64,000 bases of DNA, from the sequence record LC680885.1. The stretch is one strand, 5' to 3'. The notes below the pieces were generated by a model. The model was given only the letters and a program-made list of their open reading frames with translations, ran no database searches and was not told the origin of the DNA. This DNA is from Staphylococcus phage S6. Positions 1 through 64,000 of the stretch are shown here, piece after piece. The translations under genes were made by a program, and so were the position numbers. How positions within the stretch are numbered: the first letter of the stretch is position 1; each line of letters begins with the position of its first letter.

Positions 1-177
1 TTTTATAAGTATAATTATATAATTATTTCAATCATTGGTATGTTTATTTTTGAATTGAATAGAGAACATATTAAGTTAATATAGATTTTTAAATTAAAAA
101 TATTATAGAAAATATACAGAGATATATAACAACCTTTTATTAAATATACAAAGAGAGCGAGGATTAAATGAGATATA

Positions 178-2721
178 ATGGCTATAGAATTTAATGATTT
201 TAATAGATTCAGTAAAGATGATTTAAGAAAATACAATCCTCTCTATTTTTATAAAGCATTTACTGAAGAAGATATAGAAAATTTAGATGATGTTATTAAA
301 TATTGTCAAGGTCTAATTATTAAAGATCAGTCAATGGCAGATAAATTAGAATCAAATGACTCAATGATGGAATCTGATTTATATATAAGAGCTAAAGATG
401 ATACGCTTGATGATTACTATTCAGTTTTCGATAGAGATAGTATATTAAGAACGTATAAAGAAAAAAATCCATACTATGGTAAATTAAGAAATTTATATGA
501 TATTGATCCATATGATTCAAGAACGACTAGCGATTTTCAAATAATAAAAGCACTTAATAAAACTTTAGATAATAAAGAAGAATCTATATTATTGGAAAGT
601 TATACAGAATCAGTTGAATATTTTAAAAAAGTAACTCATACTAGAGCGTTTAATAATCAAATATATTACAGAGAAATGTTTTATATGTATCTAATTAATG
701 CAACTCTACATAGATATATTAATAAAACTATGTATAGAATATTCGATGTTGATAGATATACAAGGAGAGATCTTAAAAATGCATTTATATCTAATGGTTT
801 GGATTACTTTGATGAGTTCCCACTTGAATATCAAAGAAGAACTTACAAAAGATTAAATGATTTAATTAGAAATAAAGGCACTAATGAAATATTTCCTATA
901 ATTGAAGAAATATTCTCTATTAATTCTATTGATATTAATAAATATTATCTAGCTAAGCATCCGAATGATTTGAAATTTTATAAAACTAATGTAAATGATA
1001 ATTTCAATCCTTATAAAAATAACCAATATAGCTACAATGAAATTGTCGATCTTGATCCATATTGGAGAAATACTAAAGAAGAAGTTATGGATAAAGCATT
1101 TAACGTTATACAAACTAAATATTTGTCTACTGATGCTGTTATAGATATAATTAATAACAGTAAATCTTTATCATTCTTATACAGTTTAATTAACTTAATG
1201 AAAGAAGATAAAAATATTATCGAAGATGACAGTTTCAATATGACTAATACAAGAATTAGTTCTAGAAAATTTAATGTCTTTGACGGAATTGTTACACTTA
1301 ATACACTTGTCATAAATTATATTAAATGGAATGATAACATTAAGAATGATAAAAATATGAATATATATGCGTATAATTTTAATTCAGATATAAAAGATAC
1401 TGTAGATGATATTCGTAATTATATTTATTCTAGACAATTTGATAAATCAGACTATACTGATTTTGCTAGAGAGTTAAATTTCCTTAATATTAAGAAATTT
1501 AAAAATAGAAATACATTAAGCTATGAAGATATCATAAATGAATATGAATCATCTGACTTAGCTCAAAGACAATTTAAATTCATCTCTGAAATGTTAACTG
1601 GTGAAAATGGATCAACTCAATTAGAATATTATATTGAAAATGATTTAATTATTGATGGTATGCGTTATTTATGGACTCAGATATCAAAACCAGAAAGAAA
1701 CTTCTTATTCAAAAATATTTCTTATTATGAAAACTTTATGAAGATATATAAGAAATTCTTAAATGTAATGGTAAGAGATGGAAGAATTGATAGAGAAGAT
1801 GTATATAAAATAATGATTGAAGACGAATCAATTGATAAAGAATTAAAAGATTTTGTTAAAATTATGAATGTTAGATTTTTAAATGAATCTTACGATAGAT
1901 ATAAAGACAATAAGAATGCTGAAAATATTGAAAATATAGTTACTGCAGTCAGAAAATCTATAGACTATTCAATTAAGAATAATCAATATACTTCTAAAAA
2001 ACAAATATCTAGATATCCTGCATTAAAATCATATATTTCAGATATATTAGTTTATGATGATTCTGATAAAGATTTAATAAATATTTATGATATTATTAAT
2101 ATGTATAAGCATAATGAAAAATTCCGTAAAGAACTAGAAGAATTAATATACAATGCGAATGATCCTCATTTAAGAGAAAAATTTATTACATTGCATAAAC
2201 AACTATTTATCAATAATTCTAGTAATGATGTATTTAATGGATTTAAGACCTATTCAGATTATCTTAAATTTAAGGAACCTGATTTGTATTATTATACTAT
2301 TGTAGAATCAGAAATATATGATGAAGATACATTTGATAGAGAAACTATCTTTAGAGAAAGAATTTTTGAATTAGTTAGTAGTATTGATAATCATTTAAAT
2401 TTAAAAGAACAGTATTTCACTAATAGTAATTTTGTAGGTATAGTTAATTTTATCAGAGATTATATTACTATTTTAATTACATTATTTAAATCTTATTCAA
2501 CTGATTTAATTTATACTAGTCTATTATTTAAATTAGATGATAAATTTGAAAATAGTATACATTTAATAGACGAAGTCAATGTTAAATATAGTGGAACTTC
2601 TAAAAAAGTAGATAAAATCAATACACTCGACAATAAAAATATCATTGATAAAATTAATAGAAAAGAAAGTATTGAGACTAAAGATGAATTAAAAATCTCA
2701 ATAATTAAGAAGGGAGATTAA
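178..2721 (+). CDS. hypothetical large protein (847 aa), possibly virion or head-associated (portal not excluded)
   Basis: Long uninterrupted ORF with an upstream GAGCGAGG RBS-like purine run. It lies at the start of a morphogenesis region. I recognise no diagnostic motif. Confidence 0.5.
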   Translation: MAIEFNDFNRFSKDDLRKYNPLYFYKAFTEEDIENLDDVIKYCQGLIIKDQSMADKLESNDSMMESDLYIRAKDDTLDDYYSVFDRDSILRTYKEKNPYYGKLRNLYDIDPYDSRTTSDFQIIKALNKTLDNKEESILLESYTESVEYFKKVTHTRAFNNQIYYREMFYMYLINATLHRYINKTMYRIFDVDRYTRRDLKNAFISNGLDYFDEFPLEYQRRTYKRLNDLIRNKGTNEIFPIIEEIFSINSIDINKYYLAKHPNDLKFYKTNVNDNFNPYKNNQYSYNEIVDLDPYWRNTKEEVMDKAFNVIQTKYLSTDAVIDIINNSKSLSFLYSLINLMKEDKNIIEDDSFNMTNTRISSRKFNVFDGIVTLNTLVINYIKWNDNIKNDKNMNIYAYNFNSDIKDTVDDIRNYIYSRQFDKSDYTDFARELNFLNIKKFKNRNTLSYEDIINEYESSDLAQRQFKFISEMLTGENGSTQLEYYIENDLIIDGMRYLWTQISKPERNFLFKNISYYENFMKIYKKFLNVMVRDGRIDREDVYKIMIEDESIDKELKDFVKIMNVRFLNESYDRYKDNKNAENIENIVTAVRKSIDYSIKNNQYTSKKQISRYPALKSYISDILVYDDSDKDLINIYDIINMYKHNEKFRKELEELIYNANDPHLREKFITLHKQLFINNSSNDVFNGFKTYSDYLKFKEPDLYYYTIVESEIYDEDTFDRETIFRERIFELVSSIDNHLNLKEQYFTNSNFVGIVNFIRDYITILITLFKSYSTDLIYTSLLFKLDDKFENSIHLIDEVNVKYSGTSKKVDKINTLDNKNIIDKINRKESIETKDELKISIIKKGD

Positions 2722-2726
2722 AAAGC

Positions 2727-3563
2727 TTGTTTAATTTTGATAGATTTTCAAGAAGACTTGTTGAAAGTAACGCTATGGAACAAGAAAAAATAGATGAGAT
2801 AAGCTCAAGAGTGGAAACAAGAGACTCTAACGCTATTAATATCAAATCAGATTTTAAAGAAGATATAGGAAATTATATTAAAGGTATTGTTAAATTTTCT
2901 AATCCTAGAACAGGTGAACTAATACATCAAGAAGAAAATTTAGTTTTAATGAGAACTCGTGTTTGGTTATTAGAAAAATTATTTGGTAAAGGTATACCTT
3001 CAAACTATAATGCAGATAGTACTCCTGATCGTACAATTTGTTTATTCTCGATTGGGTCAGGTGGAGCAGATGTTAACAATGCAGCTTTTTCTCCTTATAC
3101 AGTTAAGTATTCGGATCAAAAATTAAATAGACCAATTCCATTTGTAGTAGAAAATCCAGATAAAGAAAACTCTGATTTAACTGCAAATAATCCTAGTATG
3201 ATTGAAGAATTATCTGATGAACAGAGAAGAAAATATTATCTTCCTGAAGATAAACAAGATGGAACCACTAGTTTCTATGGTAAACGTTTTACTAATGCAA
3301 CTAAAGAAAATCCTCTTGGAGATTCAAAAGGATGGATTATTGATAATGAAGATGGTTCAGTAGCATTTTCATTAAAAATGTCAGTAGAACCAGATGAAGC
3401 TAGAGGTTCTATCGTAAATGAATTAGGTTTATGGTTAGCTAAATATAATGAAACTGAAAATAAATTTGATGGTACTGAATTAGCTACAAGACTTACATTT
3501 GATAGTCGTTCTTTAAAGAACTTATCAGATGGATTAGATATAGAATATATTATTTATATTTAA
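2727..3563 (+). CDS. hypothetical protein (278 aa)
   Basis: ORF with a TTG start 6 nt after the previous stop and an AAGGGAG RBS. A hairpin terminator follows it. Confidence 0.5.
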   Translation: MFNFDRFSRRLVESNAMEQEKIDEISSRVETRDSNAINIKSDFKEDIGNYIKGIVKFSNPRTGELIHQEENLVLMRTRVWLLEKLFGKGIPSNYNADSTPDRTICLFSIGSGGADVNNAAFSPYTVKYSDQKLNRPIPFVVENPDKENSDLTANNPSMIEELSDEQRRKYYLPEDKQDGTTSFYGKRFTNATKENPLGDSKGWIIDNEDGSVAFSLKMSVEPDEARGSIVNELGLWLAKYNETENKFDGTELATRLTFDSRSLKNLSDGLDIEYIIYI

Positions 3564-3570
3564 TAAAATA

Positions 3571-3612
3571 ACCACAACGATAAATTAATATCGTTGTGGT
3601 ATATTTATTTTT
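3571..3612. terminator. bidirectional intrinsic terminator hairpin
   Basis: Inverted repeat ACCACAACGATA...TATCGTTGTGGT with T-rich tracts on both sides. It sits between convergent ORFs. Confidence 0.6.
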
Positions 3613-3823
3613 TATCTTGTTCTTTTATCTCTTCTAATAGGATTTCATTAAAAGTAGATAACTTATCTATTACTTTTCTTTGATTTCTATTTTCTTTTTC
3701 TATCATATTAATTCTTATAGATATATCTTCCAAATTCTTAAGGATTAATTTAGTTCTTACAATTAATGGTAGACTTATTAATAAGAAATATATTAAGAGG
3801 CAAAGGATAACAAGCTGTATCAA
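3605..3823 (-). CDS. small type-II-like membrane protein (72 aa), holin/spanin-like candidate
   Basis: N-terminal hydrophobic helix LVILCLLIYFLLISLPLIV followed by a charged coiled-coil tail. It is adjacent to the PG-binding and amidase-like ORFs. Confidence 0.4.
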   Translation of the reverse strand: MIQLVILCLLIYFLLISLPLIVRTKLILKNLEDISIRINMIEKENRNQRKVIDKLSTFNEILLEEIKEQDKK

Positions 3824-3892
3824 TAGCGGTTTCCTCCAGTACTTACATTATAGAAAAAATTTTATAGAAAAGGGAGCGTTGATGAAAATACT

Positions 3893-4561
3893 ATGAATTA
3901 TAAAGAATCGTTTAAAGAATTTGACTTCAGCAGAGACTTTGAAGCTGTAGTCATAGATAACTCAGATTTTGATACAAAATATGAAGTTAAGCTATTTGTT
4001 TTTGAACTAATAATGACCACCTTGCAAGATTCCCCAAGAAATATCAAAAGAAATCTATATGCATCAAATATTATTAACATAGAAGATTTAGATATATCTG
4101 AGAATATTGATATTGGAAATTATTTAGTCTGTCAACCGTTGATGAATAATGATCTTGATAAACCTTTAAGAAAACCTGAATTATATGACAGAGTTTTACT
4201 TAAATTCCATAATGCAAATCCTAAATTCCCATATTATTACGATATGCATCTTCCAAGAAAATATAAACCTGAAGAACCTCATATTCCTAATAGAAGACAA
4301 ATCAAAGGGAACTATTATAGATTGCTTATGTATAGAGAAGAAAACATGACAGGAAATGACGTTAATGTAGTAGGAATAACATTAAACGGTCTAGGATATT
4401 CTGTCAATAAATATGATAGTAAAAACTATATATTCGATAGAACCATGTTAGAATCATTGTTACAATTCCAAAAAGATAATAACCTTAAACAAGATGGAGA
4501 CGTTGGACCAATTACATTTAACAAATTAATAGAAAAATACAATGCAATTAGTTATTGTTAG
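3893..4561 (+). CDS. protein with C-terminal PG_binding_1-like peptidoglycan-binding domain (222 aa)
   Basis: C-terminus ITLNGLGYSVN...LLQFQKDNNLKQDGDVGPITFNKL matches the LGY...FQ...GL..DG.VG..T signature. It has a GGGAG-type RBS (AAAAGGGAGCG). Confidence 0.6.
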   Translation: MNYKESFKEFDFSRDFEAVVIDNSDFDTKYEVKLFVFELIMTTLQDSPRNIKRNLYASNIINIEDLDISENIDIGNYLVCQPLMNNDLDKPLRKPELYDRVLLKFHNANPKFPYYYDMHLPRKYKPEEPHIPNRRQIKGNYYRLLMYREENMTGNDVNVVGITLNGLGYSVNKYDSKNYIFDRTMLESLLQFQKDNNLKQDGDVGPITFNKLIEKYNAISYC

Positions 4562-4578
4562 AAATGAGGAATTAAAAA

Positions 4579-5163
4579 ATGTATTATGAAATTAAACAAG
4601 ATAGACGAAGAAGAAGTAATACCTTTCAAACACATATAATAATTACTCATATGAATAATTTAATACTTAAAGAAAATAAATTTAGTGACAGAAATTTACT
4701 TAAAGGTTCTTATAAATATTCTTGGGGTAAAGTTCAGAATTATTTAATTAGACATGCTAATATTAGAGCATTACCTATGCATTATTATGTGGAATTAATA
4801 GATAAGGATTATGCTGTTATGGAAGGATTATCCGATTATAAACCTAGTTATTACCTTCAAGAATTAGCAGATAAAGGAATTATACCTCAGAAATATAAAA
4901 ATAGTATTTTAATAGCTGTGGCTGATGATTTTAATTTATATAATCCTGATGTGAGGATGTTTAAACATCTAGCAGATAAATTATTAGTGCCTTTATGTAA
5001 AAGACATCGATTAAGTTTTCATGAGATAAAATTATTAGATGAAATTTATAGAGATGACTATCTTGATCATCTTGATGAAAATCGTTTTGAAACTAAATCT
5101 ATGAATAGATTTGATAAACATAGATTAAAAAATCAATTTAATATTTATAATGTAATGAAATAA
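4579..5163 (+). CDS. hypothetical protein (194 aa) with weak Amidase_2/PGRP-like pattern
   Basis: Segments THIIITH, HYYVEL, NSILIAVAD and FHEIK line up loosely with T7-lysozyme-type amidase blocks, but the Zn-ligand Cys was not found. It lies directly downstream of the PG-binding ORF. Confidence 0.35.
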   Translation: MYYEIKQDRRRRSNTFQTHIIITHMNNLILKENKFSDRNLLKGSYKYSWGKVQNYLIRHANIRALPMHYYVELIDKDYAVMEGLSDYKPSYYLQELADKGIIPQKYKNSILIAVADDFNLYNPDVRMFKHLADKLLVPLCKRHRLSFHEIKLLDEIYRDDYLDHLDENRFETKSMNRFDKHRLKNQFNIYNVMK

Positions 5164-5195
5164 AATTTATTTATATTTTGTTACTAACAATATAA

Positions 5196-5240
5196 ATATA
5201 GAAATCTAAATTTCTATATTGTTTTACCTTTTGTTTTGTC
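5196..5240 (+). terminator. intrinsic terminator hairpin
   Basis: ATATAGAAAT-ctaa-ATTTCTATAT stem followed by a T-rich run (TGTTTTACCTTTTGTTTTG). Confidence 0.5.
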
Positions 5241-5501
5241 TTATGTTTGTGCTCTGATTTCAAAGTCATTTTGCTCTTAACTTCGTATAGTATAAAACTT
5301 TGCTATTTATAATTTTTTTAGCTAAGTTAATAAAGCTTATAAGCTTTATTGGACAAACTGCCATGTCAAATTTATAAATAACTTACAATATATTAGCGTA
5401 TTAAGTTTTTATAATAAAAAAATTATTGCTTTCGCTTAATGATTAAATTTCTATTTTAATCTTTATTTATGATTTACTCCTTATATAAATAAAAAATAAA
5501 T

Positions 5502-5540
5502 CCCCAATACCATAGAAAAATGGTATTGGGGTATTTTATT
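5502..5540. terminator. bidirectional terminator hairpin
   Basis: CCCCAATACCAT...ATGGTATTGGGG stem, with an A-run on the left and a T-run on the right. It sits at the 3' end of the minus-strand ORF 5539-6252. Confidence 0.6.
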
Positions 5541-6252
5541 AACCGAAATATAATTTCTTTCTGTTACTATTAAATATAGAATAATTTTCCATCTTTTCTA
5601 CTAACTCTCTACGTTTATCTCTTGCTTCACGTAAATCATCCATATTAAGATTTAATTCTCCAAAAGTAGTTTGTAAGCTCTGGAATCTACTTCTCATAGC
5701 ATATAATGATATTTGAACATCATAAGAAGCTAATTCTAAGAAATAGTCATGCATATTATTTGGTACAGAACCAAAATGTTTATCATGATAAGTATTCAGA
5801 ACGATTAGTAAATTAACAGAACCAATTACAGCAGAACTTAATATTTCTATTTTATTAGGATGGTGATATCTAAAAGTAGATGGTGATAAATTAATTGCCA
5901 TTAAGTCAGACATCATTTGACTATCTATAGGATTTCCCATAGCGAATCCTGCATAAGGACTCATATTACCTGCATAACCTGTTAAATTAGTAATAGGATT
6001 ATTAGCACCAATTACTCTATTAATATTAACTATAGGATTCTCAGAATCTATATAGAACATATTTGTAGTTCCTTCTACTTTATCTTCCGGTTTTATAATT
6101 ACTCTTTCTTGTTTAGGATGAAATTTACTAAATGTAGGAATAGTGAATCTTTCTACTGTTTTAATAATTTCATCAGGTTTTAATTCTAAATCAGTGAACA
6201 TGAAACCTACGTCACGTTCAATATAGTTAAGTATTTCTGTATTGGTTAACAT
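5539..6252 (-). CDS. hypothetical protein (237 aa), head-morphogenesis neighbourhood
   Basis: ORF immediately downstream of the protease exon 2 on the same strand. Confidence 0.5.
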   Translation of the reverse strand: MLTNTEILNYIERDVGFMFTDLELKPDEIIKTVERFTIPTFSKFHPKQERVIIKPEDKVEGTTNMFYIDSENPIVNINRVIGANNPITNLTGYAGNMSPYAGFAMGNPIDSQMMSDLMAINLSPSTFRYHHPNKIEILSSAVIGSVNLLIVLNTYHDKHFGSVPNNMHDYFLELASYDVQISLYAMRSRFQSLQTTFGELNLNMDDLREARDKRRELVEKMENYSIFNSNRKKLYFG

Positions 6253-6276
6253 AACCTTTAATCACATCCATACATA

Positions 6277-6912
6277 TTATTTAAAGTTTCTATAGAAATC
6301 ATCAAGTCCATTAAGAACAGATTCTTCTAAGAAAACTTTGATAGTTTTATTACTTTCTCTAATTGAAGCTAATTGAGAACCTTTATCATAACTGATATTA
6401 GATTCATCAACTCCAGCAAATCCCATATCTTCTGCAATGTATTTCACATTATCTGAATTTTCTTTAATATAAGTTAAAACTTCTCTAGGAGAGAATTCAG
6501 TAATTTTACCATTAGCAAACATATCAATTGATTCATTTACCATTTGTAAATCATTAGGATTATAGTTATTATGACCTTCTGAAATAATATTTTGAATATA
6601 AGAATCTTGATGAGATGGAATTACTACCCAATCATAACAAATTAATCTTAAAGGCTTAGTAACTTCAACTTCACCAGAAGGTGTTCTATTAATTTTACTG
6701 AAACCACGCATTGAGAAAGATACGTCAGATTTTTGTCCAATTAATCCTTTCATATCTTTACCAGCTGCAGTTTGAGCTGTTTCTACTTCTCCCATTAATT
6801 TATTACCATTCCACCAAGTTCTAGTAACAATATGAGAAATATTGCGTTGATCAATATACATTTGACGTTTAGGTTCATCACTTAAGGGATGTCCTGATTC
6901 CATTATCTTCAT
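6277..6912 (-). CDS. prohead protease, exon 2 (true exon probably begins near 6900 at GAA-TCA-GGA-CAT-CCC = ESGHP)
   Basis: No Shine-Dalgarno sequence precedes the ORF ATG and in-frame stops lie just upstream. ESGHP...SHIV..WWNGN..MG...SMRG resembles the His and Ser regions of T4 gp21-type prohead proteases (recollection, not a search). Confidence 0.6.
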   Translation of the reverse strand: MKIMESGHPLSDEPKRQMYIDQRNISHIVTRTWWNGNKLMGEVETAQTAAGKDMKGLIGQKSDVSFSMRGFSKINRTPSGEVEVTKPLRLICYDWVVIPSHQDSYIQNIISEGHNNYNPNDLQMVNESIDMFANGKITEFSPREVLTYIKENSDNVKYIAEDMGFAGVDESNISYDKGSQLASIRESNKTIKVFLEESVLNGLDDFYRNFK

Positions 6913-8071
6913 ATAAGTTCGTTAGACTTATACCGTCTTAAAAAGACTGCTCTATAATTTCTATAGAAGATGAGACCATATCAAAATCCTTTATAAGAAC
7001 AAAGGACCTCTCAAATTTCGATTTCACTTGAAATCTACTCCCTATAGGGATGGTCGTTGAACTATCCAATTAAAGTTAAATCTTTCTTTCTACAATTACA
7101 AATTTTTGTATTATGGAAGTCACACATATTGTATCTTTCATATTTTATGTCATTGAAGTTTCTTGTAGGTTTATAACAAATACAAAATTTGTATTGATTT
7201 TCTTTAGGTATTAAATAGAAATAGGGTCTAAGTAAATCTAAAAAATCTAGTATATCGTCAAATTTTTTCATACCAATATCTTTTATTTTTCCTTTTTCTC
7301 TCATGACTTTAAAATTTAAATTAAATTTTTCATTAACTTCTTTAACGAATTTTTCAATATCTTCATCTCTATATGAAGCTAAAGTTATTTTTAATCTTCT
7401 ACTTAAAGTTGGTTTTCTATTATTTGGTCTCTTTTGATAACCCACTGAAAGTGAGCCATCATCGATATACCAGTATAATAGAACTAAAGGATCAATAAAA
7501 TTTATTTCTGGTAATTTTCTAGAATTATCTTCATATCTTGATATTTCAATCATATTACGAATTAATTCTTTCTCTTTTGAGCTTATACTAAATCTTAAAG
7601 TATTAAAATGACCTTTTCTTATCTTATTAGTTTTGTAATGCTCACTAATAATATTGTATTTTCTATTTATATATTCTACTTCTTTTATGGACTCTTGAGT
7701 AAATCCTAGAGATGGATTAATATTATTTCCTCTCGGAGTTTCTATATGTCCATCACCAAGTAGACTTCCTAAAATAATAGAATTAACTTTTTCTTTTTCC
7801 ATATTAATCATTCCCTTAATTTTATAATTATTTGTTAAGGGTGTCCTAATTAATAGGTAAAAGAGGATAGCTGCTGATTATCCATTATTAACAGTACTTA
7901 GGACCTTATATTATTAAATGTATAAAAATAATAAAAGGCTTTTATTTCACCATATACCATCTTAACTATTGTTTCTACTTTTCAGTAACCATTAAGGTTA
8001 GTTAAGCTTTAGGAGTTCCCAGCAATTAAAGAGATTTCGACACTATATTACTATAGTGAAGGGCAAATTCT
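6901..8071 (-). mobile_element. group-I-type self-splicing intron (about 1.17 kb) carrying a homing endonuclease gene
   Basis: Two same-strand ORFs share one protease alignment across the gap. The downstream ORF lacks an RBS and the upstream ORF is truncated by a stop. A free-standing LAGLIDADG ORF sits between non-coding flanks of about 260 and 160 nt. The intron ends in G before GAA, and a U precedes the proposed 5' splice site. Confidence 0.55.
7062..7811 (-). CDS. LAGLIDADG homing endonuclease (249 aa)
   Basis: Two LAGLIDADG motifs are present: ILGSLLGDGHI and LLYWYIDDGSLSV. It is free-standing with its own start codon. Confidence 0.85.
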   Translation of the reverse strand: MINMEKEKVNSIILGSLLGDGHIETPRGNNINPSLGFTQESIKEVEYINRKYNIISEHYKTNKIRKGHFNTLRFSISSKEKELIRNMIEISRYEDNSRKLPEINFIDPLVLLYWYIDDGSLSVGYQKRPNNRKPTLSRRLKITLASYRDEDIEKFVKEVNEKFNLNFKVMREKGKIKDIGMKKFDDILDFLDLLRPYFYLIPKENQYKFCICYKPTRNFNDIKYERYNMCDFHNTKICNCRKKDLTLIG

Positions 8072-8290
8072 ACCATAAAAAGTTCTTCTTGCTAATTTTT
8101 CTTGTATTACTGGACTATCTAAACCACTTTGAATAACATCTTTACGATAAACACGACCATTACGGTTTTGTCTATCCGCTTCTTGTAACTCAGCAATGAA
8201 TCTAACCGATTTATTATTATCTTGAACCACTTCTGGTTGAGAAGTTGTATTAGATTCATTAATAAGATAAGCTTTTATATCTTTAGACAT
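8051..8290 (-). CDS. prohead protease, exon 1 (true exon probably ends near 8072 after ...RRTFYG)
   Basis: AAAGGAAG RBS. NGRVYRKDVI...GLD...RRTFYG resembles the gp21-type N-terminal region. The ORF runs into a stop 6 codons into the intron. Confidence 0.6.
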   Translation of the reverse strand: MSKDIKAYLINESNTTSQPEVVQDNNKSVRFIAELQEADRQNRNGRVYRKDVIQSGLDSPVIQEKLARRTFYGRICPSL

Positions 8291-8390
8291 TTATTTAACT
8301 TCCTTTCACATATTAAATTTAGAATATTTAAATGTTTGATAAGCAATTTTAACAATAGAATATTAACCTTAATGAAAATATGAATAGGAT

Positions 8391-9422
8391 GTGAAATACT
8401 TGAAGAATTTCAATGAAGTAGAAAGTGAATTAAAATATTTCATAGAACAAACAGATAACGATTCTTTTCCTGTTGATTTATATGATAAATTAATTGATAT
8501 TGAAAAGTATGCAGATGTAGATTCTTTTACAAGTGATCAAGTTAGGAAATCGGTTAAATATCTTGTTGCTTTAAAAGATTCACTAGAAAGATTTGAAATT
8601 GAAAATGAACAGTCTGAAATGGCAGTTAATATGGTTCTTCATAAAATAGAATTTTTAAAAGATAAGTATAATACTCTTTATATTAATAAACGTGTTCCAA
8701 ATAATGGTTACATAGATAATTTATATAAAGAAGATTTCAGTTCTAATATTAATACAGAATTTAATTTTAAACAATTAACTGTAGCATTAGCTGAAAGCCC
8801 TGCTGATTCTAAACTAGAAAGAAAAGCTGTTATTAATTTCTTAATGGAAGGTAATATGAATTATCTTAATGAAGCTTATGACAATGAAGCTTATGACGAT
8901 GATGATGAAGATTATCTTGATGGTCTTGATAGTAGTTTTGAAACTTCTAAAGAACCTAAAGTTGCTGAAAAGAATTTAAATAGATTAATTGGTTCTGTTA
9001 AAAAAGCAACCGCTTCTTCTAAAAATATGAATGATAAACAATTAGCTAAAGCTAATCGCATTAGATTTGTAAGAGCTTTATTAACTGGAATTTTATTCTG
9101 TATCGGTTTAAAAATTAGTTCAGCAGCTATTGGTAAAGCTAAAACAGCTTTAATAGGGTTATTGACTGTAATTGTTTATAATGCAAGTAAAGGTAATGAA
9201 CTTAATAGACTTATCATTGTATTAGAAGAAAGAATCCAAACTTTAGAGAATAGAATTGATTCGACTGATGATGGAGAAAAGAGAAAAGAATTAAGAATAT
9301 TAAAATCAGATTTAGAAGGTCAACTTAAGAAAGCTAATTTCCAAAAGAAATCTATTGAGAAAACTAAAAATGCGATTTCTCGTGGAGATGTAAACGATAG
9401 TGGGTCAGCGTATGACTATTAA
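8391..9422 (+). CDS. coiled-coil/acidic protein with hydrophobic segment (343 aa), scaffold- or core-like
   Basis: GTG start. Acidic stretch DNEAYDDDDEDYLDGLD. It is followed by, and overlaps, the acidic ORF upstream of the putative MCP. Confidence 0.45.
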   Translation: MKYLKNFNEVESELKYFIEQTDNDSFPVDLYDKLIDIEKYADVDSFTSDQVRKSVKYLVALKDSLERFEIENEQSEMAVNMVLHKIEFLKDKYNTLYINKRVPNNGYIDNLYKEDFSSNINTEFNFKQLTVALAESPADSKLERKAVINFLMEGNMNYLNEAYDNEAYDDDDEDYLDGLDSSFETSKEPKVAEKNLNRLIGSVKKATASSKNMNDKQLAKANRIRFVRALLTGILFCIGLKISSAAIGKAKTALIGLLTVIVYNASKGNELNRLIIVLEERIQTLENRIDSTDDGEKRKELRILKSDLEGQLKKANFQKKSIEKTKNAISRGDVNDSGSAYDY

Positions 9423-10086
9423 TAATAGAGATCTTTTATCTGAATCAATTAAAAAATTATTAAATGGTAATAATATTCTTAATGAAGCTGAAGATGATGA
9501 AACTAATAATGATTCTTCAGATACTAATACAGATGATACAAGTTCGGAAGATACTACTAATGATAATGAAGAATCTTCAGAAGAAAATTCAGAAACAGAA
9601 GAAGATAATCAAGATGATAGTAATGAAGATGATTCTAGTACAGATGACTCTGAAAGTGATTCAGAATTAGATGATGGTTCAGAAGAGAATTCAGATGAAG
9701 ACAATCCTTTAGACGATCAATCTGAAGAAGAAAATAATGAACCTAAAGAAACTAATTCTGATAAATATTTAAAATTACAAATATTTAATAAATTAAATGA
9801 TTTAATAGATGTTTCATTAAAATTTAAAGATATTGTAAATGAAAAGAATATGGAATCTTTTGATAAAAATGAAAAAGAAAAAATGAGTGAAATTACAGTA
9901 CAGACTTCAAATAATTTAGACAGTTTAATTGATAGTATTAATTTATTTAACAATAAATTTATAAATAATATTGATGCTGATAAATGTGAGAAACTTTATA
10001 AGAAGTTTGAAAATACTTATAATGAAATCTTCAATATTTATTTAAAAGAATACAATAAATTGAATAAAGACAAAAAAAGCAAATAG
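9400..10086 (+). CDS. extremely acidic S/D/E-rich protein (228 aa), scaffold-like (DNA-mimic not excluded)
   Basis: About 100 aa made almost entirely of D/E/S/T/N residues, then a coiled-coil tail. It lies immediately upstream of the putative MCP, as T4 gp22 does. Confidence 0.5.
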   Translation: MGQRMTINNRDLLSESIKKLLNGNNILNEAEDDETNNDSSDTNTDDTSSEDTTNDNEESSEENSETEEDNQDDSNEDDSSTDDSESDSELDDGSEENSDEDNPLDDQSEEENNEPKETNSDKYLKLQIFNKLNDLIDVSLKFKDIVNEKNMESFDKNEKEKMSEITVQTSNNLDSLIDSINLFNNKFINNIDADKCEKLYKKFENTYNEIFNIYLKEYNKLNKDKKSK

Positions 10087-10215
10087 TTTTATATTTCAAA
10101 TTTTATTCCGTTTTATTAATATTTATAAAATTAATAACATTAACATATGAAAAGAAATATTTCATTACAAATAATGATTATTTTTTATAAACAAATTTAT
10201 ATAATAAAATTAATA

Positions 10216-10224
10216 AATATAAAC
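10216..10224 (+). promoter_or_regulatory. candidate late-promoter-like TATAAAC box upstream of MCP
   Basis: AATATAAAC about 40 nt upstream of the MCP start. Similar TATA(T)AAA(C/T) boxes precede the sheath and tube genes. Confidence 0.25.
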
Positions 10225-10264
10225 TACACGCTAATATATTTAAGAAAAGGAGCAGAAAAAATTT

Positions 10265-11869
10265 ATGTTAAACCCAAACAGAATTAAAGATGAATTTTCG
10301 GTTCGTTTAGAAGATATCGAAAACTCTATTAATGAATCATATAACCTTAGTACTATCGGCGGAGATTTCGCTGCTATTGCTACTGACGATGCAGTATTTG
10401 AAAGCTATAAAGATCAATTATTAGAAGGTTTTGACGCTGCTGAAGGAGAAGCTTTAGCTGGAATGTTAGATAATACTCGTGAAGAAATCTTAATGGAATC
10501 TTCAATGGGACCTATCCAACCTTACGCTTCACTTTCTATGCCTATTTTAGTTAAACTTTGGGCTCGTTTAGCTTTAACTGAAGCTTTACCAACTCAAGTT
10601 GCTAACAAACCAAACTTTACAGTTCCAATCTTAACTCCATATGTTGTGGATGCAGATGGTAACAAACATGCTTTACCAGAATCAATTAACAATACACCTG
10701 AAACTTTAGTTGGATTAGTTCAAATTAAAGAAGATATCGCAGTTGAAGGTGGAAAAGTTACTGATTACGATTTATTTACTGGATTAAAAGAAGGTAAAGA
10801 AGTTCGTAAAGGTATTGACCGTTTAGATCGTAAATTCAAAATCGTTGAAGCTAAATGGAGTGATTCATTCGATGAACGTACTTCAGCTGCAGGATTCGTT
10901 GAATTAGGTTCTAATGTAGTTAAATTACAAGACAATGATACATTAGTAGGACAAATTAAATACCCTACAAATGGTGATGGTGAAGTTGAAACTGATACTA
11001 TCTTAGGTAAAGTAGATGTTTCTTCAGGTGAACTTACTTTGACTTCTGCTTCAGGTAAATTAACTGATGTTAAAGTTAAAGGTTATGTAGCTTCTGAACA
11101 ACATACTTCAGCTACAAACGTTGAACTTGGTTTAACTCGTAAAGACGTTGTTATTGATACAGCTCAACACATCGAAGCTACAGTACCTCTTGAAGTAATT
11201 CAAGATATGAAAGCTACTTACGATATCGATGGAGTTGCTCGTTTATCTGAAACTATGTCTCAATTATCTAGTCAAAAAGTTGACTTAGACATTATTGAAT
11301 TCTTAGATCACGAATATAAAGAAACTGATGCTAAATATCACTTCAGCTTCGATGTATTCCCACATAGTGATTACAGTGCTCACCCTAAAGATTGGTTAGA
11401 AGGTCTACGTGAAGTAATTGACCACACTACTCAATCAATGAAAAACGATTACAAACTATATGACGTTCAATTCGTTATCGTTGGTAACCCATTAGATGTT
11501 CGTTTAATCCCTAACGTTTCTTGGACTTTCAATGGTGGAGACCGTAACGCTGATGCTTATTCTAACGGAATCAAAATTAACTATTCATTAGGTGCTGCTT
11601 CAGGTACTGCTAACTACCGTATTATCGGTTCTGACTTAGTTCGTCAAGGTGAATTGACTATTATTGCAATTCCTCAACAAGACAACTATAAAACATTCAT
11701 GTTCTACCCTTACACATTCAACGTTGTAAATGGTGGAGGTTACCTAAATACTCGTAACCCTAATGTTCCTAACATGATGATGACTCGTAGATATACAGTT
11801 GAATCATTTGTTCCGATCATTGGACGTATTACAATCAAAAACAACAACGGTTCAGTATACGCTCGATAA
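10265..11869 (+). CDS. putative major capsid protein (534 aa)
   Basis: Marked shift to GC-richer, translationally preferred codons (cgt, gct, ggt, tac) relative to its neighbours. It follows the scaffold-like ORFs and ends at a very strong terminator. Its size is typical of T4-type MCPs. I cannot verify homology. Confidence 0.55.
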   Translation: MLNPNRIKDEFSVRLEDIENSINESYNLSTIGGDFAAIATDDAVFESYKDQLLEGFDAAEGEALAGMLDNTREEILMESSMGPIQPYASLSMPILVKLWARLALTEALPTQVANKPNFTVPILTPYVVDADGNKHALPESINNTPETLVGLVQIKEDIAVEGGKVTDYDLFTGLKEGKEVRKGIDRLDRKFKIVEAKWSDSFDERTSAAGFVELGSNVVKLQDNDTLVGQIKYPTNGDGEVETDTILGKVDVSSGELTLTSASGKLTDVKVKGYVASEQHTSATNVELGLTRKDVVIDTAQHIEATVPLEVIQDMKATYDIDGVARLSETMSQLSSQKVDLDIIEFLDHEYKETDAKYHFSFDVFPHSDYSAHPKDWLEGLREVIDHTTQSMKNDYKLYDVQFVIVGNPLDVRLIPNVSWTFNGGDRNADAYSNGIKINYSLGAASGTANYRIIGSDLVRQGELTIIAIPQQDNYKTFMFYPYTFNVVNGGGYLNTRNPNVPNMMMTRRYTVESFVPIIGRITIKNNNGSVYAR

Positions 11870-11899
11870 GAGTAGTACTTTATCATTGTTATTTATATT

Positions 11900-11940
11900 A
11901 CCCATACATCTCTCTGAGGTGTATGGGTTTATTTTATATC
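11900..11940 (+). terminator. strong intrinsic terminator after MCP
   Basis: ACCCATACATCTC...GAGGTGTATGGGT stem followed by TTTATTTTAT. Confidence 0.65.
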
Positions 11941-11962
11941 AAAAAGGAGAATATAATTCATT

Positions 11963-13117
11963 ATGAATTTACAAGAAGAACAACAATTAAATAAAATTAA
12001 TAAAATAATGAATATCAATGAAGATGCTTTTAATTTTAGTAAAAATACTTCATTATTGAGAGAAATAGATGAAGAATTTAAAACATTATTAGATAGTTAT
12101 AATTATGATAAATCTGATTTTGATTTAATTGATAAACATGAAATAAATAAAATATCTACTAATATTTCTAAAATCACTAAGAAGCTATTTAATACTAATA
12201 TGAAATTAAAATTTGTTGAAGCTGATCCTAAAGGAAAAGATAAATTTAGAGTTGAATCAATTGCAAGTACAATTATAAAACCAGAACAAATTAGAAATAC
12301 ATTAGATGGAATTTCTAAAATAGTTATAGAAGAAAAGAATGGAATATATTATTCTAAACCTAGAGAAATTGAAGTTTTTATGGAGTTATCATCTTTAAGA
12401 TACTTTTTAGAAATGAAAAAGAATTCTAAGAAGGTAGTTTTTTCTAATTTTAATGAAAGAGTTTGTACTTCAGTACTACTACATGAAATAGGTCATAATC
12501 TATTTTTACCTATTGAAATTAAAGTAATAACTCAAGGCAAAGAACCTGCTTTTGAGCTTAAATATAAAGACAATAAACCGGTACAATTTCAATATACTAA
12601 AGATATAGAAGCGGACACTGATAGAAATTTAAAATTAGCTGGTCCTATGATAATTTCTATGACACTAATGGTTGCTATTTTAACTTCATTAACAGGTGTA
12701 GCTGCTATAACTGGAATTACTTCTATTTTTTCTTTCTTTAAATTAGGATCAATGGATAATAAAAGAGTAGAAAAAATGAATTATAATCTATCTGAAAGAT
12801 CTGCTAATCAATTACCTGCTTTATATGGATATGCAAAAGAGAATATAATGCTTTACGATATGGTTTATGCTGCAACTAATAGTAAAATGGAAAAAACTAA
12901 AAATAATATTTTCAGTAAAATATTTAGAGGATTAATGTATCCTGGTAGATTATTTATTAGAAATTATAAAGACTATTCATCAGATTCCATTGATAATACT
13001 ATTAAGACTCTTAAATTTGAAATAAGTAACCCTAATAATAGTAAAGAAGTTAAAGAAAGTTTAAAACAACAACTTTCTGATATTCAAACTTTGATGAAGA
13101 AATCAGATAGAATGTAG
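11963..13117 (+). CDS. membrane-anchored HExxH zinc-metallopeptidase-like protein (384 aa)
   Basis: VLLHEIGHNLF contains an HEIGH motif. There is one long hydrophobic stretch, GPMIISMTLMVAILTSLTGVAAITGITSIFSFF. AGGAG RBS. Confidence 0.5.
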   Translation: MNLQEEQQLNKINKIMNINEDAFNFSKNTSLLREIDEEFKTLLDSYNYDKSDFDLIDKHEINKISTNISKITKKLFNTNMKLKFVEADPKGKDKFRVESIASTIIKPEQIRNTLDGISKIVIEEKNGIYYSKPREIEVFMELSSLRYFLEMKKNSKKVVFSNFNERVCTSVLLHEIGHNLFLPIEIKVITQGKEPAFELKYKDNKPVQFQYTKDIEADTDRNLKLAGPMIISMTLMVAILTSLTGVAAITGITSIFSFFKLGSMDNKRVEKMNYNLSERSANQLPALYGYAKENIMLYDMVYAATNSKMEKTKNNIFSKIFRGLMYPGRLFIRNYKDYSSDSIDNTIKTLKFEISNPNNSKEVKESLKQQLSDIQTLMKKSDRM

Positions 13118-13142
13118 ATAAGAAAAGTGAGTTGAAATAAAT

Positions 13143-15176
13143 ATGACTACTAAACCAAAATTAAAGAAAAAAGTGTATTATGATTATAAAACTAATAATG
13201 TTAGTTTTTTAAGAGTAGCTAGAGATCTTAAGAAGAACAACGTTAGAAATTATGGTATTCCATTAACTTTATATGATAAAAATCTTGTGGGAGTAGATCC
13301 TTGGGATCCTGAACTTTCTGATGAAATGAAAACTCGTGTGTTAAGAGAAGCTAAAATTAATATATGGTTTTATCTAAGGGAAGTTATAAGAGTTCCTGTT
13401 CCTGGTGGTAAGGTTATGTATGAACTTCATAGAGGTAATATGGCTATGACTTTTTGTATGCTACATAACCTCGATACAGCTATAATGCTTCCACGTCAGC
13501 ACTATAAAACATATTCAGCTGTATGTTATTATTCATGGATAATGTTATTAGTAGGTAGTAACTATACAATGCTATTTACACATAAATCATATTCAGATAC
13601 AACGGAAAACTTAAAACGTCTTAAAAACTTATTTAAAGAGAAGTGTTTACCTGAATATGTATTAGCTAACTTTGGTGATAAAAATGATAGAGATAAGATT
13701 AATGAGTTTCAATTAGCTAGTAATAATAATACCATTAAAACAGTTTCACCACCAACCAATGCTGAATCTGCAAACAAGGCAGGAAGAGGTAGTACCGTTC
13801 CAATGGTTTGGCTAGATGAGTGGGCTTTCATTCCACATAATCAAACAATGTTTGAAGCAATGAGACCGGCAGTCTCTACAGCATCAGCTATAGCTAAAAA
13901 GAACGGTACACCTTATGGTCTTCTTATCACCACAACACCGAGTACTTTAGATGTACCTCAAGGACAGTTTTTCTTTGAACAAATGAATGATGCGGCTCAA
14001 TGGACAGAAAAAATATATGATTATTACATTAATTCTGAAGAAGAAGGTAACGAAAAATTAGAAGAATATATGGAAAGTAATTCAGGTAATTCATTCATCT
14101 ATATAGAATATTCATATAAAGAATTAGGTAAAGATGACACTTGGTTAGAAAAGCAAAAACGTCAAATTGGTTCTTTAGAAGCAGTTAAACGTGAAATACT
14201 CCTTGAATGGGCATTTAGTAACGATGATTCATTATTTGATGAAGAACAAATGTCAGAATTATCATTATATGCAAATAAAGAGATATATAATACTATTGAT
14301 TTTAAAATAAATGGTAAAACTTATTATGTTCATATGGTTAAAAAGATGGAAAATATGCATGAAAAGAACTGGCTTGTTGGTATTGACATATCTGGCGGTC
14401 TTGGTCGAGATAATACTGCATTTACTGTAGTTGATCCGGGTACATTAGAACCAGTAATGGTCTTCCAAAATAATATAATTAATGGTCCTACTTTCAGAAA
14501 ATTAATTAAAGAACTTATTACACTTTATATACCTAATGCAGTATTAATACCTGAACGTAACTATGCTGGTACAGTAATGATAGAAGATATGATTCAAACT
14601 GATAATATTGGAGATAATATTTTTTATTCATTAAAGAATAGAACAGCAGAAAAACAAGTTGAAGTTAATAAACAAGTATTTAATGAAATGCCTAGACATA
14701 GTACTAATAAAGTTACTAAACAAGTAAGAAGATATGGTATCGATACAACTAAAAAATCTCGTGACTTAATGCTTAATGAAATTTTATCAATGATAGTTGA
14801 AGAAAAGCCTTATCTGGTTAATAATAAACCATTATTCCAACAAATAAAATCTCTTCAAATGAAAAAAGGTAGAATTGATCATCCTGATGGCGGTCATGAT
14901 GACTTACTTATGAGTTATTTATTCTGCTTATACGCATACTATTATGAAAAAGATATTAAGAAATTTGTTAAAGTTAAATACGGTTCAATAGTATCTCCAA
15001 CTGGAGAAAATGCGGAAGAGATTGAAAAAGAAAGACAAGCTAGAAGAAAAGATATTGCATCCATAAAACGTATTGGTGGAATTATTGATGGTAATTCTCC
15101 TAGCAATCCTCTATTACAGAATAATAATTCCGCTCCAAATCAAAAATCAAAAAGAATAATGAATTTATTGGATTGA
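13143..15176 (+). CDS. terL: terminase large subunit
   Basis: ATPase Walker-B-like VWLDEWAF and a C-terminal nuclease region VGIDISGG...D. Size is 677 aa. It sits in the head module. Confidence 0.85.
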   Translation: MTTKPKLKKKVYYDYKTNNVSFLRVARDLKKNNVRNYGIPLTLYDKNLVGVDPWDPELSDEMKTRVLREAKINIWFYLREVIRVPVPGGKVMYELHRGNMAMTFCMLHNLDTAIMLPRQHYKTYSAVCYYSWIMLLVGSNYTMLFTHKSYSDTTENLKRLKNLFKEKCLPEYVLANFGDKNDRDKINEFQLASNNNTIKTVSPPTNAESANKAGRGSTVPMVWLDEWAFIPHNQTMFEAMRPAVSTASAIAKKNGTPYGLLITTTPSTLDVPQGQFFFEQMNDAAQWTEKIYDYYINSEEEGNEKLEEYMESNSGNSFIYIEYSYKELGKDDTWLEKQKRQIGSLEAVKREILLEWAFSNDDSLFDEEQMSELSLYANKEIYNTIDFKINGKTYYVHMVKKMENMHEKNWLVGIDISGGLGRDNTAFTVVDPGTLEPVMVFQNNIINGPTFRKLIKELITLYIPNAVLIPERNYAGTVMIEDMIQTDNIGDNIFYSLKNRTAEKQVEVNKQVFNEMPRHSTNKVTKQVRRYGIDTTKKSRDLMLNEILSMIVEEKPYLVNNKPLFQQIKSLQMKKGRIDHPDGGHDDLLMSYLFCLYAYYYEKDIKKFVKVKYGSIVSPTGENAEEIEKERQARRKDIASIKRIGGIIDGNSPSNPLLQNNNSAPNQKSKRIMNLLD

Positions 15177-15184
15177 TTACAATA

Positions 15185-15225
15185 AAGGTAATGGCATAAT
15201 AATTTGTCATTACCTTTTTATTATC
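15185..15225 (+). terminator. intrinsic terminator
   Basis: AAAGGTAATG...CATTACCTTT stem followed by TTTATTATC. Confidence 0.55.
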
Positions 15226-15354
15226 ACAAATTTTTATTATTCCATCTTAACTAATTTGTATAATAGAATTTCAAGAATAATTTTAAATTAGAATTTTTTC
15301 TAAATTTAATAGAATAATATAATATATAATAATAAAACGGATGGTGAAAATAAA

Positions 15355-16146
15355 TTGGCAAAAACATATTTAATTGACGATAAAGATGATTTAGAAATGG
15401 TAAAAGAAGAATATGATGAAGTCATTATGAATATATCTGAAGACATTATGATTGATAATATTAAAGAACAAATTGAAGATTCAAATTCAAGACAGTTCTA
15501 TATTAATCAATATCATAAAGATTTCTTTGAATACTTTGAAATTAGATTTAAATTTATTTTAGAAAGATATAAAGAAGATAATGATATCTTAATTAAAACT
15601 AAACAAGTTTATCATGATATTCTTAATGAAATTCAAGAATCTATTGAAAATACTTATCAGTTTTCTTTAGAATTTCCAGAAGATATTTTAATTGAAGATA
15701 AAGCTCAATACATTAAATCATTGTATAATTTCTTTGTATTAAATAAAAAAGAAACTTTAAATAATTTATTTATTAACTATATTGAGAAGAATATAATGCA
15801 ATTAGCTAAAACTTATAAAGATAGTATGGATGAAGATGTTATTAACTCTCTTTCATATAATAACTTAAAGAAAACTATTGATAATGATTATACACCTTTA
15901 GTATATTCTATTCCTGAAATTATTGATGGTATTCATATTTCTGATAATGAAGATGTAATAGAGACTATTATCTATGATGAAGAATCTGAATTAAATAACT
16001 ATCAAATTGATAAAATGTTAGTAGAACAATCTGTAACAGATGTTAGATTTGATAATCATTTAATTAATGTATTTAGAGATTCTTTTATAGAGAATAATGT
16101 ATTACATCGAGAAGTTCAATACTATTTTATAGATAAGTATAAATAA
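15355..16146 (+). CDS. hypothetical acidic protein (263 aa)
   Basis: ORF with an AACGGATGG RBS-like sequence. It is D/E-rich. Confidence 0.5.
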   Translation: MAKTYLIDDKDDLEMVKEEYDEVIMNISEDIMIDNIKEQIEDSNSRQFYINQYHKDFFEYFEIRFKFILERYKEDNDILIKTKQVYHDILNEIQESIENTYQFSLEFPEDILIEDKAQYIKSLYNFFVLNKKETLNNLFINYIEKNIMQLAKTYKDSMDEDVINSLSYNNLKKTIDNDYTPLVYSIPEIIDGIHISDNEDVIETIIYDEESELNNYQIDKMLVEQSVTDVRFDNHLINVFRDSFIENNVLHREVQYYFIDKYK

Positions 16147-16170
16147 TAACATATAAGGAGAAAAGCTAAA

Positions 16171-16917
16171 ATGACTGAAGATAAGAGCAAAGAATTAGAT
16201 TTAGAAAAATTAGAACAAGATATAGAACAAGCTAATGATGAATTCGAAAAAGAAAATGAAAAGATTGAGAAAGAGTTAGAAGAAACAAAAGAGGGAATTA
16301 ATAAAGAAATAGCTTCTTATTATGGTAAAGATAGTATTAGTCTTAATGACACTATTTCAGTAGATGCTAAGGTTAATAGATACCAAGAAAAATTAGACTT
16401 TATTAATGGAGATTTAAGTTTTGATAGTGAAGATGATATTCCTGAAAGACTTAAACCTTTTAAAAATATGGAAATAAAAGATACTAAACAAATTGAAAAT
16501 ATTATTCAACAAATTAAAGACAGTAAAGAAGCTAAACATCTTGTAGAAAATATTACTATTAGTAAATTACCAGTTAATGATAATAAACTTAAAAAAGTAA
16601 ATGAAAAATTAAATATGAAAATTTACAGATATAATAAGTTACATGGTAATGAAAATAATGAATATAATTACATTGATTTAGAAGATATTCATAATACTCT
16701 AAAAAATGCTTTAGACAACGATAGTTTCAAAGAATCAAATACATTATACAAATTTATGTGTGCATTAGGTTCATACATGTCGCAAAATTATGAAAAATAT
16801 CCTTACTATATAAAATCTCTTTCTGAAAACGTTGACTACATTGGAAAATTCGGTAATAAATTGGATCAGAACGAAGACTTTATCAAAGTAATAAATAGTA
16901 TTCTTAAGAAATACTAA
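16171..16917 (+). CDS. hypothetical acidic coiled-coil protein (248 aa)
   Basis: AAGGAGAAAAG RBS. The N-terminus is E/K-rich and coiled-coil-like. Confidence 0.5.
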   Translation: MTEDKSKELDLEKLEQDIEQANDEFEKENEKIEKELEETKEGINKEIASYYGKDSISLNDTISVDAKVNRYQEKLDFINGDLSFDSEDDIPERLKPFKNMEIKDTKQIENIIQQIKDSKEAKHLVENITISKLPVNDNKLKKVNEKLNMKIYRYNKLHGNENNEYNYIDLEDIHNTLKNALDNDSFKESNTLYKFMCALGSYMSQNYEKYPYYIKSLSENVDYIGKFGNKLDQNEDFIKVINSILKKY

Positions 16918-16959
16918 AATATATTATTAAAAATTATAAGAAAGAGGTTTGATTAAAAG

Positions 16960-17199
16960 ATGGAACAAATTAAATTTTATACTAAGAATAACTGTGCTAA
17001 ATGTGGTTTCAGTAAAATGTTTTTAAATAATAAAGGCGTTGCTTATACTGAAATCAATATTGATGAAGATGAAAGTGCTAAAGAAGAACTTTTATCTAAA
17101 GGATACCAATCATTACCTGTAATTGATTTTGGAACAGATGTAATCGTTGGTAATGATCCTGCTAAATTAAATCAAATTTTATCTACAGTTACCGCTTAA
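16960..17199 (+). CDS. nrdH: NrdH-like glutaredoxin-like redoxin
   Basis: 79 aa with a CAKC active-site motif and a SLPVI segment. It lies within the nrd cluster. Confidence 0.65.
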   Translation: MEQIKFYTKNNCAKCGFSKMFLNNKGVAYTEINIDEDESAKEELLSKGYQSLPVIDFGTDVIVGNDPAKLNQILSTVTA

Positions 17200-17223
17200 T
17201 TAAATATAAAGGAGTCTATAATT

Positions 17224-17424
17224 ATGCAAACTATTTTTAATAGTCCAGAAGAAGTAGATTTTAAAAAATTAGCTGAATTAGCTAGAAATAATGATAATGT
17301 ATTAAATACAAAAGCTGTTCATGAAGGAGAGTACAATTACAATTTCAGTATTGAAGGTTGGAATTACTCATTCAGTTCAGATGGAACTTATTGGAAATGG
17401 AATTATCAACAAGTTAATCAATAA
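17224..17424 (+). CDS. small hypothetical protein (66 aa)
   Basis: AAGGAG RBS. A hairpin terminator follows. Confidence 0.4.
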   Translation: MQTIFNSPEEVDFKKLAELARNNDNVLNTKAVHEGEYNYNFSIEGWNYSFSSDGTYWKWNYQQVNQ

Positions 17425-17442
17425 TAATGATTAATAAAAAAC

Positions 17443-17482
17443 GATCTATCACAGAGATAATCTGTGATGGATCTATTTTTAA
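17443..17482 (+). terminator. intrinsic terminator (imperfect stem)
   Basis: ATCTATCACAGA...TCTGTGATGGAT stem followed by CTATTTTTAA. Confidence 0.45.
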
Positions 17483-17511
17483 CGAAAAATTTTATATTTG
17501 GAGAGATTTAA

Positions 17512-17916
17512 ATGAAATTACTTTATTTCTCATTAACAGGAAATAGTAAAAAATTTGCTGAGAAATTAGATAGCTCTATAGTAGGAGAACCTATTGAACT
17601 TAATAGAGATAATTGTGATGATATTAAAATGGATGAAGAGTATGTATTAGTATGTGGATCTTACAATACTCCTCACGCTATTTACAATCATGTAGAAAAA
17701 TTCTTTAATAATGGTAATAATTTAGAATTATGTAAAGGTATAATTGGCTCAGGAAATAGAAACCTAAATTATCAATTCTTAACTACACCTAAAAGATTAT
17801 GTAGTGATTTTAATTTAGAATTGATTGCAGGAGTAGAATTGTTTGGAATTAAAAATGAACATTTAGAAGTAAATAAAAAATTAGAAGAGTTATCTAACTC
17901 TAGTATTATAAATTAA
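17512..17916 (+). CDS. nrdI: NrdI flavodoxin-like RNR accessory protein
   Basis: N-terminal LLYFSLTGNSKKFAEKL and a GSGNRN motif. 134 aa. It is immediately upstream of nrdE. Confidence 0.8.
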   Translation: MKLLYFSLTGNSKKFAEKLDSSIVGEPIELNRDNCDDIKMDEEYVLVCGSYNTPHAIYNHVEKFFNNGNNLELCKGIIGSGNRNLNYQFLTTPKRLCSDFNLELIAGVELFGIKNEHLEVNKKLEELSNSSIIN

Positions 17917-17942
17917 TATATTGTAAGGAGACTTTTAATAAA

Positions 17943-20144
17943 ATGCCAAAAGAAATAGACTTAACTTCAGAAAAATTTAAAGATTATTCATATAACGAAT
18001 TAAACTCAAGAGGTTCACAATTAAAAGATGGTAATTTAGATTTAGAATTTGAATTAGCATCTGTTAAAAAATATTTCTTAGATTCAGTTAATAAGAATGT
18101 AAGATACTTTAAAACATATAAAGAAAAAATTAATTATTTAGTTGATAATGATTATATTGATGGAGACATGATCAGTAATTATGATTTTGAATTTATTAAA
18201 GGATTAATGAAAGAATTAATGGCTTATAAACATAGATTCACTCGTCTATTAGGAGCTAAGAAATTCTATGAACAGTATGCAATGAAAGATGATGCAGGAG
18301 AAATTTTATTAGAACTATATGAAGATAGAATTTTATTTGTAGCTTTATATTTAGCTGATGGTGATGAAGAATTAGCTAGAAATATTGCTAATGAAATTAT
18401 TACAGGTACTTTCCAACCTGCTACACCAACATTCCTTAATGCAGGTAGAGTACGTTCTGGGGAATTAGTAAGTTGTTTCTTATTAACTATGGAAGATTCT
18501 TTATCATCTATTTATAGAAATATTTCTAACGTGGCACAATTAAGTAAACGTGGTGGAGGAATTGGAGTATCTTTAAGTAATTTACGTGCTGACAATGATC
18601 CAATTAAAGGTGTTGAAGGAGCAGCTTCAGGAGTAGTTCCAGTTATGAAAGTATTTGAAGACACATTATCGTATGTAAATCAATTAGGGCAACGTAATGG
18701 TGCGGGTGCACTTTACTTAAATATTTTCCATAAAGATGTAGTAAAATTCTTAGATACTAAGAAAGAAAATGCTGATGAGAAAGTAAGATTAAAAACTATT
18801 TCATTAGGTTTAACAGTTCCAGATAAATATTATCAATTAGTTAAAGAAAATAAATCATTATATACATTTAGTCCATATGATATTAAAAAATATTACGATT
18901 TAGATTTCGATAGTATTGACTTTAATACTTACTATGATATCTTTGTAGATGATAAACGTATTAGCAAAGAGAAAATGTATGCTCGTGATTTAGAAACTAC
19001 TATTAGTAAATTACAACAAGAGTCTGGTTATCCTTATATCATTAATATTGACACTGCTAATAGAGCTAATCCAATTAGTCATGGTACAATTAAAATGAGT
19101 AACTTATGTAGTGAAATTTTACAAGTACAATACCCTTCATTAGTTGACGATAATCAACAATATGTTAAAACAGGAACAGACGTTTCATGTAACTTAGCTT
19201 CAACTATTGTACCTGGTTTAATGAAATCAGAAGACTTTGGTAAATCAGTTGGAACTATGTTAAGAAGTTTAAATTCAGTAGCAGAAAAATCTAATATTGA
19301 AGCTGTACCTACAGTTAAGAAAGCTAATGATCTATTCCATACAGTTGGTTTAGGTGCAATGGGATTACACACTTATTTAGCCGAAAATCATATTCAATAT
19401 GGATCAGAAGAATCTAAAGACTTTACTAATATTTATTTCATGTTATTAAACTATTGGACATTAGTTGAATCAAATAAAATTGCTAAAGAAAAAGATGAAT
19501 CATTCTACTTATTTGATAAAACTGAATATGCTGATGGTTCTTACTTTGATAAACGTTATATTGGTAAAAATATTCAACCACGTACTGAAAAAGTTAAAGA
19601 ACTATTTGAAGATATCTTTATTCCATCTGATAGTGATTGGGAACAATTAAGAAATAATATCGTTATGGATGGTTTATACAATCAAAATAGATTAGCTGTA
19701 GCACCTAATGGTTCTATTGGTTATGTTAGAGAAGTATCACCTTCAATTCACCCTATTGTTGAATTAATTGAAGAACGTGTAGAAGGTAAAACAGGTACTA
19801 CTTTCTATCCAGCACCAGGTATTACACCAGATAACTTTGATTACTTTAAGAAAAATGCTTATCAATTAGATATGAGAGATATGATTGATTTATATTCAGA
19901 AGCTCAATATCATGTAGATCAAGGTATTTCTATGAATATTTATTTAATGAATGAACTTGATCCAGATCTTTATGAATGGAAAAAAGATTCTTTAGATAAA
20001 GAAACTACTACTCGTGATATTAGTAGATTACGTAACTATGCTTACAGTAAAGGTATTAAATCTATGTATTATACTCGTATTTATTCACCAGACCATGATG
20101 AAAATTCTCAAGGTATTGTTGAATGTGAATCTTGCTCTATTTAA
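17943..20144 (+). CDS. nrdE: class Ib ribonucleotide reductase alpha subunit
   Basis: No ATP cone. FQPATPTFLNAGR..GELVSCFLL, SKRGGGIG, NLCSEI, and C-terminal YY and CESC motifs. It aligns block-by-block with enterobacterial NrdE. Confidence 0.95.
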   Translation: MPKEIDLTSEKFKDYSYNELNSRGSQLKDGNLDLEFELASVKKYFLDSVNKNVRYFKTYKEKINYLVDNDYIDGDMISNYDFEFIKGLMKELMAYKHRFTRLLGAKKFYEQYAMKDDAGEILLELYEDRILFVALYLADGDEELARNIANEIITGTFQPATPTFLNAGRVRSGELVSCFLLTMEDSLSSIYRNISNVAQLSKRGGGIGVSLSNLRADNDPIKGVEGAASGVVPVMKVFEDTLSYVNQLGQRNGAGALYLNIFHKDVVKFLDTKKENADEKVRLKTISLGLTVPDKYYQLVKENKSLYTFSPYDIKKYYDLDFDSIDFNTYYDIFVDDKRISKEKMYARDLETTISKLQQESGYPYIINIDTANRANPISHGTIKMSNLCSEILQVQYPSLVDDNQQYVKTGTDVSCNLASTIVPGLMKSEDFGKSVGTMLRSLNSVAEKSNIEAVPTVKKANDLFHTVGLGAMGLHTYLAENHIQYGSEESKDFTNIYFMLLNYWTLVESNKIAKEKDESFYLFDKTEYADGSYFDKRYIGKNIQPRTEKVKELFEDIFIPSDSDWEQLRNNIVMDGLYNQNRLAVAPNGSIGYVREVSPSIHPIVELIEERVEGKTGTTFYPAPGITPDNFDYFKKNAYQLDMRDMIDLYSEAQYHVDQGISMNIYLMNELDPDLYEWKKDSLDKETTTRDISRLRNYAYSKGIKSMYYTRIYSPDHDENSQGIVECESCSI

Positions 20145-20159
20145 TTGGAGGTATTTAAT

Positions 20160-20378
20160 ATGACATTAAAAGAAAAATTTGAAAGTAAATATAGAAATTT
20201 AAATAAAGAACCAGAAATTTTAATTGTAGTAATTAAACTACCAAGCGGAGCTAAGGAAGTAATTTCCAATAGCTCTGACTTGGATAATAAAGTTCATTAT
20301 TACTTAGAAAATTATGATGATCAATTTAGACATGTTAGAGATAGCAATGTACAGATAATTGATTTCGTATTAGTTTAA
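20160..20378 (+). CDS. small hypothetical protein between nrdE and nrdF (about 72 aa from ATG 20160)
   Basis: GGAGG RBS 8 nt upstream of the ATG at 20160. The listed ORF opens at 20145, directly after the nrdE stop. Confidence 0.4.
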   Translation: MTLKEKFESKYRNLNKEPEILIVVIKLPSGAKEVISNSSDLDNKVHYYLENYDDQFRHVRDSNVQIIDFVLV

Positions 20379-20403
20379 AAATAAAGAAAAAGGATGAAGT
20401 TAA

Positions 20404-21474
20404 ATGGATAGAGGAGATTTCTTAACAAGTTATACAAAAGATAAAGGTTATTATACACCTGTAAATTGGAATAGAGTAGATGATTATGTAGATATTATGA
20501 CATATGACACTTTAGTATCTCAATTTTGGACATCAACACGTATTCCAGTATCTAATGATATTAAAGCTTGGTCTAATACTGATGATTTAACTAAAGGAGT
20601 AGTTAATAAAGTATTTGCTGAATTAACTATTTTAGATACACTTCAATCTCGTGAAGGTTCTGATGCTTTAATGCATAGTGCATTAACTACATTAGAAGAA
20701 GATGTATTAAGAAATATCGGTTTTATGGAATCAATTCATGCTCGTAGTTATAGTACTATTTTTACTACATTATGTACTTCAAAAGAAGTAGATGAAAACT
20801 TTGAATGGGCAGAAAATAATAAATATGTACAAAAGAAAATTAAATTAATAAATGAAGCTTATCAATCTGGAGATATTCTTAAAATTCAAGCAGCTTCAGT
20901 ATTCTTAGAATCATTCTTATTCTATTCAGGTTTCTATACTCCTTTAAGATTAAAAGATAGTCTTAAATCAGTTCTTGAAATCATAAAATTAATCTTAAGA
21001 GATGAGTCTGTTCATGGTTCATATATTGGATATAAATTCAGTAAGAGATTTGAAAAATTAAGTGAAGAAGAAAAAAATGAAACTAAAATGTGGGTAAATA
21101 ACTTACTATTTGAACTTTATCAAGTTGAATGTGAATTCATTGAAGAAGTTTATACTGAAATTGGTTGGGCAGAAGATGTTAAATTATTCGCTCAATATAA
21201 TGCTAATAAAGCTCTATTAAATCTTAAATTAGATCCTATTTTCGAAACTACTGAAGAAGATGTAAACCCTATCGTAATGGCAGGATTAAAAACTTCTACA
21301 GGAAATCATGACTTTTTCTCTCAAGAAGGTAATGGTTATTTATTAGGTAAAGCTGAAAATACTAAAGAAGAAGATTATGATTCAATCGATATTAATGAAC
21401 TTAATAAGAATATCATTGATTCGTATAAAGATAAAGCAGATGATAGATTTAGTCATAGTTACTATATAGATTAA
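20404..21474 (+). CDS. nrdF: class Ib ribonucleotide reductase beta subunit
   Basis: 356 aa. ESIHARSYS (E-x-x-H) metal-site motif and a second E..H region (DESVHGSY). Position in the cluster supports the call. Confidence 0.9.
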   Translation: MDRGDFLTSYTKDKGYYTPVNWNRVDDYVDIMTYDTLVSQFWTSTRIPVSNDIKAWSNTDDLTKGVVNKVFAELTILDTLQSREGSDALMHSALTTLEEDVLRNIGFMESIHARSYSTIFTTLCTSKEVDENFEWAENNKYVQKKIKLINEAYQSGDILKIQAASVFLESFLFYSGFYTPLRLKDSLKSVLEIIKLILRDESVHGSYIGYKFSKRFEKLSEEEKNETKMWVNNLLFELYQVECEFIEEVYTEIGWAEDVKLFAQYNANKALLNLKLDPIFETTEEDVNPIVMAGLKTSTGNHDFFSQEGNGYLLGKAENTKEEDYDSIDINELNKNIIDSYKDKADDRFSHSYYID

Positions 21475-21562
21475 TAAAAATTTTATTAAATGATTAACAA
21501 ATATAGTATAATAAAAATAAAAAAGGTAATTTGTTTTTATTATGATTAATTTGCATACATTT

Positions 21563-21600
21563 CCCCTAACATTCTTAATTGATTGTTAGGGGATTTTTTA
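21563..21600 (+). terminator. intrinsic terminator after nrdF
   Basis: CCCCTAACA...TGTTAGGGG stem followed by ATTTTTT. Confidence 0.6.
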
Positions 21601-21664
21601 CGCCAAATTTTGATCTGTAACAAAGATATATTAATTCAATTAATGGGAAAGGAGATAAAATGGA

Positions 21665-22411
21665 TTGAAACTTAAAGAACTTAAAAGAGATGGAAATTCT
21701 ATTATATTCACTGGTGAAATATTAGACATTTACATTCCAAGAGAACAATTCAAAAAAGGTTTATCAGAACATCGTGGTGAGTATATTAACACGTATGGAA
21801 TGTTTCAATTTGAAATAAAAACTGAGAAGCAAGCTGAAGAAGGTAAACAAGGTGTTTTAAGAAAAATGAAATATCCTAACCCTATCGATTTTAACTATGT
21901 AGAGAATTTTAAGTTTGATGGAAAACTGTCAGATAACATGGATTCAATACAGTATGAAGTCTTTAGACTAAGAACCGGATGTCAATTTGTAGCTAATGTT
22001 AATATAGAACAATCAGCTGAAACTGTTAAGAATTTCTTATTCTTATTCCATGCAGGTAAATTACCTACTTTTATAGATTATAATGATATTATTAAACTTC
22101 ATTATGATGTATTGGATAGTAATAAAGTAAACCTTAAATCTAATTCATTAACTTATGAATTGATTATTGCTGAATTATGTAGATATAAAGAAAATGTAGA
22201 AACGCCTTATAGAATAGCTTTAAATAAAAAACAAAATGTTGGTCCTTTAGATTATATTAATTACAATCTTAAAAAATTACCTAACCTTAATTCTACATTT
22301 GCTTCATTCACATTTGAAGGTATGGATGATACTATTGTGACATCTATAGGTAGAACTGCTAAAGGTGGAACAGAAAAACGTTCACCATTAGAAGACGTAA
22401 TGAAATATTAA
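21665..22411 (+). CDS. hypothetical protein (248 aa), possibly tail-associated
   Basis: ORF with a GGAAAGGAG RBS. It lies upstream of the sheath gene. Confidence 0.45.
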   Translation: MKLKELKRDGNSIIFTGEILDIYIPREQFKKGLSEHRGEYINTYGMFQFEIKTEKQAEEGKQGVLRKMKYPNPIDFNYVENFKFDGKLSDNMDSIQYEVFRLRTGCQFVANVNIEQSAETVKNFLFLFHAGKLPTFIDYNDIIKLHYDVLDSNKVNLKSNSLTYELIIAELCRYKENVETPYRIALNKKQNVGPLDYINYNLKKLPNLNSTFASFTFEGMDDTIVTSIGRTAKGGTEKRSPLEDVMKY

Positions 22412-22434
22412 TATGAAAGGATGAATCTAATAAA

Positions 22435-22629
22435 ATGTTCTGGAAAGTATCAAAGAATCTCTTAAAGTTATCTAGAAGTATTTTAACATTCATTGAACTT
22501 AATTCAAATAAAAAGAAATATCCACCTTATTTAGCTTTTTTAGTATTCCAGAATAGTATAACAATAGATCAAGTTCCTAATGAATTTAAAGAAGAAGTTC
22601 AATATTTATTGGATGAAAGTTTTAAATAA
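22435..22629 (+). CDS. small hypothetical protein (64 aa)
   Basis: Short ORF preceded by a GAAAGGATGAATC purine-rich stretch. Support is weak. Confidence 0.3.
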   Translation: MFWKVSKNLLKLSRSILTFIELNSNKKKYPPYLAFLVFQNSITIDQVPNEFKEEVQYLLDESFK

Positions 22630-22693
22630 ATTATGATTGGTATCGTTGTATATACTTTTCTAAATTAAACATACTATTATAAAATTTAATTAT

Positions 22694-22703
22694 AATATAA
22701 AAT
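22694..22703 (+). promoter_or_regulatory. candidate late-promoter-like TATAAAAT box upstream of the sheath gene
   Basis: TAATATAAAAT about 55 nt upstream of the ATG. Compare the boxes before the MCP and tube genes. Confidence 0.25.
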
Positions 22704-22757
22704 CTATTGAAATTAATCACATAGATGTAAATATTCGAAAGGAAGGTTACAAAACAT

Positions 22758-25700
22758 ATGGCAGACTTTATGTATCTCCATCCTTCTGTACAAACACAAA
22801 TCAACTCTTATCAAAATAATTACCCTACAGCTGAAGGTCCTGTAACATTATTTGCTGCAGACACTTTTGAAAAAGGTAAAGATGGAGTTATTGATTTTGT
22901 AGGTACTGAAGAAGAATTTATTTTTAAATATGGTGAACCAAACTATACGAAATACGGTCAAGCTGCTTATAACCTCGTGAACTGGTTACGTTCTGGTGGT
23001 CAAGCTTATGTATTACGTGTATTACCTAAAAATGCAACTTACTCTCATGCTATATTAAACGTACAAAGTAGAGTACAAAAAGATGGTAAAAAAGTTTTAA
23101 CGGATGCAAATGAATTAGTTAAAATTGATGATGTTAAAATTCGTCCAACAATTGCATTTGTTAAGAAAAATAATAGAAATATTGAAGAATTAGTTAACGA
23201 AATCACTTTAGATCGTGGTAATGAACAAACAGTAGACGGTTATAATAATAACTTCTTACTTTTAGCTTATCCAAATGGTCGTGGTGAATCTTATAATGAT
23301 TTAGGTATTCGTTTAACTTTAAATACTTCATATGACACTAGTGGTCGTACTGAACGTGTTTATAACTTAGAAGTACTTGAATTTGATGAATTTAGTAATG
23401 TTAATGTAATTGATGGTCCATTCTTAGTTACATTTGACCCAGATTCAATTTCAGATACTGGTGAATCAATGTTCATCGAAGAGGTTGTTAATCGTTATTC
23501 TAAATACGTTAACATCAAATTTAATCTAGAAAACTTCCAAAATCTAGCTAAAGAAATTAATCCTAATGTACATCCTGCAAGCATTGATGTTATTTCTGGT
23601 AAATCTAAAGTTAGTATTGATGGAACTCCTGAGACTTTTTACTCAGAAAAAACTAAACAATCTGAAGACATCCATATCACTTTACACCGTTACAATAATA
23701 AAGGTGTGCCAGTAACTATTAGTGGTAACCCTGTATTGAATAAACCTGATTTTAACGATCCAGTTGAAAATGCATTAATTTCATTAGACAATGGTATGCG
23801 TGAAAAAACTTTCGTTACAGATTCAGATCGTCTTTCTTACATGAGAGATCAATACAAAACTTTACGTTCTGATAGCTTTACTGAATTTAAATCATTATTA
23901 AATAAAATTATTGTACCGGCTAATGGTTTATTTGAAGATGATGCGGGTAGTTTACCTAAGACGATTAAAGACAATTTAGTTTCTGCAAAATTAACTCAAG
24001 AAGATGTAACTGCAGATATCAATGATGAAGAAGCAGTTGAAGAAGAATTAGCTGGAAAATTCAAACCTTCTGAAATTAATTTCGGTGGTAAACCTGCTGG
24101 AGCAGCTGAACGTTTAGTTCAAGATTATAACACTTATTTTGAAGATTCAAATGAAGAAAATCTTTCTGCAGTACTTTCAGGTACAGAAGAAATTGGTTCT
24201 TTATTATTAAACGAATTCTTAGATAACGGTAATAAACTTAACGCTGCTTACGAATTAGTTTATAAATCTAATTCAGGTATTTCTTCAAATCCTAAATATC
24301 AAGCTGATGTTAAAGAATTACGTGATGTATTGGCTCAAAAAGACCAAATCCGTATCTTTGGTATTCAACATAAATCTAATATCTTAGATATTACAAATGA
24401 TATTGCTGAATTACGTATTGGTATGAAATCAGTTACTAACTTAGAAGGTATGTCTAAAGTATTAAATGATACTGAAACAGAATTACGCTATGTAATTGAC
24501 AACTTAATGCCTGCTGTTCGTGAAGGACTTCCTAAAGAAGCAGTTGACTTTATTAACACTGTTCCTGATGGTGATGATGAAGATACAGAACGTGATTTAG
24601 TTTCTCCAGAAGCTATGTTAAACTCATTAGCTGACAAACAAATGTTAGTTGACGATATTAACTTAGGATTAATGGAAGACAATGCCGCTAACCGTGAAGA
24701 AGTATTCGTAGCTTGTAATGAAATCGCTAACCAATTAGTTGATTTAATTAACAGAGCTGTTTCAGTAGCTTCTGTATATAAAGTTGCTCGTGCGGTACGT
24801 ATTGCAGCTAATACAATCTATTATGATATTTCTATCTTCCGTAAAAATATTGATGAAATGATTCAAACTCGTTCTAACTATACAGAAAGAGATATTACAT
24901 TGAATGCTCATCAAAATATTGAATTAGCTGTTGCTAACTTGAATAAAGCTAACTCTAAATACTTCAATACAAATCTTATTGATGTATCTAGTCCAGTTAA
25001 ATTCTTATTCGGTTCTGACGGTGACTTCTCATATGCTGAAGATATTTCATATAAAGAACGTAAAAACTCTGTTAATCGTGAATTAATTAAAGCTTATAAA
25101 GGTTTAATTGATGAAGAAATTACTAACACTAAAGCTTATCCGTTTGATGTTGTTCTTGATGCTCGTTATTCTAACGAAGTTAAGTTCGCTATCTCTGAGT
25201 TAGCTAAAAATGTTCGTAAAGACTTTGTATTCTTAGCTGATACTGTTACTGATCGTTACCCAGTTAGTCCTGAAGATGCAATTAGATGGAGAAAAGAAGA
25301 ATTTGCTGTTTCTTCTGAGTATACAGCTATTTACTCTCAAGATTTAACTTACTATGATGAGTACACTGGTAGAGACATTCGTTTCACACCAACTTATCGT
25401 TTAGCTTCAATGATTCCTTATCAAGCTGTTAACTCTGGTTTACACTTCCCAATTGCAGGACCTAGACGTGGACTAGTTGAAGGACATAAAGCTTTATCTT
25501 GGGCTCCTAATGAACCTTATAAAGAAAAACTTTATACTTCTAAAATTAACTACATTGAAAAAGATATTGATAGAACTAAATTTGGTGCACAAATGACTTC
25601 TATTAAATCTGATGGTCCATTATCTAACTTGAACAACATCTTTACATTAAATCAAATTAAACGTGATGCAGAAACTCTTGTTTCTGATTACCAATTTGAA

Positions 25701-25910
25701 TTAAATGATGATGAAACTCGTTCAATTATGGGTACAGAGTTGAATGCTTATCTTACTCGTTATGTATCTAACCGTAGCTGTGAAACTATTCAAGCTGAAG
25801 TTAGTGCAGATGAATATGATAAATCTCAACGTATTGTACGTGTTAAAATTTCTGTTAAATTCAACAATGTTATTGAACGTATCTTCATTGACATTAATGT
25901 TGAAAAATAA
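22758..25910 (+). CDS. tail sheath protein (1050 aa)
   Basis: AAAGGAAGG RBS. It is large, with preferred codon usage. A C-terminal IAGPRRGLV block resembles the conserved sheath C-domain (AG..RG). A tube-sized ORF and terminator follow. Confidence 0.65.
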   Translation: MADFMYLHPSVQTQINSYQNNYPTAEGPVTLFAADTFEKGKDGVIDFVGTEEEFIFKYGEPNYTKYGQAAYNLVNWLRSGGQAYVLRVLPKNATYSHAILNVQSRVQKDGKKVLTDANELVKIDDVKIRPTIAFVKKNNRNIEELVNEITLDRGNEQTVDGYNNNFLLLAYPNGRGESYNDLGIRLTLNTSYDTSGRTERVYNLEVLEFDEFSNVNVIDGPFLVTFDPDSISDTGESMFIEEVVNRYSKYVNIKFNLENFQNLAKEINPNVHPASIDVISGKSKVSIDGTPETFYSEKTKQSEDIHITLHRYNNKGVPVTISGNPVLNKPDFNDPVENALISLDNGMREKTFVTDSDRLSYMRDQYKTLRSDSFTEFKSLLNKIIVPANGLFEDDAGSLPKTIKDNLVSAKLTQEDVTADINDEEAVEEELAGKFKPSEINFGGKPAGAAERLVQDYNTYFEDSNEENLSAVLSGTEEIGSLLLNEFLDNGNKLNAAYELVYKSNSGISSNPKYQADVKELRDVLAQKDQIRIFGIQHKSNILDITNDIAELRIGMKSVTNLEGMSKVLNDTETELRYVIDNLMPAVREGLPKEAVDFINTVPDGDDEDTERDLVSPEAMLNSLADKQMLVDDINLGLMEDNAANREEVFVACNEIANQLVDLINRAVSVASVYKVARAVRIAANTIYYDISIFRKNIDEMIQTRSNYTERDITLNAHQNIELAVANLNKANSKYFNTNLIDVSSPVKFLFGSDGDFSYAEDISYKERKNSVNRELIKAYKGLIDEEITNTKAYPFDVVLDARYSNEVKFAISELAKNVRKDFVFLADTVTDRYPVSPEDAIRWRKEEFAVSSEYTAIYSQDLTYYDEYTGRDIRFTPTYRLASMIPYQAVNSGLHFPIAGPRRGLVEGHKALSWAPNEPYKEKLYTSKINYIEKDIDRTKFGAQMTSIKSDGPLSNLNNIFTLNQIKRDAETLVSDYQFELNDDETRSIMGTELNAYLTRYVSNRSCETIQAEVSADEYDKSQRIVRVKISVKFNNVIERIFIDINVEK

Positions 25911-25919
25911 TTAAACTTA

Positions 25920-25960
25920 TAGGATACGGCTTAATATACAGTCGTATCCTATTTTATTAT
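25920..25960 (+). terminator. intrinsic terminator after the sheath gene
   Basis: GGATACGGC...GTCGTATCC stem followed by TATTTTATT. Confidence 0.5.
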
Positions 25961-26001
25961 ATAAATAAAGATCTTATATTAAATTATACGTATGAAGATG
26001 G

Positions 26002-26010
26002 TATATAAAC
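26002..26010 (+). promoter_or_regulatory. candidate late-promoter-like TATATAAAC box upstream of the tube gene
   Basis: GTATATAAAC about 54 nt upstream of the ATG. Confidence 0.25.
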
Positions 26011-26063
26011 TTCTATAATATACATTTATGTAAATAAGATTAATGAAAAGGAGAAAATAATAT

Positions 26064-26870
26064 ATGATTTTACCAAGTAAAAATCAGCGTGTGTTTGATA
26101 ATAACATCGCTAAGAACAAGTGGTTCTATAATGGGCATATGAATCTTCAAACTCTTGAGTTTGATCCATTCGTAACTGGTTATTCATTCATAGTATGGAC
26201 TAAGATTCCTTCTTGGGTTGAAAAACAATTCCCTGGTTTTAAAGCTATGACTCAAAAGAACTTTAAATCATTCCAAGGTTTAGAAAACATTGAAATGACT
26301 ACAAACGATTATATGCATACGTTTAACGGTAATAACTATCGTACAGCTGCTAGTATTACAAAAGGAAACACTGGTTTCCAAATGACTCACCAAGAATTCT
26401 CTGGTAGTCCAATTAAAAATATGTATCAATACTGGGTATCTGGTATCCGTGATCCTCGTACTGGTATTGCAACTTATCCTAAAATTCATAATTTAGAATA
26501 TGCTGCTAAAAACCATACAGGTGAATTATTATATATTCAAACTCGTCCGGATGCTAATAATACATCTAAAAATAATATTGAATTCGCTGCTTATTACACT
26601 GCAGTAATGCCTACTCGTATTTCTCTTGATCACCATAACTACACTATGGAAACTCATGAAGAAGCACAAATTGAGCAAGACTTTGCAGGTAATATGGAAA
26701 TTTCAGCACGTGTAAATGACTTTGCTAAGTCTAAACTTAATGAAATTTACAGCTTCACTGAACAAGGTATGTTTGATCCATCTGCACCTAAAACTGCTGG
26801 AGATAACTTATCTGATTTCGACTATAATAAAGGTGGAATCACTGGTTCAGGTAACGGAGATCTTAAATAA
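26064..26870 (+). CDS. putative tail tube protein (268 aa)
   Basis: It follows the sheath directly, has an AAAGGAG RBS, and ends at a strong bidirectional terminator. Confidence 0.5.
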   Translation: MILPSKNQRVFDNNIAKNKWFYNGHMNLQTLEFDPFVTGYSFIVWTKIPSWVEKQFPGFKAMTQKNFKSFQGLENIEMTTNDYMHTFNGNNYRTAASITKGNTGFQMTHQEFSGSPIKNMYQYWVSGIRDPRTGIATYPKIHNLEYAAKNHTGELLYIQTRPDANNTSKNNIEFAAYYTAVMPTRISLDHHNYTMETHEEAQIEQDFAGNMEISARVNDFAKSKLNEIYSFTEQGMFDPSAPKTAGDNLSDFDYNKGGITGSGNGDLK

Positions 26871-26889
26871 TAGATTTTCTCAAATAAAA

Positions 26890-26930
26890 TCCCCTAATAC
26901 TAAATTAATAGTATTAGGGGAATATTTTTG
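26890..26930. terminator. bidirectional terminator between tube gene and convergent minus-strand tail gene
   Basis: CCCCTAATACTA...TAGTATTAGGGG stem with T/A runs on both sides. Confidence 0.65.
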
Positions 26931-26932
26931 AA

Positions 26933-29098
26933 TTATTTATTAATTCTACTGTATATATGACAAAATGTTATGTCGTCTAAATTTACTGTTTCATTTAATA
27001 ATCTGTCTTTCCAGTTTTCTCCAAGATCATATATCATTTCTGATAATACTTTCTCTGTATAATTTTGTAGAGGGACTAGTTTAGCATCATATTTACTGAA
27101 TTTTCGTATATAGTTTTCATAACTTAAATCGTCAGATACATATTTAATGGATTCAAATATATAAGGTTTAAATATCATATATCTATCAAAATCCATATCA
27201 TCATGAATCATTAATAATTTAGGTAAATAATAAGATTCAATAGGAACTTTAATTTCTAATCCTTGAATATTATTTTTATAATGAACTTCATATTTTAATT
27301 TTCTATCTTTCCAATCAAAATTATTAAGAGCATAATGTATAGGTTCTTCTTTAAGGTAATAATCAATTCCATCATTACTATATGATTGAACACTATCAAA
27401 CGATCTAGGATCGTTATCTGAATCAATATTATTTAACTCATTATCTTCATTAGTCATTACATAATCTTCATATATAAAATAATAATTTTTAATATTAGGA
27501 TACACTAAAGCTTTTTTATTGACATTTGAATGTTTTTTGACTGTATTTGAATTTATAATAAGAGAATCAAATAAGAAATTATTTTTGTCAGGTGTAGTTA
27601 TTTGTATATCATTTTCTTTTCTAAGATAAATTTCATTGATATATTCATCTATATTCATTTCTGGAAATCTCTTATATAAACCTAATGTACATAAATTGTT
27701 ATGATCTTCATGAACTTTAGCAATATAATTTTTACCATTAATATTTACTACCGCTTCTTCTTGTTTAGAATTCTTTATTTGATCATTATTAAATTTTCTT
27801 CTAAATAATATTTTGAAATCATACATTCCAGATTCAGATAAATTTAAAGTATTCTTAACAGTTCCTGTAGTTAAAGAAAATTTATCAGATAAACTACTAA
27901 CTTCTTCTATATTTGTAGTTTTATTATCTATTTTAAAAGTTTCTAAAGTTTTACCGGTTCCTTGATTATAAGAATCATTATCTATATAGAAATCTTTAAT
28001 AGGTACTATAGTTCTAGTTCCTACTTTAAAGTGATTTTCTTGTTTTGAATAGAAAGGATTTTTAGCTTCAGGAACTTCAACTTCTTCTAATAATATAACG
28101 TTTATATCATTTTCTTTAGTAGAGAAGTTTTTATCATATTCAAATTTAAATGTATGAGTTCCTTCTTCTAAATATAAAGGCGGTTCTTCAAAATATTCAT
28201 CTTTAGCATCATCATATTTTTCTAATATAGATCTAAACCATAATAAACTTTTATTCGTAGGAGTTCTAAAATAACTTCCCACATTATCTATAAATACTTT
28301 ATTCACTGTACCATTATTATAATGATTTCCAGCTTTAAATCTTACTTCATAATGGGATGATTTAGGAATATTAATTTTCATTTCTAATATTCCATCTTCT
28401 ATAGTCACATATCCTTTTCCTAAGAACCTATCATAACCTGAATCTCTCTTATAAGCTCCATCAAATTCACTTTCTCTAGTTCTATAAACATCACCTAGAT
28501 ATGCATCATAGAATATTCTTCCATCTTCTACTAATCCATTATATATAATGCCATCTATTAATTCAGATTCTTTTAATATTTTTTGATTAAACGCATAGTC
28601 TTTAGGATAATTATTATTATCTTTATAGACTGGTGGATAAGGTTCAATTTTCACCTCACTTTCTACCAGATTGTTAAAATTTAAATCTTCATACTCAATA
28701 TTACCTATATAATTGGTATCATATATTCTTTCCATTTTACCTAAGTAATTATAATATATTGTAAATAAATCATATTTTAATTCACCAATTAATTCATAAG
28801 GTCTTTCTTCATAAACTAAAACATCTTTAGTTAATTCATTTTGATTTAATATAGGATTTTCAATTCCATATTCTTTTTTAATATATGAAGCTGATTCAAA
28901 TAAATTAACCTCACCATCTTCTTTAAAAGATAATTTTTTGTATTCATCAGAATCAAATTCTATTTTTAATAATAATTTTTCTTTCTTTTTAGTTTTAGTT
29001 GTAATCAATGGTCTATTTTCATTATCTTTAATTTTAGTAATAACGATTTCACCATTATTATTTTTATCAATTAACTCTTCTATTCTATAAAGCTTCAT
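26933..29098 (-). CDS. hypothetical tail/baseplate-region protein (721 aa)
   Basis: Long ORF at the distal end of the minus-strand tail operon. Confidence 0.45.
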   Translation of the reverse strand: MKLYRIEELIDKNNNGEIVITKIKDNENRPLITTKTKKKEKLLLKIEFDSDEYKKLSFKEDGEVNLFESASYIKKEYGIENPILNQNELTKDVLVYEERPYELIGELKYDLFTIYYNYLGKMERIYDTNYIGNIEYEDLNFNNLVESEVKIEPYPPVYKDNNNYPKDYAFNQKILKESELIDGIIYNGLVEDGRIFYDAYLGDVYRTRESEFDGAYKRDSGYDRFLGKGYVTIEDGILEMKINIPKSSHYEVRFKAGNHYNNGTVNKVFIDNVGSYFRTPTNKSLLWFRSILEKYDDAKDEYFEEPPLYLEEGTHTFKFEYDKNFSTKENDINVILLEEVEVPEAKNPFYSKQENHFKVGTRTIVPIKDFYIDNDSYNQGTGKTLETFKIDNKTTNIEEVSSLSDKFSLTTGTVKNTLNLSESGMYDFKILFRRKFNNDQIKNSKQEEAVVNINGKNYIAKVHEDHNNLCTLGLYKRFPEMNIDEYINEIYLRKENDIQITTPDKNNFLFDSLIINSNTVKKHSNVNKKALVYPNIKNYYFIYEDYVMTNEDNELNNIDSDNDPRSFDSVQSYSNDGIDYYLKEEPIHYALNNFDWKDRKLKYEVHYKNNIQGLEIKVPIESYYLPKLLMIHDDMDFDRYMIFKPYIFESIKYVSDDLSYENYIRKFSKYDAKLVPLQNYTEKVLSEMIYDLGENWKDRLLNETVNLDDITFCHIYSRINK

Positions 29099-29128
29099 TG
29101 TAATAACTCAACTCTCTTCTATAATATT

Positions 29129-30589
29129 TTATGATAATGCACTTCCAATAGCACTGTTAGGATGAGGGTTTGCTTGAGATTTATAACCGTAAATAGTATC
29201 ATCTATTTGTTGTTTAAATACTCTTCCTTTTAAAACTTGCATACTTCTTGAATACTGATTTTGCATATTAATTTGAGCTTTATCTATAATTGATAGTTGA
29301 TCTCTTCTAATACCTGCTAAACAATCAATATAAGAAATTAAACCTGTATTAAATTTCATACGTTGGAATGATTTTGATGCCATTAAGTTAGGGTACATAT
29401 CTCTTACATTTAGTGAAACTGTTATTTCTCTAGGGAAACCATCTGCTGTCCATGTACCTTCTTCTCCACGAACTATATTCATTGATGTTATAATACCTGT
29501 ATGACATTCAAATCTACCAGGACAGTTTGCTCTAACAATGAATGGTTGTTTATATGAGAAAATAGAATCTTGTAAAGGTAAAGCTAATACCAATAATGAC
29601 ATGAACGGTAAATATACATTTTCAAAAATAGATTGAGGATCTCCATACGCACTATAGAATTTAAATTCTAAGTTATAAGTACGGTCAAAAGTTGAGTTCA
29701 TCCATACATCAGGATAATACATTGATGCTCCATCTAAATTTTCCATAAAGTTACCAACTATACCACCTAATACTGGCATATTTGCAACCATATCATTAAT
29801 GCTATCTTTAATAGATCTTGTAATTTTACCTAAAATAGAAGCTCCTCCAATACGAGCCATTTCTTTTTCTTCACGTATTTCTTGGTTTTTATTATTAATC
29901 TGAGAAGCTATATCAGATTGATTATACTCATGCATTGCTGATTCAGATACACTAGTAGCTTTATCCGCATAATAAGCTAAACCATAGTTTTTGTCATCTA
30001 AAGATCCACCTAAATCAAATGATCCTTTTAATCCCATAGATGCATGTAATTGACTTCCCATGGTTTGTACGTATTTATAATATTCACTCATTTTAGGTTC
30101 AAAACTAACCATACGTCCATCTTTAGTATTACCTATACCAACTAATCCAGCTGTAGTATTTGCCAATCTATCTAAACCTTCTCCAAAACTCCATAATTTA
30201 CCTTCACCCGGTTTACCAAATAGTTTACCGTTCAATTTAGGCATACCTGGCATTATAAATACTAAAGGTAAGTCTAATTCAAATGTTCTTTTATATATTC
30301 TTCTATTAGGGTCATCTAAACTAGAGTAGTACATAGGCATTCCAAATACATCTAGTTCACCTTTAACATTTCTCAATTTAGTTTTATCGGAAGCACCATA
30401 TTCAGAAATATTACGAGTATTACCTGTAGCATCTTTAAATACACCTAAATCATTCTGACTTGGATCATATTCTTGGAAATCATAATCACCTTTAGTTTCA
30501 TCAGGTTTAGGTATTAAAGCAATATCGTCATCACTAATATCTAAAGGTTTCGTACTACCTTTTTCATTTTTATCTTTTTCTTCTGCCAA
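29129..30589 (-). CDS. hypothetical tail-region protein (486 aa)
   Basis: TTG start with an AAGGAAG RBS. It lies downstream of the tape-measure-like genes. Confidence 0.45.
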   Translation of the reverse strand: MAEEKDKNEKGSTKPLDISDDDIALIPKPDETKGDYDFQEYDPSQNDLGVFKDATGNTRNISEYGASDKTKLRNVKGELDVFGMPMYYSSLDDPNRRIYKRTFELDLPLVFIMPGMPKLNGKLFGKPGEGKLWSFGEGLDRLANTTAGLVGIGNTKDGRMVSFEPKMSEYYKYVQTMGSQLHASMGLKGSFDLGGSLDDKNYGLAYYADKATSVSESAMHEYNQSDIASQINNKNQEIREEKEMARIGGASILGKITRSIKDSINDMVANMPVLGGIVGNFMENLDGASMYYPDVWMNSTFDRTYNLEFKFYSAYGDPQSIFENVYLPFMSLLVLALPLQDSIFSYKQPFIVRANCPGRFECHTGIITSMNIVRGEEGTWTADGFPREITVSLNVRDMYPNLMASKSFQRMKFNTGLISYIDCLAGIRRDQLSIIDKAQINMQNQYSRSMQVLKGRVFKQQIDDTIYGYKSQANPHPNSAIGSALS

Positions 30590-30629
30590 TATTATTCACT
30601 TCCTTTAATTTCATTTATTTTGAAATAAT

Positions 30630-30669
30630 ATATGCGGATATGACATATAATAAACTGTCATATCCGCAT
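30630..30669 (-). terminator. 15-bp perfect hairpin (terminator or attenuator) between the giant tail gene and the downstream gene
   Basis: TATGCGGATATGACA-tataataaac-TGTCATATCCGCATA. Only a weak U-run follows on the minus strand. Confidence 0.4.
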
Positions 30670-30720
30670 AATCTTTACTATATAAAAGAGTTGTTCTTCT
30701 ATTTATTCAAATCATTAACT

Positions 30721-33700
30721 TTATTTACCTGAAAATACTGGTATAGCAGATCTCACGTCAATATTGAATTGATCTCCATAAGCTCTATTAATAGCTTCTT
30801 GAAGATCAGAATCTCCTTGTGAAGGTCCATTATTATTACCTGGATTGATAATAATAGTACTTCCGTTTCCATTATTACCACCTGTACCAGGATTATATGG
30901 ATCATTAGGATTAACAATGACATTACCATTATTATTATTACCATTAGCTCCATTGTTTCCATTTTGTCCATTATTTCCAGTATTGCCGTTGCTACCATTA
31001 TTTCCATTTGCACCGTTAATAATATCTGGGTTATTTTGTAAATTATCTTTAATGATTTTATCAATTTCTTTATTAATTTCTTTGATAATTACATTACCTT
31101 TAGAATCAACTAAGTCACCTTTATTATTGATAGTTGTGTTATTAAAGATATTATCACCTTTATTAATAGTAGTGTTATTACCTTTAAATGACATTTTTCT
31201 AAGCTGATCTAACATCTTAGCTGTATTCTTATCAATATTACTTGTATGCTTATTAATTTCATCTAAATCCATACGTTTTTGCTTATCAACTTTCATAGGT
31301 CCATTTTTGTAAGACACTGTAGAGTTATTATAATTATTAGTAATATTATAAATATTTCTTACAGTATTATTATCACCTTGAATTGTTTGATGAGTAGTAG
31401 AATTGTTGGTTGTAGTTCCCGGTGAAGTATAGTTATTATTAACTATGGTAGAATTAGTATTCCCCCCATTATTAATTACAGTACTTCCGCCAGAAGAACT
31501 TCCTGATCCTTGTTGTTGAGATTGACCTGGCATTGATGAAGATGATCCATCTTGACCAGTTGTACCAGATTCACCATCTTCTCCATCAGATCCTGATGAA
31601 CCTGATGAGCCAGAGTCTCCTGATTCACCATCTTCTCCATCAGATCCTGATGAACCTGATTCAGATTTCTTCTTACCAGCTTCAGATTTAAGCTTTTCTT
31701 GTTGTTCTTGATCTATTTTTTTGGCTTCTTCGTAATCAATACCATATATTTGAGCGTAACGTTTCATTAAACGATCATTTAATGCTTCTTGTTCTTCTTC
31801 ATCCATACGGTTATCGTCACGTCCAGTAATGGATCCGTACCAAGTACCATTTTTGAAACTATATTCTGAAGCTCCTGGTGAACCTCCTGATTCTGAACCT
31901 TCATCACTTGAGCTTCCGCTATCAGAGCCTCCTTCACCATATCTCATATATCCATCAATTCCCCATTTAGGGTTTTTATATTTATTAGCGCTGTTAATAA
32001 CAACACCATCAACGCCATTAGCTTCTACTTGTTTACCTCCACCAATGTACATTGTAACGTGTTCTATATTATCACATAAAATAATGTCACCTGGTTTAAG
32101 GTCTTTGGGACTTTTAGCTTTAATTTTCTCAAAAGGCGTATCTCCATTCCAGAATGAATGAGTAGTGGCGTTTTTATCCATATCTAAACCAGCTTTTACA
32201 TAAGCTCTAGCTATCAAACTAGAACAGTCAAAAGAATTAGCTCCTTGTCTGTTAGGTTGTGAATATTTTGCACCAACCTGTTTCTTAGCCCATGCAACAG
32301 CTTTATCAATTTTGGCTTTTTGACTTCCGCCACCACCACCGCCTCTTTGTATAGGTGGATTGCCTTTAATTATTCCTGTTCTACGTGAGCTTTTGTTTTT
32401 TCCTGATGTAGATGAAACCATGTTAGAAAATTTACTAATATCATTTGTATCAGCTATAACTGAACCGGCTCCACCTCCACCAGCTCCTCCACCTTTTTTC
32501 TTAGTAGATTTTTTACCAGAACCACTGAATTGTTTGATAAAAGCATTACCAGAAGAAATACGTGACCCTAAAGCAGGAACGCCAGCTCTTTCATATTTAC
32601 TTACCCAAGAAGCAGCTGCTTGTTCTACTGTTTTAGTAGTTTTAAGGTGAGATAAGGCAGCACTTTCTGATCCACTTAATTCTTTCCATAAATAATCTAA
32701 TTGTAAGTCTAAATCAGACCATTTTTTACCTTTTTCTTTAGCATATTTCATTAAACCTTGTCTACGAGTATTATCCCATTGAGCAATACCAATACCATAA
32801 CCAGAAATAGCACTATTAGCTTTTGCTTCATCAAATTTGGCATCTCCTTGAACACGATCAGCTTTCATTCCAGATTCATGTGCAAAGTTACCTAAAACAC
32901 CAGCAGTTTGTTCATCAGAAAGTCCTTTATCTTTAAGGAAATTCCAAATTTTCTCTGCACCTTCACCTTCAATTCCGGCTGCATCACTTCCTGAAGATGA
33001 TGCTGAACTTGATGAAGATGATCCAGAGCCAGCCATAAAACCAGCCATGATATCATTCATCATTCCTCCGAGCTTGTCAAACCAGTCTCCAATAGTGTTA
33101 ACTACTTCTCCACCTGGTTCATTTATATCTAATTTAGATTTTTTCTTTTTCTTCTTACTTAGTAGAGAATAAAAAGGAGACATACGCATCATAGTTTCTG
33201 CTAATTTCTTAGGAGCCTTTTTAAGTTTACTCATAAGATTTTTAGGCATTAATTTATTCATTTGATGACCAATTCTACCCATTACTGATAATGGTGAATT
33301 TTTCATAGCTCCGTCTACATCTTTTTTAATGTCGTCTCTAGTTTTTCCTGCTGATTCTTCTACTTGTTTCTTAGCATCTTTGTTAGCTTTATCTGACATT
33401 CCATTCATTTCAGCTATTTCTTTTTTAGCTCTATCAGATGCTTCACTTTCAATTCCTTCTTGATATGAGCTTAATTCTTCTTTACTAGCTTCAGTCATTT
33501 CTTTACTCATATTTCCCATTTCTTCTTCATGACTAGAGAATTTGTCTTTTAACCATCCCCAACCAGATTTAATTAATCCAGTTCCTCCTTGAAGAAGCAT
33601 AGAAGTCATACCAGTTAAATTACTTAAGCCTTTACCGGCTAATGCTAAAGGAGCCATCATTAACATAGAAGCACCACCGACAACTTTTTTAATCAACCCA

Positions 33701-36603
33701 CCAAAGCCACTTGATTTTTCTTCCATAGCCATATCAGTTTGATCTCCAAAGCTTTTAGCCATACCTGTAGTTTTCTGAACCATGTTCATACCTAAACCAA
33801 ATGCTGGTTTTACAATTGATTTATATAATCCCATTCCAGCTAATCCTAATAAAGGAGTAGAAGCTAATAAAGGATTATCTTTAATAAAACCGCCTATAAT
33901 TGAAGATTTATCTACAGAACCACCCATTTTAGTATCAACTGAAGGATCAACTGCAAAATTTTCTCCACCAGGTTGAGTTGAATCTAATTTCTCTTGTTCT
34001 TTTTTAGTTTTAGAAGGATGATCATTGAATCCAATAATGCTACCTAATGTTTTAATTGGATGTTTTAATGATTCTATAGGATGAGTTATTGTTCTAATAA
34101 TATCTGGTCCAGCTAATGCCAATGATGCAATTTGTCCAATACCAGGTATAGCATTTACTCCAACACGAGCACCTACTTTAGCTCCTGCTTTAAGTAATCC
34201 TTTACCTACAGCTTTTTTAGCACCTTTTCCAGCAGCCATTTTAGCAGCTCTAGCTTTAAGTTTTCCTTTAAGTCTACTACCTGCACCAGCCATTAAAGCA
34301 CCACTAGCAGCAAATTTGCCAGTTAAAGAACCACCCATGCTAGTTACTTTACCACCTAATTTAGTATTAGATAATTTACCTATTTTTTCTTTAACAAGAT
34401 CTTTACCTTTGTTTTTATATTTATCAAATTTTTCTTTGAGATGTTTATTACCCTCAATAAAATCTTGAGCTTCTCCTACTTTATCTGCAAAATCTTTATC
34501 ATCTGAATTGTCAGAAGATTTAGCTTGTCCATTTTCTAAAGTTTGTTCATTAGGAATAATAGTAGATCTATTATCTTCATCTTTAATATTATCATTTCTT
34601 GTATTATCAGATTTTCTACTTTGATTTGTATTAGAAGATGCTGTAGAAGTATTTTTATTTAAAGTTTGCTCTCTAGGATCTATTTCTCTAGAAACATTAT
34701 CATTAGGTTGATTTACATCACTAATTATACCACTTGAATTACTGTCACTAGAATTACTGTTATATCTTTTCTCAGGTATTTTGCTATTTATTCTAGATAC
34801 AATTTGTTTAATTTCACTTATATCTTTATTAACGATATTGAAGTTAATATTATCGTATACTGCATCTTTATTAGTGCTAAGAATACCACTTCCATTTTCA
34901 TTATTTAATTTAGAAGTAATATTTTTAGAAGTACCTTTTCTTTTATTTTCATCATTAAGAGCATTTATAGAACTACTAGATAGTTTCTTCTTAATATCTT
35001 TAGATTCTTTATTTAATTGCATTCTAGTTTTAGTTAAACTAGTTTTAGCTTCTTTATCATTAAATAATTTATCTAGGAGAATATTAAATGGATCATTCGG
35101 GTCATTTGATTTAACCTGATCAAGTTCATTGCTTTTATTAATATTTTTAGAAATAATTTCTTTAATCTTAGATGTAGCTTTATTTTTGTTATCTTCATTA
35201 CTGAAAAGATCAATTCCCATTTCAGAAGCTATATTTTCAAATTCTTTAGTAAAACTAGATTCTTTGATAGTTTTATTAACTTTTTCTTCTATATCATCTT
35301 TAATAGATTTAGAAGTTTTAAATGAACCTGAATCATAGTCATAATGAATTTCTTGACCATCTTCTGAAGTTAAACCAACTATTTTGGATAAATAACCAGG
35401 TATAACTGTATTAAGTGTATTATGAGTTTCCACATCAAAAGCAACTTTTTGATGTCTATCTTTTCTGTTAGCAGTTGATATACCACCAGTTACACTATCA
35501 AATATTTTGTCAATTAATTTACTTTTACCTGATTTGACATCCTCAAGAAGATCATCTCTTCTTTTGTCTCTTTTTCGTTGTTTAGTACCATCTTTATCAT
35601 CTTTACCAAAAGGATTAATTTTTTTATTGGCAAATTTACCGACTGCTTTTTCTATAAAAGTATTTTCATTATTAAGGAAATCAAAAGCTTTACCTTTAGC
35701 TACATCGACTAAACCTAAACTTTTGATACCTTGTTTTTTAGAACCAATAACTTCTTTAAGTAATTCAGTTCCTTGTTTTTTAATAAAGTCTTTAGCTTTA
35801 TCTTTGAATCCTTCTTCTTGAGATCCTTCTAATATACTTGATAAAGTTATATTAGATAAGAATAGATCTTCTAATGAATTACTATTTTTAATTTCAGATA
35901 TATTTTTAATTTTAGTATTCTGTCTAATAGCATTACTAGTTTGAATTAAACCATTTAAATTCTGGAACATACTTTCTCTAATACTATCATTAGCTTCTCT
36001 CATTAAGTTAAGATTATCAATCATAGAAGTAAAACCAGTAGTATTTATTTGAGAAAGATTAGATACAGAAGAAGTTAATAGAGCTGTAGATTTAGCAGAA
36101 GAACCGCCATCATTAATAACTGTTGTGGAAGATACTATTCTAGATTTATTATCATCTTCTTCGTCAAAGTCATCAAATTCAAAATCACCATCTAAAGAAT
36201 CATCTGTGTCAGAATCCATATCTGAAAAACTATCGTCAAAACTAAAATCTTCAAAATCACCACCGACATCCATGCCCATGTTATTGAAGTTTTTTAATGA
36301 TTCTTTATCTTGGATTGTTTCTCCAGTTTTAAATGTATTCTTAGTAGATTCTAAAGCTTCTTTAGATAAATCTTTAGTAGATTCACTTATCTTTTGTAAT
36401 TGTTTTTTCTTTTTATTCTTTAATTCTTTGACAGCCTTTAATGGATTATTCTGATCCATCATACGCTTCATGTCATTAGATTTCATTTTATTTAAATTTT
36501 TATTAAATTCAATATCTATATATTTTCTAGAAGATTTAGAGGAGGAGTTATTTCTAAACTCCTTCTCTATCTTGCTAGTGTTAAATTTCTTATCTCTAGC
36601 CAA
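30721..36603 (-). CDS. giant tape-measure-like virion protein B (1960 aa) with lysozyme-like and NlpC/P60 peptidoglycan hydrolase domains
   Basis: Gly/Ala/Lys-rich tape-measure-like core. AGVLGNFAHESG...GIGIAQWDNTRR is a phage-tail-lysozyme-like block. ANSFDCSSLIARAY...GDIILCDNIEHVTMY is an NlpC/P60 Cys/His pair. The C-terminal tail is G/S/N-rich. Confidence 0.7.
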   Translation of the reverse strand: MARDKKFNTSKIEKEFRNNSSSKSSRKYIDIEFNKNLNKMKSNDMKRMMDQNNPLKAVKELKNKKKKQLQKISESTKDLSKEALESTKNTFKTGETIQDKESLKNFNNMGMDVGGDFEDFSFDDSFSDMDSDTDDSLDGDFEFDDFDEEDDNKSRIVSSTTVINDGGSSAKSTALLTSSVSNLSQINTTGFTSMIDNLNLMREANDSIRESMFQNLNGLIQTSNAIRQNTKIKNISEIKNSNSLEDLFLSNITLSSILEGSQEEGFKDKAKDFIKKQGTELLKEVIGSKKQGIKSLGLVDVAKGKAFDFLNNENTFIEKAVGKFANKKINPFGKDDKDGTKQRKRDKRRDDLLEDVKSGKSKLIDKIFDSVTGGISTANRKDRHQKVAFDVETHNTLNTVIPGYLSKIVGLTSEDGQEIHYDYDSGSFKTSKSIKDDIEEKVNKTIKESSFTKEFENIASEMGIDLFSNEDNKNKATSKIKEIISKNINKSNELDQVKSNDPNDPFNILLDKLFNDKEAKTSLTKTRMQLNKESKDIKKKLSSSSINALNDENKRKGTSKNITSKLNNENGSGILSTNKDAVYDNINFNIVNKDISEIKQIVSRINSKIPEKRYNSNSSDSNSSGIISDVNQPNDNVSREIDPREQTLNKNTSTASSNTNQSRKSDNTRNDNIKDEDNRSTIIPNEQTLENGQAKSSDNSDDKDFADKVGEAQDFIEGNKHLKEKFDKYKNKGKDLVKEKIGKLSNTKLGGKVTSMGGSLTGKFAASGALMAGAGSRLKGKLKARAAKMAAGKGAKKAVGKGLLKAGAKVGARVGVNAIPGIGQIASLALAGPDIIRTITHPIESLKHPIKTLGSIIGFNDHPSKTKKEQEKLDSTQPGGENFAVDPSVDTKMGGSVDKSSIIGGFIKDNPLLASTPLLGLAGMGLYKSIVKPAFGLGMNMVQKTTGMAKSFGDQTDMAMEEKSSGFGGLIKKVVGGASMLMMAPLALAGKGLSNLTGMTSMLLQGGTGLIKSGWGWLKDKFSSHEEEMGNMSKEMTEASKEELSSYQEGIESEASDRAKKEIAEMNGMSDKANKDAKKQVEESAGKTRDDIKKDVDGAMKNSPLSVMGRIGHQMNKLMPKNLMSKLKKAPKKLAETMMRMSPFYSLLSKKKKKKSKLDINEPGGEVVNTIGDWFDKLGGMMNDIMAGFMAGSGSSSSSSASSSGSDAAGIEGEGAEKIWNFLKDKGLSDEQTAGVLGNFAHESGMKADRVQGDAKFDEAKANSAISGYGIGIAQWDNTRRQGLMKYAKEKGKKWSDLDLQLDYLWKELSGSESAALSHLKTTKTVEQAAASWVSKYERAGVPALGSRISSGNAFIKQFSGSGKKSTKKKGGGAGGGGAGSVIADTNDISKFSNMVSSTSGKNKSSRRTGIIKGNPPIQRGGGGGGSQKAKIDKAVAWAKKQVGAKYSQPNRQGANSFDCSSLIARAYVKAGLDMDKNATTHSFWNGDTPFEKIKAKSPKDLKPGDIILCDNIEHVTMYIGGGKQVEANGVDGVVINSANKYKNPKWGIDGYMRYGEGGSDSGSSSDEGSESGGSPGASEYSFKNGTWYGSITGRDDNRMDEEEQEALNDRLMKRYAQIYGIDYEEAKKIDQEQQEKLKSEAGKKKSESGSSGSDGEDGESGDSGSSGSSGSDGEDGESGTTGQDGSSSSMPGQSQQQGSGSSSGGSTVINNGGNTNSTIVNNNYTSPGTTTNNSTTHQTIQGDNNTVRNIYNITNNYNNSTVSYKNGPMKVDKQKRMDLDEINKHTSNIDKNTAKMLDQLRKMSFKGNNTTINKGDNIFNNTTINNKGDLVDSKGNVIIKEINKEIDKIIKDNLQNNPDIINGANGNNGSNGNTGNNGQNGNNGANGNNNNGNVIVNPNDPYNPGTGGNNGNGSTIIINPGNNNGPSQGDSDLQEAINRAYGDQFNIDVRSAIPVFSGK

Positions 36604-36626
36604 TTATTAGTTCCACCTCCTGCTAT

Positions 36627-39600
36627 CTATTTCAATTCTTCTAATAAACGGTCTAATTCTTTAGTAGAAGCTAATGTATTTCTATCTATATTAGCTAACA
36701 TTCTTACTAAATCATCTGAATACCATAATTTTTCATAATCATAGGTATAACCAGAGTTACCATTTTCAATTTTAGAATTTTTATGATTGTTTACAATTTT
36801 ATTATAATGGTTAGTTACTCGGTTTTTACCTTTTATAAATTCTTTATTCACATTTTCATTATTAATGACATTACTTTGTCCATTTTGATAGTTGTTATTA
36901 ACTGTTTTAGTATTTTTACTACCTTGATTATTGACATTGTTATTACCTCTATTAATATTAGAAAAACCACTATTAGCTAATGTTGGTAATTGGAATACCG
37001 GAGGATTTCCGATATTCTTATTATTAGTTATTTGAGATCTTGATTCTTGTGGTTTAGATGGCGATGCTGAAGAATCAGAACTATCTGAAGATTCTTCATC
37101 TCCAGAATCTTCACTTCCAGATCCTGATGAACCTGATCCGGATTCAGATTTCTTCTTACCGGCTTCAGATTTTTTCTTTTCTTGTTGTTCTTGATCGATC
37201 TTTTTAGCTTCTTCATAGTCAATACCGTATATCTGAGCATAACGTTTCATTAATCTATCATTTAATTCTTCTTGCTCGTCTTCATCCATACGGTTATCAT
37301 CACGACCAGTTATTGAACCATACCAAGTACCATTTTTGAAACTATATTCTGAAGCTCCTGGACCTGATTCACTATTTCCTTCTTTATCATCTTCATCACT
37401 TTTAGAAGCAGAAGAACTAGATCCTCCTCCGCCAATAGTCTCTTTAATTGTACTTGCTAAAGCTTTCTTACCTTTACTATTCGGATGAACACCTAAACCA
37501 TCATTTTCAATCATATCAGAACTGGCTTTACTATTCCAGTCTATTACTTTTGAATCTGAACTTTCAATAGCTTTATTAGTTGCTTCAATAATATCAGAAA
37601 TATCAGATCCTTTTCTCTTTTCAGGATCTACATACGTATTAACAAAGTATACATCTGCTTTGTCATACATATCTTCTATTTCTTTAACATTACCTGTAGT
37701 TAATCCTCCATTAGTACCTAATTGCACTATAATTGCATTTTTATCTTTATTGTATTTCTTTTTGTTGGATTCTAATACATTTTTACCATTAGGCGAAGGA
37801 CCTCCACTTGAATAAGTTCTTGAAGGAACTGCATTAATTTGAATTTTACTAACTGATTTTCTTATTTCAGAAGCAGCTCCTGCACCTATGGAGTCACCTA
37901 CCATAAATACTTTATTGTAGGATTTACCTCCACCGCCTCCACCAGTTACCGTTTTAGCTATTTTTCTAATGGCTTCAGGAGTATTACTGAATGGAAATCT
38001 ATCTTTAATAAAATTATCAACTCGTTTTTTAATCTTCTTAATATTGTATATATCTGAATTGTAAATCTTAGTTTTTTCTTTTTCTGCCTTTTCTTCAGTT
38101 TTCTTCTGATTATTTTCTAATTTATTTAAAAGAGCTCTATCATTTCTTACTTCTTTAGCTCTTTGTCTTTTAGCTTCTTTGACTTCTTGTGATTTATAAC
38201 CACCGTCTACCATTTTTACAGTAGGATCAAATGCAGCTCCACCTTTTTTACCTTTTTTAGATTTTCCAGCTTTACTACCTTTGTCTTCATCACTACCGCC
38301 TTTAGAACCTTTTAAAGGAGCTTTAATCCAAGGTGATGGATCTACAGAGTTTTTCTCCATAGCCCAACCGCCTGGTTTACCTTTATTTATTTGGAAGTGA
38401 AGGTGACCTGAACCAGCAGTATTAGCACCAGTGTTACCTGAGATTGCTATAACTTGTCCAATTTTAACTTTATCGCCCTTTTTAACTAATTGTTTAGTTA
38501 AATGCATATACGTACTATAGATGTTACCAGGTGATTTAACTTGAACAATATTACCTCCACCCGGATCGGTGTTTGATCTAATAACTGTACCTTCTACCAT
38601 ACATTTAACTTTTTGACCTGGAAGCATACCTATATCAATACCATAGTGCTTTCCTCCGTTAAATGATAAACCAGAATAGTTACCATATGGTTGCCAAATC
38701 GCAGCACTTGGTATTTTTTTCATCCAAGCACCAACTGTGCCATCTGGTATTTGATTAATAGAACCAGGTACAATTTTCTTAGTATTCATATCTACTTCGC
38801 CAGCTTCACCTGAAACTTCAGGTTCACCGTCTCCACCAGAATCGCCACCACTGGAATTTTTCATTTTAGACATTGCAACAACCATTTCTTCCATTTTAAC
38901 TAAGAAACGACTGAACCAATCTCCGATTTCTCCTTTACCATATTTAGAGAAATCAATTCCGCCTTTAGCTATTTGATACAAACTACCTAGAGGTGTACTC
39001 ATGAACATATCTTTTTGAATATCTTCTTCAGCTTTTGGTCCTGATTTCATTTTATTATCAGTAATTGTTTTAAACATATCTCCACCAACTTTAGCTAGTG
39101 GGAACATAGGAGATGCTCTAAACATTAGTTTAGAAGTACTTAATATTAATCTACCTAAACCTGTTTGATCTTCAGTATGTTTTTCTTCTTTACTTTTAGC
39201 TTCATCTTCTATTTTATCACCAGGATGTTCACCAATTCCGAAGAAACTACCTAATGTTTTAATTGGATGTTTTAATGATTCTATAGGATGTTTAATAGTT
39301 TTAATGATATCAGGAGCCCACATTGCTGCACCAATTACTGGTCCAACAAATGGTATGAATGGTAAGGCTGTTTTCAAACCTGCTTTTAATGCAAATTTTC
39401 CTCCAGCTTTCATTGCACCTTTACCAAATAATTTATTTTTAGCTTTACCTATAGCACCAAAAGCTTTTCCTCCAAGTTTCTTAGCTCCACCGAATAAACC
39501 TTTACCGATAGATTTAGCTCTGTTAAAACCTTTAGAAGCAAATTTACTTATTCCTTTAGTTGCAGCTGAAGCATTCTTTTTATTAAATATTTTAGATATA

Positions 39601-42600
39601 CCACTTTTAGCTACTTTTCCTATAGTTTTACCGGCACTTAATCCTTTTTTAACTAATCCTGCACCTTTACCTATAACCATTTTACCTAAAGATTTAACAG
39701 AAGGTAATTTATCTTTAGCAAATTTTCCAATACCTTTAAATACATTACCTATTTTTTTAGGAGCACCTTTAATACCTCTAAATAATTTTCCTAATCCAAA
39801 TTTTCCAGCTATATTTTTAATTCCGCCACCTATTTTACCTAACATGCCAGGCATACTAGTAAAGAATTTACCTATTCCGCTTGGTAATAATTTAGATAAT
39901 AATTTAGGTCCAAATTTAGCAGCTAAGAATCCTCCAGCACCCAACATTGCAGCGTTACCTAAGAATCCTCCAGCAGATGCTAAGAATCCTTTCTTACCAG
40001 GTTCTAGATCTTTTTTACCATTTTTACCTTTCATTAATGAACCTAATACAGCTGCAGAAGTTCCAGCAAATAAAACTGGCCCCATTTTACTAAAATCAAG
40101 CATACCATTCATCATTTTTTTAGCACCAATGGATTTTTCAGCTTCTCCACCTTTTCCAAAGTTTATATTGCCTCTAATGGATTCAGCAATTTCTTTTTTA
40201 TTGGAACCTGTTATTTTAGACATAACATCTTCCCCAGATTTTCCTGCATCGGCAGTTGAAAGGCCTTGTTTCATTCTTTCTAAAGCTCCAGCATCTTGAG
40301 AATCTTCCATATCTTTTTTAATAGTTGGATCATTGCCAAAAGCAGTTTTAACTAAATCGATTATTGTACTCTTAGCTTTCTTTTCTTTTTCCTCTCTAGT
40401 TAAATCATCTATCGTTTTGCTTGGTTCTTTAGTGTAAGCATCTTTATTAGCTTCATTATTATTAATTGATAATTTATTTAAACCAGGAATATTCTTCATT
40501 AAATCCATTAATGGATTATTATCTATAATACTAGATTGATTTATATTCTGATAAGGATATTCATCATCTTGATCTGGTTGAGTATTTTCTTGAGTTGAAT
40601 TAACTCTACTAGATGCAGAAGAAACCATATCTTTAATAGCACTTGTAGGATTTTCTTTGTATTCTTTAGCTTTACTAACAGCATTAGAAAGACTATTTAA
40701 TTTATCCATTACAGAAGCATGAGCTTCATTATTTCCGTTATTTCCACTTAGAATAGGGAAACTTTTACCTTTATCTATGATACTATTGATCGTATTAACT
40801 TTATTATTAATAAATTCTTTATTATTATTAATATTATCATTACTGAAATTATTATCTAATTTTCTTTCTATTTCTAAGAAAATATTTTTAATTTCTTCTA
40901 AATCACTATTTTCCCAGTTAATATTACCAAAATCTTTAATCTGATTAATATTATCATTATTATTAGATCTAGAATAAGTCGAATTAGATTTATTTAAACC
41001 TTCTATTTCAGTAAATGCCATTATTCTTGAATTATCTTTTTTATCAAGTGTTTTTGAAATAGATTTCTTAATATTGAATAAATCAGTATTAAATTTAGCT
41101 GAATTCTTTTCAAACACTTCAGATAATGACTCAGTATTAACATTTATATTTTTCTGATTAACTATTTCTTTAAGTTTAGAAGTTTTTTGGATAGGTTTGT
41201 CTATTTTAGTTAATTCAGCTAAAACTTCTTTAGTTCTTTCTTCATCATTATCTAATTTAGATAATAATTCTTTACCTAAATAAGTATCTTTAAAATTAAA
41301 TAACGAATCTGATTTAATCTTATCCAAATCTTTTTTCTTAGCCGAACCTCGATTTTCCCAAACACCTTTTCGGTAATTATAGATACTACCTAATTCAGCA
41401 TTATCTGCTAATCCGCCTGAACGACCTTCTTTTTTGGCTATCAAATTACCTTGAAGTCTAGATAAGAAGTCTGGTATAACTTTATTAATAGACGTATGAG
41501 ATTCCATATCAAATTGAACAGGAGTATCTTTTTTACGTTTATTTTTTAGAGAAATTCCACCCTTACCATCACCTAATACTTCTTCTTTAAATTGATCTAA
41601 TCTACCTGAAAGAGCATTTCCTAAATTAGATATATACTTATTATCATTACCAGTTAATCTTTCTAAACCTTTAGTAAGTTTACTATCTTCATCAAGATTT
41701 CTATTAATAAGCATAGAACCTATATTTTGTGGATCAAATCTTTTATTCAATCTATTAAATATATTTTTATTATCGCCTTCAGGATCATAACCACCAATAT
41801 CACCGTAAAGAAGCTTATTAAATGCAATTTTAGCTCCTTGAGTTGCAGCAAATTCAATAGGATTTTTAGCTACACCCATTAACATTGATTTAAGTTGGTC
41901 TCCTGACATCATACCCATTAATAAATTTTCAGGATTAGTTTTCTCATCCAAATATTTTAATAAACTAATATTACCATTCAATATAGAATGTAATTTACTT
42001 TGTTTATTTCTTTTGGTATTTTCTTCCATTATTGTATTTTGATATATACCATCCTGTATTGTACTTAAATTTGATAAAGCTGAATCTACGAGACTGTTAG
42101 TTGCTTGCATTGATAAAGAATAATTATTCAGTGCAATATTTGTTCCAACAAATCCTCTTTGATTTATCTCAGCTAAATTATTCATTGCTACTAGAGGTGA
42201 ATTTGTTATTTTAGATTTCTTTTTATCTGATAAACTAACAATTTCAGATTTAGTCCCATCAGGATTATCAATATATTCTGTTACTGATTCATATTCAGGT
42301 TTTTCATTAGATAATTTTTCATTACTACTTGAAAAAAGATCATTTTCATTAGATTTATTTTTTAGTGTTTTTAATAAATCATTAGTAGAACCTTTAACTT
42401 CAGAAAATTTCTTTAATCTTCTTTCATCATTGTTGAATAATTTTAAACCTGAATCTCCCACTATAGCATCTAATGATGGATTAGATTTTATAAACGCATT
42501 AAAAAGAATACGACCAGTATTTTTAGAAGCATTTTTAATGACAGTTGATTTATTATTATTTTCTAATTGTCTAATATTCTTTTTATTTCTATTATTTTTA

Positions 42601-42605
42601 GCCAA
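36627..42605 (-). CDS. giant tape-measure-like virion protein A (1992 aa) with M23 peptidase and SGNH/GDSL hydrolase domains
   Basis: YGIDIG...H(x)D M23 motifs plus GSGHLHFQ. FMVGDSIGAG (GDS block) and DGLGVHPN (DxxH) indicate an SGNH hydrolase. Gly/Lys-rich tape-measure-like core. It is a paralog of protein B. Confidence 0.7.
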   Translation of the reverse strand: MAKNNRNKKNIRQLENNNKSTVIKNASKNTGRILFNAFIKSNPSLDAIVGDSGLKLFNNDERRLKKFSEVKGSTNDLLKTLKNKSNENDLFSSSNEKLSNEKPEYESVTEYIDNPDGTKSEIVSLSDKKKSKITNSPLVAMNNLAEINQRGFVGTNIALNNYSLSMQATNSLVDSALSNLSTIQDGIYQNTIMEENTKRNKQSKLHSILNGNISLLKYLDEKTNPENLLMGMMSGDQLKSMLMGVAKNPIEFAATQGAKIAFNKLLYGDIGGYDPEGDNKNIFNRLNKRFDPQNIGSMLINRNLDEDSKLTKGLERLTGNDNKYISNLGNALSGRLDQFKEEVLGDGKGGISLKNKRKKDTPVQFDMESHTSINKVIPDFLSRLQGNLIAKKEGRSGGLADNAELGSIYNYRKGVWENRGSAKKKDLDKIKSDSLFNFKDTYLGKELLSKLDNDEERTKEVLAELTKIDKPIQKTSKLKEIVNQKNINVNTESLSEVFEKNSAKFNTDLFNIKKSISKTLDKKDNSRIMAFTEIEGLNKSNSTYSRSNNNDNINQIKDFGNINWENSDLEEIKNIFLEIERKLDNNFSNDNINNNKEFINNKVNTINSIIDKGKSFPILSGNNGNNEAHASVMDKLNSLSNAVSKAKEYKENPTSAIKDMVSSASSRVNSTQENTQPDQDDEYPYQNINQSSIIDNNPLMDLMKNIPGLNKLSINNNEANKDAYTKEPSKTIDDLTREEKEKKAKSTIIDLVKTAFGNDPTIKKDMEDSQDAGALERMKQGLSTADAGKSGEDVMSKITGSNKKEIAESIRGNINFGKGGEAEKSIGAKKMMNGMLDFSKMGPVLFAGTSAAVLGSLMKGKNGKKDLEPGKKGFLASAGGFLGNAAMLGAGGFLAAKFGPKLLSKLLPSGIGKFFTSMPGMLGKIGGGIKNIAGKFGLGKLFRGIKGAPKKIGNVFKGIGKFAKDKLPSVKSLGKMVIGKGAGLVKKGLSAGKTIGKVAKSGISKIFNKKNASAATKGISKFASKGFNRAKSIGKGLFGGAKKLGGKAFGAIGKAKNKLFGKGAMKAGGKFALKAGLKTALPFIPFVGPVIGAAMWAPDIIKTIKHPIESLKHPIKTLGSFFGIGEHPGDKIEDEAKSKEEKHTEDQTGLGRLILSTSKLMFRASPMFPLAKVGGDMFKTITDNKMKSGPKAEEDIQKDMFMSTPLGSLYQIAKGGIDFSKYGKGEIGDWFSRFLVKMEEMVVAMSKMKNSSGGDSGGDGEPEVSGEAGEVDMNTKKIVPGSINQIPDGTVGAWMKKIPSAAIWQPYGNYSGLSFNGGKHYGIDIGMLPGQKVKCMVEGTVIRSNTDPGGGNIVQVKSPGNIYSTYMHLTKQLVKKGDKVKIGQVIAISGNTGANTAGSGHLHFQINKGKPGGWAMEKNSVDPSPWIKAPLKGSKGGSDEDKGSKAGKSKKGKKGGAAFDPTVKMVDGGYKSQEVKEAKRQRAKEVRNDRALLNKLENNQKKTEEKAEKEKTKIYNSDIYNIKKIKKRVDNFIKDRFPFSNTPEAIRKIAKTVTGGGGGGKSYNKVFMVGDSIGAGAASEIRKSVSKIQINAVPSRTYSSGGPSPNGKNVLESNKKKYNKDKNAIIVQLGTNGGLTTGNVKEIEDMYDKADVYFVNTYVDPEKRKGSDISDIIEATNKAIESSDSKVIDWNSKASSDMIENDGLGVHPNSKGKKALASTIKETIGGGGSSSSASKSDEDDKEGNSESGPGASEYSFKNGTWYGSITGRDDNRMDEDEQEELNDRLMKRYAQIYGIDYEEAKKIDQEQQEKKKSEAGKKKSESGSGSSGSGSEDSGDEESSDSSDSSASPSKPQESRSQITNNKNIGNPPVFQLPTLANSGFSNINRGNNNVNNQGSKNTKTVNNNYQNGQSNVINNENVNKEFIKGKNRVTNHYNKIVNNHKNSKIENGNSGYTYDYEKLWYSDDLVRMLANIDRNTLASTKELDRLLEELK

Positions 42606-42683
42606 ACTTCAAATTCACCCCTAACATGATTTTCTTAATACATATATGTTTCTATCAGATTCATATAGATTAAATTAAAGGAT

Positions 42684-42746
42684 AAAAAAAATAAAATATT
42701 CACCCTAACACAAATAATCCAATTAAGGACTAAATGTGTTAGGGTG
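42684..42746 (-). terminator. intrinsic terminator on minus strand
   Basis: CACCCTAACACA...TGTGTTAGGGTG stem with a U-run on the minus strand (plus-strand A8 at 42685-42692). Confidence 0.55.
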
Positions 42747-42754
42747 AATTAATA

Positions 42755-43423
42755 TTATTTATTCTTGACTACATCTTGTATTTTATTCAATACACTATCT
42801 AAATTTTTAGTATAAACTAAATTAGTAAATAATACATCTAATAAAAATACTATCGTTTTATGAGTGATATAAAATAAATTATTAACTATTTTATCTTGTT
42901 CTTCTTCGCTAATTTCTTCTTTATCTTGATGATATTTTCTATTAGGTAATGAACGTCTACTTAATCCCATATATTCAACTAAATATTCATTTAATTTCGT
43001 TTTAATATCATCAAGTCTATCATAATCACTAATACTCTTATCGTTAGCTAAAAGAAGAGTTTTGTTATAATCGATATTACTTGTTTGAAGAAATTTATTG
43101 TCCATATATTTACTTAATAATGTTGAATTGATAGATATTAAGTAAAGAATAATATCTAATAATTCTTTTGATGCATTATTAATATATTCAAACTTCTGAG
43201 ACTGATTGTATTCAGGATTATTAGTAATTTGATTTATTTCATAATTAAATTCATGAATTTCTTCAACTATTTGAGGTATGAATCTATCTACCATTTGATG
43301 TAATTCCTCATTACCAAAATCGTAACGAGAAATTACATTTACATGATTTATATACATAGCACTTATATCTAATTCAATAGATTCTCTTTTCTTATAAAAA
43401 TGTTTCATTGACAATTCCTCCAT
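42755..43423 (-). CDS. hypothetical protein (222 aa) upstream of tape-measure-like gene (chaperone-like position)
   Basis: ORF with an unusually close RBS (AAACATGGAGGAATTGTCAATG, GGAGG 1 nt before the ATG). It sits 7 nt downstream of the previous ORF's stop. Confidence 0.45.
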   Translation of the reverse strand: MEELSMKHFYKKRESIELDISAMYINHVNVISRYDFGNEELHQMVDRFIPQIVEEIHEFNYEINQITNNPEYNQSQKFEYINNASKELLDIILYLISINSTLLSKYMDNKFLQTSNIDYNKTLLLANDKSISDYDRLDDIKTKLNEYLVEYMGLSRRSLPNRKYHQDKEEISEEEQDKIVNNLFYITHKTIVFLLDVLFTNLVYTKNLDSVLNKIQDVVKNK

Positions 43424-43437
43424 GTTTTTAATTGGTC

Positions 43438-44355
43438 TTATCTAAAACGTTTTTTGTATTCTTCTTCATATTTAGCATTGACATCTGAAACTTTAATATC
43501 TTTACCATCATCTGTTTTAAAGTTATCTTTATCAATTTCTTCACCTTTAATTACTTCTTTATCTTCATTTTCTACTTTAGCTACCATAGCAATATGAGGT
43601 GGTACAAATGATGCTTGTTTAACTGTTTCCATTTTAGCATTATGAATACGACCTTTAATTAATTTACGAGAGAAATGTACATTTTTCATAGTTAATGTTT
43701 TACCTTTAACTAATGCATTTTCTCTAAGTGCATCAATTTCATTAATAATATCACTTAATTCTTTTTTAGAATATCTATTATCTTCTAGATTTGTTACTAA
43801 GTCATTAATAAGTTCTTCTTTAGTATAAGATTTCTCACTGAATTTTTTAACATTTTTCTTTCTACTAGTCATTTTCTTTTTACCAACCTTCTGATTTGAT
43901 TTAGTTTTTGTACTTTGTTTCTTTTCTTTTAATACTGGATTCTTAACTTCTTCTTTAGTCTCTTCTTGCTTAGTTTCTACTTTATCCTCTTCTTGTTTAG
44001 TTTCTTTTTGCTTAATTTCTTTTGCTTTCTCTGGATTTAAACCTGAAGCTGTTACAGTTACTTTATCATAAGAACTTTCTGTTGGAATATCCTTAAGATT
44101 AATTTCAACATCTTTAAGTTCATCTGAATTGATGAAAATTTCTTTTTTATCATAATTAATCTTAATAACATCATCATCTTCAGGAATTAAAACTAAATTC
44201 TTTCTGTCATATTTCTCTGGAATAGTTTCGATATCAAATGTAATTGTATCTCCTTCATATCCTTGTTCTTCTGATAATTTAATCTTAGCTGACTCTAATA
44301 CAGTTAAATCCTCTTTTTCTTTTGTAACTTTCTTTCTTGTAATTGCCATATCCAA
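43438..44355 (-). CDS. hypothetical K/E-rich protein (305 aa)
   Basis: First ORF of the minus-strand tail operon. AAGGAGAG RBS. Confidence 0.45.
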   Translation of the reverse strand: MDMAITRKKVTKEKEDLTVLESAKIKLSEEQGYEGDTITFDIETIPEKYDRKNLVLIPEDDDVIKINYDKKEIFINSDELKDVEINLKDIPTESSYDKVTVTASGLNPEKAKEIKQKETKQEEDKVETKQEETKEEVKNPVLKEKKQSTKTKSNQKVGKKKMTSRKKNVKKFSEKSYTKEELINDLVTNLEDNRYSKKELSDIINEIDALRENALVKGKTLTMKNVHFSRKLIKGRIHNAKMETVKQASFVPPHIAMVAKVENEDKEVIKGEEIDKDNFKTDDGKDIKVSDVNAKYEEEYKKRFR

Positions 44356-44683
44356 ATCTCTCCTTATATAAAATAATTTGAAGCTAATATTCTTACTAAC
44401 TTCATTAAAATAATATATATTTATATTATTAATTGAAGTTTATAAATTTTTATTATTAGAGTTTTTCTATGATCCAGAGTATTAATATATTTTATTAATT
44501 AAAAATATATTTATTAATAATATTTATATTAATATTAATTATTAAATTTATAATTACTTACTAATATAAGTAATATATTAATACAAAATTTTAAAAATTT
44601 ATAAATAAAAATTTTATAAAATCTGAATAACCAATTTATATTAATTAAAAAATCAATGACGTTTAAAAATATAATAAATTTGA
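44356..44683. promoter_or_regulatory. about 330 bp extremely AT-rich divergent intergenic region (divergent promoters; candidate replication or regulatory region)
   Basis: It lies between the 5' ends of the minus-strand tail operon and the plus-strand helicase gene. Iterated ATTAAT/TTAATA repeats and an imperfect palindrome TTACTAATATAAGTAA. Confidence 0.4.
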
Positions 44684-45910
44684 TTGAGGTGTATTAAGAT
44701 AATGGGTTTAAATAAAAAACAAGAAGAAGGATTAAGATTAGCTAAAGAATGGTATAATAATGATAGTCATAGACCTTTTGTATTATCAGGTATTGCTGGA
44801 AGTGGGAAGTCATTTACAATGACTAAAATAATTGATTCTTTAGGCTTACATGAAGCTAATGTTTCTTTTATAGCATATACAGGAATGGCTGCAGGTGTAT
44901 TAGTCAAAAGAGGTTTGAATGCTACTACAATCCATAGAACTATTTATAATCATTTTATGGATGAAAAAACTGGTAAAGTGAATTTTAGATTAAAAGATGA
45001 ATTACCGAGAGATATTAAATTAATAATTATAGACGAAGTTTCAATGGTTCCTATGAAGATGATAGAAGAAATTCAAAGTTTTGGAATACCTATACTATGT
45101 TTAGGAGATCCAGCACAGCTTAAAAGTTTATCAGGAAGAAATGAATTACTAGATAAACCTGATATATTCTTAGATGAACCAGTAAGACAATCATTAGATA
45201 ATCCTATACTTGTTGCAGCTAATTTAGTTCGTAATGGTAAAGATTTAGAATATGGTTCATATGGAGATAATGTACATGTAATTACTTCAGATGAATTGAC
45301 TTTAGATATGTATCAGAATGCAGATCAAGTTCTAATGAGCTATAATAGAACAGTGGATCAATTTAATAGATTCTATAGAAGTCAAATATTAAATATTGAT
45401 GTTGAAAATAATCCATTTCCTAAAGAAGATGAAAAAATTATTTGTCTAAAGAATAATTGGTCTAAAGTAGTTAATGAAGGTAATATAACTCAGTACTTAA
45501 CTAATGGTTTGATTGGTAATATAACTAGATCTGGTAAAAAGAAACCTATGACTAAATCAACTCAGTTGGATTTTAAACCTAAAGGTTTTGAATTAGAAAG
45601 GTTTAGTAGAATATATTACGATGATTTAATTTTTGAAGGTACTATTGGAGATCAACAAGAACTATTTGATTTAAGATTCAAAGATAATGAAATTAATAAA
45701 ATATTTAAGAAACGATATGTAACTGAAATGTCTGATTTTGGTATGAAAGTAAATCCATTTAATTTTGCATACGGAATTACTATTCATAAATCTCAAGGTT
45801 CTGAATTTGATAATGTAATAGTATTTAGTGAAAATATGAGTAAAGATAGATTCAAGTCATTATATACAGCTATTACTCGTGCTAAAAAGAATTTGATTGT
45901 AGTTCAATAA
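44684..45910 (+). CDS. dda: Dda/RecD-like SF1 DNA helicase
   Basis: Walker A GIAGSGKS, Walker B IIIDEVSM, and C-terminal GITIHKSQGSEFDNVIVF. Confidence 0.85.
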   Translation: MRCIKIMGLNKKQEEGLRLAKEWYNNDSHRPFVLSGIAGSGKSFTMTKIIDSLGLHEANVSFIAYTGMAAGVLVKRGLNATTIHRTIYNHFMDEKTGKVNFRLKDELPRDIKLIIIDEVSMVPMKMIEEIQSFGIPILCLGDPAQLKSLSGRNELLDKPDIFLDEPVRQSLDNPILVAANLVRNGKDLEYGSYGDNVHVITSDELTLDMYQNADQVLMSYNRTVDQFNRFYRSQILNIDVENNPFPKEDEKIICLKNNWSKVVNEGNITQYLTNGLIGNITRSGKKKPMTKSTQLDFKPKGFELERFSRIYYDDLIFEGTIGDQQELFDLRFKDNEINKIFKKRYVTEMSDFGMKVNPFNFAYGITIHKSQGSEFDNVIVFSENMSKDRFKSLYTAITRAKKNLIVVQ

Positions 45911-45930
45911 TATGTATAAGGATGATATAA

Positions 45931-46182
45931 GTGGATAATAATAATGTAAGTAGTAAAATCAATAAAAATCAATTACAAACAGCAATGAATAATATGTCTA
46001 AAAATATAAATGGTATAAGTAGAAAGATAACAGGACAAGATAAAATTGATGAAATTAATAAACTTAAAAGAGAAAATGAAGAATTACATCGTTTTCTCTT
46101 TAAGATCTATCAAGATGATGAATTTGATAGGAAAGAATTGAAGAAAATTATATTTAAAGATGTAAATAAAAAATTTAAATAA
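45931..46182 (+). CDS. small coiled-coil protein (83 aa), C-terminus ...KDVNKKFK
   Basis: First member of a tandem small-ORF array. Its C-terminus is related to the K[ED]N[FL]K family. Confidence 0.4.
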   Translation: MDNNNVSSKINKNQLQTAMNNMSKNINGISRKITGQDKIDEINKLKRENEELHRFLFKIYQDDEFDRKELKKIIFKDVNKKFK

Positions 46183-46184
46183 GG

Positions 46185-46391
46185 GTGATTAATTTGAATT
46201 CAGATATCCGAATAGATAGAAGTGGCCTTTATATACAATCTAATGAGAAGCAGATGAAAGGACAAATTAAAATTATAGAAGAAAACAAAAAATTAAAAGA
46301 TTTTATTATTGATATTAAAAATAATGGTGGCTATGATGAAAAGGAATTAAATAAAATAGTAAATGAAATTGTTAAGGAGAATTTAAAATAA
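46185..46391 (+). CDS. small protein (68 aa) ending IVKENLK
   Basis: AAGGGTGATTAA RBS-like sequence. Conserved C-terminal tag. Confidence 0.45.
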   Translation: MINLNSDIRIDRSGLYIQSNEKQMKGQIKIIEENKKLKDFIIDIKNNGGYDEKELNKIVNEIVKENLK

Positions 46392-46846
46392 TGTCAAATG
46401 AAAAAGTTATTGCTAAAGAATTAACGTTAGACCAGAAAATTAAAATGTTAGAACCAAAGATAGATGAAGAGACTTATTTAAGACCATTAAGTCAAGTGGA
46501 TGAGTCTTTTTATAATGAAGTTATTAAAGATGAATTAATTGAGAAAATTAATAATGAAGACCATAAATTTGAAAATAATTTCGATTATCATATATTTAAA
46601 AATGGACCAATACAATTACTAGGTTTCATTTATAAATTTGAATTTAATGAAAATGCAGTAAATGTTAAAAAAGAAAAACCTAATGAAGGTAATATCTATT
46701 TTGGAAGCTTTATATTAAATAATAAAAATAAAAAAGATGATTCAATATATTTACTTAGAGTTGATAGCAGCTTAGTTGATTTTAGTCTATTAGAAAATAA
46801 AAAATATAAAGAATTTGGTAGAAACTTATTTAAATTAATTAAATAG
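46391..46846 (+). CDS. hypothetical protein (151 aa)
   Basis: ATG overlaps the previous stop (TAATG). AAGGAG RBS. Confidence 0.45.
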   Translation: MSNEKVIAKELTLDQKIKMLEPKIDEETYLRPLSQVDESFYNEVIKDELIEKINNEDHKFENNFDYHIFKNGPIQLLGFIYKFEFNENAVNVKKEKPNEGNIYFGSFILNNKNKKDDSIYLLRVDSSLVDFSLLENKKYKEFGRNLFKLIK

Positions 46847-46857
46847 GAGTGATATAA

Positions 46858-47136
46858 ATGGATAAAGAAATCGAAGATTTAGCAGGAAAAATAAATAATC
46901 TAGAAATTGACCTTAAAGGGATGAATTACAGATTATCTAATGATAAACAAGTTATTGATTTTGAAATAAATAAAATTAATGAATATATTAAATTTTTACA
47001 TGAAGAAAATCAAAGCATCAAAAAAGAAAATATGTTGTTAAAAGAAGCAATAGTGTCTATTTCTAAACATACAGAATTTAAGAATGATTATATAAATAAA
47101 CTGTCTAAAGAAATTGTTAAAGAAAATTTTAAATAA
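46858..47136 (+). CDS. small coiled-coil protein (92 aa) ending IVKENFK
   Basis: AGGAGTGATATAA RBS. Conserved C-terminal tag. Confidence 0.45.
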   Translation: MDKEIEDLAGKINNLEIDLKGMNYRLSNDKQVIDFEINKINEYIKFLHEENQSIKKENMLLKEAIVSISKHTEFKNDYINKLSKEIVKENFK

Positions 47137-47156
47137 TAAAGAGATGTGATTTTATT

Positions 47157-47432
47157 TTGAATAATGAAAAAAGTTTAATTAAGCGTATGGAAGATTTAGA
47201 AGAACGTACTAGAATGAATGAAATTAAATTAAATACTATGAAAGATAATTATCATTATATAAATGACATTATAGGCACATTAATTAATAGAATAGAAAAT
47301 TCTAATCAAACTAATGAAAAGAAATTAGATGAAATAAGATTAGAGTTAGTCCGTCTTTCTAACGAATTAAATTCACATTCTGAAGTAACTAAAAAGTATC
47401 TAAAGAATTTTATCAAAGATAATCTTAAATAA
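47157..47432 (+). CDS. small coiled-coil protein (91 aa) ending FIKDNLK
   Basis: Conserved C-terminal tag. TTG start per the ORF track. Confidence 0.4.
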   Translation: MNNEKSLIKRMEDLEERTRMNEIKLNTMKDNYHYINDIIGTLINRIENSNQTNEKKLDEIRLELVRLSNELNSHSEVTKKYLKNFIKDNLK

Positions 47433-47436
47433 AGGA

Positions 47437-47724
47437 ATGAAGTGTATGAAGACTATTAAAAGAATAATTGGTTCAGAAGAATTTATCAATACGGTAAAGA
47501 AAACTATAGCTAGAACTAAGAAAGCAGAAGAAAAATTTTATGATTTAAATAATAGAGTTGATAAAGCTTTATCTTTAGCTAGTAGAGTTGTTGAAGATAA
47601 TAAAGAAAAAGAAAGACAAATTAAAGAGCTAAAAGAAGCTTTATCTAAAGAAAAAATTAATAACAGAAGCATAAAATCCCGATATAATAGATTATTATAT
47701 AAAAATGGAAATGGAGGGAAATAA
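47437..47724 (+). CDS. small coiled-coil protein (95 aa)
   Basis: AAAGGAATGAAG RBS-like sequence. Part of the array. Confidence 0.4.
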   Translation: MKCMKTIKRIIGSEEFINTVKKTIARTKKAEEKFYDLNNRVDKALSLASRVVEDNKEKERQIKELKEALSKEKINNRSIKSRYNRLLYKNGNGGK

Positions 47725-47729
47725 TAATT

Positions 47730-47957
47730 ATGAACTCAAATATTAATTTTAATGATAATGGATCATCTATGGATGAACTATATTCAAGAATGCAACTTAG
47801 AGCCGCTAAACAAGTAGAAAAAGATATATTGGGAGATAATGAAAAAGATTCCCTAGAAAAAGAAGTAAAAGAACTTAGAGAACTTGTTCTTGAAGTAGCT
47901 AAAAAGTATGATGTTAAAGAAATAAAAGAATATCTAGTTAGAAAAAATATGAAATAG
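47730..47957 (+). CDS. small coiled-coil protein (75 aa) ending LVRKNMK
   Basis: Tandem array member. Its C-terminus is a degenerate form of the tag. Confidence 0.4.
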   Translation: MNSNINFNDNGSSMDELYSRMQLRAAKQVEKDILGDNEKDSLEKEVKELRELVLEVAKKYDVKEIKEYLVRKNMK

Positions 47958-47982
47958 TGTTTAAGAAAAGAGTTGAATAAAA

Positions 47983-48174
47983 TTGGTTGAAAATGATTTA
48001 GATATCTTTAAAGCAATTGAAAAAGCAACTAATAATATCTTAGATAAAAATGAAAAACTAAAAAGTGAGAATTTAGAACTTAAAGAATTGATATTAGATA
48101 TTTCTAAAGAATATAATATAAAAGATAAAAGAATAACTGAAATAAAAGTTGATCTAGCAAAAAATAAGAGGTAA
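47983..48174 (+). CDS. small coiled-coil protein (63 aa)
   Basis: Last array member. Its stop codon lies inside the terminator stem. Confidence 0.35.
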   Translation: MVENDLDIFKAIEKATNNILDKNEKLKSENLELKELILDISKEYNIKDKRITEIKVDLAKNKR

Positions 48175-48197
48175 TGACAAATTAATGTCATTACCTC
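48168..48197. terminator. bidirectional terminator hairpin
   Basis: GAGGTAATGACA...TGTCATTACCTC. It lies between the convergent small-ORF array and the minus-strand 742-aa ORF. Confidence 0.55.
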
Positions 48198-48210
48198 AAT
48201 TATACTGCTT

Positions 48211-50439
48211 TTAGTCATCATATTTATCTTTATATTCATAATAACTATCAAATTGAACTTCTAAACCTGAGAAAGCTGAAATGAATCCCATTCTACCTTC
48301 CATATTGATATTTTCAATATCTTTAAAATCAACATCTGGTTTACGATAATTGAAATTCTTATTTTTGTCTATAAATATTCTAATTCTATTTTCATTTTTA
48401 ATAATCTTGATATACTTGTTATTAATGTCTAATGGAACATGATTAGTTAAAAATAATTGTTTTTCTGATTCATCTTGGAATATTTCTTTAGGTTTTCCAA
48501 ATACTTTATCAATTTCATAGAAACCAGTTTTCATTATACGGTCAGGATCTTTCATTACATCTCCATCATTTAGATCAAAGTAAGGAACATCCCAATTTTC
48601 TTGTTGAGAAGCTATCCAAAGCATGTAACCTGAATTGAGTTGAGTGTTATAATCAAATACGATTCCTGCTCCACCAGTTTTATTTTTATTAATTACTTTA
48701 AATGTCATAATATAATTTTTAGGGAATTTAAAGTTTTGACTATACACATAATTTAATGCATCATCATCGAATTTAGTTGTTCCATCTATGAAGCTGATAT
48801 ATCCATAATTACCTAATGACTGTTTAGATAAAGTTTTATTATAAAATCCTGTATAAGTTTGAGTTTCTACAGGGAATGTACCATATGATCTTAATGCAAC
48901 TATCATAGGATTAAAGTATATTCCTGATCTACTCTCATCATAGAAATAATCAGAACCATCTGGATTTTTAAGTGAATAATTATACTCCAACTCAACATTA
49001 TACCAATCTTCTTTAGTTACGATAAATGTATTATCGAATTCTTCATGACTAATTCCAGCTATTTCAAATTCATCTAAACTAACTTGAATTATTTCATTTG
49101 GATCAACGTCATCAACAAAATTTGTTAATTTGACTTCTATTTCCATTCTCTTAATATTTTTCATATTGTACATCATATGTTTAAGATATGATTTTTGACC
49201 TTGAGTATTATAATTTTTATTATTTGAAGGGAATATATTTTCTACTTTTTTAACTTTACCTGTATTTGATGTTAATGTGATATCATAAACTAACTTAGCT
49301 GTAGGATGATTATTATCTTTAAAGTTAGTTGAATATCCCATATTAAAAGCAAAGAAATCATAATTTAATAAACGTTTAATATTCATTCTAGGATTTTCAT
49401 TTTCATCATCTAAAGTTATTTTAACAAATGATGCAGAATTTTCATCTTCTTTATCAGATTTACTTAAAATATCTCCTTTAACTTCATATAAACCGGTTTC
49501 TTGATTAAAACTTACTGAAGATAATCTTGTTGATTCAAGATTAGAATGACTTACATCTTCATCATTAGCTTTTCTTAAATCAAATATAGCTGTAGGTGCT
49601 TTAAATTGATAGTTCTCTGTAGCATTAATTATATTAAAACCTTTTCGATCTGTTATTTTTAATTTAGATGTACCATTTTGTAAAGGTGCAAATAAATATT
49701 TCTCTCCTGGTTTAAAATACATTTTACCTTGAAATTTACGTGAAAAACCTTTTTTGTAAAATAGATGTGGTAGAGTTTTTAAACCATCGTTATTAAGTGT
49801 AAATGGTTCTACTAAATCTTTATTATCTGTATCAGGTCTATAGAATTTATGCTCATGAACTTCATGTCTTTCTCTTAGATATCTATCAGAAGTGATATTT
49901 TCTAATTTATCTTCAAAATCAGTTTCAGGTACAAACGGTATAATTCTAGGATCGTTATAACCCGGAGTAACTCTACCGGATTTTTCTTCAGTACTTTTCA
50001 TCATGTGTTTAAAAATAGGCTTGGGATTATTTTCAGTGCCTAATATTTCATTTTCTTCATTAATAATCTTATTTAAATCATTAATGACAGTCTCTGGGAA
50101 AATTTTTACAGTATCTGTATTAAATTGATCTACTGTTTGCATATCATTAACAAAAAGTAAAAGATACCAAAGATCAGTAGTTCCATATAGTTCATTAGAT
50201 AGATATTCAGGCCGATAGTGATATGATTTTGATAAGTCATAATCTATTAAATCTCTTTTAAGTACATTTTCATATTTTTTTAGTAATGGTAAACTAAAGA
50301 CAGCTTGTTTTTCAAATAAATACCATTCTGATATATTATTAAGTAATATTTTATTCGTCTTGGAGTATTCTATTTCATCAGACATTTCAGGTACATCATT
50401 TCTACCCATATTGTTATTTCCTACGTCACGAATAAGCAA
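48211..50439 (-). CDS. hypothetical large protein (742 aa), candidate structural or receptor-binding protein
   Basis: Isolated minus-strand ORF inside a plus-strand block. Its beta-rich, N/G/Y-rich composition resembles fibre or baseplate proteins. No catalytic motif seen. Confidence 0.45.
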   Translation of the reverse strand: MLIRDVGNNNMGRNDVPEMSDEIEYSKTNKILLNNISEWYLFEKQAVFSLPLLKKYENVLKRDLIDYDLSKSYHYRPEYLSNELYGTTDLWYLLLFVNDMQTVDQFNTDTVKIFPETVINDLNKIINEENEILGTENNPKPIFKHMMKSTEEKSGRVTPGYNDPRIIPFVPETDFEDKLENITSDRYLRERHEVHEHKFYRPDTDNKDLVEPFTLNNDGLKTLPHLFYKKGFSRKFQGKMYFKPGEKYLFAPLQNGTSKLKITDRKGFNIINATENYQFKAPTAIFDLRKANDEDVSHSNLESTRLSSVSFNQETGLYEVKGDILSKSDKEDENSASFVKITLDDENENPRMNIKRLLNYDFFAFNMGYSTNFKDNNHPTAKLVYDITLTSNTGKVKKVENIFPSNNKNYNTQGQKSYLKHMMYNMKNIKRMEIEVKLTNFVDDVDPNEIIQVSLDEFEIAGISHEEFDNTFIVTKEDWYNVELEYNYSLKNPDGSDYFYDESRSGIYFNPMIVALRSYGTFPVETQTYTGFYNKTLSKQSLGNYGYISFIDGTTKFDDDALNYVYSQNFKFPKNYIMTFKVINKNKTGGAGIVFDYNTQLNSGYMLWIASQQENWDVPYFDLNDGDVMKDPDRIMKTGFYEIDKVFGKPKEIFQDESEKQLFLTNHVPLDINNKYIKIIKNENRIRIFIDKNKNFNYRKPDVDFKDIENINMEGRMGFISAFSGLEVQFDSYYEYKDKYDD

Positions 50440-50617
50440 AATTATTTCACTTCCATTCTTATTTTGTTATAATAAATGCATGTTAAAGTTCGAATGAGCA
50501 TATTAATAAAAAACTAAAAATTTCAACTAATATTTTAAATATATATTATTTTAATGAGATTGAGATGGAATTAATCTTAATACTCAAAAATAAAAATTTT
50601 TAATTACAAGGAGAGAT

Positions 50618-52168
50618 TTGGATATGGCAAAAGTAAAATACTCACAAACAAAATTATTGGTAAGAGGAGCATTTAGATCAGATGAAATTATCAACGTAGT
50701 TGGTGATGGCGGAATTGGTAAAACACAAATGATGAGAGATATTGCAGAAGAAGATAATATGAACTTCATTACTATCGCTGCAAATAACCTTAAAGAAGGG
50801 GAATTATCTTTACCAATGTTATCACAAAAAGATAATGAAGTTATCTATGCTCCAATGGATAAAATTAAGTTAGCTAATAGTCTTTTTGAGAGATATAAAG
50901 AGTATCAAAGAGAAGGTGGAAAACAATATTCACGTAAAGACCTTTCTTTAAAATCTGTTGATGAATTAAAAGAAATTTATGTGAAATTGACTGGTAAAGA
51001 TGTTGTTGATTATTATGAGGATACTCATGAAAACTATGTTAATAAAGTATTTAACAAAGCTAGAGTTAAAAATGTTAAATATAGTAAAAATGATTTAATG
51101 AAAAAATCATTTAATGAATTAAATGAAATCTTTGTAGAATTAACTGGTAAAGAATTAAGAGATAAAATTGGTAAAGGTTTCTATATCAAAGAAATTTTAG
51201 AAGCAGTTCCAAGACCTTATACTCTATTATTTATTGACGAAATTGGACGTACAGACCAACAAGTACAATCAGAGTTAATGAACTTCTTATTAGAACGTCA
51301 AGTAAATGGTTATCATTTACCACCTAACGTTAAGATTGCATTAGCACAAAACCCATCTTCAGACATGCCAGGATTTGAAGACTCAGAATACGCAGCAACT
51401 TCTATGGATAACGCAGTAAGTTCTCGTATTACATTTGTACACATGGTTCCTGATATTGAAAGTTGGGTAGACTTTGCTACTAAATATAAAGATGGTTCAG
51501 AAAAGCAAAATATTCATCCATCTATTGTTGAGTTCGTAACTGAAAAAGAAAGTACTGAATATTTATTCAGACCTCATAAAGAAGCTGGTAAAGACTTCAA
51601 TGATACTAACCCACGTTCTTGGGAAATGATTTCTAATATGTTATATGTATTAGAAGAAGATGATTTATTTAAATTCTCTAATAGTGAAGAAGAGAAACGT
51701 AAGAAGAAAGATACTTTACAATTCTTCACTGAAGGTAAAATTAATAGTGATTTAGCAAACTTATTTGTTAAATTCTATATTGAAAAACAAGCTAAATTAC
51801 CTCGTCCAAGTGATATTTTATTTGAATATGATAAAGGTAAAATGGTTCCTCGTAAAGAATTAGCTAAACAACACATTGAAGCTATTGAAAGTCAATCAAC
51901 TATTAGACAATTAACATTGAAAACTTCAATGATTAACTATCTTAAAAATAATCCTGATTTAGCTGAAGAACAAGTTATTCAAATTGCTGTAGAAGCTTTA
52001 TTATTAGGTAAAGTTGAAACTAATGCTACACCAATTAGATTAATTTCTAGACTTTCAGAATCTACTGAAGAGTCAGACCAAGAATTATATGAGAAATTCA
52101 CTGATAATGAATTATACAGTGATAAAGCATTTGCATTATACGAACAAATGGTAGGAAGCTTAGGATAA
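50618..52168 (+). CDS. MoxR-like AAA+ ATPase (516 aa)
   Basis: Walker A VVGDGGIGKT and Walker B LLFIDEIGR. A long insertion between them contains an internal tandem repeat of about 35 aa. GGAGAG RBS. Confidence 0.75.
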   Translation: MDMAKVKYSQTKLLVRGAFRSDEIINVVGDGGIGKTQMMRDIAEEDNMNFITIAANNLKEGELSLPMLSQKDNEVIYAPMDKIKLANSLFERYKEYQREGGKQYSRKDLSLKSVDELKEIYVKLTGKDVVDYYEDTHENYVNKVFNKARVKNVKYSKNDLMKKSFNELNEIFVELTGKELRDKIGKGFYIKEILEAVPRPYTLLFIDEIGRTDQQVQSELMNFLLERQVNGYHLPPNVKIALAQNPSSDMPGFEDSEYAATSMDNAVSSRITFVHMVPDIESWVDFATKYKDGSEKQNIHPSIVEFVTEKESTEYLFRPHKEAGKDFNDTNPRSWEMISNMLYVLEEDDLFKFSNSEEEKRKKKDTLQFFTEGKINSDLANLFVKFYIEKQAKLPRPSDILFEYDKGKMVPRKELAKQHIEAIESQSTIRQLTLKTSMINYLKNNPDLAEEQVIQIAVEALLLGKVETNATPIRLISRLSESTEESDQELYEKFTDNELYSDKAFALYEQMVGSLG

Positions 52169-52175
52169 CAATTAT

Positions 52176-52220
52176 AGATAATGGAGATTATTAGTCTCCA
52201 TTATCTTCATTTATTTTTTT
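52176..52220 (+). terminator. intrinsic terminator
   Basis: AGATAATGGAGA...TCTCCATTATCT stem followed by TCATTTATTTTTTT. Confidence 0.55.
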
Positions 52221-52232
52221 ATAATTAGGAGA

Positions 52233-54170
52233 GTGAATTTGATAATGAATGATAATAGAACAATTAAAGTAATTAGAAAAGAAATATTAGACGAAGTACA
52301 AGAATCGATTGTAAATGATAGACAGTTAGATAAAAAGAAATTAACGAAGCTTGGAGAAGAATTAATTGAAAATAGTATTTTTGTGTTGTATACTTCTGAT
52401 GTTGATATTTATGGAGTAATGTTAATGACTGTAGAAAAGATCATTGACATTGAAATTCCAGAACCAACTTTCTCAGTATTTGATGAAGAAAAAGGTTATA
52501 AGATTGGTATTAATCCAGTGTTATTAGCCACTATGGTTGATAAAGATGAAGAAATAGTTTCTATGTTCCTACATGAAGTTATCCATGTAGCTCATGGACA
52601 TTTAATTGAATTTAGAATGTTAAGAAATAAAGAAGATTCTCAATTAAAAATGTTAAGTCACTTAGGAATGGATTTATCAGTATTTGAAATTGAAGAAGAC
52701 TTCCAATTAGGTAAACGTGAAGCTAATACAAGTAAAAAAGTTTTACCTGAAATTGCACCTAATGTAGATAAGATTGAAAAGTATATTCAAGATAAATTTA
52801 ATAAAACAAATTTTAAATTAAATCATAATGATGCTTCTCACTATTATATTAAACAATTAGTAGATATCTACAAAGAAAATAATGAAGAAGATATGTTTGA
52901 TTCTATGGGTGAATCTATGCAAAATATGATTCAAGAATCTTCAGAAAAACAGAATGAACGTGATGAAGATTCATTGAATGAAGAAAATGAAATGTTGAAA
53001 GACATGTTAGAAGATTTAAAAGACATTGAAGATAAAAATGATTTATCTAGTAAATTAGAAGATAATAAACTAGAAGAAAACAAAGTTAATGATTTTGAAA
53101 ATAAAGCTCAAGATTATATGAATAAATTAGATGAAATGAATCAAAATGATGAAGAGAATAGTAATGATACTCAAAATCAGAAAAATATAGAAGAGAAAAT
53201 GAATGATTTACTAGATTCAATGAGAAATAATACTTCAGATAATAAATTTAATAGTAAAGATAATAATGATTTATCTGATAAAATACAAGAAATGAAATCA
53301 GATATATTAAATCAAATGATTCAGAATAATATGCAACAGGGTTCTCAAGGTATGCAAGGTGAAGATGGTGGAATGCAAGACGGACAAAATGTTTCTGATA
53401 TGGGAAGTAACATGACTATGTCATCTTCTTTAGATGGAAATTCTAAATATGCAGATAAATTTGATTCCAATCCTCTTGAAGGAGATGCTACAGAGGAAAG
53501 AATGAAAGACCAATTGTATGATTTATTAGAAAGTGCTAGTAGTAATAGTCGTGGTGATACACCTAATCATATTAAAGAACAAATTGAAATTCTAAAACGT
53601 AAACCTAAGATTAAATGGCAAGATTATCTTAAAGCTAAAGTAGGTAAAAAACGTTCTTCTAGTACGAAAACTATTTTAAGAAGAAATAGAAGACAACCTT
53701 ATCGTAGTGATGTACGTGGAACTTTACCTGGTAGAAAATTAGGTAAAGTATTTGCGGCTATTGACACTTCAGGTTCAATGGGTAGAAATGAAATTGAAGA
53801 AATTATTGCTGAATTGTATTATATTAGTAGTGATATGAAAATTGATTTAGTTTTATTATTCTTTTCAACTGGTGTTGAAGAAGTAGTTGAAGTAAACAGA
53901 CCAAATCAATTTAATGATTATGTAATGGGTCGTGGCGGAACTTACTTCAGTTCTGTATTTGATTTCTTAAATGAAACTGATAACAAACGTAAATATTCAG
54001 TATCAAAAGATGATACTCTATTATTCTTCTCAGATGGTTTTGGAGAACCTGAGGTGGAATACGGTGTATTAACTGATGTTGTTTGGGTTATTACTGAAGA
54101 TGAAAATAATCTTTCAGTTAGAGATCCAAAAGGTAAAGTACTAAAATTAGAAATAGATAATAAAAGATAA
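52233..54170 (+). CDS. DUF2201-like protein with N-terminal HExxH putative metallopeptidase domain and C-terminal VWA domain (645 aa)
   Basis: FLHEVIHVAHGH (HExxH). Acidic and Q/M-rich low-complexity linker. C-terminal MIDAS-like FAAIDTSGSMG. Partner of the upstream MoxR ATPase. Confidence 0.7.
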   Translation: MNLIMNDNRTIKVIRKEILDEVQESIVNDRQLDKKKLTKLGEELIENSIFVLYTSDVDIYGVMLMTVEKIIDIEIPEPTFSVFDEEKGYKIGINPVLLATMVDKDEEIVSMFLHEVIHVAHGHLIEFRMLRNKEDSQLKMLSHLGMDLSVFEIEEDFQLGKREANTSKKVLPEIAPNVDKIEKYIQDKFNKTNFKLNHNDASHYYIKQLVDIYKENNEEDMFDSMGESMQNMIQESSEKQNERDEDSLNEENEMLKDMLEDLKDIEDKNDLSSKLEDNKLEENKVNDFENKAQDYMNKLDEMNQNDEENSNDTQNQKNIEEKMNDLLDSMRNNTSDNKFNSKDNNDLSDKIQEMKSDILNQMIQNNMQQGSQGMQGEDGGMQDGQNVSDMGSNMTMSSSLDGNSKYADKFDSNPLEGDATEERMKDQLYDLLESASSNSRGDTPNHIKEQIEILKRKPKIKWQDYLKAKVGKKRSSSTKTILRRNRRQPYRSDVRGTLPGRKLGKVFAAIDTSGSMGRNEIEEIIAELYYISSDMKIDLVLLFFSTGVEEVVEVNRPNQFNDYVMGRGGTYFSSVFDFLNETDNKRKYSVSKDDTLLFFSDGFGEPEVEYGVLTDVVWVITEDENNLSVRDPKGKVLKLEIDNKR

Positions 54171-54179
54171 TTCAAATTA

Positions 54180-54230
54180 CGTCAATGGATATTAATTTAT
54201 CCATTGACGTTTATATTTAAAATTTTTTAC
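54180..54230 (+). terminator. intrinsic terminator
   Basis: ACGTCAATGGATA...TATCCATTGACGT stem followed by TTTATATTTAAAATTTTTTA. Confidence 0.55.
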
Positions 54231-54247
54231 TTAAAGGAGATTAAACA

Positions 54248-56311
54248 ATGTTAAAAAAGACTACAGAAAATGAATTAGAAAAGTTATTCAATGTCACTAT
54301 TTATAATGAAGAATTTTCTAATTTAAAACCTATGTATAATAGAAAAGATACTGAAACTAGAACTAAATTAAATGACAATCAAAATTCTAGAGTGTATGAG
54401 AATTTAATAAATTTCATTAATTATTCTAAAGCAGGAATGACACACATGTTTTTAACTCGTTCTAATAAATATAGAGATAAATATATTGATTTTCTAAGAA
54501 ATAGACTTGGTAAGGAAGATTTATTAGATGAGGTTGAATTTGAATATACAGATAGATATTTCAGATCTTTCATATATAATATAGATATAATTAGAAGAAG
54601 TGAATATCAAACACATCAATCTATAGAAAATGACTCTAAATTAGAAGATTCATTCTTATTAAGAAATGGAAATACAAATATAGATAGCTTTAAAACGGAT
54701 AATGGTTTATCTATAGAATTTTTAGATAAAGATGTAAAGAAAGATTTTTTAGATAAGAACAAACAAATTAGTTTAGAATCTTTGCTAGCTATCGATACGA
54801 TGGTGTCTAATTCATTAAGAAAGAAATGGTTAAAATCAATTGAAAAAGAAGAATTACCTGATATGAATATTATATTTAAAGAAGTTCCAGAAGTAGTAAT
54901 TATACTAGCAAACAGTATATATGAAAGATCAAATTTCAAATTATCATATGTAGATAGAAGTGTTATTAATATACACGCAGACGTTTCAGATGTTTTTGAA
55001 TCAATACTAACTTTAACTTCTAATTTTAATTATAAATTAATATTAGATTTAATAGATGAAGATTACTTAAGTAAAAATTTAAATCATTTCAAAGCTTCTG
55101 AATTTTCTTTATCTGACAATAATGACATTGATAATATATTTAGTATAATCGGAATTATTAAAAAACAAACGGACGTTATTAATAAATTTATAGAAAAAAG
55201 CAAATCAGATAATCTAGAAGACAATATTAATTTAATAATTAAAGAAAATGAAATAGATGATGACTTTGGAGAAATATTAAAAGTTTATATTGATAGTGTA
55301 TTATCTAAATTTAGAGAATATATTGAAGATGATACCAATATATTAAAAGATTCATCTAAGGTTTTAATAGGTGAAAATCTATTTGATTTCTTTATGAAAT
55401 TAGATGATCTCGAAATTTTAATGATTAGAAATATATACAGAGTTTTAGATAGTAATGTATATAATCCTGTAATCAGAGATGTTAAAGAATCACAAGAAAA
55501 AGTTATGAATGGAATAGTAGATTATTTTAAAAATAATACTAAAAAATTATCTTTAGATTTATCTAATATCGATATAAGTAGATTGAAAGATAGTTCTTTC
55601 ACATTATTAAACGATTTCATAACAAATGGAGAAGTAAGTAATCTTCGTATGAAACCTAATGAAGCTAATATAGAGTATTTCTATAAATTAAGTGTGGATA
55701 AAGAATTAAACCGTGACATATTAAATAGTAATATACAATATATGAAACAGGAATTATTAAAAGGTTTTAATGATGATTCTAAAATGACTTCGAATGCTAT
55801 TATTGAATTTGATAATTTTAATATTAATTTTGCTGTAATAGAAAATAATTCATATAATAATGAAATAGAAATAATGATGCAAGGAGTTACTTTTAAGAAA
55901 AAATTAACTGATGAGGATATTGCTACTATCTTTTTATATTCACATAAAGAAGTTAGTATATATCAAGACAAAAAATTAGTTATCATGGATAGAAATTATT
56001 TCTCTAGAAGAGGTATAAATAAATTTATAAATAATATGAATAATGTCTTCACTGATTTAGATGGAGAAAGTTTATCTAAATATATGTCTTTAATTTATAA
56101 TTTATTATCTTTATCAGATAATTCTTTTGAGGAAGATAAAGCAATTTATAATACTCTATATTACAATAAATTTGAATATATTAATAAAGAAAATGAGTTA
56201 AAAGTTGATAGTTATATTAATATGATTAATAATAAAGATGTAACAGATGATTTTAAAAAGAAATTTAAAAAGGTAAGATCTAAGTATTTAGTTTCTAGAA
56301 TATTTATTTAA
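54248..56311 (+). CDS. hypothetical protein (687 aa)
   Basis: AAAGGAG RBS. No recognisable motif. Confidence 0.5.
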   Translation: MLKKTTENELEKLFNVTIYNEEFSNLKPMYNRKDTETRTKLNDNQNSRVYENLINFINYSKAGMTHMFLTRSNKYRDKYIDFLRNRLGKEDLLDEVEFEYTDRYFRSFIYNIDIIRRSEYQTHQSIENDSKLEDSFLLRNGNTNIDSFKTDNGLSIEFLDKDVKKDFLDKNKQISLESLLAIDTMVSNSLRKKWLKSIEKEELPDMNIIFKEVPEVVIILANSIYERSNFKLSYVDRSVINIHADVSDVFESILTLTSNFNYKLILDLIDEDYLSKNLNHFKASEFSLSDNNDIDNIFSIIGIIKKQTDVINKFIEKSKSDNLEDNINLIIKENEIDDDFGEILKVYIDSVLSKFREYIEDDTNILKDSSKVLIGENLFDFFMKLDDLEILMIRNIYRVLDSNVYNPVIRDVKESQEKVMNGIVDYFKNNTKKLSLDLSNIDISRLKDSSFTLLNDFITNGEVSNLRMKPNEANIEYFYKLSVDKELNRDILNSNIQYMKQELLKGFNDDSKMTSNAIIEFDNFNINFAVIENNSYNNEIEIMMQGVTFKKKLTDEDIATIFLYSHKEVSIYQDKKLVIMDRNYFSRRGINKFINNMNNVFTDLDGESLSKYMSLIYNLLSLSDNSFEEDKAIYNTLYYNKFEYINKENELKVDSYINMINNKDVTDDFKKKFKKVRSKYLVSRIFI

Positions 56312-56324
56312 ATATATATTATAT

Positions 56325-56370
56325 AATTGAGTTGGTAATTGAACTTATCAACTCAATTTAATTTTTAATT
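56325..56370 (+). terminator. intrinsic terminator
   Basis: AATTGAGTTG...CAACTCAATT stem followed by TAATTTTTAAT. Confidence 0.5.
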
Positions 56371-56383
56371 AATAGGAGATGAA

Positions 56384-57571
56384 ATGGATATGAGTAAAGC
56401 AATAAAAGATTTATTTATCAATTACAATATATCTTATATTGAAGTTAATGAAGATCATGAACTTAATGAAATTGATAAAGAAGAATTATTAAAAATATTA
56501 GATTTTGATATTAAATTTGAAAAGGAAGAAATTTTAATAAGTGATAATATTAAAATAAATAATTTTAACGGTAATAAGTTAATAAATTTTGTATTTAATT
56601 ATTACTATACAGATAATGAATCACTAAAAGTATTTTTAAAAGACGTTATCAAAGATATTATTATGTATGGATATAAAGAAGATAGAAAAATAAGTCTAAA
56701 TATAAATCAATTACCTTTAGTATTTTATATAAATAAATTTTGTAAAGATAATGACATTAAAAATATTAAATTCTTTTATACTTTTAAAAATTCTTATGGG
56801 AATTTTTCATTTGGTTTATTAAAAGAAGAACATCTAGATGAATTTATTGATGATATAGAAGAAATAAGCAATAATAAGTTCTTCAATTTAAATAGTGGAT
56901 TATTAGATAATGACTTAATAATTAATGGAAATGAAAAGAAATTTATGAAGCTAATATCAAGTTTAATAGATTTAGATATGTCACATAAGGGTAATATATT
57001 TAAATTAAAAATGATAAATTATTTTTATAAATTATTTAATAGTTATATTAATAGTAAAGAAGATTTAGAATATGCAGATGAATTAATGAAGTTTAAAATA
57101 GATAGTCTTAAATATGGTGAATTTAATAAATATTATCTATATGAAAGATTTATAATCGGTATAGATAATTTATATGAACAAGAATTCTTAGGATATAATA
57201 CAAGAATGAATTATAATTATTTTATTGATAAAATACAAAAAATTGAAGATGAAGATGAAGTTAAATATATTTCAAAAATTGTTTTCTTTACATTAATAGA
57301 TGATATTTATAATGAAGCATCATTCTTTTTATCTTTTAGAACAGTCAATAAATATACTGATATTGCAGTTAAAGAAATATTGAAATTGATTGAAGACAAT
57401 CTTACAGAAAATCAGAAGAAACAATTTGTCAGAGAATATATGAGTATGAAAGATAGTTCATTTTATGCTTCAAATGAAAAATATAATCAAACATCTACAC
57501 TTGTTAAAATGTCTAAAGGGAAATTGAAAAAATTAATTATGAATGAAACAGTTAAAAAGACATTTATTTAA
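56384..57571 (+). CDS. hypothetical protein (395 aa)
   Basis: AGGAGATGAAATGG RBS. Confidence 0.5.
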   Translation: MDMSKAIKDLFINYNISYIEVNEDHELNEIDKEELLKILDFDIKFEKEEILISDNIKINNFNGNKLINFVFNYYYTDNESLKVFLKDVIKDIIMYGYKEDRKISLNINQLPLVFYINKFCKDNDIKNIKFFYTFKNSYGNFSFGLLKEEHLDEFIDDIEEISNNKFFNLNSGLLDNDLIINGNEKKFMKLISSLIDLDMSHKGNIFKLKMINYFYKLFNSYINSKEDLEYADELMKFKIDSLKYGEFNKYYLYERFIIGIDNLYEQEFLGYNTRMNYNYFIDKIQKIEDEDEVKYISKIVFFTLIDDIYNEASFFLSFRTVNKYTDIAVKEILKLIEDNLTENQKKQFVREYMSMKDSSFYASNEKYNQTSTLVKMSKGKLKKLIMNETVKKTFI

Positions 57572-57585
57572 AGGAGAATCAGCTT

Positions 57586-58299
57586 ATGTTAGTTAAAAAA
57601 GAAAAATTAAAGAATAGAAATGATATCAGAATAGATCATATTATAAGTATTAATTTAGATGATCCTTCTGCACTTAATATGGTTTCATTCCAATTATTAA
57701 TAGAAAGTAATATTCTGAGTTGTTATATTAATAACAACTTAGATACTACTTTATTTACTAAAAAAGAATTAGATAAATATAATAAATTCATAGATTTTGC
57801 TATTGATAATTTTGAATCAAATGGTTTATTTATAAATAAAAAACCAGATGAATTTCTAACTGGTTTAATAAGAAAAGCTTCTATTTCTAGATTATTTAAA
57901 ATGATCGATCCAATTGATAAAACTATCAGCAATGAAAATTTATTTATTACCAGATTAAAAAATATTAGACATAATATAAATGAAACTGATAGTAAAGATT
58001 TAGCTTACTTCTTATATACTAACTTTAGAGAAGATGTTCCGTTAGATAGATTAAAAGGTTTAATGTCTAACCCACATTTAACATCATTATTTGAGTATTT
58101 AATGAATGGTAATTTAATAATGGAGATTGATGAGCAATTGTTAAATAAATGGATTATGTTTATTGATTATGAAATAGATGGCCTTAAAGGATCCATTTAT
58201 CATAGATTAAGACATAGTTTAGTTAATGTAATCAATAAGTATAATAATATACAAGAAGCTAAAGGTTATTTAGGGTATGAAAGATTAGAATTAGAATAA
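57586..58299 (+). CDS. hypothetical protein (237 aa)
   Basis: AAGGAGAATCAGCTTATG RBS. Confidence 0.5.
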   Translation: MLVKKEKLKNRNDIRIDHIISINLDDPSALNMVSFQLLIESNILSCYINNNLDTTLFTKKELDKYNKFIDFAIDNFESNGLFINKKPDEFLTGLIRKASISRLFKMIDPIDKTISNENLFITRLKNIRHNINETDSKDLAYFLYTNFREDVPLDRLKGLMSNPHLTSLFEYLMNGNLIMEIDEQLLNKWIMFIDYEIDGLKGSIYHRLRHSLVNVINKYNNIQEAKGYLGYERLELE

Positions 58300-58332
58300 A
58301 CTTAAAAAGTTTAGTGAGAAGGGAAATTTTGA

Positions 58333-58992
58333 ATGAAAAAATTTAGAGATGAATTAATAAATCACTATACAAATTTATTGAGATTCAACGATGATTCTTT
58401 TTATTATAGATTAAAAATTAATTATTTGAATTTCGATTTCTCTAAAGATGTAAATTTAAGAAAAAATAATGTGTTTAAATTAAATTATAAAATCAGCTTT
58501 TTCCTATATTTTAAAATTTTAATAAAAGATTTTATTTCAAATAATTTAGATGAAAATGGTGTATCATTATTATTTTCAGATAGTGTTAATAATAATAATT
58601 TTATTTCTACATTATTTGTTAAGAATAATTCTGATATTGAATTGAAACTAGATTTGGGTGTGTATTATGAACTAGATGAAACTAAAATAGTTCTAATAGA
58701 TTTAAATGAAGAGTTTAATATAGAATATTCAGATGATAGTATTATAATTCATACAGATGAAGATAATTTTGAAAATGTAGTTTATTCTATTCTAAACAAA
58801 ATCAAATTCATCTTAGAAGGAAATATATATGCATTTAGCATATCTTTATTTGGCAATGGAAAAATAGGAGATAGTAATATATTTTATTTAGAAGAGATTG
58901 AAAATATATTTAACTCTAGAAAAAATAGTATAATTGAAGAACTTTCTGAAAGTGAAGTTAAAAAATATAAAATCAAAGAAGGGTTTAAATAG
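58333..58992 (+). CDS. hypothetical protein (219 aa), divergent member of the tandem paralog trio, ends KIKEGFK
   Basis: GAGAAGGGAAAT RBS. Its C-terminal tag is degenerate. Confidence 0.5.
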   Translation: MKKFRDELINHYTNLLRFNDDSFYYRLKINYLNFDFSKDVNLRKNNVFKLNYKISFFLYFKILIKDFISNNLDENGVSLLFSDSVNNNNFISTLFVKNNSDIELKLDLGVYYELDETKIVLIDLNEEFNIEYSDDSIIIHTDEDNFENVVYSILNKIKFILEGNIYAFSISLFGNGKIGDSNIFYLEEIENIFNSRKNSIIEELSESEVKKYKIKEGFK

Positions 58993-58994
58993 TA

Positions 58995-59606
58995 ATGGGT
59001 GATATTAAATTTAATGAAGAATATATGTCAGTTAAAATTTATAAGTTAATTAATTTGTTTGAGTTTCAACAAACAACTCGTAAAAGAGCATTTTCAAACC
59101 ATAATTCTGAAAGTGATGAAAATGAGCTTAATATGTATATAGGTAAAAATGACAATAAAAATATGATTGACATTTTTACTAGTTCTTTCTTTTTATACAA
59201 TCAATTTAAAGATGTTTGCAGTTTAGTATTTAACAATGGTAATACTATTATTGCAGAAATTGAGATATTAAATAAAAATAAATTGTCAATTGAAATTAAT
59301 TCAGAAATCTTAATTGATGATAGTGAAATTAAAAATTTCATTATCAAAAATGATTTTAGTGTAGGAGATGGATTCTTAGGCTTAATTATTGAAAATGATA
59401 AAGAAAAAATTCTTAAATTATTTTTAGAATCATTGTCTGATAGTTATTTTTGGATAAACAAGAAAAGAAGTTTAAATATATCTGATTCTAAAAAAATTAA
59501 ATTTAAAAAATATTTAGAAGATTTATATAAAATGAAAGATTTTTATAGTAAAGAAATCACTGAAAAAGAATATAAAGAAAATATAGTAAAAGATAATTTC
59601 AAATAA
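58995..59606 (+). CDS. hypothetical protein (203 aa), paralog, ends EKEYKENIVKDNFK
   Basis: Its C-terminal 30 aa closely match the next ORF. A TAATATAATCCCAATAC element follows it. Confidence 0.5.
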   Translation: MGDIKFNEEYMSVKIYKLINLFEFQQTTRKRAFSNHNSESDENELNMYIGKNDNKNMIDIFTSSFFLYNQFKDVCSLVFNNGNTIIAEIEILNKNKLSIEINSEILIDDSEIKNFIIKNDFSVGDGFLGLIIENDKEKILKLFLESLSDSYFWINKKRSLNISDSKKIKFKKYLEDLYKMKDFYSKEITEKEYKENIVKDNFK

Positions 59607-59697
59607 TATAATCCCAATACTTATTAATGTAATTAACAAATTTAAAAGATTAAAAATTATTTAGTTTACGAAAGATTAGAACTGGAGTGATATTTTA

Positions 59698-60339
59698 ATG
59701 GAAGAGATTTATCTTGATAAAAGATTTGATAGTGAATATTTTAAAATAAAAACTAGAGATATGATAAACTCTGTAAGATTTACTAAAGAACCAAACTTTG
59801 ATTTAATTATAAATAACCGTAAAGAAGAAAAAATTTTATATACTAAAAATGACAGTATTAGAAATTTATTTATTGAATCTTTTATCTTGTATTTAAATAA
59901 TATTACAGACGTTTATACATTTAGTATATCAATCAGTAATATTAAGTTAATTTTTAGTTTAAGATACAATCATACGAATAAAGATACCAAATTTTTAATT
60001 TATATAATAGAAAATGATAAATTTAATTATGAAAAAGATGTATCTGAATTAGAAAAAATATTAAATGACATATCTTCTTTAGTAAATAAAGAATACTATA
60101 TATCTAAAGGTAGTTTTATAATAGACTATTTAGATATAGAAAAAATTGATAAGATATTATATTACATTAATAAATTAGATGATCTTCGTATAATGTTAGA
60201 TGATTCAGAAAAAGAAGGAAAATCGTATTTAAGTTACAACTCTTTTCTTAAAGAACTTTATTTAAAAAGAAACCTATATTCTAAAAGTATTACTAAAAAG
60301 GAATATACTGATAATTTAGTTAAAGAAAATTTTAAATAA
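59698..60339 (+). CDS. hypothetical protein (213 aa), paralog, ends KKEYTDNLVKENFK
   Basis: Paralog of 58995-59606. The same downstream TAATATAATCCCAATAC element is here extended into a full hairpin. Confidence 0.5.
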   Translation: MEEIYLDKRFDSEYFKIKTRDMINSVRFTKEPNFDLIINNRKEEKILYTKNDSIRNLFIESFILYLNNITDVYTFSISISNIKLIFSLRYNHTNKDTKFLIYIIENDKFNYEKDVSELEKILNDISSLVNKEYYISKGSFIIDYLDIEKIDKILYYINKLDDLRIMLDDSEKEGKSYLSYNSFLKELYLKRNLYSKSITKKEYTDNLVKENFK

Positions 60340-60345
60340 TATAAT

Positions 60346-60400
60346 CCCAATACCTATTACATCAATAGGTATTGGGAAAAATTTAAATTATTTTTTATTT
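60346..60400. terminator. bidirectional terminator hairpin
   Basis: CCCAATACCTAT-tacatca-ATAGGTATTGGG with flanking A/T runs. It lies between convergent ORFs. Confidence 0.55.
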
Positions 60401-60691
60401 CATGCTGTCTAATTCAGCTAATTTTAATTTAGCTTTAGTTGCATATTTTTGACGAATTATGTCACGCCATTTTTTACGAGCACGAGCAGCTTTTTGATAT
60501 TTAAAATAGATTGGATCTTGAGCTTCTTTAGCTGCAACTAATGCTAATTGGTTTAATCTACGTTTACGTTTAGTACGTTCATCTAAACGCATGATATTTT
60601 GTTCACGTAAAAGAGCTTCATCAGTTGCTTGCATAATTTGCTCTTCTAGTGGAGTAATGTTATTTTTCATAATGGAAGATCTTCCTTTCAA
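60395..60691 (-). CDS. small highly basic protein (98 aa), possible nucleic-acid-binding protein
   Basis: K/R-rich (RKRRLNQ...KAARARKKWRDIIRQKYATKAK). It is a lone minus-strand gene with a GGAAGATCTTCC-type RBS. Confidence 0.45.
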   Translation of the reverse strand: MKGRSSIMKNNITPLEEQIMQATDEALLREQNIMRLDERTKRKRRLNQLALVAAKEAQDPIYFKYQKAARARKKWRDIIRQKYATKAKLKLAELDSMK

Positions 60692-60817
60692 TTATTTTTA
60701 TTATTCATTATAATGATTATAAGAAATATGTTTTATTTAAGAAATATGAAAAAATTATTGAACCATAATAACTTATCTTATATAAGTATGAATCTATAAG
60801 GAGATGAGAATTTATTT

Positions 60818-62752
60818 ATGTCTAATCAAGATAATAAATATGAACGTAAAAGAGCTATAACAGGATATTTAGAAAATTTAATCAAATTAATTAAAATAAG
60901 AAAACCTGATATTGATAATGAAAAGTTAATTAATACTTGTAGAGAGTATATTAAAAAACATGTAGATCCAGCTTTAATAGAAATATCTGGACAAAAAATG
61001 AATGTGGATACAACTTTAAGACAAATTATAGATAATAATTTAATTGTAACTGGTTCTGGTTCTATTTATCAGCCTCAATCACAAAGAAAAAATTTAAATG
61101 CAGACATGTTAAAAGACTTTATAGATTCTCGTAAAGTAGCTAAACATAATATGTTTATATATAAAGGTAAAGATGATGTTTTACATGATAAATATATGAA
61201 CGAACAAAAAACAATTAAGATCTTGGCTAACAGTTATTACGGTGCTATGATTCAAAAGAATAGTACATTCTATGATGCTAATTCAGGTCCAGCAACTACA
61301 TATAGTGGTGTTGATATTGTAACTACTTCAGCAATAGCTTTAGAAAGATTTATAGGTGGAAAAATATTCTTTATGAAAATTGATGAAATATATCATTATA
61401 TATTAAGAATAATCAATGAAGAATATAAAGATCATGATATTAAAATAAAAACAATTCCAACTGATATGGAAATTTTAGAAGGTTTAGTTTCTAATGTTGA
61501 AGAATCTTTTAGCGAAGAAGAATATCTTAAATTAGAAGAAGTATTTAGTAAATTAAGTCAAGAAGATAAAAATAAGGTATATTTCAAAAATAACTTATTT
61601 GGTTTAATTGATCATACTGATATATTTGAGAATAAAATTAGTAAAATGACTGGTAGAGAAGATTTCTTAGATCCGAACGAACCACCTGAAGATATGATTC
61701 CATTATTAGATGAATTATTTGAAATATTAAAAGATTGGGTTATATACAACTATCAAGATTATAATAGAATGTATAGAATGAATTACAAGAAACGTAGAAG
61801 TGTTCTCACAATTGACACAGATTCAAATTTCGTTCACTTAGATCCATTATACGAAAAAATGAAATCATTAAAACCTGAAGATTTTCCTTTAGCAGAAAAT
61901 GGTTTAGAAGATAAATTAGAAGAACGTGTAGGTAATATATCTATTATTAACTATCAAATAACTAAATTATTAGAATTATCTTACTATGGATTCTGTAAAG
62001 ATGTAGGATTAGAAGAAGAACATTTAGGTTTAATATCAATGAAAAATGAATTTTTACTTGATAAACAATTAACAACAGATAAAAAGAAAACTTATGCATC
62101 ATCAGTAATTCAACAAGAAGGTAATTTAATTCAACCTCCAGATTTAGATGTTAAAGGTATGGCTATTAGAAAAGTTAACACTAATAAACGTATTAGAGAA
62201 TTATTTACTGAAATATTACAAAAAGATATTTTAGAAAATAAAACTGGTGTAGATCGTATTAAGATAATACGTAAATTTAAAGATATTGAAGAAATGATTA
62301 AGAAATCATTAGATAATGGAGAAATTGAATTCTTAAAACCGTTTAAAGCTAATAATGCTGAAGTGTATAAAGATCCTTATTCTCAAATGGCTTATAGAGC
62401 TGCTTTAGCATGGAATATAATGTTCCCAGAAAAGGAAATAGCACTACCTGCTAAGATATTAGCAGTTAAATTAAATATTAGTACATTTGGAGATATTAAG
62501 AATAAGATAACTGATGAAAATACTTTAAATAGATTTAGAGAAGTATTTAAGAATGAAAGTTTAGTTAAAAATGGTTTAAATGTAATTGCAGTTGAAGGTA
62601 ATACAATTCCTGAAGAGTTTAGACCTTTTATTGACTATGATAGTATGATTGAAGATCATATTAAACCAGGTAAAGATATTATTGAATCTATAGGAGTTAG
62701 AGTATTGGAATCTTCAAATAGCTCATTTGTATCTAATATGATTAAATTCTAA
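60818..62752 (+). CDS. family B DNA polymerase, C-terminal (palm/fingers/thumb) fragment encoded as a separate gene
   Basis: Motif B KILANSYYGAM, motif C LTIDTDSNFVHL, and KKKTYA (KKRY-like). There is no exonuclease domain and no motif A. It has its own AAGGAGATGAG RBS and ATG. The upstream gene is on the opposite strand. Confidence 0.8.
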   Translation: MSNQDNKYERKRAITGYLENLIKLIKIRKPDIDNEKLINTCREYIKKHVDPALIEISGQKMNVDTTLRQIIDNNLIVTGSGSIYQPQSQRKNLNADMLKDFIDSRKVAKHNMFIYKGKDDVLHDKYMNEQKTIKILANSYYGAMIQKNSTFYDANSGPATTYSGVDIVTTSAIALERFIGGKIFFMKIDEIYHYILRIINEEYKDHDIKIKTIPTDMEILEGLVSNVEESFSEEEYLKLEEVFSKLSQEDKNKVYFKNNLFGLIDHTDIFENKISKMTGREDFLDPNEPPEDMIPLLDELFEILKDWVIYNYQDYNRMYRMNYKKRRSVLTIDTDSNFVHLDPLYEKMKSLKPEDFPLAENGLEDKLEERVGNISIINYQITKLLELSYYGFCKDVGLEEEHLGLISMKNEFLLDKQLTTDKKKTYASSVIQQEGNLIQPPDLDVKGMAIRKVNTNKRIRELFTEILQKDILENKTGVDRIKIIRKFKDIEEMIKKSLDNGEIEFLKPFKANNAEVYKDPYSQMAYRAALAWNIMFPEKEIALPAKILAVKLNISTFGDIKNKITDENTLNRFREVFKNESLVKNGLNVIAVEGNTIPEEFRPFIDYDSMIEDHIKPGKDIIESIGVRVLESSNSSFVSNMIKF

Positions 62753-62756
62753 ATAA

Positions 62757-63353
62757 TTGAATGAGGTATTTATTATGGAAAAATACTATAAATTTAATTT
62801 ATTTGAGTGCATACTAAAAAATATTGGTATGCACTCAGATAAATATGAAAATTTGATAAGTAATATAAATAAAAATTTTACATCTTTATATTTTTATGAC
62901 TATGAGATTAATAATAGTGATATAGATAAATTGATATATGATAACATTCAAAAACAATTAATTGATGATAGTTATTTTTTATTTGAAATCAATAATAAAG
63001 AAGAAAGACTATTAGTTGATTTTGAAAATAACCTTTTATATGATAAATATAATGAGAAAATAGGAATGGTTTCTTTAAATAGGATTACTTCTTCTAGAGT
63101 AAATTTATTTTCAGATTTTGAGAATAAATATAGAGATTTAATATTTATGGAAAAAGAAGATATAAAATATGAAAATTTAATTGATATGGGATTTAATATT
63201 GTTACTACTTTTGAAATTTCTACCGTATGTAAAAATAAAATAAATAATTTTAGTTACTTTGGTTTTGATATTAAAGATAATAAAAATAATCTATTAATTG
63301 AATGTGATGAAAAAGAATTCAAAATTAATAAAGTTAAGAATAATTTTATATAA
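62757..63353 (+). CDS. hypothetical protein (198 aa)
   Basis: ORF 4 nt after the polymerase stop. GAATGAGG RBS-like sequence. Confidence 0.45.
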   Translation: MNEVFIMEKYYKFNLFECILKNIGMHSDKYENLISNINKNFTSLYFYDYEINNSDIDKLIYDNIQKQLIDDSYFLFEINNKEERLLVDFENNLLYDKYNEKIGMVSLNRITSSRVNLFSDFENKYRDLIFMEKEDIKYENLIDMGFNIVTTFEISTVCKNKINNFSYFGFDIKDNKNNLLIECDEKEFKINKVKNNFI

Positions 63354-63402
63354 TTAGAAAAGTTAAAAGATAAATTTATTAATGATTATGAATAAGGAGA
63401 CT

Positions 63403-64000
63403 TTGAATTTTATGTATAAAGAAGATGAAATGAATACAGGTCATATAGTTGCTGATTGTGATGAAGTTTTAGTAAATATTTCCCCTAAGATAGTTCAATT
63501 AATGCATGAAGATTTTGATTATTACAGTCAATTCTTTAGACTATCTCCAGAGTATAATTACGGTACTCATTACAATACAGTTCTTAATCGTCCTGAATAT
63601 TATATTGACCAATGGTTAGTAAGAAAAGATGTTTATGAAAGATTTTCTGAAGATGAAGTTAATGAAGCTAGAAATAGGTTACAAAATGAAATTATATTTA
63701 AAAAAGATTTATACGATACATTAGAACCAACAAATTTAGCTAAAAGTTTATCATATACAATCAATACACCTTTAATGAATAGATTATCAATTGTAACTAA
63801 AACTTCTGATAATAACTTAAAATCTAAAGAGAAATTTTTGAAAACTTTATTTAGAGGAAGTATGGAAAAGGTTGATATTTATTATCTTGAATCAGATGAA
63901 AAGAAATCAGATGTAATTAATACATTAGGTTATGTTACTAGAATATATGAGGATGAAGTTAGTAATATTAAAGACATTATTATGAATTGTGATAATGTTA
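63403..64000 (+). CDS. partial ORF (runs off the window end), possible HAD-superfamily 5'(3')-deoxyribonucleotidase-like protein
   Basis: AAGGAGAC RBS. N-terminal HIVADCDEVLVN carries a DxDxV motif typical of HAD nucleotidases. Read from the sequence, not listed in the ORF track. Confidence 0.3.
   Translation, partial: MNFMYKEDEMNTGHIVADCDEVLVNISPKIVQLMHEDFDYYSQFFRLSPEYNYGTHYNTVLNRPEYYIDQWLVRKDVYERFSEDEVNEARNRLQNEIIFKKDLYDTLEPTNLAKSLSYTINTPLMNRLSIVTKTSDNNLKSKEKFLKTLFRGSMEKVDIYYLESDEKKSDVINTLGYVTRIYEDEVSNIKDIIMNCDNV

Follow-up and report, generated by a model that had tools for sequence, protein, structure and literature searches.

Genes and features of the locus

The window analysed here, a stretch of 64,000 nucleotides from Staphylococcus phage S6 (LC680885.1), is 99.5% identical to the Staphylococcus jumbo phage vB_SauM-UFV_DC4 (DC4), an AR9/PBS1-like uracil-DNA phage. 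As therapeutics against S. aureus, Staphylococcus jumbo phages are candidates whose genes mostly lack annotation. Three genes (ORF1–3) follow one another on the + strand, exactly where the first-pass annotation had placed them, in an operon running from 56384 to 60339. The features of this locus are as follows, ‘tag’ denoting throughout a shared C-terminal end.

56310–56329 (+): AR9-type early (virion RNA polymerase) promoter motif, AAATATATATTAT-N5-TG, an exact 13-mer plus TG
56384–57571 (+): first gene of the operon, 395 aa, with a tag-like end ...LIMNETVKKTFI
58333–58992 (+): ORF1, 219 aa, a soluble, acidic ORFan ending ...SESEVKKYKIKEGFK (KIKEGFK)
58939–58989 (+): codons of the variant tag of ORF1 (tag HMM E = 4e-6, residues 200–219)
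58995–59606 (+): ORF2, 203 aa, an ORFan ending ...ITEKEYKENIVKDNFK; tag codons 59553–59603
59604–59626 (+): half terminator, made up of the ORF2 stop codon, TATAAT and a left arm only (TAATATAATCCCAATACTTATTA), with no right arm and no hairpin
59698–60339 (+): ORF3, 213 aa, an ORFan ending ...ITKKEYTDNLVKENFK; tag codons 60286–60336
60345–60377 (either strand): bidirectional intrinsic terminator hairpin, TCCCAATACCTATT-loop-AATAGGTATTGGGA

Neither ORF1–3 nor their neighbours had any match in Pfam or PHROG. Orthologs of ORF1 occur in seven of nine Staphylococcus jumbo phages, and in LY01 and AH12 they end KINENFK or KINKNFK. ORF2, which carries an additional tag-like stretch internally (amino acids 105–121, 59307–59357), is present together with its half terminator only in DC4, PALS_2 and Logan contig L015, the last of which also keeps the terminator relic; both are absent from MarsHill and Madawaska, and the MarsHill indel spans 58992–59637 of the window. 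Among 5.8 billion proteins, homologs of ORF3 formed only two clusters (MarsHill and one Logan contig). A programmed −1 frameshift at TTTAAAT was rejected, as the heptamer falls outside the slippery frame of the ORF. The locus is adjoined by an AAA ATPase and DUF2201 pair, also found in AR9.

The three genes had been annotated as paralogs sharing a C-terminal K[ED]N[FL]K. Pairwise alignment upheld this for ORF2 and ORF3, which gave a BLASTP E value of 8e-9 across the C-terminal 67 aa (~39% identity, confined to the last third) and, with the tags removed, an hhalign E value of 0.0095 over a colinear N-terminal ~60 aa; we take them to be colinear, diverged paralogs whose similarity outside the tag is weak but detectable. 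ORF1 showed nothing significant against either beyond the tag. The ends divide in the same way: ORF2 and ORF3 carry the strict form (K[ED]NFK) and ORF1 the variant KEGFK. In a MAFFT alignment, ORF1–3 have an SFFLY patch in common, with no more for ORF1.

The promoter motif at 56310–56329 lies upstream of the operon, which would class as an early unit of the AR9/PBS1 type by this motif, with a consensus that is AR9’s own, built from 33 annotated AR9 early promoters. Tagged genes genome-wide sit in operons behind AR9-type early promoter motifs, from which, with a motif borrowed from AR9, we infer their early expression. The product of the first gene matches the tag HMM (E = 1e-4, residues 377–395), and its ending is kept in SA1, Machias, AH12 and LY01. 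The promoter overlaps a stem-loop at 56310–56358. An antisense early promoter was also considered, as TATATTAT lies on the minus strand over both stop codons; it was rejected, the 8-mer occurring 28 times in the window against 32 expected and lacking the extended AR9 consensus and the downstream TG.

The stop codons of ORF2 and ORF3 are both followed by TAATATAATCCCAATAC[T/C]TATTA and only the second copy reaches a full hairpin, as first annotated. This hairpin (60345–60377) has a 15-pair stem, 5 of the pairs being GC, and then a T-rich tail, the make-up of an intrinsic (rho-independent) terminator; the copy after ORF2, with its left arm only, lacks it. The hairpin separates the putatively early + strand operon from the convergent neighbour of ORF3, a virion protein gene at 60395–60691 (−). 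It is conserved in SA1, Machias, MarsHill, LY01 and AH12, and the same stem is reused at at least seven genome sites and also at 5503–5530 of the window.

The repeated 3′ element, with its hairpin after the second copy only, had been read as the signature of a tandem duplication that took in both gene and flank. The two flanks do agree at 22 of 23 positions; however, a simple old duplication would not leave such a contrast between these flanks and proteins that are ~39% identical in the last third alone. The junction tag-TAA-TATAAT-CCCAATACC... trails the last gene before the terminator: ORF1 in LY01 and AH12, ORF3 in MarsHill and in the window. We take the repeated 3′ DNA to be the conserved junction of the last array gene with a stereotyped terminator, and ORF2 to be an indel cassette bearing half of that terminator. 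Because the junction tracks the last gene, ORF2 is an indel and the stem is reused, gain and loss of cassettes at array ends would fit better than a single in-place duplication.

Sequence and frequency of the C-terminal tag

The five-residue tag of the first-pass annotation is real, although its true length is about 15–17 residues: [IL]-[TS]-[DE]-E-K-E-[IY]-K-x-Y-L-V-K-x-N-F-K-COOH, with a core summarised as [DT]-E-K-E-[IY]-K-x-Y-L-V-K-x-N-F-K (an example of the last 20 residues of a protein bearing it is FEEITDEKEIKKYLVKNNFK). Genome-wide counts were taken in the near-identical phage genome, where the module ends 36–44 of 272 ORFs, about one predicted protein in seven. These ORFs encode proteins of 68 to 687 aa and occupy ~12% of coding capacity; 36 form the HMM-significant core. 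Five strictly tagged proteins lie in the window; with ~40 tagged proteins genome-wide, the claim of at least five in two clusters understated the case. ORF1–3 are, as had been claimed, unlike the proteins of a small array 12 kb away that end in the same tag, and the two form separate clusters. The other tagged ORFs of the window are these.

45931–46182 (+): small ORF with a loose tag, 83 aa, ending ...RKELKKIIFKDVNKKFK
46185–46391 (+): small tagged ORF, 68 aa, ending ...EKELNKIVNEIVKENLK (IVKENLK)
46858–47136 (+): small tagged ORF, 92 aa, ending ...NDYINKLSKEIVKENFK (IVKENFK)
47157–47432 (+): small tagged ORF, 91 aa, ending ...VTKKYLKNFIKDNLK (FIKDNLK)
47730–47957 (+): small tagged ORF, 75 aa, ending ...DVKEIKEYLVRKNMK; terminal pentapeptide loose, full-tag match good (tag HMM E = 2e-7)
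62757–63353 (+): ORFan downstream of the DNA polymerase gene, 198 aa, ending ...CDEKEFKINKVKNNFI with a terminal I (tag HMM E = 1e-6); orthologs end KIKDNFI (MarsHill) and ETKKNFM (Machias)

Strict K[ED]N[FL]K C-termini end 5 of the 56 genes of the window against 0.001 expected, and none of its 111 non-gene ORFs; in 20,000 shuffles of the last 30 residues, no run gave more than one strict tag in the window. The whole near-identical genome holds 8 against 0.006 expected from composition—the comparison that the first-pass annotation had itself chosen as the one to overturn its claim, and which leaves that claim standing—and only 3 internal occurrences of the strict motif, against 1.8 expected. 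All significant matches of the tag HMM in the genome are exactly C-terminal, with none internal. Phenylalanine is penultimate (−2) in 56 of 272 ORFs (21%, against 5% in bulk) and in 40 of the 44 tagged proteins, no member running past the residue after it; lysine occupies −1 in 78 of 272 ORFs and valine −6 in 42 of 272. The terminal lysine is partly generic, because it is also ~2-fold enriched in untagged ORFs and in Bacillus phage AR9. This phage, our composition control (27.8% GC, equal amino-acid bias), showed no enrichment of phenylalanine at −2 and no C-terminal tag-HMM match.

The logo holds ~26 bits across the last 15 residues, against ~0 for untagged C-termini, and is somewhat circular in that the set of 44 was partly picked by eye. 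It ends [VI]-K-x-[NGST]-F-[KIR], with variants that include VKKNFI, VKKTFI and VKNNFK. In a 297-aa DC4 fusion protein, an internalised copy of the tag retains the helix part without the terminal V-x-N-x-F-K. The tag is real and non-random, and it is apparently an undescribed shared tail: no description of it appeared in the keyword-retrieved passages of the MarsHill, DC4 and PALS2 genome papers, nor in the retrieved passages of jumbo-phage reviews or of the Ung-inhibitor screen.

Lineage distribution and evolution of tagged proteins

Searches with the consensus (tblastn) placed the tag in all nine sequenced Staphylococcus jumbo phages, at 3–9 places each. Outside this clade, 50,697 phage records yielded no credible tblastn match, a Lactobacillus phage match being N-terminal in position and set aside as chance. 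The degenerate DNA pattern for VK[ED]NFK-stop matched three times in the window, whereas the whole of IMG/VR gave 25 singletons and GTDB genomes scattered ones; a match in a Staphylococcaceae MAG, a MarR regulator ending VKDNFK, was likewise dismissed as chance. The tag offers a sensitive marker for the Staphylococcus jumbo phage clade and an aid to gene calling, in which it can verify true stop positions and reveal fused genes.

AR9 homologs exist for 78 of 228 untagged ORFs and for none of the 44 tagged ones. Searching the 44 with hmmscan against Pfam-A gave no credible match (four unrelated single-member DUF matches, E 5e-4 to 7e-3), and PHROG likewise offered none that was credible (one unnamed PHROG). 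Stripped of the tag and compared by phmmer, jackhmmer and hhalign, the bodies proved related only within a few small local families or neighbouring pairs: ORF2 and ORF3, 196389 and 196954, and three further small families.

Between syntenic orthologs of Machias and DC4, tagged proteins have a median identity of 32%, against 66% in 39 untagged neighbours (p = 0.0012). In four such tagged pairs the body is 26–32% identical and the tag 47–71%; the bodies change at roughly twice the rate of their neighbours, and the tag persists. The ORF1–3 orthologs examined (MarsHill, Logan contig L015) show no change in the terminal pentapeptide. As these alignments have it, the tag is constrained independently of the body. 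Quickly changing bodies on a tail that stays fixed suggest a repertoire of effectors engaged in an arms race.

A profile of 32 tags found nothing significant among PDB sequences (best E 0.29, 9vx7, VDEEKLKDIIVKKNM); for the C-terminal region of an antitoxin (‘addiction module antidote’), too, there was no significant match of the tag profile to solved chains. LC-MS of purified DC4 virions detected 15 proteins, a shallow coverage, and none of the 15 is tagged, which is weak evidence (PMC10638138).

Possible functions of the tag

Structure prediction supports a helical tag. AlphaFold2 gave no usable fold for ORF3 (pLDDT 37), but the secondary structure of that model places a helix at residues 200–211, coinciding with the tag; the 92-aa product of 46858–47136 was modelled with pLDDT 96.5 as one helix (residues 2–91) with the tag as its C-terminal end, a model that is uninformative on tertiary structure.

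Our preferred reading, which we hold tentatively and at a probability of roughly 0.45, is that the tag is a common docking or assembly helix on lineage-specific early accessory proteins of Staphylococcus AR9/PBS1-like jumbo phages. Each genome would encode some 40 such proteins with the C-terminal module as their only common feature. Their genes would arise as tandem arrays, through local duplication and through gain and loss of cassettes at array ends bounded by the stereotyped terminator, ORF2 with its half terminator being one such cassette. The tag itself would be a self-capped helix, with an S/T-x-x-E N-cap, E/K salt bridges, an N/G C-cap and a terminal Phe-Lys carboxylate, and would link a varied and quickly changing set of effector bodies to a single common partner; candidates are a phage-encoded hub, a host hub or the tags of other family members. 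The tag groups ~40 ORFans in one class, such that one experiment could open up the whole group. If it is a docking or targeting signal, it would bring to light a hub for host takeover or for phage organisation in a jumbo phage lineage that forms no nucleus, and would provide a portable peptide to deliver cargo to that hub.

It is possible, although we incline against it, that the tag is a virus-encoded linear address code, by which ~15% of the proteome—fast-evolving early effectors—would be directed by a single C-terminal helix ending in Phe-Lys-COOH to one receptor, which might be a host hub, an unfoldase, or else a structure or compartment that the phage builds. If true, jumbo phages would gain their first described linear targeting or docking signal, and the poxvirus PRANC system a bacterial-virus counterpart.

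We consider it rather unlikely that the tag is a structural relic, the most constrained element of one diverged superfamily that tandem duplication built up from one ancestor or a few, with no shared external partner; the helix might then serve, for example, in the core or as a homo-oligomerisation or coiled-coil trigger segment. Tandem arrays and the detectable paralog neighbours listed above agree with such a history, as do the small members, predicted to be long single helices of which the tag is the end, and two hydrophobic stripes (I/Y/L and V/F) that inspection of the logo reveals on the tag and that fit a packed helix. However, a packed helix should co-diverge with its body, and here bodies that are 26–32% identical or undetectably similar bear tags at 47–71%; the tag is common to proteins of 68 to 687 aa, and phenylalanine at −2 in 40 of 44, with none longer, is unexpected of an internal structural helix. 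Common descent alone could explain the sharing of the tag, because several adjacent genes are true paralogs, although not why the tag alone is conserved.

Improbable to a further degree is a C-terminal degron or timer, recognised on early proteins by an AAA+ unfoldase or protease (host ClpXP or ClpCP, or a phage ATPase), so that tagged proteins are cleared, or delivered with a bound target, at the early-to-late switch. ClpX motifs are of a terminal -LAA type or consist of a basic run with a terminal aliphatic residue (RRKKAI, LRVVK). The strictly C-terminal tag has a basic-hydrophobic end (VKKNFI, VKKTFI, VKNNFK) that recalls the MuA-type ClpX C-motif 2 (RRKKAI) and the ClpX-binding tail of SspB (LRVVK), in the case of VKKNFI and VKKTFI in style only; all tagged genes lie in putative early operons, and none of their products is in the 15-protein virion set. 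Inspection of the logo against ClpX C-motif 1, C-motif 2 and the SspB XB tail found neither an Ala-Ala end nor an RRKK run; the tag's sequence matches none of the defined ClpX motifs. With fifteen conserved residues, a capped helix among them, the tag also exceeds the needs of known degrons, and the AAA ATPase and DUF2201 pair near the locus is present in AR9, which is without the tag.

Selection on the tag acts on the protein and not on the DNA, because codon usage at its K, F, V, N and E positions equals genome-wide usage and the DNA downstream of most tagged genes is unrelated between genes. A nucleic-acid element (recombination joints at which cassettes are shuffled, termination or processing signals) with the amino-acid motif as its by-product is very improbable and, as primary cause, is largely refuted by this codon analysis, even though the tag-TAA-TATAAT-terminator junction is present twice and remains attached to the terminator no matter which gene comes last, indels fall at gene-unit boundaries, the pattern GTNAARGANAAYTTYAARTAA occurs three times in the window, and biased codon usage makes the tag-coding ends near-identical ~20-mers, a possible source of microhomology. 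Synonymous and conservative changes run all along the tag (AAG GAG AAT TTA, AAA GAT AAT CTT, GTT/GTA/GTG), conservation follows physicochemical classes (V/I, K/R, N/G/S/T, F/L/M), and true gene ends, read in frame, are the only places where the motif appears. Chance in an AT-rich proteome in which K, N, E, D, F and L are all abundant and terminal lysine is enriched even in untagged ORFs and AR9 has a negligible likelihood, being ruled out by expectation (0.001–0.006 against 5–8 observed), by 20,000 local shuffles of which none attained the observed count, and by AR9, which has equal composition and no tag.

The docking reading has a close analogue in poxviruses, whose ankyrin-repeat/PRANC proteins are encoded by rapidly evolving, tandem, early accessory genes and dock variable bodies to a single hub through a C-terminal module; PRANC is an F-box-like domain of ~40–50 aa that binds eukaryotic Skp1. 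As in these families, we see a large DNA virus, variable bodies, a short conserved C-terminal module and gene content that varies between close strains. Unlike PRANC, the tag is a predicted single helix of ~15 residues in a bacteriophage; hmmscan of the 44 tagged proteins against Pfam-A gave no C-terminal match to PRANC/F-box models.

Free-carboxyl C-terminal peptides include PTS1 (-SKL), KDEL, proteasomal HbYX, the SspB ClpX-binding tail and the ssrA/MuA ClpX degrons; each class sits on many unrelated proteins and has one receptor. The tag resembles such peptides in being strictly C-terminal on unrelated bodies, with a penultimate or terminal hydrophobic/basic signature, whereas its consensus ...VK-x-N-F-K after a capped helix matches none of them. 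The PTS1 pattern [SAC]-[KRH]-[LM]-COOH is not that of a tag ending N-F-K or a variant, so that the analogy is functional only, and the tag logo has no Q-L-x-L-F pattern of the sliding-clamp type (QL[SD]LF-like).

Three phage systems also bear comparison. PeSL (promoter-early/stem-loop) cassettes of T4-type phages, reportedly described by Arbiol and colleagues in 2010, likewise involve ORFan early genes in plastic regions, stereotyped stem-loops and presence that varies between relatives; unlike PeSL, an intergenic DNA motif, the dominant conserved element here is coding and selected at the protein level. The capsid-targeting sequence (CTS) of T4 sits at the N-terminus of internal proteins that are packaged in the virion, and the prohead protease removes it. 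Tag and CTS are both short peptides common to several unrelated phage proteins, with a single destination in the case of the CTS; in contrast, our tag is C-terminal and absent from the shallow DC4 virion proteome. Bacillus phage G carries ~35 zinc-ribbon copies in a lineage-specific expansion (PMC7824862), and there too a jumbo-phage genome holds dozens of copies of one small module; that expansion multiplied a recognisable domain, whereas only the terminal helix is common here and the bodies are ORFans.

Extent of the C-terminal module

The first-pass annotation had reported three adjacent genes sharing a C-terminal tag, and all three were recovered:

58333-58992, +: ORF1, 219 aa, ending KIKEGFK
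58995-59606, +: ORF2, 203 aa, ending IVKDNFK
59698-60339, +: ORF3, 213 aa, ending LVKENFK

The tag had also been placed on small ORFs 12 kb upstream, as borne out by their endings IVKENLK, IVKENFK and FIKDNLK. The strict core pentapeptide, K[ED]N[FL]K, closes five of the 56 window genes (0.001 expected) and none of the 111 non-gene ORFs of the window; shuffling the last 30 residues of the window genes gave more than one strict tag in 0 of 20,000 shuffles.

Genome-scale tests were run on the full genome of Staphylococcus phage vB_SauM-UFV_DC4 (DC4; 263 kb, 272 ORFs), which is 99.5% identical to the window across 56000-63500, with the full genome of Bacillus phage AR9 as control. A scan for an excess of the motif at C-termini, a test set beforehand, returned eight strict ends against 0.006 expected, and the pentapeptide occurred internally only three times. 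Of the 272 ORFs, 78 end in K, 56 have F next to last (21%, versus 5.1% in bulk), 57 have K at −5 and 42 have V at −6. When the C-termini of all DC4 ORFs were listed, about 44 proved to end in a module of ~15–17 residues, [IL]-[TS]-[DE]-E-K-E-[IY]-K-x-Y-L-V-K-x-[NGST]-F-[KIR], with a sequence logo carrying ~26 bits across the last 15 positions and almost none for untagged C-termini. A hidden Markov model (HMM) built from the last 20 residues matched 36 DC4 proteins at E < 1e-3, with all significant matches reaching the C-terminus or stopping at most four residues short of it, and none lying internally. As the set of 44 was partly picked by eye, we give the number of tagged ORFs as a range, 36–44 of 272; the earlier figure of at least five tagged proteins in two clusters was thus right about the sharing and far too low in extent.

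The window is ~25% G+C. AR9, at 27.8% G+C and with amino-acid frequencies close to those of DC4, showed no enrichment of F at −2 and no C-terminal match to the tag HMM. By this composition control, AT richness is not the origin of the tag. Terminal K is in ~2-fold excess even without the tag (63 of 314 AR9 ORFs, 48 of 228 untagged DC4 ORFs), apparently through a general effect of stop context or of composition in these AT-rich phages.

Tagged proteins, their operons and distribution

Tagged proteins range from 68 to 687 aa and form a virus multigene family with a common terminal module. Once the tag was cut off, the bodies were linked by BLASTP and phmmer into three small local families and no more, to which a shallow profile-profile comparison added one adjacent pair (196389~196954). 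Pfam and PHROGs scans of all 44 proteins found no credible match, the weak single-member matches being to four unrelated DUFs (Pfam) and one unnamed PHROG. None of the 44 has an AR9 homolog, versus 78 of the 228 untagged DC4 ORFs, and none is among the 15 proteins detected in a shallow LC-MS proteome of DC4 virions (PMC10638138). The products of ORF1–3 are predicted to be soluble and mildly acidic.

All tagged genes lie on the + strand, in operons 3′ of an AR9-type early promoter motif, AAATATATATTAT-N5-TG, derived from 33 annotated AR9 promoters. Around ORF1–3 the features are:

56310-56329, +: putative early promoter motif AAATATATATTAT-N5-TG, upstream of the operon
56384-60339, +: ORF1–3 operon, ending at the terminator 60345-60377

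This promoter motif overlaps a 14-bp stem-loop (56325-56358), an arrangement resembling the PeSL elements of T4-type phages.

Across the syntenic array of Staphylococcus phage Machias and DC4, tagged orthologs are 28–76% identical (median 32%), against a median of 66% for 39 untagged neighbours (Mann-Whitney p = 0.0012). In four Machias–DC4 pairs the bodies share 26–32% identity and the last 17 residues 47–71%. The terminal pentapeptide of ORF1–3 orthologs is unchanged in MarsHill and a Logan contig, and conserved 687-aa and 395-aa proteins keep tag-like ends in SA1, Machias, AH12 and LY01. Directly upstream of the genes for these two proteins, window 50618-54170 encodes a 516-aa AAA ATPase next to a 645-aa DUF2201 VWA/metallopeptidase-like protein, a pair also adjacent in AR9 (gp028-gp029); the ATPase has been reported from DC4 virions.

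The window region has near relatives in PALS_2, MarsHill, Madawaska and LY01 and farther ones in AH12, PB50, SA1 and Machias. These Staphylococcus jumbo phages are AR9-like, with uracil-DNA and two multisubunit RNA polymerases; a 2026 review gives chimallin as absent from such phages, which are accordingly not nucleus-forming. With tblastn, the consensus tag matched all nine Staphylococcus jumbo phages at 3–9 places each and nothing credible beyond them among 50,697 phage records, a Lactobacillus phage match being rejected for its position near the N-terminus. Written as degenerate DNA, V-K-[ED]-N-F-K-stop occurred three times in the 64-kb window (0 expected) and only 25 times, each singly, in IMG/VR; GTDB genomes gave a scatter of single matches, among them a MarR regulator judged a chance match.

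Possible role of the tag

By its sequence the tag looks like a helix complete in itself: it opens with an S/T-x-x-E capping box, has Glu and Lys paired at i/i+4, and closes with an Asn/Gly C-cap, beyond which come Phe and a single final residue. It is predicted to be helical in AF2 models of both ORF3 (pLDDT 37) and a 92-aa member (pLDDT 96.5). Because the tag is conserved while bodies diverge beyond recognition, always stops a single residue past Phe and sits on proteins of very different size, the constraint would seem to lie outside each protein. Such external constraint favours a common docking or assembly peptide, a reading to which we give a probability of about 0.45. A profile search with the tag among solved structures turned up no significant match and no partner. 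A single peptide organises ~15% of an otherwise dark proteome and is directly testable.

That the tag is no more than a structural relic of a single superfamily, as the few families linked by their bodies might suggest, is less likely, since most bodies have diverged far while the tag has been kept; a C-terminal degron or timer is less probable again. Selection acts on the peptide, since tag codons vary synonymously (AAG GAG AAT TTA AAA; AAA GAT AAT CTT AAA; GTT/GTA/GTG), DNA 3′ of tagged genes is unrelated (ORF2/ORF3 excepted), codon choice at the conserved K, F, V, N and E residues equals that of the genome as a whole and substitutions stay within physicochemical classes; against this, an element read at the nucleic-acid level, for which the ORF2/ORF3 flank might speak, is highly improbable. 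Chance is a negligible explanation beside the terminal excess.

The closest analogues in logic include poxvirus ANK/PRANC families and C-terminal sorting or docking peptides (PTS1, HbYX, SspB/ssrA), with T4 PeSL cassettes an analogue for DNA architecture; by logo and Pfam, the defining motifs of all of these were absent. Keyword searches of the MarsHill, DC4 and PALS2 genome papers, jumbo-phage reviews and an Ung-inhibitor screen of these phages found no description of the tag.

Kinship and turnover at the array end

ORF1–3 had been described as tandem paralogs. This holds for ORF2 and ORF3, which share 39% identity over the C-terminal 67 aa (BLASTP, E 8e-9) and, tags removed, a weak colinear match (E 0.0095) across ~60 aa at the N-terminus, and which appear to be diverged paralogs; ORF1 showed no significant similarity to either in the comparisons run. 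A tag-like internal stretch of ORF2, DDSEIKNFIIKNDFS (aa 105-121, window 59307-59357; HMM i-E about 0.01–0.04), is a hint that two tagged units may have fused to form ORF2. A 297-aa DC4 protein outside the window (DC4 171866-172759; L004:21866-22756) clearly consists of two paralog units fused head-to-tail: unit 1 ends ...EEVTEEEYKKYKGELI, directly before the Met of unit 2, its internal tag retaining the helix part and lacking the terminal V-x-N-x-F-K.

As first noted, ORF2 and ORF3 are both followed by TAATATAATCCCAATAC[T/C]TATTA, of which the ORF3 copy alone folds into a hairpin. The hairpin stem, ATCCCAATACC/GGTATTGGGAT, makes up a stereotyped terminator present at seven or more genome sites, often between convergent genes:

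5503-5530 and 60346-60376 (window): stem ATCCCAATACC/GGTATTGGGAT, in full (AT)CCCAATACC...GGTATTGGG(AT)
15824, 29004, 61160, 92151, 114488 and 225354 (DC4 record): same stem

The hairpin could serve as a terminator specific to the phage RNAP, or it could be a mobile-like element present in repeated copies.

A tandem duplication copying the gene with its 3′ flank had been proposed. This is borne out in part only, the picture not being that of a single in-place event with uniform divergence thereafter: the flank (22/23 identical) is far better conserved than the ORF2/ORF3 proteins. The junction ...AAT TTY AAA TAA TATAAT CCCAATACC... follows whichever gene closes the array (ORF1 in LY01 and AH12; ORF3 in MarsHill, the window and the Logan contig); presence is patchy among nine Staphylococcus jumbo phages (ORF1 in 7, ORF3 in 4, ORF2 in 2); and MarsHill lacks exactly window 58992-59637, that is, ORF2 and the half terminator (left arm only, 59604-59626). 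Together with the flank conservation, these patterns argue for cassette turnover, and the array end appears to have been shaped by cassette gain and loss or recombination, for which near-identical tag-coding ends could supply microhomology. SA1 has nothing at this position, and in Machias a 70-aa membrane ORF (L007:3857-4069), unrelated to ORF1–3, replaces them. That ORF and one in AH12 at the same position (L018:2099-2413), likewise unrelated to ORF1–3, are proline/asparagine-rich with NPxxPxSP repeats and a C-terminal transmembrane segment, marking the position as a gene-turnover hot spot.

Sharing the terminator with ORF3 is a convergent neighbour (60395-60691, −) encoding a small, very basic 98-aa virion structural protein (phrog_26909), MS-detected in DC4 virions and listed in the SA1 annotation as homologous to PBS1 gp41. 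Beyond it, 60818-62752 encodes the C-terminal half of a divergent family-B DNA polymerase, the sole recognisable match of Bacillus phages AR9 and PBS1 to 56000-63500. Its insertion status is variable: the gene is one intact ORF in the window, annotated as joined from 2–3 pieces in MarsHill and Machias, and split in the Logan contig (L015) by a 255-aa ORF with weak DUF723/DUF4379 matches, which could be a mobile-element gene.

Follow-up and report, generated by a model that had tools for sequence, protein, structure and literature searches.

The open reading frame (ORF) at 60818-62752 of the analyzed 64-kb stretch of DNA (the window) very probably codes for the C-terminal subunit of a replicative family B DNA polymerase that is a heterodimer and in which the palm is shared by two polypeptides. 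The source phage is an AR9/PBS1-like, phiKZ-related Staphylococcus jumbo phage, and the two-gene layout of the polymerase is already known and has been published for phiKZ/AR9-like jumbo phages. The N-terminal subunit (N-subunit, 573 aa) would provide the N-terminal domain and the 3′-5′ proofreading exonuclease with the motifs Exo I-III, and would also supply the first palm strand and the helix with motif A, including the first metal-binding aspartate D486. The C-terminal subunit (C-subunit) would contribute the fingers (R105, K109, and motif B), a helical insert, the second metal-binding site (motif C, DTD), the KKxY motif, and the thumb. Both proteins would be translated separately, and their non-covalent association would then rebuild one active site. 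The features of both subunits are listed in Table 1.

Table 1. Features of the two polymerase subunits; nucleotide positions refer to the window.
Feature	Nucleotide position	Strand	Sequence or residues	Basis
C-terminal ("catalytic") subunit gene of a two-polypeptide family B DNA polymerase	60818..62752	+	644 aa	ORF
Shine-Dalgarno-like sequence before the ATG at 60818	60800..60809	+	GGAGATGAGA	sequence read
N-terminal head	60818..61093	+	aa 1-92	AF2 secondary structure, alignment conservation
Finger helices with invariant R105 and K109	61094..61249 (including motif B)	+	aa 93-143	alignment
Motif B	61217-61249	+	KILANSYYGAM, aa 134-144	coordinates, invariant columns
Multi-helical insert between motifs B and C	61286..61786	+	aa ~157-323	AF2
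Motif C, metal-binding DTD hairpin of the palm	61808..61831	+	TIDTDSNF, aa 331-338	invariant columns
KKxY motif, palm contact to the primer terminus	62081..62098	+	KKKTYA, aa 422-427	invariant columns
Thumb-like C-terminal region	62165..62749	+	aa ~450-644	Pfam, alignment, AF2
Exo I of UFVDC4_00046			CLFDIEVDG (core FDIEV)	alignment to RB69/T4 gp43
Exo II of UFVDC4_00046			CTAWNLDYDFP (WNxxxFD-type)	alignment to RB69/T4 gp43
Exo III of UFVDC4_00046			LYNIKDT (core YNIKD)	alignment to RB69/T4 gp43
Motif A of UFVDC4_00046			DFDLSALYPSII (canonical DFDLSALYPS); D486 = RB69 D411	alignment

The ORF is intact, with no internal stops in its translation. The original prediction, which was made from the sequence alone, had described an own ribosome binding site (RBS) and an ATG about 100 aa before motif B. 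The RBS and the start were confirmed by the Shine-Dalgarno-like GGAGATGAGA and by an in-frame stop six codons 5′ of the ATG, which rules out a longer N-terminus of the C-subunit; the distance to motif B had to be corrected to 133 aa. An RBS is also annotated at the equivalent position in the phage MarsHill.

In a comparison to Pfam, the C-subunit matched PF20286 (divDNApol, "Divergent Family B DNA polymerase") with an E-value of 4.9e-53 (180.8 bits at a curated cut-off of 25.7) and PF00136 with an E-value of 7.7e-11. Additionally, PHROG 2927 ("DNA polymerase") was matched with an E-value of 1.3e-96. As profile matches, these assignments to polymerase families in Pfam and PHROG are far above chance. 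The traits of the PF20286 family, namely the DTD hairpin, the helical insert, and an unfused 3′-5′ exonuclease, are all found for the C-subunit. The protein is 100% identical to UFVDC4_00020 of the phage vB_SauM-UFV_DC4 (DC4), and the DNA around the gene (6 kb) is 99.5% identical to the DC4 genome. The ortholog in AR9 is gp152 (35% identity, E-value 3e-94). An AF2 model of the C-subunit reached a moderate pLDDT of 76, and its top Foldseek matches in the PDB were all family B polymerases, with weak E-values (best 7.5e-3). Due to the moderate pLDDT and the weak E-values, the model was not used for fine mapping.

Motif B, motif C, and the KKxY motif, which had been recognized in the original prediction, are all present in the protein. 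Among 15-20 homologs, the residues R105, K109, K134, N138, Y141, and G142 as well as D333, T334, D335, S336, K423, K424, and Y426 are invariant. The C-subunit carries every polymerase motif but motif A, all of them invariant in the family. Neither Exo I-III nor motif A was detected in the C-subunit by Pfam scan and motif search, in agreement with the original prediction.

The N-terminal head of the C-subunit comprises two helices predicted by AF2 (aa 7-28 and 34-48), which are followed by short strands. A conserved hairpin (LIVTGSGSIY, aa 75-84) precedes the fingers, and the alignment shows conservation of I76, G79, and N92 in the head region, which is a candidate docking surface for the C-terminal tail of the N-subunit. 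The region of the fingers and motif B aligns to residues 452-562 of the archaeal Deep Vent and D.Tok family B polymerases. K134 of motif B and D333 of motif C are 199 aa apart, and the insert at aa 157-323 is mostly helical in the AF2 model with a pLDDT of about 80-94. A long helical insert before palm strand 2 has been described as a family-specific feature (Iyer et al., 2021; PMC7824862). The thumb-like region falls in the C-terminal part of PF20286 (profile positions 384-704), residues 452-723 of gp248 from the phage SPN3US align to it, and aa 480-620 show a pLDDT of about 85-92.

The gene directly upstream lies on the opposite strand, as had been predicted. It is located at 60395-60691 (-), divergent from the polymerase gene, and encodes a small, basic, probably helical protein of 98 aa. 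Its product shares 46% identity with the "virion protein" g153 of AR9, which is found in the same divergent position, and g168 of phiR1-37, annotated as "phage structural protein", occupies an equivalent position. The synteny of this virion-protein gene and the polymerase gene is shared by phages of Bacillus, Staphylococcus, and Yersinia. The neighbor gene differs from the SH3-fold neighbor described for phiKZ-type phages (Iyer et al., 2021).

For the identification of the N-terminal half, g170 of phiR1-37 was used as a probe, a second gene annotated as "B-family DNA-polymerase" near the catalytic-subunit gene of this phage. One homolog per genome was found in AR9/PBS1, in all Staphylococcus jumbo phages, and in others. 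In DC4 it is UFVDC4_00046 (573 aa, 37289-39010 of the record), which is encoded downstream on the same strand as the C-half gene, with 19,059 bp between the stop of the C-half gene and its own start. According to the DC4 record, the partner gene is located approximately 17.8 kb past the window end, and the sequence of the N-subunit was taken from this record (99.5% identical DNA), beyond the 64-kb window. The window and the DC4 record differ in their permutation, and position 1 of the window would precede the start of that record. A protein of Staphylococcus phage S6 matches the N-subunit of DC4 with 100% identity.

UFVDC4_00046 aligns to gp43 of RB69/T4 with an E-value of 1.4e-10 over Exo I-III and motif A, and its C-terminus lies 80 aa past motif A. 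Its ortholog in AR9 is gp132 (38% identity, E-value 8e-118). Within the 64-kb window no N-half homolog was found by tblastn with three N-half proteins, and a search of all six frames gave no motif-A-like pattern. A Pfam scan of 30 large window ORFs also returned no N-half, a negative result which is uninformative because Pfam misses the true N-half of DC4 as well. In AR9, the gene directly after the N-subunit gene, g131 (4604-5197 of its locus), encodes a separate DnaQ/Rv2179c-like 3′-5′ exonuclease (Pfam E-value 1.3e-13). The gene at the same position in DC4, UFVDC4_00047 (260 aa, 5608-6390 of its locus), is without a Pfam match.

The break point between the two halves is conserved. For the C-half, 19 homologs of 490-717 aa were found in the database; all of them contain only PF00136 and PF20286 with a common alignment start, and neither motif A nor an exonuclease domain occurs in any of the 19. 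For the N-half, 443 database homologs were found. Motif A is recognizable in 104 of the 120 listed homologs, the tail after motif A has a median length of 69 aa in these 104, and none of the 120 contains motif B or C. The SPN3US protein YP_009153312.1 (gp248), which is the exemplar of the divergent PolB family (Iyer et al., 2021; PMC7824862), starts at the equivalent position, without motif A. The motif-A helix of the N-half (479-514) aligns to residues 404-439 of RB69, which would place the break in the variable palm segment from the motif-A helix to the pre-finger hairpin, at roughly 440-455 of RB69 gp43.

The same start and architecture are found in nine Staphylococcus phages, AR9/PBS1, phiR1-37, SPN3US, and many metagenomic homologs. 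The apparent start is therefore not an assembly artefact, which had been considered as a possible source of error. In this phage group as a whole, the split is of ancient origin and has become fixed. The original prediction of a stand-alone C-terminal polB half is supported. It had also located the portion with the Exo motifs and motif A elsewhere in the genome, the split between motifs A and B, and the halves at a distance from each other, all of which hold for UFVDC4_00046 in the near-identical DC4 genome. What it missed is that the split is the defining, published architecture of the whole phage group and not a rare oddity.

The retention of motif A in the N-half, without the other polymerase motifs, argues for its use together with the partner. 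Alternatively, the C-subunit could polymerize alone, with a different acidic residue in the place of motif A, and the exonuclease protein would then be a loosely associated proofreader. A stand-alone proofreader corresponds to the phrasing of Iyer et al. (2021; PMC7824862), and the AF2 fold of the C-subunit is reasonable by itself, with its pLDDT of 76. However, the partner keeps a textbook motif A and the next palm helix in 104 of the 120 listed homologs, which a mere exonuclease would not need to retain. Furthermore, not a single D or E is found among the invariant columns before R105, and the annotators of AR9 also recognized a partial catalytic domain in gp132. Polymerization by the C-subunit alone is therefore considered rather unlikely.

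An active site shared by two separate proteins also has to be distinguished from a full-length polB, into which the halves could be joined by a split intein or by RNA trans-splicing. Split-intein polB genes are present in other jumbo phages (PMC6892783), and members of this phage group often contain introns and inteins, even in the polymerase-subunit genes of relatives. However, a Hint/intein Pfam domain is absent from both halves, and aa 1-120 of the C-half contain no HN[C/S/T] junction; the sole Asn-Thr in the C-half head (N39-T40) is unconserved and lies inside a predicted helix. The N-half tail past motif A comprises just 80 aa, of which the initial ~30 align to the RB69 palm, so that an N-intein of about 100 aa has no room. 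Splicing is also contradicted by the own RBS and ATG of the C-half, which is bounded by the upstream stop, and by the genome order with the C-half gene before the N-half gene, and trans-splicing by the lack of any Rfam intron at gathering score in the whole window. A joining of the halves by either route is thus highly improbable and largely refuted, and the check for intein and intron remnants which had been proposed with the original prediction came out negative for inteins in both halves and for introns in the window.

Insertions of this kind are known from the genes of relatives, in which one or both polymerase-subunit genes are broken by introns or homing-endonuclease genes, whereas the C-half gene in the window is uninterrupted. 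Joined coding sequences are given for subunit genes in MarsHill (5001-7121 of its locus) and Madawaska (2887-4761 of its locus), and the interruption consists of an HNH gene in PALS_2 and of g167/g164 in phiR1-37 (4740-7063 of its locus). In the window itself, an ORF for a LAGLIDADG homing endonuclease (7062-7811, Pfam E-value 2.1e-19) adjoins the ORF 6277-6912 in the region 5539-7811 (-). The latter matches only the C-terminal half of the Peptidase_S77 (prohead protease) profile (positions 96-192 of 198). This suggests an intron or an endonuclease insertion within the prohead protease/scaffold gene, as in relatives. A group I intron near 5539-7811 was not found at the Rfam gathering score.

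The ORF could also be a decayed polB duplicate or a pseudogene fragment in a phage which is replicated by another polymerase. An essential catalytic motif is indeed missing, and the gene product is labeled "hypothetical protein" in the GenBank record of DC4. Against this, the remaining catalytic residues are invariant in homologs down to 23% identity, and the gene is conserved and intact in at least 175 phage records. Each half is present in a single copy per genome, so that neither a second copy of a half nor a full-length polB, which had been named as a possible refutation, accompanies it. In addition, the AR9 ortholog is expressed (PMC5312081), and the list in the DC4 genome paper contains no other DNA-dependent DNA polymerase. 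The probability of a non-functional remnant is accordingly close to negligible.

For the C-subunit as one part of a two-polypeptide enzyme, further support comes from AF2, since in a model of the C-half by itself the confidence drops precisely in motif C (333-336) and in the KKxY region (410-447). In this predicted model, the drop would be consistent with an incomplete palm sheet. Both gp132 and gp152 of AR9 belong to the "continuously expressed" class (PMC5312081). A precedent for the reassembly of a split polB is given by 43A/43B of Aeromonas phage 25, which purify together and show activity (PMC2988022). A net negative charge of the final 35 aa is seen in 92% of the N-halves, and the heads of the C-halves are only weakly basic. 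Since this charge complementarity at the junction is modest, it gives only a weak suggestion of an electrostatic zippering. We infer that the two subunits physically assemble and are active; in the literature we found neither a biochemical or structural proof of heterodimer formation in this clade nor experiments on subunit assembly in this phage group.

In several related phages the two genes have been annotated before. In AR9, gp132 is described as "exonuclease and partial catalytic domain" and gp152 as "catalytic subunit", and both subunits are also annotated in phiR1-37, MarsHill, Madawaska, Machias, and PB50. For phiKZ, a "split subunit DNA polymerase" was mentioned by Thomas et al. (2016; PMC5105663) and credited to Cornelissen et al. 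(2012). The divergent family (PF20286) was defined by Iyer et al. (2021; PMC7824862), with the exonuclease encoded elsewhere. A table in the DC4 genome paper lists UFVDC4_00020 as "DNA-polymerase catalytic subunit" and UFVDC4_00046 as "DNA polymerase".

The AR9 pair gp132 and gp152 shares the break point and the non-adjacent layout with the pair of the window phage and DC4, and nothing substantive differs between them. The divergent PolB of phiKZ and SPN3US belongs to the same PF20286 family and has the DTD, the long insert, the unfused exonuclease, and the N-terminal boundary without motif A in common. However, the identity between the Gram-positive AR9-like branch and the phiKZ/SPN3US proteins is only about 21-26%, and an extra insertion of 40-60 aa as well as an acidic C-terminal extension are found in the phiKZ/SPN3US proteins and not in the AR9-like branch. 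In DC4, an RNAP beta′-like gene is annotated 1.5 kb downstream, and RNAP subunits and a DnaB-like helicase are annotated in the table of the DC4 genome paper. As far as these annotations go, the context of multisubunit RNA polymerases and a divergent DnaB, which is typical of PF20286 phages, is present.

The split gp43 (43A/43B) of the Aeromonas phages 25 and 44RR likewise consists of an N- and a C-terminal polypeptide (PMC2988022), and among solved structures the window phage N-half is most similar to RB69/T4 gp43. However, the 43A and 43B cistrons are adjacent, with a short untranslated spacer and/or a homing-endonuclease gene between them, whereas in the window phage 19,059 bp lie between the two halves and the C-half gene comes first. 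The 43A/43B split is recent and restricted to its lineage, and the C-half of the window phage belongs to PF20286 and not to classic gp43. The two splits are only distantly comparable. In Methanothermobacter thermautotrophicus, PolB1/PolB2 form a non-covalent two-polypeptide family B polymerase, which is encoded by distant genes. Its split is located further downstream, so that motifs A and B both remain in the large subunit, and this archaeal enzyme is of unrelated origin. The PolB of Nanoarchaeum equitans is made of two separate pieces which are joined by a split intein. A multi-subunit DNA polymerase induced by PBS2 was reportedly purified in the 1970s and is not used as evidence here. The fractured polB of the Pseudomonas phage MIJ3 consists of two pieces, which are protein-spliced and have intein blocks where they are joined (PMC6892783).

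The window is very AT-rich, with a GC content of about 19-35%, and its functions are typical of large myoviruses and include a gp23-like capsid protein, a sheath protein of 1050 aa, a tube protein, a class I RNR, and a Dda/PIF1-like helicase. Directly upstream of the polymerase gene, seven consecutive ORFs at 54248-60339 (+) have no family match and a GC content of about 19-22%. A paralog family among these AT-rich flanking ORFs, considered for their similar C-terminal endings, was rejected, as a relationship was detectable for a single pair, 58995-59606 and 59698-60339, which share 39% identity in their C-terminal 67 aa and both terminate in ...NFK. Furthermore, two adjacent genes at 30721-36603 (-) and 36627-42605 (-) encode proteins of ~2000 aa with cell-wall hydrolase domains, one with a phage tail lysozyme, an NlpC/P60 domain, and a collagen-like repeat, the other with a Peptidase_M23 domain. 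This pair presumably represents virion-associated peptidoglycan hydrolases or tape-measure-like proteins.

It is conceivable, and in our view very unlikely, that the fixed separation of motif A, together with proofreading, from motifs B and C serves a function of its own. The active site might form only where the subunits meet at the replication site, or the catalytic subunit might swap N-terminal/exonuclease partners, for which the DnaQ-like exonuclease gene next to gp132 in AR9 would be an example of a second candidate. If this were true, either use of the split could tune the fidelity on uracil-containing DNA.

The main value of the finding lies in annotation, as both polymerase genes of DC4 are deposited as "hypothetical protein" in GenBank and are named in the genome paper and in related records. 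How the subunits find and hold each other is a reasonable question for structural biology and not a new discovery. With its two genes, the phage would offer a clean example of a replicative polymerase in which the two-metal active site is built from two polypeptides.
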